Origin: Hemiscyllium ocellatum
Taxonomy: Eukaryota
Direction: 5' to 3'
Length of the DNA stretch: 64,000 bases
Assembly (NCBI RefSeq): GCF_020745735.1
Contig: NC_083435.1
Coordinates: 28,767,231-28,831,230, forward strand
Shown here: piece after piece, positions 1 through 64,000 of the stretch
How positions within the stretch are numbered: the first letter of the stretch is position 1
How the letters are laid out: the number at the start of each line of letters is the position of its first letter
The notes under the pieces: model-generated
Told to the model about the DNA's origin: nothing
Database searches by the model: none
The model's input: only the letters and a program-made list of their open reading frames with translations
Made by a program: the position numbers and the translations under genes

Positions 1-413
1 TATTTTGCATACCTCTAGAGTTGAAGTAGACACACTTTAAATCAGTTTGTCTAGGGAAATTTTGGGCAATAAATTCAACCTAAACAGCAACACCCGTATC
101 ATATGAACGACTTTAAAAAAAAATGTCCTCATATGGTTATATTCCAGAATACACTGGGCATTGTCCTCTCGTAGAACCTCAGGGTATGCTCTCACTTTTC
201 ATATTATAACATGAAGATTTTGTTGCAATGTAATATCACAGGTCTTGTTGCACTCTGAAAATTTGAGGATATGTAAGATGTCTATAAACTCCATTTCACC
301 ATCCCGGGACATTTTGTACATATGGCCATACTGTAATGCTCGAGGATACAAAAGTCCTGTCATACTGCAATCCATACTGTGGTCCTCATTGTACTCTAAC
401 ATCCCAAGATAGA

Positions 414-1796
414 GCTCTCCGCTTCTTCCTGTCCCGCCGCACCAACCAGAACCCATCCACTGACACCCTCCTTCGACTGACTGAACTGGTCCTCACCCAG
501 AATAACTGCTCTTTTCAATCCTCCCACTTACTCCAAACTAAAGTAGTTGCCATGGGCACCCGCATGGGCCCCAGCTATGCCTGTCTCTTCGTAGGATATG
601 TGGAACAGTCCATCTTCCGCAACTACACTGGCACCACCCCCCACCTTTTCCTCCGCTACATCGATGACTGTATCGGCGCTGCCTCGTGCTCCCACGAGGA
701 GGTTGAACAGTTCATCAACTTTACTAACACCTTCCATCCTGACCTCAAATTCACCTGGACTGTCTCTGATTCCTCCCTCCCCTTCCTAGACCTTTCCATT
801 TCTATCTCAAGTGACCGACTCAACACAGACATCTACTATAAACCGACTGACTCCCACAGCTATCTGGACTACACCTCCTCCCACCCTGCCCCCTGTAAAA
901 ACTCCATCCCATATTCCCAATTCCTTCGTCTCCGTCGCATCTGCTCCCAGGAGGACCAGTTCCAACACCGCACAGCCCAGATGGCCTCCTTCTTCAAAGA
1001 CCGCAGATTCCCCCCAAACGTGATCGACGATGCCCTCCATCGCATCTCCTCCACTTCCCGGTCCTCCGCCCTTGAGCCCCGCCCATCCAACTGCCACCAA
1101 GACAGAACCCCACTGGTTTTCACCTACCACCCCACCAACCTCCGTATACAGCGTATCATCCGCAGTCATTTCCGCCACCTCCAAACGGACCCCACCACCA
1201 GGGATATATTTCCCTCCCCTCCCCTATCAGCGTTCCGCAAAGACCACTCCCTTCGTGACTCCCTCGTCAGGTCCACACCCCCCACCAACCCAACCTCCAC
1301 TCCCGGAAACTTCCCCTGCAACCGCAGGAAATGTAAAACTAGCGCCCACACCTCCACACTCACTTCCCTCCAAGGCCCCAAGGGATCCTTCCATATCCGC
1401 CACAAGTTCACCTGTACCTCCACACACATCATCTATTGCATCCGCTGCACCCGATGTGGCCTCGTCTACATTGGGGAGACGGGCTGCTTACTTGCGGAAC
1501 GCTTCAGAGAACACCTCAGGGACGCCCGGACCAACCAACACAACCACCCCGTGGCTCAACACTTTAACTCTCCCTCCCACTCCACCGAGGACATGCAGGT
1601 CCTTGGACTCCTCCACCGGCAAAACATAACAACACGACGGTTGGAGGAAGAGCACCTCATCTTCCGCCTGGCAACCCTCCAACCACTAGGGATGAACTCA
1701 GATTTCTCCAGTTTCCTCATTTCCCCTCCCCCCACCTTATCTCAGTCAGTTCCCTCAACTCAGCACCGCCCTCCTAAACTGCAATCTTCTTCCTAA
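414..1796 (+). CDS. Partial PLE ORF: RT palm/thumb plus GIY-YIG endonuclease, open but lacking its N-terminus
   Basis: Seen: no stops from ALRFFLSRR to the end. The first ~26 residues of the ORF-track entry (336-413) come from flanking DNA outside the TSD. Confidence 0.8.
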   Translation, partial: ALRFFLSRRTNQNPSTDTLLRLTELVLTQNNCSFQSSHLLQTKVVAMGTRMGPSYACLFVGYVEQSIFRNYTGTTPHLFLRYIDDCIGAASCSHEEVEQFINFTNTFHPDLKFTWTVSDSSLPFLDLSISISSDRLNTDIYYKPTDSHSYLDYTSSHPAPCKNSIPYSQFLRLRRICSQEDQFQHRTAQMASFFKDRRFPPNVIDDALHRISSTSRSSALEPRPSNCHQDRTPLVFTYHPTNLRIQRIIRSHFRHLQTDPTTRDIFPSPPLSAFRKDHSLRDSLVRSTPPTNPTSTPGNFPCNRRKCKTSAHTSTLTSLQGPKGSFHIRHKFTCTSTHIIYCIRCTRCGLVYIGETGCLLAERFREHLRDARTNQHNHPVAQHFNSPSHSTEDMQVLGLLHRQNITTRRLEEEHLIFRLATLQPLGMNSDFSSFLISPPPTLSQSVPSTQHRPPKLQSSS

Positions 1797-1928
1797 CCTC
1801 TCCGCCCCCACCCCACTCCGGCCTATCACCCTCACCTTGACCTCCTTCCACCTATCACATCTCCATCGCCCCTCCCCCAAGTCCCTCCTCCCTACCTTTT
1901 ATCTTAACCTGCCTGGCACCCTCTCCTC

Positions 1929-1964
1929 ATTCCTGATGAGGGGCTTATGCCTGAAACGTCGAAT
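1929..1964 (+). ncRNA. Minimal type I hammerhead ribozyme motif
   Basis: Seen: AUUC-CUGAUGA-G-GGGC(UUAU)GCCU-GAAAC-GUC-GAAU. Stem I is AUUC/GAAU, stem II is GGGC/GCCU, helix III is the palindrome ACGU, and the cleavage triplet is GUC (1958-1960). Confidence 0.8.
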
Positions 1965-2480
1965 TTCCTATTCCTTGGATGCTGCCTGACCTGCTGTGCT
2001 TTAACCAGCAACACATTTGCAACCAAGATACAAACAACCCTATTTCAGTTGAATATCCAAGAGTACACTGGGTCCTATTTTAAAGTGATATCCCAGGATA
2101 AACCAGGTTCTGTCATGCATTGGACATCTCCAGATGATACTGTTAAATCCCAGATTAAGTCAAGTCTGTCAAAGTACAATATCCAAGAGTTGTTCAGCCT
2201 TGTTGTCCTGCAATATCCAGTTCACATCAAGCCCTAAGTTTATGCCTCAGTGCACATAGTCTCAATTAAAGCCCCTCAAAAATGGTGCAAGGTGTTTGAG
2301 GGTTAATATCCATATCCCTCAATCAATATAATGTGACTCAAACTGTCATGGGTTATTGTCTTAGTTCCGCGTCCCCCTCCTGCAATCCCGTTCTGAGTCT
2401 GATTTCTCTCTGACAGTGAGAATCAGTTTTACCATAAATCAGTTATTGTCAGAAGATAGAGAGGAAAAGGTAGGGACTCT

Positions 2481-3312
2481 ATGACATTGACTGTCAATTC
2501 ATCCCTACACATCGACTCTCACTCCTCCCTGCCACTCATCATCTCTCACACCCCACGCACTCACAAACTCTCACTGCCCCACCCATCGACCCTCACTAAC
2601 CTCCCACTCGCTGACTCATTCCCCCACTCAGACCTTCACCTCCTACTCACCAACTCTCATTCCCCTTCACACTTATCGATTCTCAATCTCCCCACATTCT
2701 CCGACTCTCACTTCTACCCCCAAATCACCGAATCTCATACCTCACCAACTCACTGTCACTCACCCCACCCATGACCCTCACTACCCCCCACTCACCGACT
2801 CACTCATGAACTTTCATTCTCTCCACTTACCAACTCTCACTTCACCCACTCACCAGCTCTCACTTTCCTTACACTCACTGACTCTCAGCGCCCCCACACA
2901 TCGACTCTCAGTTTCTTCCTCACTCACCAACACTCACTCCACTCACAGTCATCGATTCTCACTCCCGCACACACACCGTCTCTCACCCCACCCTTGCTCA
3001 CCGACTCCACCTATCACTCCCTCTCCCCTACCAACTCTCATTCCTCCCTCACTCAACGACTCTGACTCTCCCCACCCACTGATTCTTACTCAGCCCCAAG
3101 CCTCCCTCACTGACTCTATGACCATCTCACTGACTTTCACTCACCCCTCTCTCATAGTCTCTCACTTTCTCCTTACTCAACAACTCTCACAATCCCCCTC
3201 ACTCACAGACTCTCACTCTTCCCCCTGATTCACTGCCTCTTGGTTTCCCTCTCACTCAATGAATCTCATTTACCACCTCACTCACTGACTCTAACTCCCC
3301 CACTCCTTTACT
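2481..3312. repeat. Degenerate CA/CT-rich low-complexity array (ctcactcac / accgactctca-like units)
   Basis: Seen: near absence of G on the + strand and recurring actcac/ctctca words. Explains the His/Ser/Pro/Leu-rich ORFs here. Confidence 0.85.
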
Positions 3313-3315
3313 CAC

Positions 3316-3579
3316 CTATTTGCTGTCCATAATCCAGGTAGTTCCTCAGCCAATTGACATACTCTACGTCCATGTATGCCTTCCATGCAAAATTGTTGAC
3401 TGTATGCTGGTCCCAGCAATTCTTGATACTCCCACCCCACAAGACTGAAGTCACCCACGCTAGGTACACCATGTTGAAGCTGAGGAAATCTTCTCCATCG
3501 CAGCTCCTTTGATGGAATCAGTTTTTTTTTCCATCGCCCCTCGGGTCGCAGCCGAACATTATTTGGTAGTTGTGGACAC
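3316..3579 (-). pseudogene. MHC class I alpha2-domain exon, pseudogenised
   Basis: Seen: 264-nt phase 1-1 exon between ttttctggacAG and AG|GTGAGT. Translates (G)VHNYQIMFGCDPRGDGKKN*FHQRSCDGEDFLSFNMVYLAWVTSVLWGGSIKNCWDQHTVNNFAWKAYMDVEYVNWLRNYLDYGQQI. Established class I alpha2 hallmarks present: HxxQxMxGC, DGEDFLSF, W...W, WLxxYLxYG. In-frame TGA at 3520-3518; second Cys replaced by Tyr. Confidence 0.9.
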
Positions 3580-3699
3580 CTGTCCAGAAAATATACACAG
3601 CCATTGAGAGCTAATCCCACCAAGGAAACCTAAGAAATCATCCCCTGACTCCCAACTATCATGGCAGTCATGAAAGCATATGACACTGTTTTAAAAGCA

Positions 3700-4080
3700 T
3701 ATGTCTTTTAAATGTTGTAACTGTACCTTCATCCACCACTTCCTCCGATGGTTCATTTCACATATGAACTGTGATCTTGGGGGGATTGCAGTGGAGATGG
3801 ACTGGAGTGAAACCTGGACTTTGAGAGTTTAGTTATGATGAGAGATTAAACAAACCTGAAGTGTTCTCTGAAATTTGGCAGGTTAAGACATGATTTGGTT
3901 GATGCTTTTTGAGATGTTAAAGGAAGTAGCCAATTTAGATGGAGGCAAACTTTCTGTTGATTGGGGAGTATCAAAGGCATGTTGTAAAAGTTAAAGCCAG
4001 ACACATCGGGTGTGTCGTTAAGAAACTCTTCAACGTTGGAAAATGTTTGACATGCTATTGCCTAATCAGTAATTGGTATT
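3700..4080. mobile_element. Degenerate CR1 LINE 3' fragments
   Basis: Resembles the CR1 3' region seen elsewhere in the window (accacttcctc..., gagagattaaac...). Very diverged. Confidence 0.45.
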
Positions 4081-4716
4081 AAATTGACTGTTAATGAGTT
4101 TGATGAGCAGAAAGCTGCAAATCTCCAAAAGGTGGAGATCAGGGGAAAATCAACAAATGTGCAGTTTGGCCACAAGTCCTCCAAAGTGACAATATATTCA
4201 AGTGCTGAGTGGCTTCCTGGTGTTCCCTGCCCTGTGGATTTTGCAGATATGATGTATGTTGGTCAGCTGGCTTGTTCCCAGTGAATTTTGTTCTGATTTC
4301 ATTTTTTTTATCAGCCATATGGCGTCGATTGCCCATCCCAGATTTATTCCATATTTCAATTGCATTTGGTGAGGTCTGCGGTCTGCTGTTTATCCCTGAG
4401 TCTGTTAACTATCGTTTCTTTCTTTATCCCAGTGGTCCATCATATCTGACTGGGAATCTTCCGACATCATTTCCCAAGATCAGCGTCTGGAGGGGAGAAG
4501 AGACGAAGATCGGATTGACTCCTGCTCACTCTCAAATTCTGGTGCATTTTGAAAATCTGATTCCTGATTCATGGCAACATTAATATTTTGTTCACTGAAA
4601 TCTGACCTGCTAATGACTGAGCTGCATAATCAAAATGTGACTTCTATTCCTGGATAGTAACCTCACCTCCAACTGGTAACCACTCCCCGACCAGTGACAC
4701 TACCCTGTCAGTGATT

Positions 4717-5016
4717 GATTAGATTAGATTGCCTACAGTGTGAATACAGGCCCTTTGGCACAACAAGTCCACACTGACCTGCCAAAGCGCAACCCACCCA
4801 TACCCTGATATTTACCCCTTACCTAACACTACGGACAATTTAGCATGGCCAATTCACCTGACCCGCACATCTTTGGACTATGGGAGGAAACCGGAACACC
4901 CAGAGGAAACCTACGCAGACACGTGGAGAACATACAAATTTCACACAGTCAGTCGCCTGAGGCAGGAACTAAACCCGGGTCTTTGGCGCTGTGAGGTAGC
5001 AGTGCTAACCACTGTG
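4717..5016 (-). mobile_element. HE1/V-SINE-type tRNA-derived SINE
   Basis: Seen: tRNA-like head (cagtggttagcact...gggtt), central ttctccccgtgtctgcgtgggtttcc-like V-domain and (taatc)n tail. Matches the copy at 25709. Confidence 0.9.
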
Positions 5017-5229
5017 TTGTGATGTATACATGTTTGACCCCCTTCACAGACCATTCACCAATGCGATAGCATTGTAGCTCAGGTCTTTGCACTTTCAGTA
5101 ATTAGTTAACCTTTACCTTCACTCGTGTTCATAACAATTCTTGTCAAGACTGATTGAACCCAGTAATTGCCTTACTGTGATATAAACTGTCCAACTGCAG
5201 GAGAGGACCAGACAGCAGCACCTGTGGAT

Positions 5230-5478
5230 GATGGGCCACAAGTTTAAGGCTAAGATGAGGAGGAAAATCTGCTCTCTGAGGCTTTGAAATTCCTTCCACA
5301 TAGGACTGTACAAGCAGAGTCCCTGTGTACATTTAAGGTTAAGATGAATCCATTCAGATGGAATCACAGCTGAAAGGTAAGAGGAAAGGGCTCACGAGGA
5401 ATGGCAGTTCAACCATGATCTGACTGAGTGGCAGAGCAGGCTGGAGGGGGTGAATGGCCTACTGCTGATCCTACTTAT
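5230..5478 (+). mobile_element. CR1 LINE 3' end
   Basis: Seen: ccatgatct...gagcaggctggaggggtgaatggcctact terminal pattern shared with other CR1 copies. Confidence 0.65.
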
Positions 5479-5704
5479 TAAGCTGTTATAGTCATGCATC
5501 ACAAGCTCATCTCCCTTCCTCGTATAATTGTTGTCTCGGAATCTCTTGACTTCAGCTGTTCCCTATGTTCAGGTTGTGAGTGCAATGCTCTGTCTGACTC
5601 TAAAACAGGGAAATAGCCGTGTACTGTACTCCTGAGTGGAATTCAAGACTCAATCATTCTCTACAGGCCTCTGAGATTCTACTGACAATCTTATCTTTTT
5701 GAAT

Positions 5705-5955
5705 AAAAACGAAGTACTGCGGATGATGGAAATTTGAAGCACACAGAGTGAACAATGGAGAAACTCGGATCTGGCAGCATCTGTGGAGAGAGTGACCAGA
5801 GTTCACGTTTCAAGTCCAGTCTGACTTGAAGAAGAATGAATTCTTCTGTTTGGCAGTATAGTCATGCCTGTCTCGAGACGTTATCTGTGTCTCTCTTTTA
5901 TAGATGTTGCCTGAACTTCTGGGTTTCTCCAGCAATCTTTGTGTTGATTCTTTTT
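5705..5955. mobile_element. Head-to-head pair of degenerate PLE 3' termini (family F4)
   Basis: Seen: the minus arm (gacttgaaacgtgaactctg...tctccacagatgctgccaga) faces a plus arm (tgaagaag...ctcgagacgttatctgtgtctctct...gatgttgcctga). Remnant hammerhead words are present. Confidence 0.6.
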
Positions 5956-6084
5956 TTTGGTTCTCAGAGGGCTGTCTGCTTCATCTTCCATTCCTGACAG
6001 ATACTTTTTTTTTATTTTTCACCACTTGAGAAATGCTAAAATCGATAGTGTCTCTATCATGTTTTGTCAATAAAGACCTCAGAC

Positions 6085-6390
6085 TGTGTTTGGTTTGCAC
6101 TGCTGCCTCATAGAGGCAGAATCGAGTCCAACCTCGGGCGACTGTGTGGAGTTCGTACATTCTCCCTGTGTGCGCGGTGTTACGCTGGGTGCTCCAGTTT
6201 CTTCCCATAGTCCAAAGATATACAGGATAGGTGGATGGGCCATGCTAAATTGCCCCATAGTGGCTAGGAATGTGCAGGCTTGGTGGGTTAGGATAGGAGA
6301 GAGGGGTGGGCCTGGGTGAGTTGCTCTTCAGAGGGTTGGTGTGGAATCAAAGGGCCGAATTGCCTACTTCTGCACTCAAGAGATTCTATG
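6085..6390 (+). mobile_element. HE1/V-SINE-type SINE (diverged)
   Basis: Seen: gcactgctgcctca head, tccaaagat...ccatgctaaattgccc core and aagggccgaa tail. Confidence 0.85.
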
Positions 6391-8057
6391 TTTCCCAACA
6401 ATCACCTCCCCCCCACCAACACACCATGCCACACCACGCCAAACCACATCACACCACAAACGCATCTCAGCTGCTTTACTATGGGCAGAATGCATACAGG
6501 ATTTTTCTTATTAAAAAGTGCAATACGGCCAATGTTTAGCACGGTGAAAAAATCTGAACCCATATCAGTGAAATTTCTTGCCGTTCTGACTCCTGGAGAC
6601 CAACGTTTGTCTCAAAATTCTTGGGGGAAAAATGACTAGGGTATCAAAGGAAGAGTGTGTGGGATTTCAGGGGATGGGACGGTCGGATTCAGAAGTAATA
6701 GCTGAGTTGTGACCTTCAGTAAGCATCTTCTAGCCCTTTCCCTCTACTTCTTGCCATATTGCACCCAAAATGGGGACCCCAACACTGCACTTAAACCTAG
6801 CAAACATTTTGACCTAGTTCTCCACCTGGGAGACCAGTCACAACTCTTAGCTACTGGGAAGACAGTTAACTGAGCTCTTGGCTAAGGCTATTAATCGGCC
6901 ATTAATTAATTGATGGTGAGTGAAGTCGTCACGCACAGATATTGCAAATGAACCTTTAATCATCGAGTTGGCGAGAAGCTTGTTTCTTGCGTTAAAGTGC
7001 ACAAGTATTTGCCCTTCCCGACTCTTTCCTCACTTCTCCAAGGGAGAACTGTCCTGAAAGTCATTTAACGAGACTGAAACACGTGAATCAGATGTCATCA
7101 AATTGAAGGAGTTTGCAGTCCTTAAATTAGCTCTCTTTAATAAGCCAATGTTGCATTTTCAAGCTTTTTAACAGAAATAGCCTGTGCAATGGATATTTGG
7201 CTTGCACTTTTTCGAATCAAGCTTTTGTTTCTCCCTCGTATGTTTGTCTTCCCATGCATTTTTCTCTGTCACAATAACAGAGCTTCTTCGTAAGCATGTT
7301 GTCTCTGCAGCATTATCGGGTCAAAATCCACACACACTTTTTAGGAAGGTTTTGATTTTTTGTAGGTTCACATTAGCAAGAAGCATGAATAACAATGAGC
7401 AAACAGTTTGCAGAGGTTTCAAAAAGCAAGTTGGTGCTGGAAAAAGGACCCTAATAATCTTTGAGGAGGTAGTTGAACTGTTTACAGGAAATTGTGTTAG
7501 GTGCAGAGCAGAGGAAAGTTAGGAACGTAATGACAAGTTATCACACGGGTGTGGATTAGAGAATATTACGTAAGTACTTTGTATTAGTCTTCACACAAAA
7601 GAAAGTTTTAACTGGAGCACGATATCCTCCTACCATTCCAACCCATCATTCAAGGTTAGGATCTGGAATGAAGAAAGCTGACAACATGTTACTTCAGAGG
7701 TTCATGTCCAGCATCTCAAGCAGTGGTTCCTATTTTGGATATGGAGAAGTCGGCCACGCTGGTCCAGTGGATGAAGTGATGCAATGTAACTCATCCCATT
7801 TTCGAGTTCAGTCAGGAAGAGGAAGAAGTTTGTGTGCACAAATTTCTAGAAGTGTCATAAGAAGTTGAGAATAACTGCTTAAAAATGAGGTACTGTGAGC
7901 TTCTGAACTTTAAGTTCTCCAAGAAAATTTGTCGGGAAAGGCCATGGCCTAATGGTACTATCACTAGTTATTAATACAGAAACTCAACTAATGTTCTGGG
8001 GACATGAGGTGCTGCAAATCCTGCCACGAGAATTTGAATTCAATAAAGCATTTTGTA

Positions 8058-9218
8058 ATTTACATAAATGATTTGTGTGTGAATATTGCTGGTGTAGTGG
8101 ACAGTGTAGAAAGTTATCTCAGATTAAAATGAAAACCTGATCAGATGGATCGAGGAATGTGAGGTTTTGGGCAAGCAAATGAGGGCAGGACATGCACACT
8201 TAATAGTAATATCAGTGGGAGTGTTGCCAACTAAAGAGACCTTGGAGTGCAGGTTCATAGTTCCTTGAAAGTAGAGTCGCAGGTAGACAGTGCATTGACA
8301 AAAGTGATCGTTTCCCTTGCCTTTATTGATCAGTGCATTGGATATAGAAATTAGGATGCTTAAACCACTGTTAGAACATTATGTTCAATTCTGGTTCCCC
8401 AGTTTAAAGCATTTTTTTATTTTAAAAAATCATTCATGAGATGATCGCTGACTAGGTCAGTATTTATTGTCCATGCCAAATTGCTCAGAGGACAAGTAAG
8501 AGTTTCTATTGGTCTGGAGTCACATGCAGACTAGACCAAGTAAGAATTGCAGTTTCCTTCCTAGAGAACAAGAGTCATTAAGATGGATTTTTCGCAATAA
8601 GTGTCAATGGATTCAGCGTCATCATGAGACGCTTAATTCCGCTCTCTGTGGTGGGATTCAAACCCAGATCCCCTGAAGGTGATCTCGGTCACTGGATAAA
8701 CAGCCCAGCAATTAAAGCACTAAACCATTGCTGTTGAGCTTGAAAGGCTTCTGAAAATATTTACAAGGATGTTGGTAGAATTGGAGAGTTGGAACTACAG
8801 GGAGAGTCTGAATAGGGTGGGGCTATTTTCTCTGGAGTGTGGGAGGCGGAGGGAGTTACAGGAGTTTATCAAATCTTGAGGAAACATCGATAGAATGAAT
8901 AACCAAGGTGTTTTCTTTTTCCCCATGGTAGAGGGTTCCAAAATTAAATGGCTTAAGTTTCAGGTAAGGCAGGGAAAGATATAAAAGACCTAAGTGGCAA
9001 CTTACTCAAGCAGAGGGTGATGCATGTATGAAATGAGCTGCCAGAGGAAGTGGTGGAGGCAATATTTAAAACTCATCTGAATGGGTACACGAATTGGAAG
9101 GGTTTAGATGAATGTGGGCCAAATGTTAGCAAATGGGATTAGGTGAATGTAGTGTATCTTGTTGGCATGCATGAGTTGGTCGAAAGGATCTCTAACCGTG
9201 CAAGATTATAACTCTATA
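8058..9218 (+). mobile_element. CR1 LINE RT C-terminus and 3' end, interrupted by a SINE
   Basis: Seen: matches the 27963-29102 CR1 (ggtgtagtggacag, cttgaaagtagagtcgcaggtaga, gagctgccagaggaagtggtggagg). Confidence 0.8.
8425..8732 (-). mobile_element. SacSINE1/DeuSINE-type SINE nested in CR1
   Basis: Seen: reverse complement of the 9248-9460 element plus a tRNA-like head (gggattcaaaccc). The family name is from recall. Confidence 0.7.
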
Positions 9219-9247
9219 GTTGCAATCTGGAAGTAAGGCTCTACTGG

Positions 9248-9460
9248 CAACCATGAAGCCATTGTCGATTGTCAGAAAGATATCTGGTTCACTAATGTTA
9301 TTTAGGGAAGGAAACCTGCCATCCTTACTTGGTTTGGCCTGCATGTGATTCCAGATGCACAGCAATGTAGTTTCTTCTCAACAGCTTCTATGCAATGAGG
9401 AATGGTGTTAAATGCTGGCCTAGCCAGAGCTCTCCACATTTCATGACTGAATAAGAAAAA
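9248..9460 (+). mobile_element. SacSINE1/DeuSINE-type SINE 3' part
   Basis: Seen: ccattgtcgattgtc...tctggttcactaatg...tagggaaggaaa...aaatgctggcctagccag with A-rich tail. Further pieces at ~7940-8050, 21150-21300 and 55985-56070. Confidence 0.75.
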
Positions 9461-9480
9461 CATACAGCATTCCTATGTGA

Positions 9481-9586
9481 AAATACAAAACACTCTGTAT
9501 GTGAAAGATCTGAAATTAATGCTGAAAATGCTGGAGAAACTCTGCACCTCTAGCAGTAAGAGTCAAATATGGTCCTTCTTCAGAAT
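9481..9586 (-). mobile_element. Degenerate PLE 3' terminus (family F4)
   Basis: Seen on the minus strand: ttctgaagaaggaccatatttgactc...gagtttctccagcattttc, with an internal deletion. Confidence 0.5.
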
Positions 9587-9859
9587 TTGAAGCTTAAAAG
9601 CCAAATGAAATCGAAGAACTGAACTTGAGATAAGTTAAGAGTAACTGCTTTTCACACCAAAATAACATTTAACTGAGTGTGTCAACAAGGAAAAAAAAAT
9701 GAAGTTAACAATATGGGGTGTCCATCAACCTAGGACAAAAGTTGCTTTGATTTGAGGCCAAATATTTCAGTCTTACCACATTGGTACAGGAGTTACTCAG
9801 AGTAATGTTATAAAATCAAATACCTTAGGTTGATTCATGAATGACCAGTCCTCTATCAA

Positions 9860-10190
9860 GAGGACATCATGGAGATATTACCTAACGATTGCACGATGTT
9901 TTGCAACATTCACAATTCCTCATGCATTGAAGTAGTTCTATCCAACAGGCAGTAAAACTGGACCATATCCAGTCATATGTGGCAAGTAGTCGTCAAGCTA
10001 GGAATGACCATATTCATGAAGAGAACATCTAACCATCTCCCTTTGACTATCAATGATTCTACTGTCAATGAGTTCACATTATCCACATTCTGATTATTCC
10101 TAGTGAACAGAAAATGAAGTGGAGAAGCCATACTAATACAAACGCCTAAATAGTAGTTTAGAGGCTACAAATTCTAAAGCAGACAAATCA
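9860..10190 (+). mobile_element. Old L2/CR1-group LINE RT fragment
   Basis: Seen: ctggaccatatccag, gtggcaagta, aggaatgacca, tctaaccatctcccttgac. Probably the same family as the tails at 27105 and 45960 (inference). Confidence 0.5.
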
Positions 10191-10792
10191 CATCTTAATT
10201 CTCCAAACACGGGTCATCATAACTCATCAGAAGTATGCTGAAATAGTCTGCATTTTCCTTCAGCCAAAAGAAAATATTGTGGTGAACTTGGTGGTAGAAA
10301 GTTGCTCTTTTGTGCATGACAGCACTTATGGGTAAAAAGGAAAATAAACGAAGGTGCAGGCTTGAAGGAACAAAGTCAGTTTCTATCTGCAGCAAAGTAA
10401 ATGAAGCCTGGAAACAGTTATTATTTTTACTGTTTACTGTTGCCTGCAGTGAGTGACTGTGAAACTGAACAATTAGTGTGTAAGTCATTTATGTCTATGG
10501 CAATGAATGGAAAAAATTTGGAAGGAAGGAACTTGGAGAACAAAGGATTTTGAGGATCCAGAATAGCACCTCATCAAGAAGACGGCTGGTGGTTATTGAA
10601 TTGCATTTCCCTAGGGTATTTTACCTGAACCATGATGCATGCTGTAACTTCCATTGTCTTTTTTTTTTGGATATGTGCATGTTTTTGAAGGCAGTTACAG
10701 TTTTATCAGGAGAAGGTATGTGTCCACAGTTCATAGTTTAATTTAATTTTTTTGAGAACTCACTTATTTCTTAAAATCTGTAGTACTTGTTG

Positions 10793-12972
10793 TGGTTTTG
10801 TTCGCGGAGCTGGAAGTTTTTGTTGCAAACGTTTCGTCCCCTGTCTAGGCGACATCATCAGTGCTTTGGAGCCTTCTGCGAAGCGCTTCTTTGATGTTTC
10901 TTCCAGTATTTATAGTGGTCTGTTATTGCTGCTTCCTGTTGTCAGTTTCAGCTTTCCGCTATAGTGGTTGATATATTCAGTCCAGGTCGATGTGTTTGTT
11001 GATGGAGTTTGTGGATGAATGCCATGCCTCTAGGAATTCCCTGGCTGTTCTCTGTCTGGCTTGCCCTATGATAGCGGTGGTGTCCCAGTCGAATTCATGT
11101 TTCCTGTTGCCTGTGTGTGTGGCTACTAGGGTCAAACTAACACACAACAAAGAGGATACTACAACACACACCTGGGTTAAAAACCTCTCCCACAGACAGC
11201 TCACAGACATGGAAAGAACAATACTGGCCAAGGGACTCAACTACAATCTCAGGGATGCCAAGACAGCAGACTTCCTAGCAGCACTGGAATGCACACTCAG
11301 GAACAATGGACTGACAGAAGAGACACAACAAACAGTGAGACAACCTGTCGTACCTATGATGATAAGGAAAAGACAAACACATAACCTCAACACCAAGGAG
11401 AGGGAAGCACTGAAATCACTAAGAAACGATAAGAACATAATCATACTACCAGCAGATAAAGGCAGAATGACGGTCATCCTAGATAAATCAGATTATATCC
11501 AGAAAAGCACAACAACTACTCGCAGATACCATCACCTACCAAATGAAGGAATTTGACCCCACACCACAACTCACCAATAGAACAAATAACACACTAAGGA
11601 ATCTACAAAAAAAAAAGACGAACAGATAACCAAAGCTGACCTGCAAAGAATGAAACTGGAAAGCAACAACACCCCCAGATTCTATGGACTACCCAAAGTA
11701 CACAAACCAGACATCCCACTCAGACCCATAGTATCACTACCAGGGACACCATCATACAAACTGGCCAAAGAACCACAACAGAAACTGAAACACCTGGTCA
11801 GCGGATCCAAACACTCCATACAATCAACACAAGAATTCTTGGACATCATCAGAAATATACACATAGACAAAGAAGAAACCATGATCTCATTCGATGTGAC
11901 AGCACAGTTCACTTCGATTGACAAAACCCTAGCCAGAGAAACAATAGCCAGCCTACTGGACATACAGAACAGAAAACAGGACGCGGAACCTATCAACAAA
12001 GACGGCATACTTAAACTAGTGGACTTGTGCCTCACTACACACTTCACATTCAACAACCAGATATACGAACAAATCAACGGAACACCCATGGGATCACCAA
12101 TCTCGGGACTCATAGCAGAGGCAGTTACGCAAATGTTAGAACAAACAGTCCTACCACAAATTCAACCCAAACTCTGGGTCAGATATGTCGATGACACGTT
12201 TGTAATCATTAAAAACACGGAAATAGAAAAAAACACACCGGATCATCAACGCCACACTCACAGGAATCCGATTCACGAGAGAAGAAGAAAAGGATAGCCA
12301 ACTCCCATTCCTAGACGTGATAGTACAGAGAACACCGAACGGAGAATTCACGACAAGGGTATACAGGAAAGCAACACACACAAACCAAGTCCTAAACTAT
12401 GAAAGTAACCACCCCAACACACAGAAACGAAGCTGCATCAGAACACTATTCAAAAGGGCCACAACACACTGCAGTACACAAGAGGTGCAAAAAGAAGAAG
12501 GGGAACACCTATACAAGGTATTCTCCAAAAACGGATAACCGCGCAACTTCATCAACAGATGCCTAAGAGAAAGACCACGGAACGAGGACATGCCACAACC
12601 CAAAGGACTAGCCACACTACCATACATCAGGAGCGTTTCTGAACTGACAGCCAGACTACTACGACCCTTAGGACTCATAACGGCACACAAACGAACAGCC
12701 ACGCTCAGACAACAACTCACTAGAACGAAGGACCTGATACCCAATATGAGCAAAACTAATGTAGTGTACAAAATACCATGCAAGGACTGCACAAAATACT
12801 ATATAGGAGAAACAGGAAGACAGCTAACGATGCACATACATGAACATCAACTAGCCACGAAACGACACGACCAGCCAGGGGACGAAACGTTTGCAACAAA
12901 AACTTCCAGCTCGGCGAACAGAACCACAACAACGAGCACCCGAGCAACAAATCTTCGCACAAACTTTGATCA
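10793..12972 (+). mobile_element. Penelope/Poseidon-type PLE (family F2) with an inverted 3' segment at its 5' side and a 13-bp TSD
   Basis: Seen: + strand 11131-12874 encodes VKNLSHRQLT, PRFYGLPKVHK, SFDV, GTPMGSPIS, RYVDD and VVYKIPCKDC..YIGETGR, with frameshifts. 10793-11129 is the 3' end in minus orientation. gtagtacttgttg occurs at 10780-10792 and 12973-12985. Confidence 0.92.
10825..10864 (-). ncRNA. Minimal type I hammerhead ribozyme motif (F2)
   Basis: Seen on the minus strand: GCA-CUGAUGA-U-GUCGCC(UAGACA)GGGGAC-GAAAC-GUU-UGC. Stem I is GCA/UGC, helix III is the palindrome ACGU, and the triplet is GUU. Confidence 0.75.
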
Positions 12973-13391
12973 GTAGTACTTGTTGAGCACAGATACATGG
13001 CCATGATCTGCGTCTATCAGGAAGGCAAATTTGGAGCAGTGTGAACATTGCTCAAATCAAACTGTATCTTGGCAATAAGTGTACTTTCCAAAAAAATGTC
13101 AGAACAAATGTAAATTTTCAACAATGTTTTTTTTATTATGTTTCAGTGTGAGACCACTTCATTCAAACAAAAGCATAACAAGATTTGATTGATTACGCCA
13201 GTTTTCAGTCTGACATCTGACTTGTCCCATAACAACATCAATTAAGATTAAAACGCATGTATAGCTGAGGATGTTTGCAAGAAAATTCCGCATGTTCTTC
13301 AGTTATTTGAAATCTGGAGAAGTATCTCATTCATACTAGGGAAACATTAGCAACTCATCTCCAAGTTGTTCTCCATTGTTTTGCTTGTTAA

Positions 13392-14281
13392 TTATTTAAT
13401 TTTAAATTTGACCGAATGTTTCACTATGCTCTTCAATTGTTCCCTGAACTTGGACTGAGTCACCCCATAAATAAATGCATTTGAACAACAATTTAAACTG
13501 AGCAGCATAACTGCTACATCTGCAAAGATACGCATCGAATTATTGTAATATTCAGGACTAATTCCAGTAATGACAAAATACAAGAAATCTATAACATATA
13601 AAAGCCACAGGAGTATGAAGCTGCCAGATATGGTGAAGAGTAGCACCATAGACTTCCTTCTATTCTCCATCTCTGGGTCACGGCAATTCTGTCCTTTGCT
13701 CTGATCCCTCAGTGCCTTCCGAACTTGACTGGTCACTAATATGTATCTGACTGTCAGAGTGTTGAACAACAGAATTAAAGCATACGGGATTAATGGAGTA
13801 AGGACCTTATCAAACCAGTTAAATGCCACCCATGCAGGATCAGTGAAGAAGCTTGGCTTGAAACTGCAGAACCAGGGAATATTGTCAATTATTACTCTAT
13901 GTTCAATGGTGAAGTAGAAGGAAATATCTTTCAAGCAGAGAAGAATGCAGATAGTTGTCTGAACCAGCACTGCAATTTTTCCACTGCAATATTTTGTTTT
14001 CAGCTTTTGGCAACAAATGGCCACAAATCGATCAAAGGAGAAAGTGACAGTAAGCCAGACTGAACATTCTGAGGATGCATAAATCAGGACAAAGTTAATA
14101 TTACACACAGGGGTGATGTTGAGGAATGATTCTGGGAAATAATAGGATATCATTCTCCTTAGTATAAATGCAGTAATAACAACCAGTAGATCAGCAGTTG
14201 CCATGGCTATCAGATAACGAGTGGTGCAGGTGGAGAGTCCACACTTTCCTCGTGATAGAATCAAAATTGCTAATAAATTAA
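13392..14281 (-). CDS. GPR139/GPR142-like orphan class A GPCR, paralogue A, exon 2 (TM1 end to stop)
   Basis: Seen: acceptor ttcttctgcctatcttctAG at 14282-14283, then (V)NLLAILILSRGKCGLS, ATADLL (TM2), SFDRFVAIC (TM3), LTPLIPY (TM5), FILLW (TM6) and NAFIY (TM7). Open to TAA. Confidence 0.92.
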
Positions 14282-14443
14282 CTAGAAGATAGGCAGAAGA
14301 AACAAACTGGATATTACTGATAAATCATGATCTATGTTGACGTGGGAAGTCAAACATTTTATATGTAGAGTAATAGATTGGGAAGTGGAAAGAATAAATA
14401 TTGATGGAAAAGAAAATCAAACATGAATTGAATTTTTCCACAT

Positions 14444-15093
14444 TATTATGGACTAAGCCAGACATCCTCAAAATATTTCAAGAAGGTAGCCCAGACTCTA
14501 ACTTTTCAAATTGTTTTAAGCAGGTGTAAAGTGGATATTCCAGGACTGATGCAGCTGGCCCACCCACTCAGTTTTACATATAACATAGTGTTAGCAAGTT
14601 TTGAGAATACTTGAAAAATAACATAATTTATTAAGTACTACTGAATGAAGCATGGATAAAAGAAAACCAAACTTTGAATAAACTTTGAAACTTTGAAAGC
14701 CCAAATGACTCTATTGCAATGTTTCAAATATTTGCAACATCCACACCAACAGCCCTTTGACAAAAAAAGTAAAATCAAACACAGGTTTTTACAGGAGAAA
14801 GATCAGAGAGAGAGAGGATCAGCATAGAGCTGGTTCTTTGGGTGCCAGGAGCTTATTTTGGTTCCCAGCTAAAACCTGATCAGCAGCTGCAATCAAAACA
14901 TCTTGCTAAGGCTCAATCAAACCCTGAACTGGGGGAACTGCCCATTCCATTTCATTGTACAGTGTTTAAAAAAGAAAACTGAAAAGCTTTCCGAAGAACG
15001 TATTTCCAGACATGTCAAAACCTCTGCATTTAGGACCCCACTGAGAAAAAGGCAAGGACAACATAATCTTGTTAAAGGAGTAAAATCATCACA
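14444..15093 (-). mobile_element. 3' LTR of a Gypsy-type element
   Basis: Seen on the minus strand: polypurine tract aaggggaagg (15103-15094) directly followed by TGTGATG. The other end reads cataata at ~14444 (degenerate CA end, inferred). Confidence 0.6.
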
Positions 15094-16320
15094 CCTTCCC
15101 CTTAAATGAAATGAACTAGCAATATCCTAAGATGACTTCGTTTAAAACCCCTTAATCTCATATTGTTAGTACATTACTGAACATATATACTTCACATTGA
15201 CACCCACCATGCAAACATGCACTACTACATTCTATTTCCGTCCATTTATTCCTGCCACCGAATGCCTCTGTTTCTCAACCAAGGCTCAGCAGTGTGGCAA
15301 CAATCACATTTTCTTGTCCTGCTGCATGCAAAATTTTCAAATTGAATGCCTGTAACAACAAGTTCCATTAAACAGTCTGAATATTTGTCCTTAAATGTTT
15401 CAAAAAGCTTTAATGAATTATAATCAATATATATGATTGTCTCAAATATATTACTGGAAACATTTACATTGAAATGCTGTAATGCTAATGCCAAGATCAA
15501 AGTCTCATTCTCAACTGTCAAATATTTCTGCTGATGAACATCCAATTTTCTGGAGAAATAATCGACAGGTTTTTTTTCTATCTTTTCATCATCATCCTGC
15601 AAAAGCACAGCACTGAGACCCAAATCATTTGCATCGATAGCCACTTTGAATAGCTTTGCATAGATCTCAAGTTGTCGAATGCATCCTGACAGTTCACTGT
15701 CATCTGAAACTTCTTATCTTGTTTATTAATAATTCGTGAGTGGAACAGCTACATTGCTAAATCTTTAAAATAATTTCCAATAAAATCCACTCAAACCCAG
15801 GAATCTGGGATTCACTTTTTGTCAATGGTTTGTGGAACTCGTCAATTTATTTTGCTTTTGCATTCCATGGGGTCATGTGTCCATGTCCAATAATACGACC
15901 CGGAAAGTTTACTTGAAGTTTGCCCAATTCACTCTTAGCCAGTTTTTAATTATCAAGGCTGCCTCCTGAAGTCAATTGAACAATTCTGATAAATGTTGCA
16001 AATACTTTTTCCATGTGTGAGTAAAGAAGTCGCCAAGTTATCAATATAAAGTAAAGAATTGATTAATCCAGAAGTGACCTTATTGGTTAGTCTCTGGAAT
16101 GTGGCTGGTTCATTTTTCAAAACAAATGGTATGACTTTAAATTGATGGAATCCATTTGACATTGCGAAAGCTGAAATTGACTGCTCTCTTTTGGAGCCTC
16201 TGAGTAAGTCCAATTTCCAAATAAATGTTGCTTGACCAAGCATTTCAACACAGTCTTGCAAACGTGGAGTCAGGGATGCATCACTCTTTGTAACGCATTG
16301 ACTTTGTGACAGCTAAACCT
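15094..16320 (-). mobile_element. Degenerate Gypsy LTR-retrotransposon pol (RT, RNase H)
   Basis: Seen: KLDLLRG, PFVLKNEPATFQR and LYIDN (RT); AIDANDLGLSAVLLQ, YFSRKL, ETL and YIDYNSL (RNase H). Multiple disruptions. Confidence 0.88.
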
Positions 16321-16488
16321 TGACCACCAGCAACAAACTAAACAACTTGTTACAACCAAACCAAACCTAACCCTGAACTCAGAGAACTAGCTATTCCCCT
16401 TTCAATGTGCAAGAGCTTAATTGCCACAGAGAGGTCAGAGAGGGGGGCAGACAGATAGAGAGAGAGAGAGAGGGGTGATCATCATAGA

Positions 16489-18063
16489 ACTGCTTCTGTA
16501 ATTGTCTAAGCATATTTACTCATCTTTCTTAAGTACAGGAATTATTTTATCTCTGTGTTAGACCTCTATGCTATATGTTGTTAAATATGTGAAGCATTAT
16601 AACTGCTACATTTTGTCTAGATTCTTTTCATCTGTAACTTGTGAAAACTACAGTCTTTATTTCCTCTTTTAGTTAGTTTATTTTATTCCAATATAACCTC
16701 GTTTTATTTATAATACCCTTAACTCATTGCTAGTCTTATCATTCATTGACATGATCATGTATCTTTAGTTCTCTGATACATTCCAAGGGCAAACAAACGA
16801 TCCTTTAGTATGTCTGCCAGCTCTCTATCTTGAACTGTCTATCCAGCATGAAACCTATTTCTGTTATAGTACCACATTTGTAAATCTCTTTCATAATTTT
16901 TGTTTTCGAGTAATTGTCTAATAATTGCTATTCACAGATCATCTTTTTCTAACTTGATTAATTGATTTAAATCTCTAATTTCCCCTTAGTGTGATCGCTT
17001 ACCATACACTCTAGAATAATGAACTTCATGTTTCTCTTGACTAACCCTCAATTGTCCTACTGCATTCCCAGGACGTCCAAACACAGAGTTTTGGATTAGC
17101 CACATGATCCACTTTCTTAGGGTCTGATCTTGAGTTGCTACCAGAGACATTTCCTTTTACTCATCTCGGGTATCGTCTGGAATTAGTAATGAAAAGAAGA
17201 AAACTCTGGCTGACAGGATTAATCCTGTAGCTCAGGCAAACTCATTTTTTTACCTTATTCAAATGTTAATATTGTCATTATATTTTGGGTTGCAATTGTT
17301 TGTCTGCTTTTTCCCCAATTCTAAACGTTGATGTTGTGACGATGCTGCTCATTTCAGTACAAATTCCAGACAAAGATACCAGAGATGAGTAACAGGAAAT
17401 GAGTCCAGCAGCAACCCAAGATCAGATCCTTAGAAAGTGGATTAAGTGGCTAATCCAAAACACTGTGCTTGGACGTCCTGGGGAAACAGGAGGACAATTG
17501 AGGGTTAGTCAAGAGAAACATGAAGCTCATTATTCTCGAGTGTCTGGTAAGTGATAATACAAAGGGGAAAATTAGAGAATTAAATCAAATTTTCAAATTG
17601 GAAAAAAGAGGATCTGTGAATTCAAACTATTAAACAAATATTATAAAACAAAAAATATATAAACAGACAGACAAATGCAGCACGATAACAGAATTAGGTT
17701 TAATGCTGGATAGACAGTTCAAGATAGAGAGCTGGCAGACATACTAAAAGATCGTTTGTTTGACCTTGGAAGGTACGAGAGACCTAAAGATATATGATCA
17801 TATTAATGAATAACAAGACCAGCAATGAGATAATGGTATTATAAGTAAAAAAGAGGATATATTGGAAGAAAATATACAAACTAAATGTGGAAATAAAGAC
17901 TGTGGTTTTCACAACTTACAGTTGAAAAGAATCTAGACAAAATGTAGCAGTTATAATGCTTCACATACTGAACAAGATACAGCATAGAGGAATAATACAC
18001 AGATAAAACAATTCCTGTACTTAAGAAAGAGGAATAAACATGCTGAGAGAATTACAGACCAGT
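16489..18063. repeat. Long inverted duplication: arms ~16489-17194 and ~17352-18063, spacer ~157 bp
   Basis: Seen: colinear reverse-complement matches along the whole arm. Examples: ttccaagggcaaacaaacgatcctttagtatgtctgccagctctctatcttgaactgtctatccagca (2 mismatches in 68) and ttgactaaccctcaattgtcc...gatcttgagttgct (~89%). Confidence 0.93.
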
Positions 18064-19720
18064 GGGCCTAATTTTGATGAAAATGAAAATAATGAAATTC
18101 GTAAGGAAAGAAATTAAAAATATCTAAAAATAGGAATTATTACAATTAATAACATGACTTTCAAAAGTGAGAGCCCAACTTATCTGTAGAAGCATAGAAA
18201 AAGTATCAGAAGTAGGCCATTCGGACCTTAGAGCCTACAACGTCATTCAATATGGTCATGACTTATCATCCAACTCAGTATCTTGCTTGTGCTTTCTCCC
18301 TTTCCTTTTGATCACTTCAGTCCTAAGAAATATACGTAACTTCTTCTTGAAATCATTCAATGTCAGTAAGATTTTCTACTAGTAACTGAATTAAAGGCAA
18401 CTATTTACCTACAACAATTTACTGTTGGATTTTTAAAAAGGAACTTGGTATTTTCCCCACTCTAATGTAAGACTGACTAATTCCCTGTTTTTTCTCTCGA
18501 TATATATTTTTTAAAATCTAGAAGGTTTACATTAATCTTGAACCTTGGTTAACCTCGAATTCATTGGAACTAATCCAGAGTCAATAGAACTTTGAAAGAT
18601 GACCACCAATGCATTGAACATTTCTGTGACCACTTCCTTAAGCATTCTTTGATGTATATCAACAAGGTCTGGAGATTCATTGTTCTTTAATTCCATCAAT
18701 TACCCTAACAACATTTCCCTAATAAAACTGACTTTCTTCAGTGCGTACTTCTCATTAGGCGCTGTGCTCCACAACGTTTTTGGGAGTTTATTTGAAGATT
18801 CTTCATAAAGGCAGAATCAAAGTCTGTACTTAATTGGTCTGCCATCTCTTCATTACCAATTATAACTTCTTCTCATTTTCGCTGTCAGTGGCTTCCATTT
18901 GTGATCACTTAATTTTGTTTTTCTGTTCACATATCTATAGATGTTTTTACACTTTGTATGAATGTTCTCAAAATGTTTGCCCCTGTACTATAATATCCGC
19001 CATCTTAATAAAATGATAATACAATAAGGATCGATATAAGAATAGGCTGTTTCGTCCCTCAAACGAGCTCCACCATTCAACAGGATCATGGCTAATCTGG
19101 CATTCCTCATGTCCATTTTTCTATCATTTCCTGTAACTCTTAACTCTCATACTGATAAAGACAACTTATCTTTGAATAACCATCAGGACTCTCCCAACAC
19201 AGCATTCTATTGCTTGTCTCACCAAAACTTTTTGTTAAAACAGTGACAAAGATAACTGAAGATATGACTGATCTGGGTTTTTTTTAATCATCCTTGGTAT
19301 TGTGCACAAGTGTGGATGAATGAGTGAAATGAGGGAAAGTGAAGTCACGGGGCAAATGGCAGATCAGGATGGAATCATTGTTTTTCACAATATACATTAA
19401 TGATCATGCAGTGCATCCAAAAATTAAAGGGTGGAGGATTAAGGTCAGAGGGACAAGTTATAAAAGGGACCTAAGAGACAACTGTATCATGCACAGGCTT
19501 GTGCATATATGGAATGAGCTGAGCGAGGAAGTGTGGAGGCGTGTAAAGTTACAACAACTAAAAGGCACCTGGATGGATAGTTGAACAGTAAAAGTTTACA
19601 GGGACATTGTCAAAATACTGGCAAATTGCATTAGATTAATTTAGGATATCTGGTCAGAATGGATGAGGCGGATCCAAAAGTCGGATTCTGTGCTGAACAA
19701 CTGTATGTCTCTATGACTGT
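18064..19720. mobile_element. Mosaic of old CR1 fragments in both orientations
   Basis: Seen: RT-like continuation after 18063, minus-strand 3' ends at ~18200 and ~19020, and a plus-strand 3' end at 19430-19720 ending ctctatgact. Confidence 0.6.
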
Positions 19721-20453
19721 AATGGTTTTGATACTGGAATCAAGAACTCAGTTTATAAATTTGCAGCTGACAAATAATTAAGGGGAAGCAAGGCATGTAT
19801 GTGAGGGAGAACTGAGTAGGTGGCCATGACAGCAGGCATTAATGAGAAAGGAAGCAAGGAGCCTTGAAAGAAGAAATAATATTCACTTTGTTTGGAACAA
19901 ATTGCCACTTTCGTTGCGCTGTATGTCTGATGTCATCAATATTTACTTTGAAAGCATTATCAACAGCAAAATGCTTACCCTTTGCTGTTGATTATGTCTG
20001 AAAAGGAAGGCGGCAGTTTCATTGAGAAAAACGAAATGCAAACAAAACAAAGAGAACAATTCCAGGGACTGACCAATTCCAATACTGACTCTCTGCGTGT
20101 CTCCTGTACTGATCACTGACGCGGCTGTACATAATGTACCATAAAGGAAACAAATTGAAGACAACCAATGAGACTGAGAGTTATGAACATGTTTATTGTC
20201 TCTCTAAACAAATGAACAAAACTGGAAATGTAATTCAGGATGTTTAAATTTTAAAAAAAGTCACCGTTCCAGATCTGATAAGATAAAAAGCATAATTATT
20301 AATCAAGACTAAAATGACAGAATGATTCCCTATCACTGATTTACAGATTTCAACTCTCAGAATAAATTGCCAGAAACTGCAAAAAAGGAATAAAGAAATC
20401 CTGTTTCAATCCAGGAACTGACTCATTCTCCGAAAAACGCAAGCGATACTTAC

Positions 20454-20517
20454 CAGGAACACCAATGATGGAAAGAATTGTGTAGTATGCTTTCTTGATG
20501 CTGAAAAATGCTTCCAT
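20454..20517 (-). CDS. GPR139-like paralogue A, coding exon 1
   Basis: Seen: ATG MEAFFSIKKAYYTILSIIGVP+G|GTAAGT, 64 nt, phase 1. It joins exon 2 in frame (64+890=954 nt, 317 aa) and has an in-frame stop upstream of the ATG. Intron 14282-20453. Confidence 0.88.
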
Positions 20518-21810
20518 ATTTTTCTTTGTGATGTGATCTGTCCCTTGATGCTGCCGGCTATCCCTTTAAATTGGACTCTAAAGCAATATATTGGCAAAAC
20601 CTTCTACTTTAATCTTTGGCACCTCCGTAGGGAAATTCACATTACGGGATTGCTCAATATAGTTTCGTTAGTGACAATGAGAACCTGGTAATTATTTTAA
20701 ATCATTATAATTTCACGTATTACTTGTTTGTGAGATTGAATAAGCGAATCAATTTTCATTTCATGAATTTTTTGGCTGAAATTGCAAGCTGTAATCCACT
20801 AGTGATGGTATTAATCAGCTCTTCAGTGTGCACATGCGACCAAAATTTAATGAAATCTGATAACTTGGAAGGATTTGGGACTCAAGATAAGAGCGGATTT
20901 GAAGGTTTGAGACAAAGCTTGACCAAAATTTGACAGAGTAGGAATTAAAAACATAACTGAGGCCTGAGAGAGAGAAATATTTGGGGGAAAAGAAGTTCTA
21001 TTGCTACAGGAGCAAGGAATCTGCTTGTACTATTAAATGACGTCAGTCATGCAGGAAAATGAGACACGAAATGAAAATTAAAGAAATGGTTGATATGAGG
21101 GTTCAGAACAGGAGTGAGCCGATAGACCGAGCGAATTATTTTTTATTATTCAGTAACAGAATATGGACGTCACTGGCCAGCCCAGTGTTTAGTACCCATT
21201 CCTCATCATCCAGAGGGCAGTTGAGAATTAATCACATTGCTGTTGTACCAGAGTCACATGTTGGCCAGATGGGTAACGATGGCCAAGATCCTAAATACAA
21301 AATGGTTTTAGATTTAAAGTTCATTAGTAAATCAGAAAGGTTTTTCCCACACTCGGAATAGACACCCAGGCATATATAAGTCTATGGGGTGTATTGAGTT
21401 TGCAGAATTATATTTGCAGATACATTCCGTTTTGCTCAAAAAGAGCACAGTCTGAAGGTAGTCAATGCAGGCAGTCCATTCATGTAATATTTTATGAATT
21501 CCTATTTTGGAAATAGCACACGTCTGATTCAAAATTGGGATACATACAGCCGGACTCTAACCTCACAGCTTTAATGCATTGTATGAGCTGAAATGTCACT
21601 TTTTTTAAAAAAAGTAAAACTTTGCTTTCTTGAGAATGCGACTAAAATGAAGTTCTGGGATTTACATATTAATGAATTGAAACCTGAAACCAATTCCAAA
21701 AGACGAAAGACTTAACAGCAGTCTAGTTTTGTTCAATATAGCATTTTGGTTGCGTGACACTGTCATCTTTTGTGAAAAATTCTGCGTCTTTTGATCCTTT
21801 TTCAAAGTTA

Positions 21811-21925
21811 CCAAATGAAGGATCAGCAGTCCAAAAGGTTGTGCTTCCAAATAAACCCGTTGGATGAAAACTTAGTGTTGTGTGATTTTTAACTGTGTCC
21901 ACCCCAGTCCAACATCGGCACCTCT
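21811..21925 (+). mobile_element. Short degenerate PLE-type 3' terminus (family F3)
   Basis: Seen: decayed hammerhead (ccaaatgaaggatcagcagtccaaaagg), then gtgcttccaaataaacccgttgga...gtgttgtgtgatttttaact and gtccaccccagtccaac. Confidence 0.7.
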
Positions 21926-21969
21926 GCTTGATGGATAAAAGGGCATTGAATTACCATCACAGACAAAAT

Positions 21970-22330
21970 AAGCACTCCCTCATTACTTAACTTCTGACAG
22001 TGCGGCACTCCCTCAGTACTGACTCTCTGAACTTTCAGCACTCCCTCAGCATTGACCCTATGAAGCACTCCCTCAGTACTGTCCCTCTGAAAATGTAACA
22101 TTCCCTCTGTATTGACGCTCTGACAGTGCAGCACTCCTTCAGTACTGACTCTCTGTCAGTGCAACACTCCCTCAGCACTGACCTTCTGATCGTGCAGCAC
22201 TCGCTCAGTATTGGTCCTCTGACAATGCATCAATCAATTACCACTGACCTACTAACAGTGCAGCACTCCCTCAGTACTGAACATCGGACAATACAGCAAT
22301 CTGTTACTACTGATGACATAACAGTGTTAG
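21970..22330 (+). repeat. 33-bp minisatellite (ctgacagtgcagcactccctcagtactgaccct), ~10 degenerate units
   Basis: Seen: period of 33 (ctga at 21994 and 22027). No unique spacers. Confidence 0.9.
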
Positions 22331-22450
22331 CGTTGTCTCAACATTGACGTTCTCATAATTCATGATTCCTCAGTGTTCTACTTCTGTTAATGCAATACTT
22401 CACAAAGAGGTTCTTGTGACAGAGCAACACTGCCCAAGGAGTACTGTGAG

Positions 22451-22583
22451 AAAGTGAGGACTGCAGATGATGGAGACCAGAGTTACAAAATGTGGTGCTG
22501 GAAAAAAAACAGAAGGCCAGACAGTATGTGAGGTGCAGGAGAATCGATGTATCGGGTATAAGTTCTTCTTCAGGAAGGCGATT
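22451..22583 (-). mobile_element. 133-bp F1-type PLE terminus (hammerhead plus tail) with a perfect 17-bp TSD
   Basis: Seen: ccaaggagtactgtgag at 22434-22450 and 22584-22600. The minus-strand insert reads ttcctgaagaagaacttatacccgatacatcgattctcc...catctgcagtcctcactttc. Confidence 0.88.
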
Positions 22584-22699
22584 CCAAGGAGTACTGTGAG
22601 CAGTTTTGCTCCCCTTAGTTCAGCAAAGATGTCACTTCGCTGGAGGCCAATGCAAAGAAGATTCAGTGGAACAATCGCTTTTGGCAAAAAAGTCTAAAC

Positions 22700-23110
22700 T
22701 CTAGAAAATGGATTTTAGAAGAACGAGAGGTAATTTCATTAAACATGTCTGATTTTTAAGGACTAAACACGGTATATGTTAAATGGATGGTTCCCCGCAT
22801 GGAAGAGTCTAGGAGCACAGGGCGAAGTCTCAGAATAAGGCAAAGCAAATCTGAGACTCAGATGAGGACAAACTTCTTCCCGAGGAGAATTGTGATTGCT
22901 TGGATCACAATTCTGCAGATAACTACGATGCAGTGTCCTTATTTATATTTCAATTTAGGATAGAGAGATTCATGATCAATCAGGGAACAGGGCTTATAGG
23001 GAAAGTGCAGGAAAGCTGAAGTGAGAAATATTGGTTTGCTCATTTTGTTAATGAATGGTTGTGAGGTTTGATGCGCCAAATGGCCTACTCCTATTCCTGT
23101 TTCTTATTCT
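22700..23110 (+). mobile_element. CR1 LINE 3' end
   Basis: Seen: gaagagtctaggagcacaggg, gatgaggacaaacttcttc and gccaaatggcctactcctattcct. Confidence 0.7.
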
Positions 23111-25516
23111 CTTAAAACTGATAGTAACAGGCTCCACTATCAATAGTAATTCTGCATCTGGTGACAGCATGTTAATGGGCATTACATTTGCTGAAATAAG
23201 TATGTCATACTATATTTCACAAATGATTTTCTTATTTCAGTTTTAATTCTGGTAAAATACGAATACATTTCTGACCACATAGAATAGGGATAATCTCTGA
23301 GTCATAGAAATTGACAACATAGAAGGATACCATTCAACCACTGTCAAAGTGTTACGCTGCCTCATTTACACTTCTCAGCACTTGGTGTTTAGCTAGGAAA
23401 TTTAGGACATTTCAAGTGCATATTCGGATGCTTGCCTTTGTCATCCTTCATGCTGAAATTTCTATACTGCCAACATGCTCTCTGTGCAAACATCTTTCTC
23501 TATTCCCCTTTAATCGCCCTGATTGCTGATTACAATTTGTTGAAGGATATCTGTCTTTGTCTCCATTCATTCTACATTACCAGGAATTGCACCCAACTCC
23601 ATCCAATTTCTCTGCAGCATCTTCTGTTCCATACAAAATCTGAAAACCTTATACTCCCCTTTTCAATATGCTTCGGCTCTGGTGAGTCCTCATGAATCTC
23701 CACTACACTCACTCCCATATTAGCACATCACTCCCATGCCAGGCACTGTGTGCAGAATCTATGATCCAGCTCTTAGTTCATTTTGCTCTTGCATTAAATT
23801 CCTGCTGTCTCCAGGCAGTCCCCAGCTTATGAACATGTTCCAGAGTATTTATGTAAGTCAATAAGTTGGAAACAATATGGTACTCTCAAAGTACAAGTGA
23901 ACATTGACATGCGAGCCCCTTCAACTTCTGAGTAACGTAGCATATTTTGGAAGTAAGATCACAAATTCCGTATTCATAAGTCAATCACGAGCTGGAAAGG
24001 TTCTACCCATGGATTTTAATTATCTTCACTAGCAATAGTTGATAAGCTGTTATACGACCCATCATGCGGTCATACGTATTTATTTTCATGCAGTCATCAA
24101 TCTCATTCCATTCTAAGATATTTTCCTCAATACCATTCCCCAATACTTTTCCCAAGGCTGAAATTCTGTACAAAACTTCTATTGTGGGATTGTATTAAAT
24201 ACTTGTTGAAAATCCAATTACAGAAAAAGCATATGCCTGTCTCTACCCGTTGTATCAACTTTAAAATATGTACAAATTTATCAGGTATAATCCTTCTAAC
24301 AAATGCATTGATTTAAACTTTTAGACTGGCTCTCAAATCATCCACAGGCTTCTTCTCACATTCTGCAGCTCTTTCTGCATTTTTGTTTTTATTCTCCCTA
24401 TTTCTCCCAATCTGAGGGATTTGCCTTATGCTACGCTTTTTTTCTAGTTTTTTCTTTAGCTTTGATTCGGTGTCATACTCATATAGGTAATGCTAAGTAT
24501 TTGTTGGTAATCTATTGGTGAAAACCCTGTTGAGAAATAAAGAGCATTATGCTAAGGGAAGATGATACTTTTGTACATCCACACGAGTTGATGGCAAAGG
24601 ATAATTACTCTGTTTCTCAGGTGCCAGCCATTTTCTGATTCATTACAAAAGACAATGTACTGATTAAATCAGGGGCAACATTTCTGATTGATCAGTTAAT
24701 CAAGGTTTGGCAGTTAATTGACAGTATCTGCTAACTGGTGCACTTTCCATGCCCAAACCTCCACCAATCAAAGTCCAGTTACTTAATAGCCATCCCGTCA
24801 TCCCTTGGCTAGTCCTGTTAGAATTTTATACATTTCTATGAGATCTCTCCTCATTCTTCTAAATTCTCGTGTATTTATCCCAGCCTGATGCAGTCTCTCT
24901 TCAGAGCGATTCCACATGTGGAAGAATTCAAACCTCAACGCCATAAATGCAAAACATTATAAATAGATGCCTTGGAGGTCATCAGGAGCAGACTTGTCGG
25001 GTGGTTCCAACGTGGAGCTAGCTTCCATGGGGAGTTGATTAGGCAAGTTGTTTAAAAGATTTCAAAGTAAAACAATGGAATGTTTATTTGGAAAAGGGGA
25101 GGGATTGATGAACTGAATAATTGCGATGAAGTCAATGGAATGAAGTTAGTTCAACAAGCAGAATTAAGTTCAGGACAGACCAGATTGTTTACCTCGCCAT
25201 TTCTATTCTCGACATTGTCTATTAAATAAAATTCTCTGTATCTGTATCTGTCGAGGAAGATCCAAATTTTGAAGTTGCAAAATACCTGCTCCGCTCTACA
25301 GCTGAGCTAACTCATAATAGAACATCTCAAATATAATGCAGTGATCTAGTAGCAATGCCTGGCAGGAAATATTGGTTTGCAGCATAGTTATGACATTGTC
25401 ACAGCACACATGATAAGTGAATCAACTGTTGCTATGCACAGCGGATAGTCAGAGGATCAAATGTTGAGACTCCCAGTAACTTTTTTCCTTTTGTCTGCAT
25501 TGATGTCTATTACTGA

Positions 25517-25582
25517 AAATGTGTTGCTGGAAAAGAGAAGCAGGTCAGGCAGCATCCAAGGAGCTGGAGAATCGACGTTTCG
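25517..25582 (-). mobile_element. F1 PLE 3' terminus beginning inside hammerhead stem II
   Basis: Seen on the minus strand: ccgaaacgtcgattctccagctccttggatgctgcctgacctgct...ccagcaacacattt, matching 1951-2018. Confidence 0.85.
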
Positions 25583-25708
25583 GAAAAACGGTACACAATA
25601 TTCCATTAAAGGAGCAGACCTGTGAGATTTACTTTCATTCGGATGAGGATAGAAGGGATCACTTGGTGCATTTGATTGAAAAAATAATGGAGAACTAATC
25701 TGTATTGT

Positions 25709-26022
25709 GAGCGGCACGGTGACACAGTGGTTAGCACTGCTAGTCACGTTGCCCGTGACCCGGGTTCAATTCCCTCCTCAGGCGACTCTCTGTGTGTAGT
25801 TTGCACATTCTCCCCGTGTCTGCGTGGATTTCCTTCGGGTGCTGCGGTTTCCTCCCACAGTCCAAAGATGTGCAGTTCAGGTGATTTGGCCATGCTAAAT
25901 TACCCGTAGAGTTAGGTGAAGGAGTAAATGTAGGGGAATGGGTTTGGGTGGGTCGCACTTCGGCGAGTCGGGGTGGAGTTGTTGGACTGAAGGGCCTGTT
26001 TCCACACTGGAAGTAATCTAAT
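25709..26022 (+). mobile_element. HE1/V-SINE-type SINE, full length
   Basis: Seen: A-box-like ggtgacacagtggttagc, B-box-like gggttcaattccc, V-domain and gtaatctaat tail. Confidence 0.93.
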
Positions 26023-27104
26023 GTCATCATTATGTTTATCAAGGCTATGCGTAGATCTTCAAGTAATACAGAAAAAAAGCAGCGACCTTGGTATTCTTCC
26101 TCACACATGCATGACATACGTTTATGCAATTTTGAGAGTCAGCCGCTAATGAGGCGCGCCAAAGTAAGCAAGAATTGTTCAGTGTATCTTCCGGACATGA
26201 TGTGATGGTTTTACGCTAATCTCATCCCATAAGCAGTTTTTTTTTCTGTCTGCCTGCAGATAGTATGATGAATAAACTGCTGTCTCTTCTTACAAGCAAA
26301 TCTCAGGTGAGATTCTCCAATTTATTTAGGCTCTAAATTGGAGATACCCTGAACTTTTAAGCTCTTTGAATGTCATCATTCAGACAACATTATATTCAGC
26401 GAGGCCTCCCACTGCTTCAGTGACACCATTTTACTCGGATTAAGCAGTTAAGTGGCAAATTTGAAGTATTTCTTGAATGTCCAATAACATTTTGATACGC
26501 AGCTTCCCTCTATAACTATAGCCAATCAGATAAATAATTAAGTGATCAATTTATGACAATATATTTTCAATCTAATACCAACTATCAGATTATTACAGCC
26601 TTCAGGCTAACATAGAACCTCAAGCTAATTGCACATAACATAGTTAAAAAAACAATTCATTAAGCCAAACCAGTCTTTTAAAATCCTTTAAGAGAGATTG
26701 TCATTGCTGCCAAGAACATCATGAATTAAACATCTCAAATGCACTTATGGAGGTGGCCATGAGGCATCTTCTGAAAATGTAACAGCTCTTGGTGTGTCAG
26801 CACATTCCAAATGCTTTGTGGAAGGGAGTTACAGTCTTTTGAACCAGACAATCAATAAATGATCCCATTCACTCTCAGATTGCCACATGGCTTGGAAATG
26901 AACTTGCAAACAAATGCCTGCAGCAATGTTGTTGGACCAATCTGCATGGCTTACATTAGATGTCTTCCTTGCTCTAAGATACGATTCTAACCAATGGACT
27001 ACCATTAATTTCAACTTTGCTACAATTGTTCCATCCCACATTCAGTCAAATAGTCCTTGATACAGAGCTCTCGGTCACCTCATTGATTTCTGATATTTTG
27101 TCAT

Positions 27105-27440
27105 TTTCTTTCGTCATTTGGGGGAAATGGGCGTGACTGGATGGCTAGCATTGATAGCCCATCTCTATTTGTCCTTGAGAAGTTGGTGGTGAGCTACCTT
27201 CTTGAATCGCTGCAGTCCACTTGCTGTGCGTTGACTCACAATGCTTACAGGAATGGAATTACAGAAGTTTGACTCAGCAATTATGAAGGAGTTGTGGTAT
27301 ATTTCTAAATCACAGTGATGAGTGGCTTGGAGGGGAACTTGCAGGTGGTGGCGTTCCCAAATGCCTGCTGTCCTTGTTCTTCTAGATAGAAGTGGTTGTG
27401 GGTTTAGAAAGTGCTGTCTAAGGATACTTGATGAATTTGA
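27105..27440 (-). mobile_element. L2/CR1-group LINE 3' tail
   Basis: Seen: reverse-complement similarity to 45960-46235. Confidence 0.6.
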
Positions 27441-27962
27441 ACCAAAGCTGTAATGAGATCTGGCATGGAGTGTACCCAGAAGACCCCAAACTAAATGTCA
27501 GTGAGCTGGTTAAATGGCAATATATGGAATTGCAAATTACATTTCCCAGCACGTAATCAAGAATAAACAAATGAAATGATAACTGGTGCAATTCAATTTC
27601 TGCTCGGTTTTAGTTTTGGTCAGAATGTGCCTGTGCAATTTTCCACATTGTCGGGTAGATTCCAGTGTTGCAGTTGAAATAGACAATGTGGCTAGCATAG
27701 AGACTTGTTTAGAGCTCTCTGTGCCATGATATGGATGTTGCCAGAGCCCAGAGAACGCAGTCATTTTAATAAAAATGAAATGGAATGCAAAATTAAGGCA
27801 ACAGATCCTGGTTTGATGAATGCAGTTCAAACATAGCCGTAACCAAAAAAAAAACAGACCAGCTTTCTTTTTTTGATATGGGAGATCACTATTTTGTACT
27901 TTACTTCTCATTAATGAAAGAAAATTTAAATATTGTGGATGATTGTAGACATACTTTAGTTT

Positions 27963-29102
27963 AGGTTAGATCTCATGGAATACAGGGGGAGCTAGTCACT
28001 TGGATACACAACAGGCTCAAAGGTACAAGACAGATGGTGGTGATGGAGGGTTGTTTTTCAGACTGGAAATCTGTGAAGAATGGAGTGCCACAAGGATCGG
28101 TGCTGGGTTCTCGAATTTTTGTCATTTACATAAATGATTTGGATGCGAGCATAAGAGATACAATTAGTAAGTTTGCAGATGACACCAAAATTGGAGGTGT
28201 ACTGGACAGCGAAGAGGTTTACCTCAGATTACAATAGGATCTGGACCAGATGGGCCAATGGGCTGAGAAGTAGAAGATGGGGTTTAATCCAGATACATGC
28301 GAGGTGCTGCATTTTGGGAAAGCAAATCTTAGCAGGACTTATACACTTAATGGTAATGTGATAGGGAGTGTTGCTGAACAAAGAGATCTTGGAGTGCAGA
28401 TTCGGAACTCCTTGAAAGTGGAGTCGCAGGTAGATAGGATAGTGAAGAAGGCGTTTCGCATGCTTTCCTTTATTTGTCAGAGTATTGAGTATAGGAGTTG
28501 GGAGGTCATGGTGCGGCTATACAGGGCATTGTTTAGGCCACTGTTGGAATATTGCGTGCAGTTATGCTCTCCTTCCTATCGGAAAGATGTTGTGAATATT
28601 GAAAGAGTTCATAAAAGATTTAGAAGGATGTTGCCGGGGTAGGAGGATCTGAGCTATAGGGAGAGGCTGAACAGGATGGGGCTGTTTTTTCTGGAGTGTC
28701 GGATGCTGAGGGAGGCCCTTACAGATATTTACAAAATTATGAGGGGCATACATAGGATGAAGCGGCAACGTCATTTCCCTGGGGTTGGGGAAAACTGAAC
28801 GAGAGGTCATAGGTTTAGGGTGAGAGGGGAAAGATATAAAAGACACCTAAGGGGCAACTTCTTCACGCAGAAGGTGTTAAGTGTCTGGAATAAGCTGCCA
28901 GACGAAGTGGTGGAGGCTGGTATAATTGCAACATTTAAGAGGCATTTGGATGGGTATGTGAATAGGAAGGGTATGGAGGGATATGGGCCAGGTGCTGGCA
29001 GGTGGGTCTAGATTGGGTTGGGATATTTTGTTGGCAGGGGTGGGTTGGACCAACCTCTGTCTTCTACCTTTGAGCCTGTGCTGTACATCTCTATGACTCT
29101 AA
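27963..29102 (+). mobile_element. 5'-truncated CR1 LINE (RT C-terminal half and 3' tail)
   Basis: Seen: GVPQGSVLG, IYINDLD, KFADDTK, LGV and RPLLEYCVQ motifs, with stops and frameshifts. Ends ctctatgactctaa. Confidence 0.93.
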
Positions 29103-30554
29103 CCTTACACTTGTTCATCGTTGTAATTGCCTTTGAGGATGCTGTCAATGTGATCCTCCAATTCTTGTGAAAGGAAAATCTAAAATGAATCAAGTACTGA
29201 GTGATATTTTTATTCCTGTTTGTTTGGGGGCAATGTAGGAGAGTTAATTTGATACAAAATAATAGTTTAGGCCTTCATCGACCAAATATATCGTTGACCC
29301 TGATGATTCTGAAAACTACCCGTAGGCCAAAAAGTAAAGAACCTTGACAGAATATTGAAGCCAAGTATGAACCATGTCGCCTGAAAAATGAAAAAAACAC
29401 AGAATCCTTACGTTTAGATTTGAATTGCATTGTCATGTGTAGTCAAGTACAGAAGTGCAGGAGTGCAGTGAAAAGTATATAATGTTGTCACGCAGGGTAC
29501 CATCTTAAGTGCAAACGTACCTCAGCACTAAAAAAACCCTAGGGTACAAAATAGTCAAAGAAACAAAGTTGAAAAGTTAATCATACCCTTCATTGAATAA
29601 GTCGGAAACTAAAACAAAGGTCACGGTCAACATTAAAGTCCTTCTTAATATAAACGAGAAAAAGAAAGGAATAAAGTTCAAAGTTCAACAGTGTTTGATC
29701 AGTCTCCACTTTTCTCATTCTCTGGGAGAATTCTGTTGCCAGATCTTTACCAAACGACCGCAGATATTGGGGGAGGTCCCTCACCGCTCGCTCTTCCCGC
29801 TTTGGTCTGCAATATCATTACTGCTACTGCTGCTGCTGAAGCTGCCATCTCCCTGATCTCTTCGTCCTATTTCCAGAACATGCCAAGGTACTGTCAGAAC
29901 CGGCTGAAAAACCAGCCTGAGATACTGCCGTGGGGCACCGAGGGATTGGGTCGACACATCAGCAGGCAGCTCAGCAGACGCTCAGAGGCTCAGATAGGTG
30001 GTAGATAAAAGTGTCAAGATTTGCTTCCAAAACAAGAGATCTGACTCCCGAAATTTCCCATTAAATCAGCCCTTACACGTCTGAGAACCTTCTGTTCGCT
30101 GCACCTAAACATCAATATATTTTGTTAACAAATATATCCTGTAAGAAGTTGACTATCTACACAAAAATGAATTTAGAAAATTCAAAGTGCTATTCTAATC
30201 AAACTGATGGACAATGTGCATAGAAGTCTAAACGCTTGTAGATTTGCAACTTTAAGCATTACGGATGACAAAGTTAACACAAACCAATTTTTCCAATTAG
30301 TCATTTAAACGAATTAAAACACACCAGTGCAAGGACATAACATTGGTTATGATTTCTTGACAAGGGCTAGTAAGCAAGGTTGACATCACCACTGCGTCTG
30401 TAACCTGGGAAGTATGGATATGAGTTGCACAATGGTGGTGTCCCTGTCTCTATACTAGGAGATCTAGATACAAGCCCCACCTGTGCAGAAAATACCTCAC
30501 AATTGGTCCAAGCAGGTTGGTTAAAACAAAATCTCTAAATCTCTAAATGTTTTA

Positions 30555-30808
30555 TAAAAAAACTTTTGCGATTTACATATGAAAGAAGTGATATCAACAT
30601 GATCATTCTGAAAGATGAGAGACTGAATAAACCATTTGGGTCTTTTACTATATAAATTGTTACATCACCCTGGAACTCTTTGCTTTATATTCTGTGTCTA
30701 ACAATCTTATTCTCCACAATCACCTGATGAAGGAGCAGCGCTTGGAAAGCTGGTGATTCCAAGTAAACCTGTTGGATTATAACCTGGTTTTATGTGATTT
30801 TTAATTTT
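30555..30808 (+). mobile_element. Non-coding F3 PLE-type 3' segment with a hammerhead motif at 30721-30755
   Basis: Seen: CAC-CUGAUGA-A-GGAGC(AGC)GCUUG-GAAA-GCUG-GUG, followed by the F3 tail. No ORF. Confidence 0.78.
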
Positions 30809-31382
30809 AATATCTGATCACAAACATTCTGAAAAACCAATCAAGAAAAAGGCAGCATTTAGTTCATCATGGTGCAGGCAGAATATACCCAAGGAGTTTG
30901 ATGTCTCAGGAAGTGAGCAATTTTTACTCAGAGAAACACTAGCATTTGCACCCTAGTTGCCAAAGGGAAAAAGAACATTAGGATAGTATGAGGCCATTCT
31001 GTCCTTCAAGTCTCTTGTACGATTCCATAATTGTCTAAATATGTCTGAATTCCAATTTCTGATTTTGTTCCATTTCCATTGATACCATTGCATATTGAAA
31101 ATCTAACAGTCTTAGAGTTAAAAGTACCAATCGTCTGGACATCCCTAATTTTCGAGAGAAAGTTTCAAATATGTCTTACATTTTTGCAAACGTGTTTCTG
31201 GACCTATCCCGGAAGCTTGAAGTGTAAAATAATTTTTCCTCTTGTGTTGATTCCCCAGAACACCATATAACTTCAGTTCGTTAACACGACCAAATCTTTT
31301 CTATCCTACAGAGAGTTAAATCACACGGATAATAAACCTTGAGTACTCCGGGGAATACAAGCCAAACTTATGACATCTCACC

Positions 31383-32302
31383 GGTAAAAACAATGACTGC
31401 AGATGCTGGAAGCCAGATTCTGGAACAGAGTGGTGCTGGAAAAGCTCAGCAGTACAGGCAGCATCCAAGAAACAGAAAAATCGACATTTCGGGCAAAAGC
31501 CCTTCATCAGGAATACAGGCAGAGTGCCTGAAGGGTGGAGAGATAAATGAGAGGAGGGTGGGGGTGGGGAGAAAGTCGAATAGGGTACAATAAGTGAGTG
31601 GGGTTGGGGATAAAGGTGATAGATCAGGGAGGAGGGTGGGGGAAGGTAGCAAAGAGTACACCCAACAAAGTTTTACCTGCAAATCCACCAATATCAAATA
31701 TTGTATATGTTGCTCCCAATGTGGTCTCCTCTACATTGTGGAGACTGGAAGCCTCCTAGCAGAGCGCTTTATGAAACATCTCTGGGACACCCGCACCAAT
31801 CAATCACACCGCCCTGCGAACCAACATTTCAACTCCCCTCCCATTCAGCAGAAGACATGGAGCTCCTGGGCCTCCTTCACCGCTGCTCCCTCACCATCCG
31901 ATGCCTGGAGGAGGAACGCCTCATCTTCCACCTCGGATCACTGCCCAGGGCAACAATGTGGACTTCACCAGCTTCCTCATTCCCCCTACCCCCACCTCAC
32001 CCAAGTTCCAAACTTCCAGCTCAGCACCGACGCCATCACCTGTCCTACCTGCCTATCATCTTTTCCAACTATTCACTTCACCCTCCTCGCTGATCTAAAA
32101 CCTTAATCCACATTCCCAATCACCTATTGTGCTCTATGCTACTTACTCCCCACCCCCACCCCCACCTTCCTCTCATTTATCTCTCCACCCTTCAGGCACT
32201 CTGCCTGCATTCCTGATGAAGGGCTTTTGTCTGAAACGTCGATTTTCCTGCTCCTCGGATACTGTCTGAACTGTTGTGTTTTTCCAGCATCACTCTACCC
32301 CA
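31383..32302. mobile_element. F1 PLE with head-to-head structure: inverted 3' UTR (31383-~31650) plus direct GIY-YIG and 3' UTR, 15-bp TSD
   Basis: Seen: hammerhead motifs at ~31480-31515 (-) and 32209-32244 (+), and FTCKSTNIKYCICCSQCGLLYIVETG. ttatgacatctcacc (31368-31382) versus ttatgccatctcacc (32303-32317), 1 mismatch. Confidence 0.9.
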
Positions 32303-32779
32303 TTATGCCATCTCACCTTCAACCCTGCTTCTGGTCCTGGACAATCTGTGAATTTTTGAAAGGATGTGTCGTAAGAGGTAATTTAAACTCATTGTCAGAG
32401 TCTTAAGAAAGAGTGCAGGGATGAACAAGTTTTAGAACATATGCATTGACCTCCAGAGGCACTTTCATGACACAATGTTAGTGTCCCTGCCACTGAGCTA
32501 GAGAGTCTGCCTTCAAGTCCTACCTGTTCTACACGTGTGTAATATCCTTTCTGAGCAGGATGATTTTGCAAATATCTACATGAAACTTTGAAGGTGGCAT
32601 TCCAAATCATGAATAAACTGCCAGATTATCTTTGCAATCAGAACATGTGTAACCCTTTGTTTCATAAGCAAACCAAAATAGCAACAATGTTAAGCTAAAC
32701 ATTCATAAATTGCTGAACGTGCCTCAGATAGGACATCATTGTTCCGATCTGGGCAGCATAGTTCAGGGACGATGTCTTT

Positions 32780-33107
32780 CATAGAATTCCTGCAGTGTGG
32801 AAGAAGGTCATCAGACCATGAATCCACACTGACTCTCTGATCGGCACCCTACATAGATCCACCCTAACCCTGCATTTCTCATGGCGAATCCATATCCTCT
32901 GCATATTCGTGGGCATTGTGAGTAATTTTTCATAGCTAACCCACTGATCTGCACATTTCCGGTCTGTGGAAGGAAACTGGAGTACCCGGAGGAAACCTAT
33001 GTAGACACAGGAAGAATGTGCAAACATCACACAGACATTTGCCTGAGACTAGAATCGAACCCTGGTCTCAGGTACTGTGAGGCAGCAGTGCTAATTACTG
33101 AGTTACC
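32780..33107 (-). mobile_element. HE1/V-SINE-type SINE
   Basis: Seen: gaggcagcagtgctaa head, gagtacccggaggaaacc core and catagaattcc tail. Confidence 0.85.
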
Positions 33108-33119
33108 ATCCTTTTCTCA

Positions 33120-33760
33120 ATGGCTGTTTGAAAACTGGTATTGGAATAAAAAGTAGACAAATGAATGATTTGGTTAGGCCACTACTTAACAGACTTTGGT
33201 GAGAACACCCATAGAATTCTATGCGAGCTTTGTTCTCCTGATGTAATGAAAAATATTGCTGCGATAGAGGCTGTACAGTGAATGTTTAGTAGACTGTTTC
33301 CGGGAATGGCAGGATTGATATATGAAGGGAGCTTGAATTGATTAGGATTTTACTTACTGGACTTCAGCAGACTAAGGGAAGGGGATGATAATCCCATTGA
33401 AACCTATACAATTCTAGCAGGGCTAGAGAGGGTAGATGAAGGATGGGTTTTCTTGATGGTGGGTGAATCCAGAACCAAAGGTCAAAATCTAAGGGTGTAA
33501 TTTAGGCTATTTAGGACTGAGATAAGAAATTTCTTAACCCATTGACAGGTGAGACTGTGGAGTTCATGAATACAGAAAGGAATCGAGACCAAAATCATGT
33601 TAGGATTTCCAGATGGAGGTTGTTACAGCAGTTGTGGAAAAACTGATCAAACTATATGGAAGAAAAGCAGGAAAGCGTTGGACGATCTGCCATGATCATA
33701 ATGAATGAAGGTGCAGTAACAAAGGGCCACATGACCTATTCATGTTTGTATGCCATACTT
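33120..33760 (+). mobile_element. Degenerate CR1 LINE 3' region
   Basis: Seen: ggtgagaccac-like start, gaatccagaacc and ggactgagataagaaatttctt. Confidence 0.7.
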
Positions 33761-34959
33761 TTGGAAAAGTTTCATTGTATCTTTATCTAATCCTGGACAC
33801 GAACTCACTTTTGACTTTTGGCTTGTGATAACAAATTGACCTGCTATTTGAATTTGTGACCAGTATGAAGAATTCTGACATGGTTTCCAGAAAGAACTAC
33901 CACCTGACAGGCAACAGCCCATTCCTTCTTAGCTGGCAATAAAGATATTCGCCATTCCATCATCAACACTACAAGTCTGTGGAATGTTTTATGCACAGCA
34001 AAAAGGTGATCATAGGAAATATCTTCATTGCGTCATTTAGTTTGTAATAAAATACATTTTCACACTATTCTTCGCAGATTGTCAAGCAACTAATGTTTGA
34101 TCTGTGGAGGTATTGCTTTCTTAACTACAATAAAAATCTTAAAATATGAAATGTTATTCTTTAATTACTTCTGTCGATATTGAAGCAAGTCAGCGAATTC
34201 TATATCTCTATGGCAATCATAACAATGCAATGGGGAGTCATTGGGCTCTGACCATAATGATGATGACACACAAGACAAACACTCAACTTCTACTACTTCT
34301 CCTTGAAAATATCATGAACTGTCTATCAGTTAGCGGATCTTCCAGCTACCATTTCATTTTCAAATTTAGATAGAAAATATGGACTTCAGTAATGGGCAAG
34401 TATCACAAATTATCTTTCAGTAAAAGGTAGTCAGGCACTTTCTTTAATTTTTGCATTTCATTTGGTGCTAGCACACCTACAATGTTGTTCAGGAGGAAGC
34501 TCTGTGATTTTGATGCTGTGACACTGAAGTAGCAATTTAGTTCCAAGTCAAGAATATTTACAATATTTACCTAAAGTATAAATTGTATACAGAGCATGGA
34601 TAAGATAGTCCTGAAGTGATTTACTTGTTGATTTGAAAGTTTGTACAGAGGTAAATTGCTTTTAGACATGAATAGCATGGTAGCCTTTCAGCAGGAGATT
34701 GAGCATAACTGGTTGATTGTACGATAAGGTTTTCAGATTTTGCAATGAAGTTTTTTGTTGGAACAGATTTAAATGCGGAGAGATGTCCTGTATCTGCAGG
34801 GAACCAAAAGGCCTGACAGACATCTCAGCAGGCAACAAATAGTGACAGAGGTCAATAGCTCACACTTATCTAAAATACGCTTGATCCGTCACTCCTTTAC
34901 CCACCGATGCATCAGAAAAAGATCCCATAGTAACCTGAAACTTGCCCTAATTGATTAGG

Positions 34960-36900
34960 TCTCTTGACGAGTGAGATTCCGAGAACACTGAGACTCCATG
35001 AACAGTAATTTGCCTTAATCAGTAAGGTTCACTGAGCAGAGAGACTTCCTGAGCAATAAAACTGTCACAGCCTTGAGAATCCCTGAGCCTTGAGAATCAT
35101 TGAGCCTTGAGACTCAAGGAGCAATGAGATTATCTGAACAACGAGACTCCCTGAGCAGTGAGAGTCCCTGAGCAGTGAGAGTCATAGATTCATCGATTTG
35201 TATAACACAAAAAATACCCTATGGTCCAACTTGTCTCTGACGACCAGATGTACTCAATTAGTCTAATCCCATTTGGCATCATTTGGTGCCAAAATTCTCC
35301 AAACCTTTCTAACTATGACCCACTCCAGATGACTATGAAATGTGGTAATTGTACCAATGTCACCTCTGGCTGCTCATACTATATACGCACCATCCTTATG
35401 CACACCATTCTGTGAATGCACATATTGGTCATTGAGTCCCATTTATATCTTTCCCCTCTTAACTTAAATTTATGCCGTCTTGTTTTGGACTCCCCTACTC
35501 TGCGTGAAAGATCTTGCCTATTCACTGTGTCTAGGCTCCTCATGATTTTATAAACCTCTATAAGGTCACCCCTCAGTCTCCAACTCTCCAGGGAAATCAG
35601 CTCCAGCATATTCAGTCTCTGCATTTCACTCAAAACCCTCCAAACCTGACAACATCATTGTAAATCTTTCCAACAAGGTTTCATGTTCAACAATATTTTT
35701 TCTATGGTAGGGAGACCAAAATTCAATGCAGTATTCAAAAAGTGGCCTAACCACTATCCTACACAGCCACAATGTGCCTTCCCAGCTTCTATACTCAATG
35801 CACTAAACAAATGCCTTCTTCACGACTCTGTCTATGCATGACTCCACCTTCAAGGAACTATGAACTTGCACTCTATGATGTCTTTGGTGAGCTACACTTC
35901 GCAGAAGCTAGCATAACATGTACAAGTCTTGCCCTGATTTGAATTAGCAAAGCGTTAACACCTCACACTTATCTAAATTAGACTCCATTTACTGCTCCTC
36001 TGCCAATTGACCCATCTGATTAAGGTCTGTGCTCTGGTATAACATTCACTGTTCATATTTGTGTTATCTACAAAGAAGCTAACCATTCCTCCTATAGTCA
36101 CATTTACATTATTTATATAAAGGACACTACTGGTCAAAAGCTTCCAGTTTGAAAAGCAACCTTTTACCACTATTGTCTGTCTCCCACCTTCAAACAGTTT
36201 TGCATTCAAATGCCTAGCTCTCTCTGGATCCCATGTGACCAAACTTTGCTAACCAATCTAACATGGGAACCTTATCAAAGGTCTACCTGAAGCCCACAAA
36301 GAAACGCTTCACCACTGTCTCTTCATCAATCTTCCCTGTCACTTCTTCAATAAACTCAATCTCCCAGAGCAGTGATTTGCCCTGATCGTTGTGGTCCCAC
36401 TGACCAGTGACACGCCCTGAGCAGTGAGTCTCCCTGAGCAATGAGACTCACTAAACGCTACTAGCCCTGAGCAATGAGACTCCTTGAGCAGTGATTTGCC
36501 CTGATCAGTAGGTCTGAGCAGTGGGACTCCCTGAGCCTTGAGTCTTCCTGAGCAGTGAGTCTAAGTGAACGCTGGTAGTCCCTGAGCAGTGAGATACCCT
36601 GAACAGTGATCTGCCCTGATAAATTAGGCCCCCGAACAGTGACAATCCCTGGGGATTGAACCTCACTGAGCCTTGAGACTGTCTGAGCAGTGATTTGATC
36701 TGACCAGTAAGGTTCCGGAGTAGTGACACTGCCTATGCATTGAGATTCCCTCGGCAGTGAGAGCCTTGAGCAACAAGGCTGACTGGGCAATGATGGTCAC
36801 TCAGAGTTGATTTCCCCTGATCAGTGAGATATCTCTGAGATGAGAATCTTAAACTATGGGCCCCTTTCAAGAAGATGACTATTTACTGAGACCCCGAATG
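34960..36900 (+). repeat. 17-bp minisatellite (cctgagcagtgagactc) split into two parts (34960-35182 and 36361-36900) by a CR1
   Basis: Seen: ccctgagcagtgagagt units on both sides of the CR1. Confidence 0.85.
35177..36360 (-). mobile_element. 5'-truncated CR1 LINE inserted in the minisatellite
   Basis: Seen: agagtcatag tail, LISLESWRLRGDLIEVYKIM and VVKGCFSNWK remnants. Confidence 0.88.
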
Positions 36901-38369
36901 ACAAGGCTGAACTGAGTACTAAGATATCATGAAATATGATACCTGGAATATAGAAAATTTGAGGCTGGTCACCCTGACAAGTCTATGCTTGGCACACGCT
37001 GTGAGGAGTTGAACTTATATGCTGTTGGAAATTAACCATATAGTTAAAGCAATATTCTGTTCCACATCTGGAGAAAAAGAGTAAGGACGTTGGAACAAAC
37101 CTGCATCCAGGCTCGTTTAGACCACATTTCAGACAATTGCATACAGTTCTGCTCGCCAGATGAAAACAAGGGAATTGAAACACTGTGAAAAACCAAATGA
37201 AGATTTATAGGTGTGTTTACAACCTTTGTGTCAGATATTGAAGGATGAATACATCAAGAAGGAAATAAAGTCCAGTGAGTGGCAGTGAGTAAATGATATA
37301 GTTGGTTTCAAAGTGTAAGGAAATTGATTAAACCAGGAGACTGAGGCAATACTGTTCAGGTTCAGATTTTATGTGGGTGGATTTGAATTTGCAAGAATTA
37401 CTGCAGAGTAATTAAATCTCTGAAAGAAACGACACTTCAAATCTATTCCAAGCACTTTCCCCCATTGATCCATCACTATCTGTGATTTCTCCGTGCAAAC
37501 GCTCAGACCACATTCAATTGCCCTTTCTTTCCTCATAGAAGGTCATTGAGGAGTCATCAGCCCGAGGTGAATCTGTAACGCACTATGATATGCAACAGAG
37601 GGATGTGCAAGTGTTGCAGTGATAGGCATTGAGTTTTGACTAATATGCGATCGTCTGAAGTTAGGTCTACTCAGATAATCGGGACAGAGACTCCAGGGAG
37701 CATGCGCACAGGACTATGAAATCTAGTGGCATGTCCTGATGAAACAGGAGAACAAATATTTAAAATCAGGAGATGATTCTGTGCCTCATGGAATGCAGTT
37801 GTGACTCAAAGCCTGTCAATGTGAATCATCTGCTTGATAGGAGCATTTTATTGTGGGTGAAACAGGGAAAATGTGAAACTGGGACGAAGTTGGCCAGCTA
37901 TCAACCTTCAGACTGTGAACTGCGGCAGGGATTGCCAGGGATGTACAACAACACGGTACAGACCTCACCAAACTGTGTTCAGTACCTGCTAAACAGTGAC
38001 ATAATGCTGCATCTGCCTTTACGATGACTGCAATTGCATCTCAAGTGTAATTGGCAGTTTATCAGCCTATGCATGGCGGTAGTTTCAATCAACAACTATT
38101 CCTGTCAAAACATGAGCACAGTGGACTTTGAGACAGAGATTAAAAAAAATGTTGGCAAAGAATAATGAGTTCGGACAAATCTGCCACTGAGCAGTGAAAC
38201 AGAGTGAGGCAACAGTACTCAGGGTCAAAGTTTAACAGGCAATTAAAACTCTGACAGAACTTTCACGTTTACCTTTTCTAACCCACCCATCAGTCATATT
38301 ATTTCTCTCTGAATGAAGGTGCACACTATTCTATCTCCAGTTCTTTACATATCCCGAAGAAAAAACGTG

Positions 38370-39488
38370 TAGAAACATGGAAAATAGCAGCAGGAGTAGT
38401 TCATTCAGCTAATCAGGCTGTTATTCAATGTTATTCAATATGATCACGGCTGGTCATTCAACTCAGTACTCTGGTCCCACTTTCTCCCATAACCTTTGAT
38501 TTCTTTAGTGCTGAAGCTTAATATAACTCCTCAAAAGCATTTCATGTTTTGGCCTTAGCCATCTACTGTGGCAGAGAATTCTACAGGCTCACCACTCTCT
38601 GAATGAAGAAGTATCTCATCTGTACAATTCTAAATGGTCTATCCCATATTCTTTGAGCATGAACCATGCTTCTGAATGGTCTGATCATCAGGAATATCCT
38701 TCTTATATTTTCCCTGTCTAGTTGTAATATTATTTCATAGGTTTTTACAAGATCTCCCCCTCTAGCCCAATCTTCTCAACTCCAATAAATGTAACTTTAG
38801 CTAAATCACTCTCTTCAAACATTTTTCCAACATTCGAGGAATCAGTTTGGTAAAGCTTTGATACAATCCCTCTATAGCCAAAGCATCTGTCATCAGTTAA
38901 CATCAACACTGCACTCCGTATCAAATGTGATCTCACCAAGTCCCTGGACAATTACATTAAAGCATCTCTGCTCCTACACGCAAACCCTCACTCTATGACG
39001 GTCAACATATCATTTGTCTTATTCTCGACCTCCTGCACCTCATACTCTTCACAACTGTCACCAGTGGGAAAGCCATTCCTTGGACTATCACTGTTCAGTG
39101 TTTCACTCCCTGTGGTGTAACACCTTTGATCATAAATGTGTAGGGTGTTTCCCTCCACAGGGAAAGTTTTAATGGGGTGGTAGCAGAGATAGCTACCTTC
39201 ACAAATCTTCACAAAGAACAAAACAAACAACAAACTGTTGAGGAGTAAACTGCAACTGAGCAATAGATTCTGTCAATACGCCACTTAACCTTTGCAGCCT
39301 GCCCCACTTTTCATTAATATCATGATTTTTAATCCTAAACTGTCTCCTGTTCACCCTTCGACCATTCACCCTTCGATCCCTTTAGACATAAAAAAAATCT
39401 AATTCCTTCTTGAGCATTTTCAGTGGGTTTCGTTCCCCTTCATCTACTTTCTGTGGTAGAGAATTTCATAGGCTAACTACTCTCTGAG
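38370..39488 (-). mobile_element. CR1 LINE fragments
   Basis: Seen: gtagaaacatggaaaatagcagcaggagtag tail and tggcagagaattctacaggctcaccactctct. The last piece resumes after the PLE at ~41803. Confidence 0.75.
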
Positions 39489-41802
39489 GGTAAAAACAAT
39501 GACTGCAGATGCTGGAAACCAGATTCTGGATCAGTGGTGCTGGAAGGAAACAGCAGTTCAGGCAGCATTCAACGAGCAGCGAAATCGACGTTTCATCAGG
39601 TATAAAGGCATTTAGCTGGAAGCATTGAGAGATAAGCTAGTGGAGGGTGGGGTGGGGAGAGAGTAGCATAGATTACAATGGGTGAGTGGGCGAGGAGATA
39701 AAGATGATAGGTCAGGAAGGAGAGGGTGTAGTGGATAAGGGGGAAAAGAAAATAGGCATTTTGGACAAGTCCGGACAAGTCGTGGGGAGAGTGCTGAACT
39801 GGAAGTTTGAAACTAGGATGAGGTGAGGGACGGGGAAATGAGGAAGCTTTTGAAGTCCACATTGATGCCCTGGGGTTGAAGTGTTCCGAGGCGGAAGATG
39901 AGGCGTTCTTCCTCCAGGCGTCTGGTGGTGAGGGAACGGCGGTGAAGGAGGCCCAGGACCTCCATGTCCTCGGCAGAGTGGGAGGGGGATTTGAGATGTT
40001 GGGCCACAGGGCAGTGTGGTTGATTGGTATCTCGGAGATGTTCCCTCAAGCGCTCTGCTAGGAGGCGCCCAGTCTCCCCAATGTAGAGGAGACCGCATCG
40101 GGAGCAACGGATACAATAAATGATACTCGTGAATGTGCAGGTAAAACTTTGATGGATGTGGAAGGCTCCTTTAGGGCCTTACATAGAGGTGAGGGAGGAC
40201 GTATGGGCACAGGTTTTACAGTTCCTGCGGTAGCAGGGGAAAGTGCCAGGATTGGAGGGTGGGTCGTAGGGGGGCGTGAACCAAACCAGGTAGTCACAGA
40301 GGTAACGGTACTGCGGAAGGTGGATAGGGGTGTGGAGGGAAATATATCCCTGCTGGTGGGGTCTTTTTGGAGGTGACGGAAATGTCAGCGGATGATTTGG
40401 TTTCTACGAAGGTTGGTAGGGTGTAAGGTGAGCACCAGGGGCGTTCTGTCCTTGTTACGGTTGGAGGGATGTGGTCTGAGGGCGGAGGTGCGGGATGTGG
40501 ACGAGATGCGTTGGAGGGCATCTTTAACCATGTGGGAAAAGAAATTGCGGTCTCTAAAGAAGGAGGCCATCTGGTGTGTTTTATGGTGGAACTGGTCCTC
40601 CTGGGAGCAGATACAGCGGAAGCGGAGGAATTGGAATACGGGATGGCATTTTTGCAAGAGATAGGGTGGGAAGAGGTGTAATCCAGGTAGCTGTGGGAGT
40701 TGGTGGGTTTGTAAAAAAAATGTCAGTATCAAGTCGGTCATCATTAATGGAGATGGAGAGTTCCAGGAAGGGGAGGGAGGTGTCAGAGATGATCCAGGTA
40801 AATATATGGTCAGGGTGGAATATGTTGCTGTAGTTGATGAATTGCTCAACCTCCTCGCAGGAGCACGAGGTGGCGCCAATGCAGTCATCAATGTAGCGGA
40901 GGAAGAGGTGGGGAGTGGTGCCGGTGTAATTATGGAAGATCAACTGTTCAACGTAGACAACAAAGAGACAGGCATAGCTGGGGCCCATACGTGTGCCCAT
41001 GGCTGCCCCTTTGGTCTGGAGGAAGTGTGAGGATTCAATGGAGAAATTGTTAAGGGTGAGGACAAGTTCAGACACACGAATGAGAGTGTCGGTGAAAGGG
41101 TACTGTTGGGGACGTCTGGAGAGGCAAAAACGGAGGGCTTCGAGGCCCTGATCATGACGGATGGAAGTGTAGAGGGATTGGATATCCATGGTGAAGATGA
41201 GGCGTTGTGGGCCGGGGAAACAGAATTCTTGGAGGAGGTGGAGGGCGTGGGTTGTGTCTCGAACGTATGTGGGGAGTTCCTGGACTAGGAGGATAGGACA
41301 CTGTCGAGGTAGGTCGAGATGAGTTCAGTGGGGCAGGTGCATGCTGAGACAATGGGTCGGCTGGGGTGGTCAGGCTTGTGGATCTTGGGAAGGAGGTAGA
41401 ACCAGGCAGTGCGGGGTTCCCGGACTATGAGGTTGGAAGCTGTGGGTGGGAGATCTCCTGAGGTGATGAGGTTCTGTATGGTCTGGGAGATGATGGTTTG
41501 GTGATGGGGGGGTGGGGTCAATGTCTAGGAGGCAGTAGGAAGAAGTGTCCTAGGGTTGGCGTTTAGCTTCAGTGGTGTAGAGGTCTGTGCGCCTCCTACC
41601 ACTGCATTTCCTTTTTCTACTGGCTTAATGGTGAGGTTAGGATTGGAGCAGAGGGATTGGAGGGCTGCACGTTGTGAGGGTGAGAGGTTAGAGTGGGGGA
41701 GGGGGGCAGGCAGGTTTAGGCGGTTAATGTCCCGGCAGCAGTTGGAAATGAAGAGGTCGAGGGCAGGTAATAGGTCACCGCGAGGTGTCCAGGTGGATGC
41801 AG
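39489..41802 (-). mobile_element. 2.3-kb frameshifted F1 PLE inserted into a CR1 fragment
   Basis: Seen: [57 protein letters not shown] remnant and EEERLIFRLG. 3' terminus identical in type to 31383. Confidence 0.93.
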
Positions 41803-42150
41803 TAAGCGATTTCTTTGATCTCAGTTTGACATGGCCTGCTCTGTAATTTTACATGGGTAATTCTGAATTTCTTTAATTTTTAATGTGTTGATAATACAGT
41901 GAACAGCGCTGCATGCACTATGTAAACATGATTTAACCACAGTTTGGTACAAGTTTGGAATAACTTTCTGACATTTCAACCCGAGCACTCTGTTTGAAGT
42001 GGAATGTCCAGGTCCTATTTATGAACAATAATGCCTACTACCGGCTCTGCACTTCCTCGAGGTTAGCCGGATCGTATGCAGATTAAGGACTTTTTGAACT
42101 ACTTCCTATATGATGCCAGATAGCTTGTATTTTATCTGATCTTTTTGAGA

Positions 42151-42502
42151 ATAGAATAGAATTCCTACCAAGTGGAATCAGGCCAATCAGCCCCATGAGT
42201 CAACTCAAAACCTTCAAAGAGAATTGCGACACTACCCTTGCATCCATGGATATGATAATCCTTGTAATCCTCGGGCTAACACATCTAAGCTACACAACTC
42301 TGGACAGTATGGGCAATTTCGCATGTTCAATCCACGTAATTTATGCATCTTTGGAATGTGGGAGCAAAACGGAGCACCTGGAGCAAAGCCACGCAGACAC
42401 GGGGAGAATGTGCAAATTCCACACAAATAGTCGTCAAGAATGGATTCAAAACTGGATCCCTGGCATTGTGAGGCAGCAGTGCTAACCACAGAGCCACCAT
42501 GC
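42151..42502 (-). mobile_element. HE1/V-SINE-type SINE
   Basis: Seen: gtgaggcagcagtgctaaccac head and gcagacacggggagaatgtgcaaa core. Confidence 0.88.
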
Positions 42503-42726
42503 TGATAACTTGTCTGATAAACTTTGATCTTCCTTTATTTCACGCGCTTCGGCAGCCTTTTGAGAATATCTTCACATATGAAGTATCATGGCAATCAAAT
42601 TAAAAATCTAAGGCTTCTGGACAATCAATCCACCTTTCATTCTGGGATCAGTTATATACAGTAATACTGTGAGCTGAGATCTGAATAAAAGCAGCTCAAA
42701 CTTCAGGGATGATGGGAAGAGTTCGA

Positions 42727-43940
42727 GACAAAAAAGACTGCAGATGCTGGAATCCAAGGTAGATAAACAGGAGACTGAAAGAACGCAGCAAGCCAGGTAG
42801 AATCAAGAATTGGAGAAATCAGCATTTTGGATGTGACACTGCTTCAGAGATAGATGTGACTATAAGAGGATTTGCAAATAAAAGGGGGTAGGGAATGGTA
42901 TTGGATGGGGAGAGCAGAACAATCGTGAGGTGGGTATGGGCGAACACAGGTAAAAGATATGACCTGCTTGGTCGATGCGAGGACTGATTCTAGTTGGTAG
43001 CTGTAAGGAAGGGTCGATCAGAAGAATGGAAGAGAAGAGGATGGGCTAAAGAAGAAGTTGGTGGATGGTTAGGAAGATCACTTGAAATTAGATAACTCAA
43101 TGTTATGTTGTCCAGGCTGTAGGCTGCCCAGGTGGAAAATGAGTTGCTGTTCCTCCAATTTGATGTCTGATTCGCTCTGGCAATGGAAGAGGCTGAGGAT
43201 GGTCATGTTGGAGGAATGGGAGGGGAACTAAAATGGATGGTGACTAGGGTTTCAGATCGACTCTTGCAAGTCCGGCTGACATGCTCTGGGAAACGTGCCC
43301 TGAATTTGACTTTGCTTTGTCCAATGCAGAGAAGACCATTTCAGGAGCACTGATGACAGCAAACGAGATTGCAGAAGAGGCAAATGAACCTTTGTCTCAC
43401 CTGGAAGGATTGTTCGCGGCCCTCGAGAGAGAGAGGTGAGAGGGGTGGTGTGGGAGGCTTTGCATTTTTACGGTTGCAGGGAGTACTACCTGAGGGTTCG
43501 GTGTGTTGATGGGGAGAATGGTGCAAATCAAGGATTGGCGAAGGGAATGGTCATTGCCAATGGAGGCGGGAGGGGAAGATATTCTTGGTGATGAGTTATC
43601 TTTGGAGTTGATAGAAGGATTAAGGATAATAAGTTTCATGTGGAAACTGGTGTGGTGGAAGCTGAGGACAAGGGGACCCAGTATTTTTTGAGTTTGGAAA
43701 GTGGGGTTGTTTAGAGCGGTGGAATAGAGAGTGGATGAGGTGTGGTGGAGGGCTGTCTCGATGACAGAGCGGGGAAAAGCACAGTGTTCGAAATAGGTGG
43801 ACATCTGGGATGCTTGTGAGTGAAATGTCTCCTTGTCTGAGTAGGCACGGTGGAGGCAAAGGAGTTGGGAAAATGGGATGGCGTTCTTGTAGGATATTGG
43901 CTGGAAGGAAGTGTAGTGCAGGTAGTTACGGGAAGAGCTA
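42727..43940 (-). mobile_element. Older degenerate PLE (family F5): RT thumb, GIY-YIG and 3' UTR
   Basis: Seen: FQVRQRFIC..NLVCCHQCS, LSFHHT and leeqqlifhlg-like remnants. Decayed hammerhead at ~42815-42848 (ctgaagc...ccaaaatg). Confidence 0.78.
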
Positions 43941-44084
43941 AGCTGATCAATGGTAAAAGGTTCACTCTACCAAATTTCTCAATTTACCCCATTTGTTAGA
44001 GAAAGAACCAGGAGGACATTAAGATCTGCGCGCCTCTCTTGCCATCAATAAATGCTGGACTTAAAACTGCATCTTAGTGCCCGA

Positions 44085-45640
44085 TCCTTAGATCCCATTA
44101 CTTCCCTAAATATCTAAAAATCTATCAAACAGTGTCTTGAACATGCTCAATAACTGAGCATCTTCAGCCCCCTGAAATCGTGAACTCCAATTTTTCTCAC
44201 GGTATCGATTGACGTTGTTTCTCCCCAGTTCATTGGAGAATGGCTGAGTACTTACCCTTTGACTGTGATCACATGGTTTGGATTCCTGAATCAGAGGAAT
44301 TACATATCTTTAAGCAGATCAGGAATCAAGGATTATGGGAATAAGACAGGAAAGTGATTTTATGAATGCTCAGATCGAGCTAGGATCTCATTTAATGGAG
44401 GAGAAGACTCAATGAGCTGATTGGTTATCTTCGGCTCCTACATCTCATATTTGTATTAAGGTCATAAGGTTTGTTCAAGGACTTTTCTTTCCTTCGTCAT
44501 CTTGCCATTCACCATAATTGTCTTATTGGAAATGAGTTATATTTATTATTATTTCTAAACCTGATCAGAGTTCAAATATTGTCAGATTAATGTGATATTA
44601 TTTCTCGTATTGACACATGTACTTCTCTAGCACCTAAACTAGGATGGATATCCACAGTTTGAAAACGACCTGCTTCAATACTCATTTAATTGACCCACTC
44701 TTTTAATTCGGCTTATGGAGTCTATTCTGAAGAGTTGAAAATTTAGATTTATACTGATGATGATCATTCTGCATAAGTGGGCAGTTGGGAAATGATATCT
44801 GATTCAATATTGTCAGCATGGATTTGAAAATGGGAAAGCATCATTGATAAATCTGTTTCCCAGTCTGATTAGTGAAGTGGTTGGACTTAATTGGCTAGGA
44901 CTATATTCATTGGCGTTTAGAAGAATGAGGAAGGGTTGTACAGAAATCTATAGAATTGTGAGAGAATTGTGAGTCATGGGTCCTCCCCACGACTGGGAAG
45001 TACAGAGCCAGAGTCATAGTGTAAGGATATGGGATGGGCCATTGAGAACTGAGGTAAGAACAATTGTCTTTGCCCAGAGAGTGGTGAGCCTATGGAATTT
45101 TCTGTTACAGAAGGTAGTTGAAAATAAAATATTGGATGTTTTCAAGAAGGAGCTAAATATAGACCTTAGGCTTGACTAGATTAAAAAGTATGGAGGATAA
45201 ATGGAAACAGGGAACTGAATTAGGTGATTAGTCAAAATCACATTGACAAGCTGAATGTCGTTCACCTATTCTCAATTTTGGAAGGTGTTTTGGCAGAATG
45301 GACTTTGTACATTTTGAATTTCTGAAGGTTTTTGTTGAAGTTCTGCACAGGAGATTAGTTACCATGTTCAAGCCCATGGTATTGGAAGTAATGCAGTGAC
45401 AGGGACTCTTAATTGCCTGACAGAAAGTAAGCAGAACTGGATATTCCTTGTGTTGGCAGATTGTGACTAGCCTGATGTAGAGACATAGAATCATATAACA
45501 TGGAAGCAGATCCTTTTGTCTGAGTAATCCCAGTCAAACGTATTCCCAAACTAAACTAGTCCCACCTACCTGCCTTTGGCCCACATCATTTCAAAACTTC
45601 ACCATTCATGTACTTATCAAAATGTATCAGAAGTGTCACC
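44085..45640. mobile_element. Cluster of CR1 3' fragments (44085-44300 -, 44310-44455 +, 44840-45280 +, 45480-45640 -)
   Basis: Seen: gcccagagagtggtgagcctatggaatt and acatagaatcatataacatggaagcag tail words. Confidence 0.65.
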
Positions 45641-45959
45641 ACTGTAACTGCAAGCAATACTGTTTCAGGACAATTGACAGCAATGTTAGTCTGAAAGTCA
45701 CCAAGTCCCAGGCAAAGGGTGAGTATCAGAAGGCAGAAGCTTAATGGTGATCTCAACCAATAAGGGAATAGAAACTTTACTACCATTTATTTCTATGTTG
45801 CAAAGTAGCTTTCCAGAAGCTAACCAACTCCCCATCCCACTTCCGTCCCCAAAACACTTCACATCCCCCCCGAAATAAAGTAGCATTAAAGGTTCTCCAT
45901 CACAATGGCAGTAGGAAGTAAACACTTCAGAATGATGAAATCAAATCTTCTTAAATCGT

Positions 45960-46235
45960 GCTTTACAATCCAAAAGCTCTACAATCTTGAGAAGGGCAGC
46001 AGATACATGGCAACACGAGGGCATGTATGTTTTGCTCCAAGCCGCACACTATCTATGTCTACATTCCTTCACTGTCACTGAATCATAACTCCTCCTCGGC
46101 TTTGTGGATGTCTCTGCATCTCATTGAACAAAATAGCTAAAGGCAGCCACTCTACTTTTCTAGGTCAGTTAGAAAGGGGCATGAAATGTTGGCTTAGAAA
46201 GCGATGTGCACATCCTGTGAATAAATAAAACAAAA
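45960..46235 (+). mobile_element. L2/CR1-group LINE 3' tail
   Basis: Seen: agaagggcagcagatacatgg, cattccttcactgtcactg and aaggcagccact, ending cacatcctgtgaataaataaaa. A related coding fragment lies at ~48520-48830 (-). Confidence 0.6.
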
Positions 46236-47578
46236 ACATTCCACAGTCCCAAAGATTCTTTTTATTATCTATTGGTGGAGTACAATAGAGACCCTTTGGA
46301 CCATTGAGTCTGCACTCGTAAAAATATACTCAAAATCAATCATTTTTGATTTGATTTGTGATTGTTTTATATGTATTTTTGATTTGATTTGTGGTTAATT
46401 TATATGTATGGCCTTGGCTTCTGTGTTCTCTGGTTTAATATTAATGGAATTTTCTGTAACCACCTCCAACCACTTTCATTTCTTTAAAGGTTTTACGATG
46501 CAACCCTCCAACCTTCTCTTGCCAGCGAAGAGAGCTTCACGTCAGTCAATACGTCCTATTGGAGCAACCCTCTTAATTCTGCTATCATCATTATCATCCT
46601 GTTCCTGCACTGTCATCATTTTCTGTGTGGTACCTTCCGTCAGTCTTACACACCAAATTATTCTCAGTCTACCAATGACTTTCCATTTGTAGTCATTATG
46701 TCTCTGTAGCAGTCCAACAGAGTCAACGGAAGACCAAGGATTGGATTTTGAGAATGAGGAGGGGGTGTAGGGACACATCTGAGGAGAAAAATACAATAAT
46801 GTTTTTTGGAGGTGCATCCTGAGGACATGCAATGTCATTTAATTTACAAATAAGTCTCAACTCAAATCAGCTGTTATTTATCCTCAGGAGGTGAGTTTTG
46901 CTGGAAAGACCAGGAATTGTTGTTTCCTCACAATTGCTTCTCACAGTGATGGAAATCAGACTATTATCTTGTGTTTGCCACTGGCTAACTTGCAACTATC
47001 ATCCCACTTCTAATTTCCAAGATCAGCTGTATTCGGTGTGGTGCCATTACACCCGCATTGCTGTTAGGTGGAGAGTGCCTTTGAAGTAATTTCCTGTATG
47101 AAAGACTTTGGAGGCAAATATTATTTCAGGGACTTTCACAGGGACTAGTGCGTGCTCCACAATTATTCAGTTCTCAAAATTTTCTTCTGGCAGTTGATGC
47201 CAGTGATAATTCTGCCCCTTCAACAAGGCTACTTTGCCTTTGATTTTTTTTTTGTCGGTCAGTTCATAAATTCAGAATTTCGGATATGTTCTGGTTTAAC
47301 TACTTGAAGAAGCTTTTAAATGTGTTTGCTTATAACACCTGCACAATGAAAGGGCTGTGGCCAGTTCTCCCATTTCAGAGTTCGGTCTGATTTGGTTTCA
47401 GCATGCTATTTTTTTCTTGGCAGCTGCTAGTCAAGTTTTGTCTGGGAACAAATAAAATTTCTATTTGACATCTCTCCTGTAAGAACCTATGTTTGTTTTT
47501 TTTTTACGTTTTTTGCCTAGAAGATATTTCTGGTGATGTTGCAAGTATTTAAAACAGCATTATTAACTTGTGATTTGA

Positions 47579-47815
47579 AGGAGCTGGTGTTGGACTTGGG
47601 TGTACTAAGTTAAAAATCACACTACACCTGTTTATAGCCCAACAGTTTTGTTTCGAAGCATTGGTTTTTGGAGCTGTAATGTAAACCTTTACTATAAATT
47701 CTGTGTCTTATAATTACATACTCCACAACCACTTGATGAAGGAGCACCACTCTGAAAACTGGTGCTTCCAAGTAAATCTGCTCGGCTATAATATGGTGTG
47801 GTGTCATTTTTGACA
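47579..47815. mobile_element. Head-to-head F3 element (inverted 3' end 47579-47674, direct part ~47676-47815)
   Basis: Seen: aagttaaaaatcacactacacctg...ttggagc is the reverse complement of the F3 tail. The direct part carries cacttgatgaaggagcaccactctgaaaactggtg. Confidence 0.8.
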
Positions 47816-50549
47816 TCATTAAGATGAATTTTCGTGTTGGTTATGTTGTCAAATAGTTATGCCATTCTAAATTCGATATTCTTTTGTACATCTGCAAAAA
47901 AAAATTCTATTTGTTTAAAACTGAGTGGTTTGGCTAGCTGCATCACTGCTGCGATAAACACTTTTCACTTGCTTAAAACAACTAGAAAAGTTAGGGTCTG
48001 GACTGCCTTCTTGAAATATTTTGAGGGGATTTGACCTGGTCCATGACATATCAGACCTTCTCAGTTTTGCCAGCAGTTTCTATTTTCAGACCTCCAGCAT
48101 TTGCGGTTCTTTGGTTTATTTGGTCATAATTAATTCCCTTTATCATTTGTTCCCAAAAATCGTCCCTATTATTATTACCTTCCCAGCTCTATCTTCCTTC
48201 ACATGTGTCTTAACTTCCTTAAACTTTCCATTTTTCCCAATCTGCAATCTTCTCTCATCTGTGCAGTACATGTCACCATACTGCCACCCACAGTGCTGTG
48301 ACAAAAGCCATCTCTCAGATTGGAGACAGTGACAATAAAGAAAAGTGGTATGTATCCAAAATGAAATGGTGCATGTCTTGGAGAGGAACGTGCAATTGTG
48401 ATGTTTCCCTGCATCTACTGTTTGATTTACGAAGTGATAGAGTTCAAGAATTTGGAAGGTGCCAACAGAGCCGGGATTAATTTCTGAATACATCTCATAC
48501 TTGGTACATGTACTGCCTCTGCATATCCATAATGGAGGGACTGAATATTAAATGAGATAGACGGCTTGCTAATCATATGGACTGTTTTAATCTGGATGAC
48601 GCCAAGCTTCTCGAATGTTGTTGAAGATGCATCCATCCAGGCAACTGAACAGCTTTCAATACACGGCTGACTTGTGTCCTGGTGGTGGTGAACATGATTT
48701 GAGGAGGAAGGGAGTTTCATTACATGGTGCTGGGTTCCCAGCTTCTGGCCTGTTTTTCTAGCTACAGAGTAGATATGGAGAGTCCAGTCCAGTTCGTGAT
48801 TAGGCTGGGCATTTAGCTTCCTGGATCATAAGGTTCAGAACTGTACCTGACCCTCTCTGCCTGTATCTCTCTATCTATTCATCTATGTGTCTCTATCTCC
48901 CTCTCTATGCCACTGTTTCTCTTGCTCTCTCACTCTATCATCCTTTACTTTCACTTTTAAAATCCTAGTCATTCAGCAAGCTTTGACTCAATTGTCCTTG
49001 CTTTTCCTTTAATGTTTTGTTTGATATGAAATAATCCCTTCTGAATGGGTCGTTGAAAATGTTAGCATGAGATAACTGTTACTTCACCAAACAGGATCAT
49101 TAATAAGATGATGAGGAACTATTTCACAAATGGAGCTATTTATACTGTTCACAAAGGTCACGGCTCATGATCAGCTTGGAGAACTTGACTTTCCTGCCAT
49201 CGTTTTAAATTCTGCAGCTCTCTTGCTCGAAGTCAATAAAATAGGTTACTATAAAGGTGGCATTGTTAGAGTCTTCGCTTGTCTCAAAAGAGAGAACTGA
49301 TGTTGTAAGTTTTACAGAAGTGAGGCGTAGAATGTGCAAAGAGAAAACTCATCACGATTACCAGTCGTGGAATGCTGGGAGGGACTCTGCCAGGACAAAA
49401 CAAGTAGCTAGCAAGTTGAGGTATAAAACATTTTATCCTGTGTCACCCTGGTCCCAGCCTCTGACCTCGCATTATAAAAGTACAGATTTGAGACGGTCCA
49501 GGGAATCCTTTGTGGACTCAACCTGTAAACTTCTCTTGGCTCATCCCAGAGGTCATACTGTTAATCTAGAATATAAAAAAAACTTACAGACAGTTTAGTT
49601 TAATTTTTGTTATCCCCTTTATTTACCAATAACATCACTGTTACAACATAACACTGATATCTTTTAGCAAAACTAACTATGTTCTAATAACCCAGAAGAG
49701 TAGGATATTGCTCTTCCTCTAAGAGCCCTCGCAGGCTATTCTACTGTCCTGGCACAAAGTGGCTTCCTTTTTGCAAAATGTTCACAAAAACACTGCATGC
49801 TCATAATTAAACAGATAACTGTGAAAGACAATAATTAATAACGAAAACAAGTCAATTGCCAGATCTGTGTGCGCTTGATTGATCACTTCTACTGGCCTTG
49901 AGATATCCCTCAGGTGGGGAAAAAAATTCCACACGGGTTAGGGGTCTGCTGGCAAGCTAGGTTCCTATAAGTAAGTACCAGTCTAAATTAAGTGGGAGGT
50001 TTCATGACGTATTCTGGCATAGCTCGCATGTCTGATACATTTTTTTAATAAAATGGACTCTTAACAAGTAGGGCAAACTCTTGATCATAAAATGCCTTCC
50101 CAACAGATTGTGTCAGAATCTCTTCAATGTAAGGTTTAGAGTAATTTTAAGCTGGGAGCAGAGTCCTGCTTTTTATCTTCGCACAGAATCATTTTGTACC
50201 TGAGGCTGAGATGTTACTGTTTAGTTGCATTTAAACTGATGCATTAGTCTTGAATTAAACATGCTTTCTTTTCAAGGTTGTGATTCAAATTCGAATAAGA
50301 CATAAGATCTGATTCGATAGAATTGGCAGTGGGGAAGTCTGTAAGGATTGTAGAGTGGTCTGCAAGAACAGCAAGTAAGTTAAAGCTTCATCAAAGCTGG
50401 CTTTCACAGAGTTTTCATTTCATAATCAGCTATGGCTACTCAAAATCATCATAAAGTCCCCAATGTGCAATTAAGTTCAATTCACAGCAAGTAAGCACAG
50501 AGAGTTTAATTTTGTACTGGCTTCGGCAGTCCCAGTACTAAAATTCACG

Positions 50550-50572
50550 CTCTCTCTTTCTCCCTCTCTCGT

Positions 50573-50650
<78 letters not shown>

Positions 50651-50663
50651 CATCTATCTATCT
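50550..50663. repeat. Compound microsatellite (tctg)n(tc)n(tcta)n
   Basis: Seen directly. Confidence 0.97.
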
Positions 50664-51474
50664 CGTATTCTTCTGTACTCTCAATTCAGGGACTTGTAAC
50701 AGAAACGATGCTTTTCGTTCTGTGTCTGCCTAGATTAAAGGGTGAAAAGAATTCATTATAATTGATGGGACCCGACTGTTATTTGCAAGGCTTTTGAAGA
50801 TATCGAATTTCGGTTCGAGGTCAGAATCAAACACTGTCATTAATTTCACATGGAACAGCCGTGAATGTTATCAAATGGTGTCCTGTTTATATGGATTCAC
50901 TGATGTAAAGGAAAAAAAATCTTAATTGCCTTAGAACATCCTGTTATCACTTGGTGAGAACAGATGATTTTACCTTCTGCATAGCTTGGGTTCTCCCTTT
51001 ATTTGGCCTTACCCTCTCTGTCTTTCGGCTTATTTTCTAGTGTGCAACAAATGTATTCTATAATTCATTGCTGCATTGTAATCTTAGTGTTTAAGGACAA
51101 GTTTAAGGCTACAGACTTTCTCAGCATCACGCCCTCCATCACCAGAAGAATTAAACATAAAACTAAGGATGTTATTTTCCCGTTTTACAGAGCAGTAAAA
51201 TCTTGAATAATTAGGGCAAGATGATACACATCTTGAATAATTAGGGCAAGAATACTTGCCTTATTTAAGAAAAGACTAAATGCATCGTTTGGCTCTTCAA
51301 AGCTGGTTTTGTACATTCATATTTGGAATAAATATGTTGTCTTAAGAGGAAAGTTGGGGGTGACTGGGCATCTCTTCATTGGAGTAGAGAAACGTGAGGG
51401 GTGACTTCATCAAACTGTGTTGAGTCCTGAATATCCTGAGAGATTGAAATCCCTCAGACCCACAGCCCACAAAC

Positions 51475-51572
51475 CTCATTGCTGATGGAGGGTTTATGCC
51501 CAAAAGGTCGATTATCCTGGTCCTCGGATGCTGCCTGATCTGCTGTGCTTTTCCAGCACCACACTCTCGATT
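51475..51572 (+). mobile_element. ~100-bp F1 PLE terminus (degenerate hammerhead plus tail)
   Basis: Seen: ctcattgctgatggagggtttatgcccaaaaggtcgattatcc...ggatgctgcctgatctgctgtgcttttccagcaccacact. Preceded by a CR1 fragment at ~51150-51460. Confidence 0.85.
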
Positions 51573-52154
51573 CGTAAATATCCTTGTCATGGATGTGGAT
51601 AGAAAGTGACCTCTTGTGAGGCAGTCCAGAATTAGGGAAACCCAACTTTAAAACACTAAATGTCACACCTTTTGGTAAGAGATGAGAGAAATCTTCCGTT
51701 TACATCACGATGTAACTCTAGAATATTTCATCGGAAAAAATGTGAAAGTTGAGTCAATGATCAAATGCGTTTCAAGCTCACACAAATAGGTTCTTGTTAG
51801 GCAGGGAAAAAAATGTTATTGTGCTATTTTCGAATGTAGAAGTTGGAACACAAATAGATGAGCCATGATTTTGTTCCATGGCTGAATGATCTACTTCTAC
51901 TATTTCATATGTTAATCTAAGTTCCTTTGCTGTACTTGTGCGGAGATAAACCCACTTCCTAACAGAGAGGGAGGGGGTGGGAATTGAATTAGAATTAATT
52001 TTATTGTCACACTTTCTCACATGAGTGCAGTGAAACATTTACAAATGTGCCACTTACGGTGAAAACTTTGTTACCAATTACCTAAAAGCAAAATCTTCGG
52101 AATAATTTTGAAATATTAAAAAAAATTTCAGCGTTTCAAGCAATTCACGCTCGT

Positions 52155-52223
52155 CCTTGCCTCTTGATGTCGCCAGGCCTTGCCTCTTGATGTCGCCAGG
52201 CCTTGCCTCCAAAATTCGCCAGG
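52155..52223. repeat. 23-bp tandem repeat x3 (ccttgcctcttgatgtcgccagg)
   Basis: Seen: two identical units and one diverged unit. Confidence 0.9.
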
Positions 52224-52953
52224 ACGTCGCATCCTTAGGGTGCTGAACTCAAACATATGCTGAACAAAGGATGCAGCTCTGCTCTGCGCGTGAAGTTCTG
52301 CTGTAGACGACAACCAACTGAGCATCAAACGCAAATGATGACCTATCTACTCAAACTGTCGGCCTACTGCAGGGCATCAAGCTCCTCCATAGAAGAAGGT
52401 CTACCAAATTATGAGTTCAGGCTCCAAGCCTGCTGAAGCCAGGAGTCTTTGATAAGCACTGCACCTGCTGATGCTGATACACTGCCGACAATGTTCATGT
52501 TTCCCAACAATGTCAGAAGGTGAAAGAAAAGAGAAAGAGCCAGATGGAGAGACACAGACAGATGGAGAGATAAAGATAGAGAGTGAAGAATGCGACCAGC
52601 GAAAACCATATGGGCATAAGCCCTTAACACTCCCTACAATGCGAGTGCTGTGAAAAACAGATGAGAGAATGAAATAGAGGCACCTTCAGTTAACTATCAT
52701 CAAAAATAAATTCAAATAACAGCACTTTATTGACACAAGTGATTTTATACATACATATTTTTCTTTACTATTAAACAGATATTTTGTTTTCTGTGGATTG
52801 GAAATAATTAGCAAGGAGATGAGACTGCAGTCACTCCTTTTCACCATCCCCTTAAATTGGAGCTCAGACCTTCCCCTCCAAAATCCGCACTACTCATGTT
52901 ACCTGACCGGAATCCTCCCTCGCAATCCCCACTCCACTAACACTGCTCAAGTT

Positions 52954-53909
52954 CTACCTATGGAAACATCTAGGTACATGAGGATGAGTGTTCCTGGAAA
53001 CATGAGACTCCCAACACTTGCTAAGAAAATGAGGAATTGATGTACATGAATTTTTCACAGCACTCTTGAACTGCTCCCTGAACTTGGACTGAGTTGCACC
53101 GTAAATAAATGGATGTGTGCAGCAACTTAAGTCCACCAGCATGATGCCTACATCTGCAAAGATGTTTAAGGAATCATTGTATTTTTCAGGAATATATCTT
53201 GCAATGATACAAAATAAGATGTTTATAACAAATAAAAACCAAAGTAAAATGAAACTGCCTGATATTGTGAAAAATAAAATTGCAGAATTCCTTCTGCTCT
53301 CAATCTCTGGGTCAGTGCAGTTTCCAAAAGTACCCATGGGTTGTCTCGGGGCCCATCTGATCATTAAAATGTGTCTGATAGCGAGCACGTTGACAAAGAG
53401 AATTAAAAAATATGGGATCAATGGTGTGAAAATCGTATCAAACCATTCAAATGCAACCCATGCAGGATCTATATAGTAGTTTGTCTTTTCCTTACAAAAC
53501 CAAGGAACATCATCAATCATCTCTATGGGTTCAACTATGAAGTAGAATGGGATGTTTTTTAAACAAATCACAATGGATGTGATTGATAGAATCACAAGTG
53601 CAGTTTTGCCAGTGCAATACTTTGTTTTCAACTTCTGGCAACAAATGGCTACAAATCGGTCAAGTGAGAAAGTGACAACAAACCAGACAGAACATTCAGT
53701 ACCTACGTAAATAAGAATAAGTATGATATTACACACATGAATGATCTCCAGAAAAGATCCTGGGAAAAAATAAGAAATGAGTTGATCCAATATGAGAGAG
53801 GAGAAGATGACCAATAGATCTGCTGTTGCTACAGCCATCAGGTAGTAAGTTGTGCAAGTGGAGAGGCCACACTTCTTCCATGATAGGATGACAATTACCA
53901 CTAAATTGA
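52954..53909 (-). CDS. GPR139/GPR142-like GPCR paralogue B, exon 2 (open; gene possibly pseudogenised at exon 1)
   Basis: Seen: acceptor ccgtctctctcttacAG at 53910-53911, then (V)NLVVIVILSWKKCGLS, ATADLL, SLDRFVAIC, FTPLIPY and HPFIY. Roughly 55-60% identical to paralogue A by eye. No intact coding exon 1 found. Confidence 0.82.
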
Positions 53910-54234
53910 CTGTAAGAGAGAGACGGAAAAAAGAAAAGCTTAGAAATTACACATTAAATAATTCTTATGTTTTTTTTTATGGTCTGATCGGTGGTAAAAA
54001 AAATTTACAAACTCGTCACAAAACTAAAATCAAGAGAAACCTCATTTATTTGGATTTACCAAGGCAAGGAAAACTATCAATCTTCTTCAATACATGAGTG
54101 ATACTGGCAGAATCTTATTTGTTCGTTTTCGTCGATACAGCTGTTGATCATTCTTAGTCTTCAATCAGCTCAACTCTCATGCAGGCAACACAACATATAT
54201 TACTTTAATACGCAGTTCTACTGCTGGATAAGAG

Positions 54235-55720
54235 ATTGCAGTTGAAGGGAGACGATACAGCTATATTTCTCCTTGCAGGTACCAATGACATGGCTGGTTT
54301 AATGAAGAGGTTTTGCATTGCAATATGAGGATCTGCCTCAGAACTAAAAAAGAACTTTCAATGAGGCAATCCTTGGTACAAAAACTGAACTACGTAAAAA
54401 TTAGCATTTGATCAATAAGTTTCGAGTTATTGATGTGTGACTCAAGGGCTGATGTGAGAATACTGATTGCTAGTTTGTGATGATTTAACACTCGTACTTG
54501 AAAAATGTGGCCGCATTGTTGAGATGGATTTCAATTTAACAGTGCTTGAGTTAGTCTTCAGGCTAATCATCTGAATTGGGAGATACAAATCCTGTAATTG
54601 AATAGGGGAAGAAGGGAGCATATCTAGACGGTTCCATAAGTTAAGCGAGAGGAAACAATAATAGAGAAAGGCAGAAGTAAAATAACAGTCAGAGTACAGT
54701 AGCATATACTATTGTAGGAAATACAATGAAGAAAAACAGAAAAGTATGTCAACAGATAGGGCAAAAAAGTTATAGAGTGGGTAAAGAAAACTGAATTAAG
54801 AAAGTGCAATCATTTTCATCATTGTTCAGTTAAATATAAATTCATAAGCATGATCCGATAGCAATTAGTGGTATTCAGGAATGGCAACATGCTGGAAAAT
54901 GGTGATGGTGTAGCTGTGTTCGCTAAAGAGTAGATTACAGGAGTGAGGAAGTAAATGGCATTTTGGAAACTGGAGGTGCTTGTGACAGGATGACACAATG
55001 AATGTTGAAGACTTCAATTGACATATCAGCCTCGTGACCTTGCTTAATACGACCATAGTTTGTGTGGGACAAATTCTCATATGCATGTGAAATAGATTTC
55101 TAAGCTGCAAATTGGGGAACCATCAGGCAGTAGAATGTTTTAGATTGTGCATTATGCAAAATAAGATGGGCAACTGAAAACCTTGTTGCAAAGCATAGTT
55201 TATGAAAGAGTGGCCATGACACGAATAATGTTATATTTAGTTTGCAATCAGAAACCACAGCCTTAGTTCTATACAAAATAAAATATGAAGATCAGAGGGA
55301 AGATTTGGTGATGGTAGATGAGGAAAATGCACTAGAATGTCTGATGGTAGACCAGCAATAGTTAACATTTAAGGAACTAATACAAAACTGACAATCAAAA
55401 TACATTACAACAATGCACAAACACTCAACACGGAAAGTTTCCAAATGTGGCTAATGAGGATTGTATCAGATCAAAAACCTGTCAACTCAAGTTACCAAAC
55501 AACGTTTGCCTGAGGACAATATGGACACTGTCATTCTCAAATAATAACATTGTACAAATGGGAAAACTGGCAAAAAAAAATCTAAAATCCACTATAAATA
55601 TTTATAATGACAAGGATTTGTTTAAAAAAAGGCAATGTGTTTGCATTACAGGAGAATTTAAAATGGGGTGTCAGCAAATAGTCAAGTAACAAATTCAATA
55701 ATTTGTCTCTATCTGAATGG
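54235..55720 (+). mobile_element. Highly degenerate CR1 5' region (ORF1 esterase-like and endonuclease remnants)
   Basis: Seen: ggtaccaatgaca (GTND-like) and ggtgatggtgtagctgtgttc (GGGVA-like). Confidence 0.5.
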
Positions 55721-58700
55721 AGGAAAGGACTAAAACACTTCCAGTAATAATGCAGTGTGAAGGACTAAATGAAAAAAAGTACATTCAAAACATTAATACA
55801 ACTTCAAAAATTACTGTCGATCCATATATTCCAAGCAATGCTCTGAGGACTTACGTATGCATTCTTCCATCACAGATGGCTAATTTGAATTCAACAACAA
55901 AAGAAAATGGAATTAATAATCTAATGGTGATCATGAAACTGTTGTCAGTTGTTGAAAAAAAAACACCTTGCTTATTTGTGTCTTTAGGAAAAGAAAACAT
56001 GGTCCTTACCTAGACTGGTCTACGTGTGACTCCGGAACCACACGAACGTGCTTGAATCTGAACAGTTCGCATTATAATCTCCAGGAATTTAAACTACATT
56101 ATTAGCATTTCTCTGCATTATCAAACCAGTCAGCCAGTCAAATATGATATTTTCAACTGACACCATCTCAGAAATCACACCCAGCTATTCCGAGATTCAT
56201 CACAAAACTGGACTCCAGGAGTCTGGACGATCTCACAGGCAGGTAACTCATGAAGCAATTCCCACCCGCAAGAACGGAAAAAAAAACATTCCATCTATCT
56301 CAGTGGCTGTGCATAAACATCCTTCAATAAATGAATGTACCGCTCACGAGAATGAAAGCACTAATTATGACCTGAAGTTTGTGAACAGTTTTGAGCATTT
56401 TAAAGTCATAAATTCAACAAAATATAAAATGGCATGCTTCATTTGAGCTGAAAGATATAATAATATCGGAGACTGAGGGTAGAGAGCGTCGAGTGACAAG
56501 CAAAACGTCAAAGCAATAGGAAGCTGTGGATAAAGACTGAGGACTGAATAGAAGTGCCCAAATTAATGTTTCAATCTGCATTTGATGTCTTTAGTGGAGA
56601 GGAGACAACATTTTGAGCAGACAATATAGTTGCTCACATGGGAGAAATAAAAATAAGTCAGTACTTAAACTGCACTGATTTCTTTGGGACCATGGCTGGT
56701 GTGATGGAAGGACATGAAAGGCCAGAGGTTGTATCTCATTTGTTTGTACAGCAGGAAGGCTGTTGGAAATGATAGAAGAGGCAATGGGAAGCAGGGAGTC
56801 AGATTGCATGGGACATTGCTGGGATAAACAAAACAGATGGATCCATTGGTATTATTGGATCTGGATTAATGGGAAAAGCAGCGGAAGATCTATTTCATTT
56901 ACCTGGTAAGAACAAGGGAGAAAACCAGGTCTGGTAAGAATGAGTCTCATTTACATATGAAATGATGGTACTGGTCAAAACTCATCTTATTTTCCATAAT
57001 GTGGAATATTAGTTAAGACTGATATTTCCTTTTCGATACTTTTCAACAGCATTTTACTCTGTTTACCTTGAAAATTATTTACCCTGAGTGTTCACGCTTA
57101 TAGTTCCTCCTCCCACCGCCTTCCTTTATTGGTTTTCCTATTTTAGCTGTTTCCTGTGCATGAATAGTTAGCAATGGTCTGTTCCAAAGTGGCTGTGGAA
57201 CCCATTTGCAAACGCACATGATTTTTCTTGAAGGGACAGATATGAATGCCCTGTTATTTTTGCCATTTCCATCTTTTGCTGCTGGTGCTGTTAACGGTTG
57301 AAAAAAAAACTTCATGGATTTGCGAACTAGATTGTACTCCCTTGCACAGTTTACGTTCATCTTCCCGCCCCAATAGAATCCAGCGATAAGTGCCTCCAAA
57401 TGCAAAATCCCTTTCATGACCCTCTTCACCCTATCTGATAGCAATGCCATTTTTCCTATCATCCAATGTTGCTGAGCAATGTTTAGTAATTGTTTCTGCT
57501 TAGTGATTTAGAAGTTCAGTAAACGCTCAAGACAGATGCAATTGTTATTGTCACCCCAATGGGTCAATGAGGAATATAATAACAAGTCTGCAACATAATT
57601 TGGCACATTGATGTTTTCTGATACTGAATTTCACTTGTCCAGTGAACCAGTTGTTATTCGACGAGGGAGCATGTCAGGTTAGCTTGAAATATGTACATCA
57701 ACATTTGGAAATTTCGGCTCAGTTGAGAAGTTAACACTTTCACTTGGAAATTCAGCACATTGTAGCTGTGGAAATCTCAACCAATTAACATGCTGGAAGG
57801 CAGGGTCATTTCCTGCAACATGGCTCCAATCCTTCCCAGAAGTTCGGGTATCGCACCTGAACAACGTAAACGTTTGCAATGAATCCATTGTGACTAAGAA
57901 AGCCGATTTGAGATTAAAATCTACTGAGTGCATTGTATATTGTACTCAATTTGCACTGTTTCAATTTGGTCTTTTCAGTTGGCAGAAACCCGCCGGAATG
58001 GAAAGGATACCTGTGAAAGACTGAAACATTAGCCTCTGACCTCGTGCTCCTGCTGCAAATCTGAGGGATGACACTGAGCCAAATTGTACAGAAAATGAGA
58101 GGGGGATGGAGAGTGAGGATAACAAGCTCTCCAACCAAGCAGATGTACCTGGAAAAGACCGAAGTAATCAAATTCCTCCTGTTTCAAATCCCCAAAGACA
58201 GTAGACACCAATTATCCAGAGTCCACTGTAGTCAAGACTATGTTCTTATTAATGTTGGTTCATTGGTGACACAGATCTTAAACACATGACCTGCATGAGT
58301 TTGTTGCTCAGATATCGTCCTGGGTACATGACAGTGACTTTCTCAATCTTTAGCTGAAGCATCTATGGCTTAAAAGCATGAATCGTTTTCTTTATTTTCA
58401 CAATAATGAATAAGCTAGTATCTAATAAATTAAGTGGACGTGATAAGACCCGGTAAAAGAGGTCAGGTGCGCTGGAAACACGATAGGCATGGTATTATTT
58501 AAATAAATATGTTAAATTAATGTACACTAATATTCATTCAGTGGTGAGGCATTTATTTATTTTTAATAATTTGGGAAGCATGGGAACCGACGTCGACTCT
58601 TCCTCAGCAAATTAAAAAGAGGTTCTAATCGAGTGTGTTTTTCCATAACCCCAGATAAACACGACTGTACAACAATGCGAAGTGCTGTCCACCCGAGCAT

Positions 58701-59092
58701 GCTGAATTTATACAAGAATTCCGTTTGTATCAACATTTTTTATTGGATAATGTTGAAAATAATGAACTTCTGCTTTCCTGCACTACAAAGATGATTTATT
58801 TTTTTCATTAATAATGAACAAATCTCACCGGCCATTCGAAATTTCTGTGCAAATTTGATATTGGACAATTCATCTCCCAGTCTCGTCAGCAAACCATCAT
58901 TGATAAGAGACATTATGAATTAATTGGGTAAAACTGAGGTGTGCTTCAAAAATGGCGTGTAATATGGTCTACCTTAGTCTCTTCTGATACAATAAACACA
59001 TCACAGGCCTGCACTTATAGATATATATTTGAAAGTCGTCATCATCACATTACATGGAGTGCTCGTGGTATTTTGCTTGTGGCTTCTTTTCT

Positions 59093-60493
59093 TTAATTTT
59101 TTGCACCACTGCTCTTGAACTGGCACAACAGAAGATGTTTGAAGGTTTTCTTGAAAGTAGCATTACAGAGTGCATAACAGGCAGGATTGACAGTGCTATT
59201 TATGTAAAATATCCAATATCCGATATTCCAAACTGTGCTTGGAATACAGATGGGACAGAACGTGCTAATGAGCACCATGACATTGTATGGAGTCCAAGTG
59301 ATTATAAATGCCAGGAGAATCGCCAGAATAGTTCTAGTCACTTTCATTTCTCTCGTAACACTGACCTTTCTATTCTGAGCAGTATTATGAATTATTTTAC
59401 TCGTTTTTTGGGTTTCTGTGATCTTCCTATGCTTCCCGTTATTGCTTCGAAGATCTCCAACGTTTCCAGGTGTGGTTCCATGGTCATTAATGTTATGTCG
59501 TTGATTTACCATCCTTGTATTGGAGACTCTGCAGTTATCCATCACATTGCAGACATTTCGATTCCCACTGATAGGCCCTACTAACTGGTTGTTTGATGGA
59601 ATCGTAATGGAAGAAGTTGACTCACCCAAGCACACCTCCTCTCTTTCATTGAAATGATCAATTATTCTTCCATCAATTATTGTACCTTTTGGCATTTTCA
59701 CTTGTGGCAGCCTAACAGAAGCATTAGATATGTTGCTCGGATTCGATTTCAGTATCTTACCCACCTGAAGGCTGGGGGAAACTAGTTCCTTATTAGATCC
59801 AGACTCTTTTTTATCTAACTTCATTCTACTTTTGCTAGCCCGTGATATATACACATATAAAATCACCATGATGGTCACTGGCAGATAGAAGGCAGCTATT
59901 GAAGTGCCGAAAGTTGCAGCAGGATTGGAGAAGAACTGTATATAACATTCTCCTTCACGAACTGTTCTCTGCCCGACGATGAACTGCCAGAAGAGAATGG
60001 CAGGAGCCCATACAATAAATGACACCACCCAAACGGCTGCGATCATCATGCCTGCAACCTTTGGTGTCCTCCTTACGGGATAGCTAAGGGGTTTGGTCAC
60101 ACAGAAGTAGCGATCTAAGCTGATGATGAGAAGATTCATGGAAGAGGCATTGCTGACAACGTAATCGACAACAAGCCATAAATCGCACACCACCGGACCC
60201 AGAGGCCAGTAGCCAAGGAGACTGTAAATGGTGAACAGATTCATCGTTACTCCAACAGTGACATCAGCGCAGGCTAAGCTGAAAATGAAGTTGTTGTTAA
60301 TAGTTTGCAATTGCCTGTTTACTCTGATGGAAATAATAACGAGAACGTTCCCCACGAGGGTTACCACACTCAGAGATCCCGTTACAATCGCAATGAAGAT
60401 TACTTCACCGGTTTTGTAAGAACTCCGTCTTTGAATTTCAAGAAACCCTTTCCAGGTACTGAGAGATCCATTCGTTTCTGTTGGTTTTTCCAT
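59093..60493 (-). CDS. chrm2: Muscarinic acetylcholine receptor, M2/M4 clade (M2-like), intronless CDS, 466 aa
   Basis: Seen: GPVVCDLWLVVDYVVSNAS, DRYFCVTKPL, ECYIQFFSN, ISRASKSR, KVTRTILAILLAFIITWTPYNVMVL and NSTVNPACYALCN. ICL3 start and TM6 are M2-like; TM1 and SNPA are M4-like. Orthology is not established. Start placed at ATG 60493, after a polypyrimidine tract and candidate AG acceptors at ~60520 and 60503. Confidence 0.9.
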   Translation of the reverse strand: MEKPTETNGSLSTWKGFLEIQRRSSYKTGEVIFIAIVTGSLSVVTLVGNVLVIISIRVNRQLQTINNNFIFSLACADVTVGVTMNLFTIYSLLGYWPLGPVVCDLWLVVDYVVSNASSMNLLIISLDRYFCVTKPLSYPVRRTPKVAGMMIAAVWVVSFIVWAPAILFWQFIVGQRTVREGECYIQFFSNPAATFGTSIAAFYLPVTIMVILYVYISRASKSRMKLDKKESGSNKELVSPSLQVGKILKSNPSNISNASVRLPQVKMPKGTIIDGRIIDHFNEREEVCLGESTSSITIPSNNQLVGPISGNRNVCNVMDNCRVSNTRMVNQRHNINDHGTTPGNVGDLRSNNGKHRKITETQKTSKIIHNTAQNRKVSVTREMKVTRTILAILLAFIITWTPYNVMVLISTFCPICIPSTVWNIGYWIFYINSTVNPACYALCNATFKKTFKHLLLCQFKSSGAKN

Positions 60494-63400
60494 CAGTTCA
60501 CCCTGATGTACAGTTAGCACTGAGGTGTTCCAAAAGGAAAACAAAAGAAAATGAACATGTATTAGGAGCTGGGCTTCAGACATGTTGAAGTTAAAAGTCA
60601 TCTGGCCAATTATGGATTCTCCAACAGCCAGTGCATGCTAATCAAACTGCTCATTTAAACTTCAATACCTTTGCCAGAAGGATTCATCTTAAATTAGGAA
60701 TTTCTCATCAGTCTCTTAGACCAGTTAGCTGTTAGTATGTAATTAATTAATCATTTATAGTCTAATTAACGATTAATTGCTGTGTAAATGGTCATGACGA
60801 CTTTCATTGTTTTTCTACAAACTCACGAAAACAGTGAATAGCCAGATCACCGAGGGTAGTGTTGAAAATTAACTCGTGTGCAGTGTTGTCCTTTCCTCAG
60901 AAAAAGAAATGTTTCAGGCAAAGGCAGATGTGGGGCAAATATCCACCTTTTGACATCTGAAAGAGTGAGAACACGCTCAACCTGAGTGTTGTCAAGTAGC
61001 ACGATTAAGAGACGTCCTCGGAATCTACTCCAAACCTTGCTCCTAAAGAAATCTCCAAACCCATCTTGTCATCCTCGATTTAAAGGCATGTTATGTCATG
61101 ATGTTGATCCAACAAAGAATGAATGTGCAAAACACAGCTCAGAAGGGTTCGATGATCTACTGTGGCATGAATTTCCCGTCTCCCACCTTCAAGTTTACAG
61201 AACGTTTTACCAAGTTCTGTGTGTGCTGTTATTAAGTGGAATGGCAACTAGTTCCATTGAGATAATATCACCAGCAGCAACCATGAAGCGAAAAACACCA
61301 AATACCGGTTCTTTGGAATTAAATTAATTGATAGATGGAAAATATAAAAATGAAGATACTCAGAGAGGTATATGTTAAAGTACAAATGGATCAAAAGTGT
61401 TAATTTTTTGAAATTGTGAAGAAAACAATTGTTTGAATAGCTATGAGTGTGTCTATTAATAGTTGTAAAACATTCTATACCGTCAGAAGAAACCTTCCTA
61501 GTCATTAAATATTGTATTTCAACTCTGTTTCAATGGATTTTACTGCTGCAAAACCTGTGACATTTCTTTTTAAACGGAATCTGCCGTTGGCATTGAATAC
61601 ACAGATCCTGTGATATTTCCAGCAGAAGAAAATAAGTATTTTATTTTCACTCTTCAATGGAAAGTGCAAAGTGTTTGCTAACGCTGTACCCTGTATGATC
61701 TCTTACGAGCAAAGTTTGTGGATGTCAACAATTACTGTGTGGTTGAGTATGTTCAACTCTCTGAACAGGGTTCATTGACAATAGGCTTCCTACTGTGGTG
61801 TGTTCAAAACATTTTGTAAAGTTATGAGAATGCTGAAGAAAATTTATTTCATCGACTTCTCAGTATGATCAGAAACTGAGGAAAATTATCAACAACTGTC
61901 ATCAATGCAAAAAGGCTTACACTGTAATTGTAAAAAAGAGAAGGTTAGCATTGATCTATCTTCTAACCGAAATAATTTATCTTTCCCATCTAAATATTTT
62001 GAATCAGAAGCCTACTGCCCGTAATTGCAATTAAAGTATACCCAGTGAACTCATTTTTACATTTAAGTATTGAAATAGATATTTAAATTCACATTTAGAG
62101 TCTTCAAATATTAAAGGTGGCCATGCTATATATTCTTGACTTCCCAAACTCGCCCCAGGCTTGCGTCATGGTGCGCCTGACGTAAAACTCGCCACCAACC
62201 ATGTCTTTCTCATGCCTCACCCCCACAACCCCCACCATGGTTGCCATTGTTTTTGTTTTTGCTTTACAAATCAATGTTGGTTCAGAGCTGTGAATTAGAA
62301 TTGTAAGCTAAAGGTGCCGTTTGGTCTATGGGTAACAACTTGCATTAAAAAAAAGAAAACAGTCCAAACAAGCCTTTATTTATTCGCGAATCCAGGACTG
62401 GATAAATTGTAGATGGTTCCCTGATCAGAAGGTTCTTCAGTCGCTTCAGCATTTTGTTGAAATAGATAAAATAAATCGCCAGTTAATGAGTAAGGCACAT
62501 GGGAATTTCCTCCAGCCAGTCTGGAAGAAACACTATTTTCAAGTAAATGAAAGATATTAAGTGGTACGTGAGAATGCTTGCGACAGACGCTCAGTCTGGC
62601 AGGGCGTGGTCAGAGTTTGAATTTCATTATTCGACTACGTTTCTTTTAAAAATCAATCCGGCTGCGGATATTGCAATGTTAAAGTGAAAGCCTCCCACCT
62701 AACCTCCTTTGCCAGTTCCTGGTTGCTGAGACAATGCAAACCTAAATCATAAGTGTTATTGCTTTTATCTAAAAGAACGTAAAACATTATCTTGATAGAT
62801 AGCTTCAGAAAAATCAACCAAAAGGCCATCTTTTATGTCTGTGGAATAACACATGTGAAAAAACATTTCAGTAATCTTAACAATTTTGCTATTTTATTTT
62901 ATTTAAATATTTTTGTACGTCTCTAATTTATGTGATAGAGGCTGAAAACAAAGGTTTTTTGTTTAATGCATACACCTATTAGATTACTGTGTTGTTTAAC
63001 TTTGCTCCAATAAAGTTATTGTACAATGAAAAAAAAACTAGGTATTTTGTTGAAACCTCAAACTAGTATCGAGAACAGATTACTTGCAGTTTGAGATCAG
63101 TTATTGATAAAGTGTAGTTTGGAACTATTGGGGCCAATTATGAGGCTCTTTTAAAAGTTTTCACTTTAATTCGTTATGAATACAGAGGTAGAAAGGTGGG
63201 TTTGATTCTTCTGTCTGTCTCTGTGGAGGAACATTAATAACTTAGTAGTTGCCTACCTGTAATGATGGTGATCTCAACTGGTATATTAAGCATTATTCCC
63301 TGTTATTATCCTACTTCGTTCTTGCTTGTGCATTATCAATATTTTGTTATCATTTTCAGCATTCTTCCCTAAAGCAGTCCTTCACACCTTCATTCCACAT

Positions 63401-63626
63401 AGAATAAGGATTCTTTCTGTTCTATGATTTCCTACATAAATCTGTAGATATAGAGTTCTTCCGTCAGCAAGAGCACCATTTGGGGAAATTTCACAAGGAC
63501 AGACAAATGTTGATGGATGCTGCTGAAAAAAACAAATCAGAGCCAGTGCACAAATGTTACATTACTTTCCTTGAAATACTGATAAGAACACAAACATTGA
63601 CCTGATCAGAGAGTGGTGCAATCATG

Positions 63627-64000
63627 GAGCTCTGACAATGCAGCATTCTCACTGTACTGACTCTCTCACAGTGCAGCACTCCCTCAGTACTGACCCTCTG
63701 ACAATTAAACACCCGCAGGACAGGGGCAGTATTGCAATGTCAGAAAGCCAGTACTGAAGGAACTCTGCACTTCAGACAATCAGTATAGAAGGAATGGTCC
63801 AGCATCAGACAAGCTGTTAAGTGATCGACGATTTTAATTTTAAGGGAGCCCAACACCAAAAGGGTCAGTCCTGAACTGTTACCAAATTAGCACGGAGGCA
63901 GTGTTGCACTATCAGAGATTTCTGAACCAAGGGAATGCTGCACTGAGCGAGGGTCAGTCCTGAGGAAATCCCTGCACTGTCAGAAAGTCAGTAGAGAATG
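63627..64000. repeat. 33-bp minisatellite family (same as 21970), with an orientation switch near 63710
   Basis: Seen: gtgcagcactccctcagtactgaccctctgaca on +, then reverse-complement words (agggtcagtcctgag, tgcactgtcaga) to the window end. Confidence 0.8.

What the first reader, a model, noticed from the sequence alone, without database searches (positions are those of the whole stretch)
3316..3579. Hidden, orphan MHC class I alpha2 exon outside any recognisable class I gene
Seen: a phase 1-1 exon with intact splice sites and a clear alpha2 translation, invisible in the ORF track because that lists a different frame. It has one in-frame TGA where Gly is expected before FxQ, loss of the second disulfide Cys (EYV for ECV), and CDG for YDG. 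I could not find convincing alpha1, leader or alpha3 exons in the window, and the neighbours are GPCRs rather than MHC-region genes. Inference: a dispersed relic of an elasmobranch class I expansion, possibly an undescribed non-classical sub-lineage or an MHC-paralogous block.
Basis: partly seen in the sequence, partly recalled or inferred. Interest (0 to 1): 0.75.

Follow-up and report, generated by a model that had tools for sequence, protein, structure and literature searches.

The report
Dead MHC class I alpha2 exon
This is a real but dead leftover exon of a shark MHC class I gene, sitting where two related sharks have an annotated class I gene next to the same receptor gene, so it is ordinary gene-family debris and not a stray or a new kind of gene.

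Summary
Window 3316-3579 (minus strand) is a complete 264-nt, phase 1-1 MHC class I alpha2 exon with AG/GT splice sites. Support: Pfam MHC_I 36.4 bits against a cut-off of 28.3; shark-specific HMM E 5e-23; DNA HMM E 3.7e-42.

It is dead. It has one in-frame TGA and has lost the second disulfide Cys. It breaks 12-13 of 33 columns that are at least 90% conserved in shark class I (median 1, maximum 4 in 54 annotated proteins). No alpha1, alpha3 or TM exon is detectable anywhere in the 64 kb.

"Orphan" is true only within the window. "Dispersed" or "MHC-paralogous" is not supported:
- Window 3704-20888, including the GPR139-like gene, is collinear with zebra shark and whale shark DNA.
- In both species an annotated class I gene starts about 0.6 kb past the point where collinearity ends, in the opposite orientation to this exon.
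- Three more class I genes lie 0.35-0.45 Mb away in zebra shark.
- A published sawfish MHC gene table places a ten-gene GPR139 array between two MHC-Ib clusters.

By tree, the exon is an elasmobranch UAA/UBA-type sequence; the sub-lineage is unresolved. Earlier scan notes report dead class I fragments beside GPR139-like genes just left of this window. Verdict: ordinary birth-and-death relic, low interest.

The parts
3316..3579 (-). MHC class I alpha2 pseudo-exon: 264 nt, phase 1-1, flanked by AG (3580-3581, complement) and GT (3314-3315, complement)
   Evidence: sequence and frame; Pfam MHC_I 36.4 bits, cut-off 28.3; PDB chain 6lup_A, 7e-9; HMM 78.6 + 12.7 bits; nhmmer E 3.7e-42
3518..3520 (-). 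In-frame TGA at codon 20, where shark class I has Gly before F-x-Q
   Evidence: consensus
3359..3361 (-). Tyr codon where the second alpha2 disulfide Cys (Cys164 equivalent) should be. The first Cys, at 3548-3550, is kept.
3416..3427 (-). The shark I-T-K-N-K-W motif, which holds the peptide C-terminus, reads S-I-K-N-C-W here: the Thr143 and Lys146 equivalents are lost and the Trp147 equivalent is kept.
   Evidence: Alignment to 6lup. The residue roles are from general class I knowledge, not tested here.
3580..3704 (-). 125 bp directly upstream of the acceptor that align to nothing fetched. Position 3704 is where collinearity with zebra shark and whale shark ends, so leader and alpha1 are cut off here.
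3704..20888 (-). Block collinear with Stegostoma L001 and Rhincodon L002 (67-80% nt identity). It contains the GPR139-like gene, whose main coding exon is at 13392-14264.
2500..3300 (.). Degenerate CT/GA-rich minisatellite that starts just after the donor site, filling the first part of what was intron 3
   Evidence: self-similarity 2503-3293; TRF 2801-2865, 3126-3297
413..2014 (+). Penelope-like retroelement insertion with a 486-aa ORF carrying RT and GIY-YIG domains, downstream of the exon
   Evidence: Pfam; copies elsewhere in the window and in the Chiloscyllium and Stegostoma loci
44213..44341 (+). Possible second, much more eroded alpha2 trace (FSPVHWRMAEYLPFDCDHMVWI...). It is convergent with the second GPR139-like exon (52954-53901, minus strand), the same arrangement as in zebra and whale shark.
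   Evidence: 16.7 bits, E 0.001 over the six-frame window; tblastn E 0.04; DNA E 5.2, weak

Best explanation
The exon is a non-functional fragment of a UAA/UBA-type MHC class I gene. It lies inside the array of GPR139-like receptor genes that forms part of the elasmobranch MHC class Ib region.

In the orectolobiform ancestor, a class I gene sat about 9 kb downstream of this GPR139-like gene and convergent with it. It is still annotated there in zebra shark and whale shark. In the lineage of this genome (epaulette shark according to earlier scan notes), that slot was rearranged. Collinearity stops 125 bp upstream of the exon, leader and alpha1 are gone, and the surviving alpha2 exon points the opposite way. 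This implies an inversion, or replacement by another class I copy, followed by deletion.

Without a promoter-proximal half the piece cannot make a class I chain, and it has decayed: one TGA, loss of the disulfide Cys, and loss of 12-13 otherwise conserved residues. A minisatellite and a Penelope-like element occupy the former intron 3.

Shown: identity, lesions, absence of other exons in the window, synteny, orientation conflict. Inferred: that the fragment descends from the syntenic gene, and the order of events.
For: - Identity.
- Lesions. The exon differs at 13 of 33 columns that are >=90% conserved; the 54 annotated shark proteins differ at a median of 1 and a maximum of 4.
- No alpha1, alpha3 or TM exon.
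- Only about 306 bp (3278-3584) resemble any class I gene DNA.
- Synteny: L001 and L002 are collinear with window 20888->3704 and stop at the same base.
- Annotated class I genes lie 0.6 kb beyond that point on the strand opposite to the GPCR.
- Zebra and whale shark stay 88-91% collinear with each other past that point.
- Three class I genes sit at 11.04-11.16 Mb against the syntenic site at 10.70 Mb in zebra shark.
- GPR139 arrays lie within the sawfish MHC-Ib region. The paper reports that all elasmobranch MHC-Ib genes it found map to the MHC.
- Tree: the exon is inside the elasmobranch clade (100/99), with terminal branch 0.74 against a median of 0.13.
Against: - The exon's orientation is opposite to the zebra and whale shark gene, so simple in-place decay is excluded and an extra rearrangement must be assumed.
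- I could not obtain the alpha2 exons of the two syntenic genes, so orthology is untested.
- The best amino-acid identity to anything fetched is only 55%. The tree puts the exon nearest catshark and lamniform sequences (95/74), not orectolobiform ones, although AU tests do not reject the alternatives.
- Codon-position differences still show a third-position excess, and there is no indel in 264 nt. Part of the divergence therefore predates its death, and it may come from a lineage not sampled here.
- That the window lies on the species' own MHC chromosome rests on earlier scan notes and on synteny in other species, not on a direct look-up.
Confidence: 0.8

Rival explanations
1. It is not a lone exon. 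It is the first surviving exon of a longer 'headless' class I pseudogene whose alpha3, TM and cytoplasmic exons lie to the left, beyond the window edge. That would make it one more copy of the tandem unit (GPR139-like gene plus dead class I piece) reported for the neighbouring window. This refines the best explanation more than it contradicts it.
For: - Earlier scan notes s1-213627 and s1-213708 report headless class I fragments co-duplicated with GPR139-like genes directly left of this window, and a class I pseudogene 30.6 kb to the left.
- Downstream exons of a minus-strand gene would lie at lower coordinates. Only 3.3 kb of that side is in the window, and 2.4 kb of it is a retroelement plus a minisatellite.
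- A C..TG..YPR...RDGE string reminiscent of a C1-set domain sits at 202-420 (-).
Against: - The alpha3-like string is not significant: HMM E 4.9, Pfam and PDB blank, DNA HMM blank.
- The neighbouring window could not be read with these tools, so the cassette claim is untested here.
- Within this window the two GPR139-like genes share only 70% nt identity in the coding exon and nothing in the flanks, so no young tandem unit is visible here.
Confidence: 0.45
2. It is a fragment unrelated to the class I gene seen at this site in zebra and whale shark. It would have been copied in from elsewhere in the class I region by segmental duplication, gene-conversion-like repair or transposon-associated transduction.
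For: - The orientation is opposite to the syntenic gene.
- Recognisable class I DNA is only about 306 bp with abrupt ends.
- A Penelope-like element lies 1.3 kb away.
- The tree does not put the exon with orectolobiform genes.
Against: - Finding a class I fragment within about 0.1 kb of the point where related species have a class I gene would be a striking coincidence for a random insertion.
- No source copy was found. The best nt identity to the four fetched shark alpha2 exons is 61-68%.
- The retroelement is on the other strand and separated by a minisatellite. No target-site or transduction signature was seen.
Confidence: 0.2
3. It is a working exon of an undescribed non-classical class I gene. 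The TGA would be a sequencing error, a polymorphism or read through, and the other exons would be very distant.
For: Splice sites are intact, there are no frameshifts, and some third-position excess remains in the divergence. Other notes on this genome report a non-classical class I gene without the alpha2 disulfide.
Against: - There is an in-frame stop.
- The exon differs at 12-13 of 33 conserved columns, against a maximum of 4 in annotated genes.
- There is no alpha1, leader, alpha3 or TM exon in 64 kb by three methods.
- The 60 kb upstream on its strand is occupied by conserved intergenic DNA and GPCR genes.
- Functional shark class I genes fetched here have alpha1 0.13-3.1 kb upstream of alpha2.
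Confidence: 0.03

Closest known systems
MHC class I pseudogenes and gene fragments left by birth-and-death evolution. From memory, human HLA-H/J/K/L pseudogenes and the shorter HLA-N/S/X-type fragments are examples; I did not check this here.
   Same: Recognisable class I exon or exons with disabling mutations and missing neighbouring exons, lying within the class I-bearing region among unrelated genes and repeats.
   Different: This is a shark. Only one exon survives in the window, and it is inverted relative to the gene annotated at the same site in related species.
Elasmobranch UAA (classical) and UBA (expanded, UAA-derived) class I lineages (Bartl 1997; Almeida 2021; summarised in PMC12562908 and PMC10751288)
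   Same: The best matches of the exon in a 1.8-billion-protein library are all shark class I of this type. The exon nests within that clade.
   Different: Identity is at most 55%. The disulfide Cys, the Trp of GWDG and the Thr/Lys of the ITKNKW motif are lost, and there is a stop codon. Whether it is UAA- or UBA-derived could not be resolved. No sequences labelled UBA, UDA, UEA, UFA or UGA were available for a direct test.
Class I gene annotated next to the orthologous GPR139-like gene in Stegostoma tigrinum (344 aa) and Rhincodon typus (363 aa)
   Same: Same genomic slot: it starts about 0.6 kb beyond the last base that is collinear with the window.
   Different: Those genes are annotated with products carrying both MHC_I and C1-set domains and are convergent with the GPCR. 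The window has one dead exon in the GPCR's own orientation. Their alpha2 sequences could not be fetched.
GPR139-like gene arrays inside the elasmobranch MHC-Ib region (sawfish gene table, Verissimo et al. 2023, supplementary file 1)
   Same: The window shows the same mixture: two GPR139-like genes with class I remains between them.
   Different: The paper's main text does not mention these receptors (0 occurrences of 'GPR139'). It lists genes, not pseudo-exons.

Membership tests
MHC class I alpha1/alpha2 domain (Pfam PF00129), as sequence homology | Score above Pfam's gathering cut-off over the alpha2 half of the model | tested here: met
   36.4 bits against 28.3, profile positions 113-177 of 179. 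Searches give much stronger lineage-specific scores.
MHC class I alpha2 exon (gene structure) | Single exon of about 264-279 nt, phase 1-1, AG...GT | tested here: met
   264 nt, 2 + 87 codons + 1, AG/GT. Functional shark alpha2 exons in L003, L004, L007 and L008 are 273-279 nt.
Functional MHC class I heavy-chain gene | Uninterrupted reading frame | tested here: not met
   TGA at 3518-3520
Functional MHC class I heavy-chain gene | Alpha2 intradomain disulfide (Cys101-Cys164 equivalents) | tested here: not met
   First Cys kept (3548-3550), second replaced by Tyr (3359-3361)
Functional MHC class I heavy-chain gene | Leader, alpha1, alpha3 (C1-set) and TM exons on the same strand nearby | tested here: not met
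   None in the 64 kb by tblastn, protein HMMs or DNA HMMs. The best alpha1 hit (3694-3828, E 0.46) lies in repeat-like sequence that is also conserved in zebra shark. Sequence left of the window was not available.
Classical (peptide-presenting) class I | Conserved residues that hold the peptide termini in alpha2 (Thr143, Lys146, Trp147, Tyr159, Tyr171 equivalents) | tested here: not met
   Alignment to 6lup: the Thr and Lys equivalents are Ile and Cys; the Trp and two Tyr are kept. The residue roles come from general knowledge.
Class I pseudogene / gene fragment | Clear homology plus disabling lesions, missing exons and relaxed constraint | tested here: met
   13 of 33 conserved columns changed against a median of 1; terminal branch 0.74 against a median of 0.13.
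Elasmobranch UAA/UBA-type lineage | Phylogenetic placement within that clade, as opposed to the UDA/UEA/UFA/UGA lineages | tested here: inconclusive
   The exon is inside the elasmobranch clade (100/99) and a 35-row UAA-like subclade (94/88). No labelled UDA/UEA/UFA/UGA sequences were in the set, and AU tests leave the sub-placement open (p 0.17-0.35).
Resident of the elasmobranch MHC class Ib region | Linkage to other class I genes on the MHC chromosome | tested here: met
   Shown by synteny in other species: the zebra shark orthologous site has a class I gene adjacent and three more 0.35-0.45 Mb away; whale shark is the same; the sawfish table agrees. For this genome itself, only earlier scan notes place class I genes on the same sequence.

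The most novel reading that the evidence does not exclude
GPR139-like receptor genes and class I genes form an old, repeatedly co-duplicated pair in the elasmobranch MHC-Ib region. This exon and the fainter trace at 44.2 kb would be remains of two such pairs. That would be a shark counterpart of the receptor-gene clusters linked to the mammalian MHC, with the class I partner lost or inverted in the epaulette shark lineage while the receptor partner is kept.
Probability: 0.25. Interest if true: 0.45.

Novelty: new member of a known kind. Interest (0 to 1): 0.15.

Why it matters
As a dead gene fragment it matters little in itself. It is useful for annotation, because it flags an unannotated class I relic and corrects the idea that it lies outside the MHC.

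It is also a small marker of lineage-specific turnover. A class I gene annotated at this site in zebra shark and whale shark has been broken and inverted here. Together with the published sawfish gene table, it shows that GPR139-like receptor arrays are interleaved with class Ib genes in sharks and rays. That linkage has not been discussed in the papers I could read.

Tried and rejected
- **Alpha1.** The best HMM hit, 3694-3828 (-), is just upstream of the exon (E 0.46). I rejected it because it lies in repeat-like sequence conserved in zebra shark, with another copy in L001.
- **Alpha3.** The string C..TG..YPR...RDGE at 202-420 (-) looked like a C1-set domain by eye. It gets HMM E 4.9, no Pfam or PDB hit and no DNA-level hit. 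I kept it only as a passing note.
- **tblastn hit of P0019 at 28100-28315** (E 2e-13). This is a reverse-transcriptase fragment fused into a mispredicted protein, not class I.
- **Second copy of the exon in the window.** None by blastn.
- **Intron homology to functional shark class I genes.** None beyond about 35 bp.
- **Codon-position test for neutral decay.** Not decisive.
- **AU tests of three alternative placements.** None rejected.
- **Fetching the zebra and whale shark neighbour class I genes.** Their products were not among the retrieved proteins. GPR139-like paralogues P0152 and P0138 lie about 200 kb away with no class I nearby. The locus tails hold only weak cytoplasmic-exon traces.
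- **Look-ups that found nothing on record.** P0115, P0113, P0253 and the window's 502-aa GPCR ORF.
- **Papers not held.** Almeida 2020 and 2021.

Full report
**What is at the coordinates**

On the minus strand, 3579->3316 is a 264-nt stretch bounded by a polypyrimidine tract plus AG and by GTGAGT. Read in phase 1-1 it gives 87 codons: VHNYQIMFGCDPRGDGKKN-stop-FHQRSCDGEDFLSF...EYVNWLRNYLDYGQQI.

**Is it more than chance?**

- The 67 residues after the stop hit Pfam MHC_I at 5.1e-9 (36.4 bits, curated cut-off 28.3), covering profile positions 113-177 of 179.
- Against solved structures the best match is chain 6lup_A, deposited as 'MHC class I protein', at 7e-9, followed by hundreds of class I and MR1 chains.
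- A scan of 1.84 billion representative proteins gave 73 hits. All the hits whose names I looked up are class I, and the closest ones are from sharks: whale shark, Mustelus, Chiloscyllium, Heterodontus, Pristiophorus.
- tblastn across the stop gives 47.7% identity, E 2e-23.
- An HMM built from 54 annotated shark class I proteins scores the two pieces at 78.6 and 12.7 bits.
- A DNA HMM of four shark alpha2 exons gives E 3.7e-42.

**Is it alive?**

No. Besides the TGA (3518-3520) and the Cys-to-Tyr change at the second disulfide position (3359-3361), the exon differs from the shark consensus at 13 of 33 columns that are at least 90% conserved; one of the 13 is at the alignment edge. The 54 annotated proteins differ at a median of 1 and at most 4. 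The shark ITKNKW motif reads SIKNCW. In the tree its terminal branch is 0.74, against a median of 0.13.

**Other exons**

- tblastn with all fetched class I proteins, protein HMMs for alpha1, alpha3 and TM/cytoplasmic regions over every six-frame piece, and DNA HMMs for the same exons found nothing significant in the 64 kb.
- The best alpha1 hit (3694-3828, E 0.46) lies in repeat-like sequence that is also present in zebra shark.
- A C1-set-like string at 202-420 (-) is not supported by any model.
- Functional shark genes fetched here have alpha1 0.13-3.1 kb upstream and alpha3 0.1-1.5 kb downstream of alpha2.
- Only about 306 bp (3278-3584) resemble class I gene DNA at all.
- Downstream of the donor come a degenerate minisatellite (about 2500-3300) and a Penelope-like element with an RT + GIY-YIG ORF (413-2014, +).

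**Surroundings and synteny**

The neighbours are two GPR139-like genes (exons 13392-14264 and 52954-53901, both minus strand, 70% nt identity) and an aminergic-type GPCR at 59093-60601. The first GPR139-like exon has 85%-identical orthologues in zebra shark and whale shark.

Fetching those loci showed that window 20888->3704 is collinear with both at 67-80% nt identity. In both, the alignment stops at window base 3704, which is 125 bp upstream of the exon's acceptor. About 0.6 kb beyond that point both species have an annotated class I gene (344 and 363 aa, MHC_I + C1-set) on the strand opposite to the GPCR. Zebra and whale shark remain 88-91% collinear with each other through it.

So the relic sits in a conserved class I slot, but in the opposite orientation to the gene annotated there in its relatives. 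Leader and alpha1 are cut off by a breakpoint. I infer an inversion, or replacement by another copy, plus deletion. The order of events is not shown.

**Regional context**

- In zebra shark, three more class I genes lie at 11.04-11.16 Mb, 0.35-0.45 Mb from the syntenic site at 10.70 Mb on the same 31.9-Mb chromosome.
- Verissimo et al. 2023 (PMC10751288) report that all elasmobranch MHC-Ib genes they found map to the MHC.
[quoted passage not shown] Further GPR139 genes flank C4.

Earlier scan notes name the species as epaulette shark. They place class I genes 6-9 Mb further along the same sequence, and they describe headless class I fragments co-duplicated with GPR139-like genes directly left of this window. 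I could not read that DNA, so I treat these notes as leads. My synteny results agree with them.

**Lineage**

In a maximum-likelihood tree of alpha2 domains (61 rows, 91 columns), the exon lies inside the elasmobranch clade (100/99) and inside a 35-row subclade (94/88). That subclade contains a Ginglymostoma sequence (O19479), a Heterodontus sequence (O19480) and this species' annotated class I genes. Its nearest rows are catshark and lamniform sequences. AU tests do not reject placing it with orectolobiform genes, with the zebra/whale P0252 pair, or with the second (possibly UBA-like) clade (p 0.17-0.35).

According to PMC12562908, UBA is an expanded family derived from UAA. 'UAA/UBA-type, sub-lineage unresolved' is as far as the data go. 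There is no evidence for a new deep lineage. Codon-position counts still show a third-position excess at 61-64% nt identity. Much of the divergence therefore predates its death, and its parent gene was probably a paralogue not sampled here, plausibly the syntenic neighbour gene.

**A second trace**

The alpha2 HMM also picks up 44213-44341 (+) at 16.7 bits, E 0.001 over the window. It includes a FDxDHMVW core and is convergent with the second GPR139-like exon 8.6 kb away. The DNA signal is weak. If real, both receptor genes in the window have class I remains downstream of them.

**Verdict**

This is a real, dead class I alpha2 exon: a gene fragment of the familiar birth-and-death kind. It lies in the GPR139-like array of the shark class Ib region, at a site where two related sharks have an annotated class I gene. 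'Orphan' holds only for the window. 'Dispersed', 'MHC-paralogous' and 'new sub-lineage' are not supported. Interest is low.

Noticed in passing
window 44213-44341 (+): Second, heavily eroded alpha2-like stretch (FSPVHWRMAEYLPFDCDHMVWI...). It scores 16.7 bits, E 0.001 against the shark alpha2 HMM and is convergent with the GPR139-like exon at 52954-53901, the arrangement seen in zebra and whale shark.
   Followed up: partly
window 202-420 (-): String DCSMTGLLYPRAL...SRDGEME...C.I, which recalls the first half of a class I alpha3 (C1-set) domain. It lies directly left of the retroelement, on the strand and side where alpha3 would be expected. No model supports it (HMM E 4.9; Pfam, PDB and DNA HMM all blank).
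   Followed up: yes
window 413-2014 (+); also 39817-41139 (-), 31672-32293: Penelope-like element with an open 486-aa ORF (RT + GIY-YIG). It is 76% identical to a second copy in the window. Copies at 72-75% identity sit next to class I genes in the Chiloscyllium (L003) and Stegostoma (L004, L007, L008) loci.
   Followed up: partly
window 13392-14264 (-) and 52954-53901 (-); sawfish table in PMC10751288, supplementary file 1: GPR139-like receptors form a very large shark family: 1840 hits at E<=1e-3, with many paralogues in Heterodontus alone. Arrays of them are embedded in the MHC-Ib region of sawfish, zebra shark and whale shark. The main text of the MHC paper does not mention them.
   Followed up: partly
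window 59093-60601 (-); L002 1-694: Single-exon 502-aa rhodopsin-family GPCR with a long third loop (7tm_1, 3.6e-61). Whale shark has a 471-aa gene at the same relative position (73% nt identity over the overlapping part). The exact 502-aa product is not on record.
   Followed up: partly
L001 3525-4368; L002 5790-6680: About 6 kb upstream of the orthologous GPR139-like gene, zebra shark and whale shark carry another, more distant GPR139-like coding stretch. In zebra shark it splits across two reading frames.
   Followed up: no
window 16495-17197 vs 18058-17349: A 0.7-kb inverted duplication (85.6% identity) inside the intron of the GPR139-like gene. Zebra and whale shark align to both arms.
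   Followed up: no
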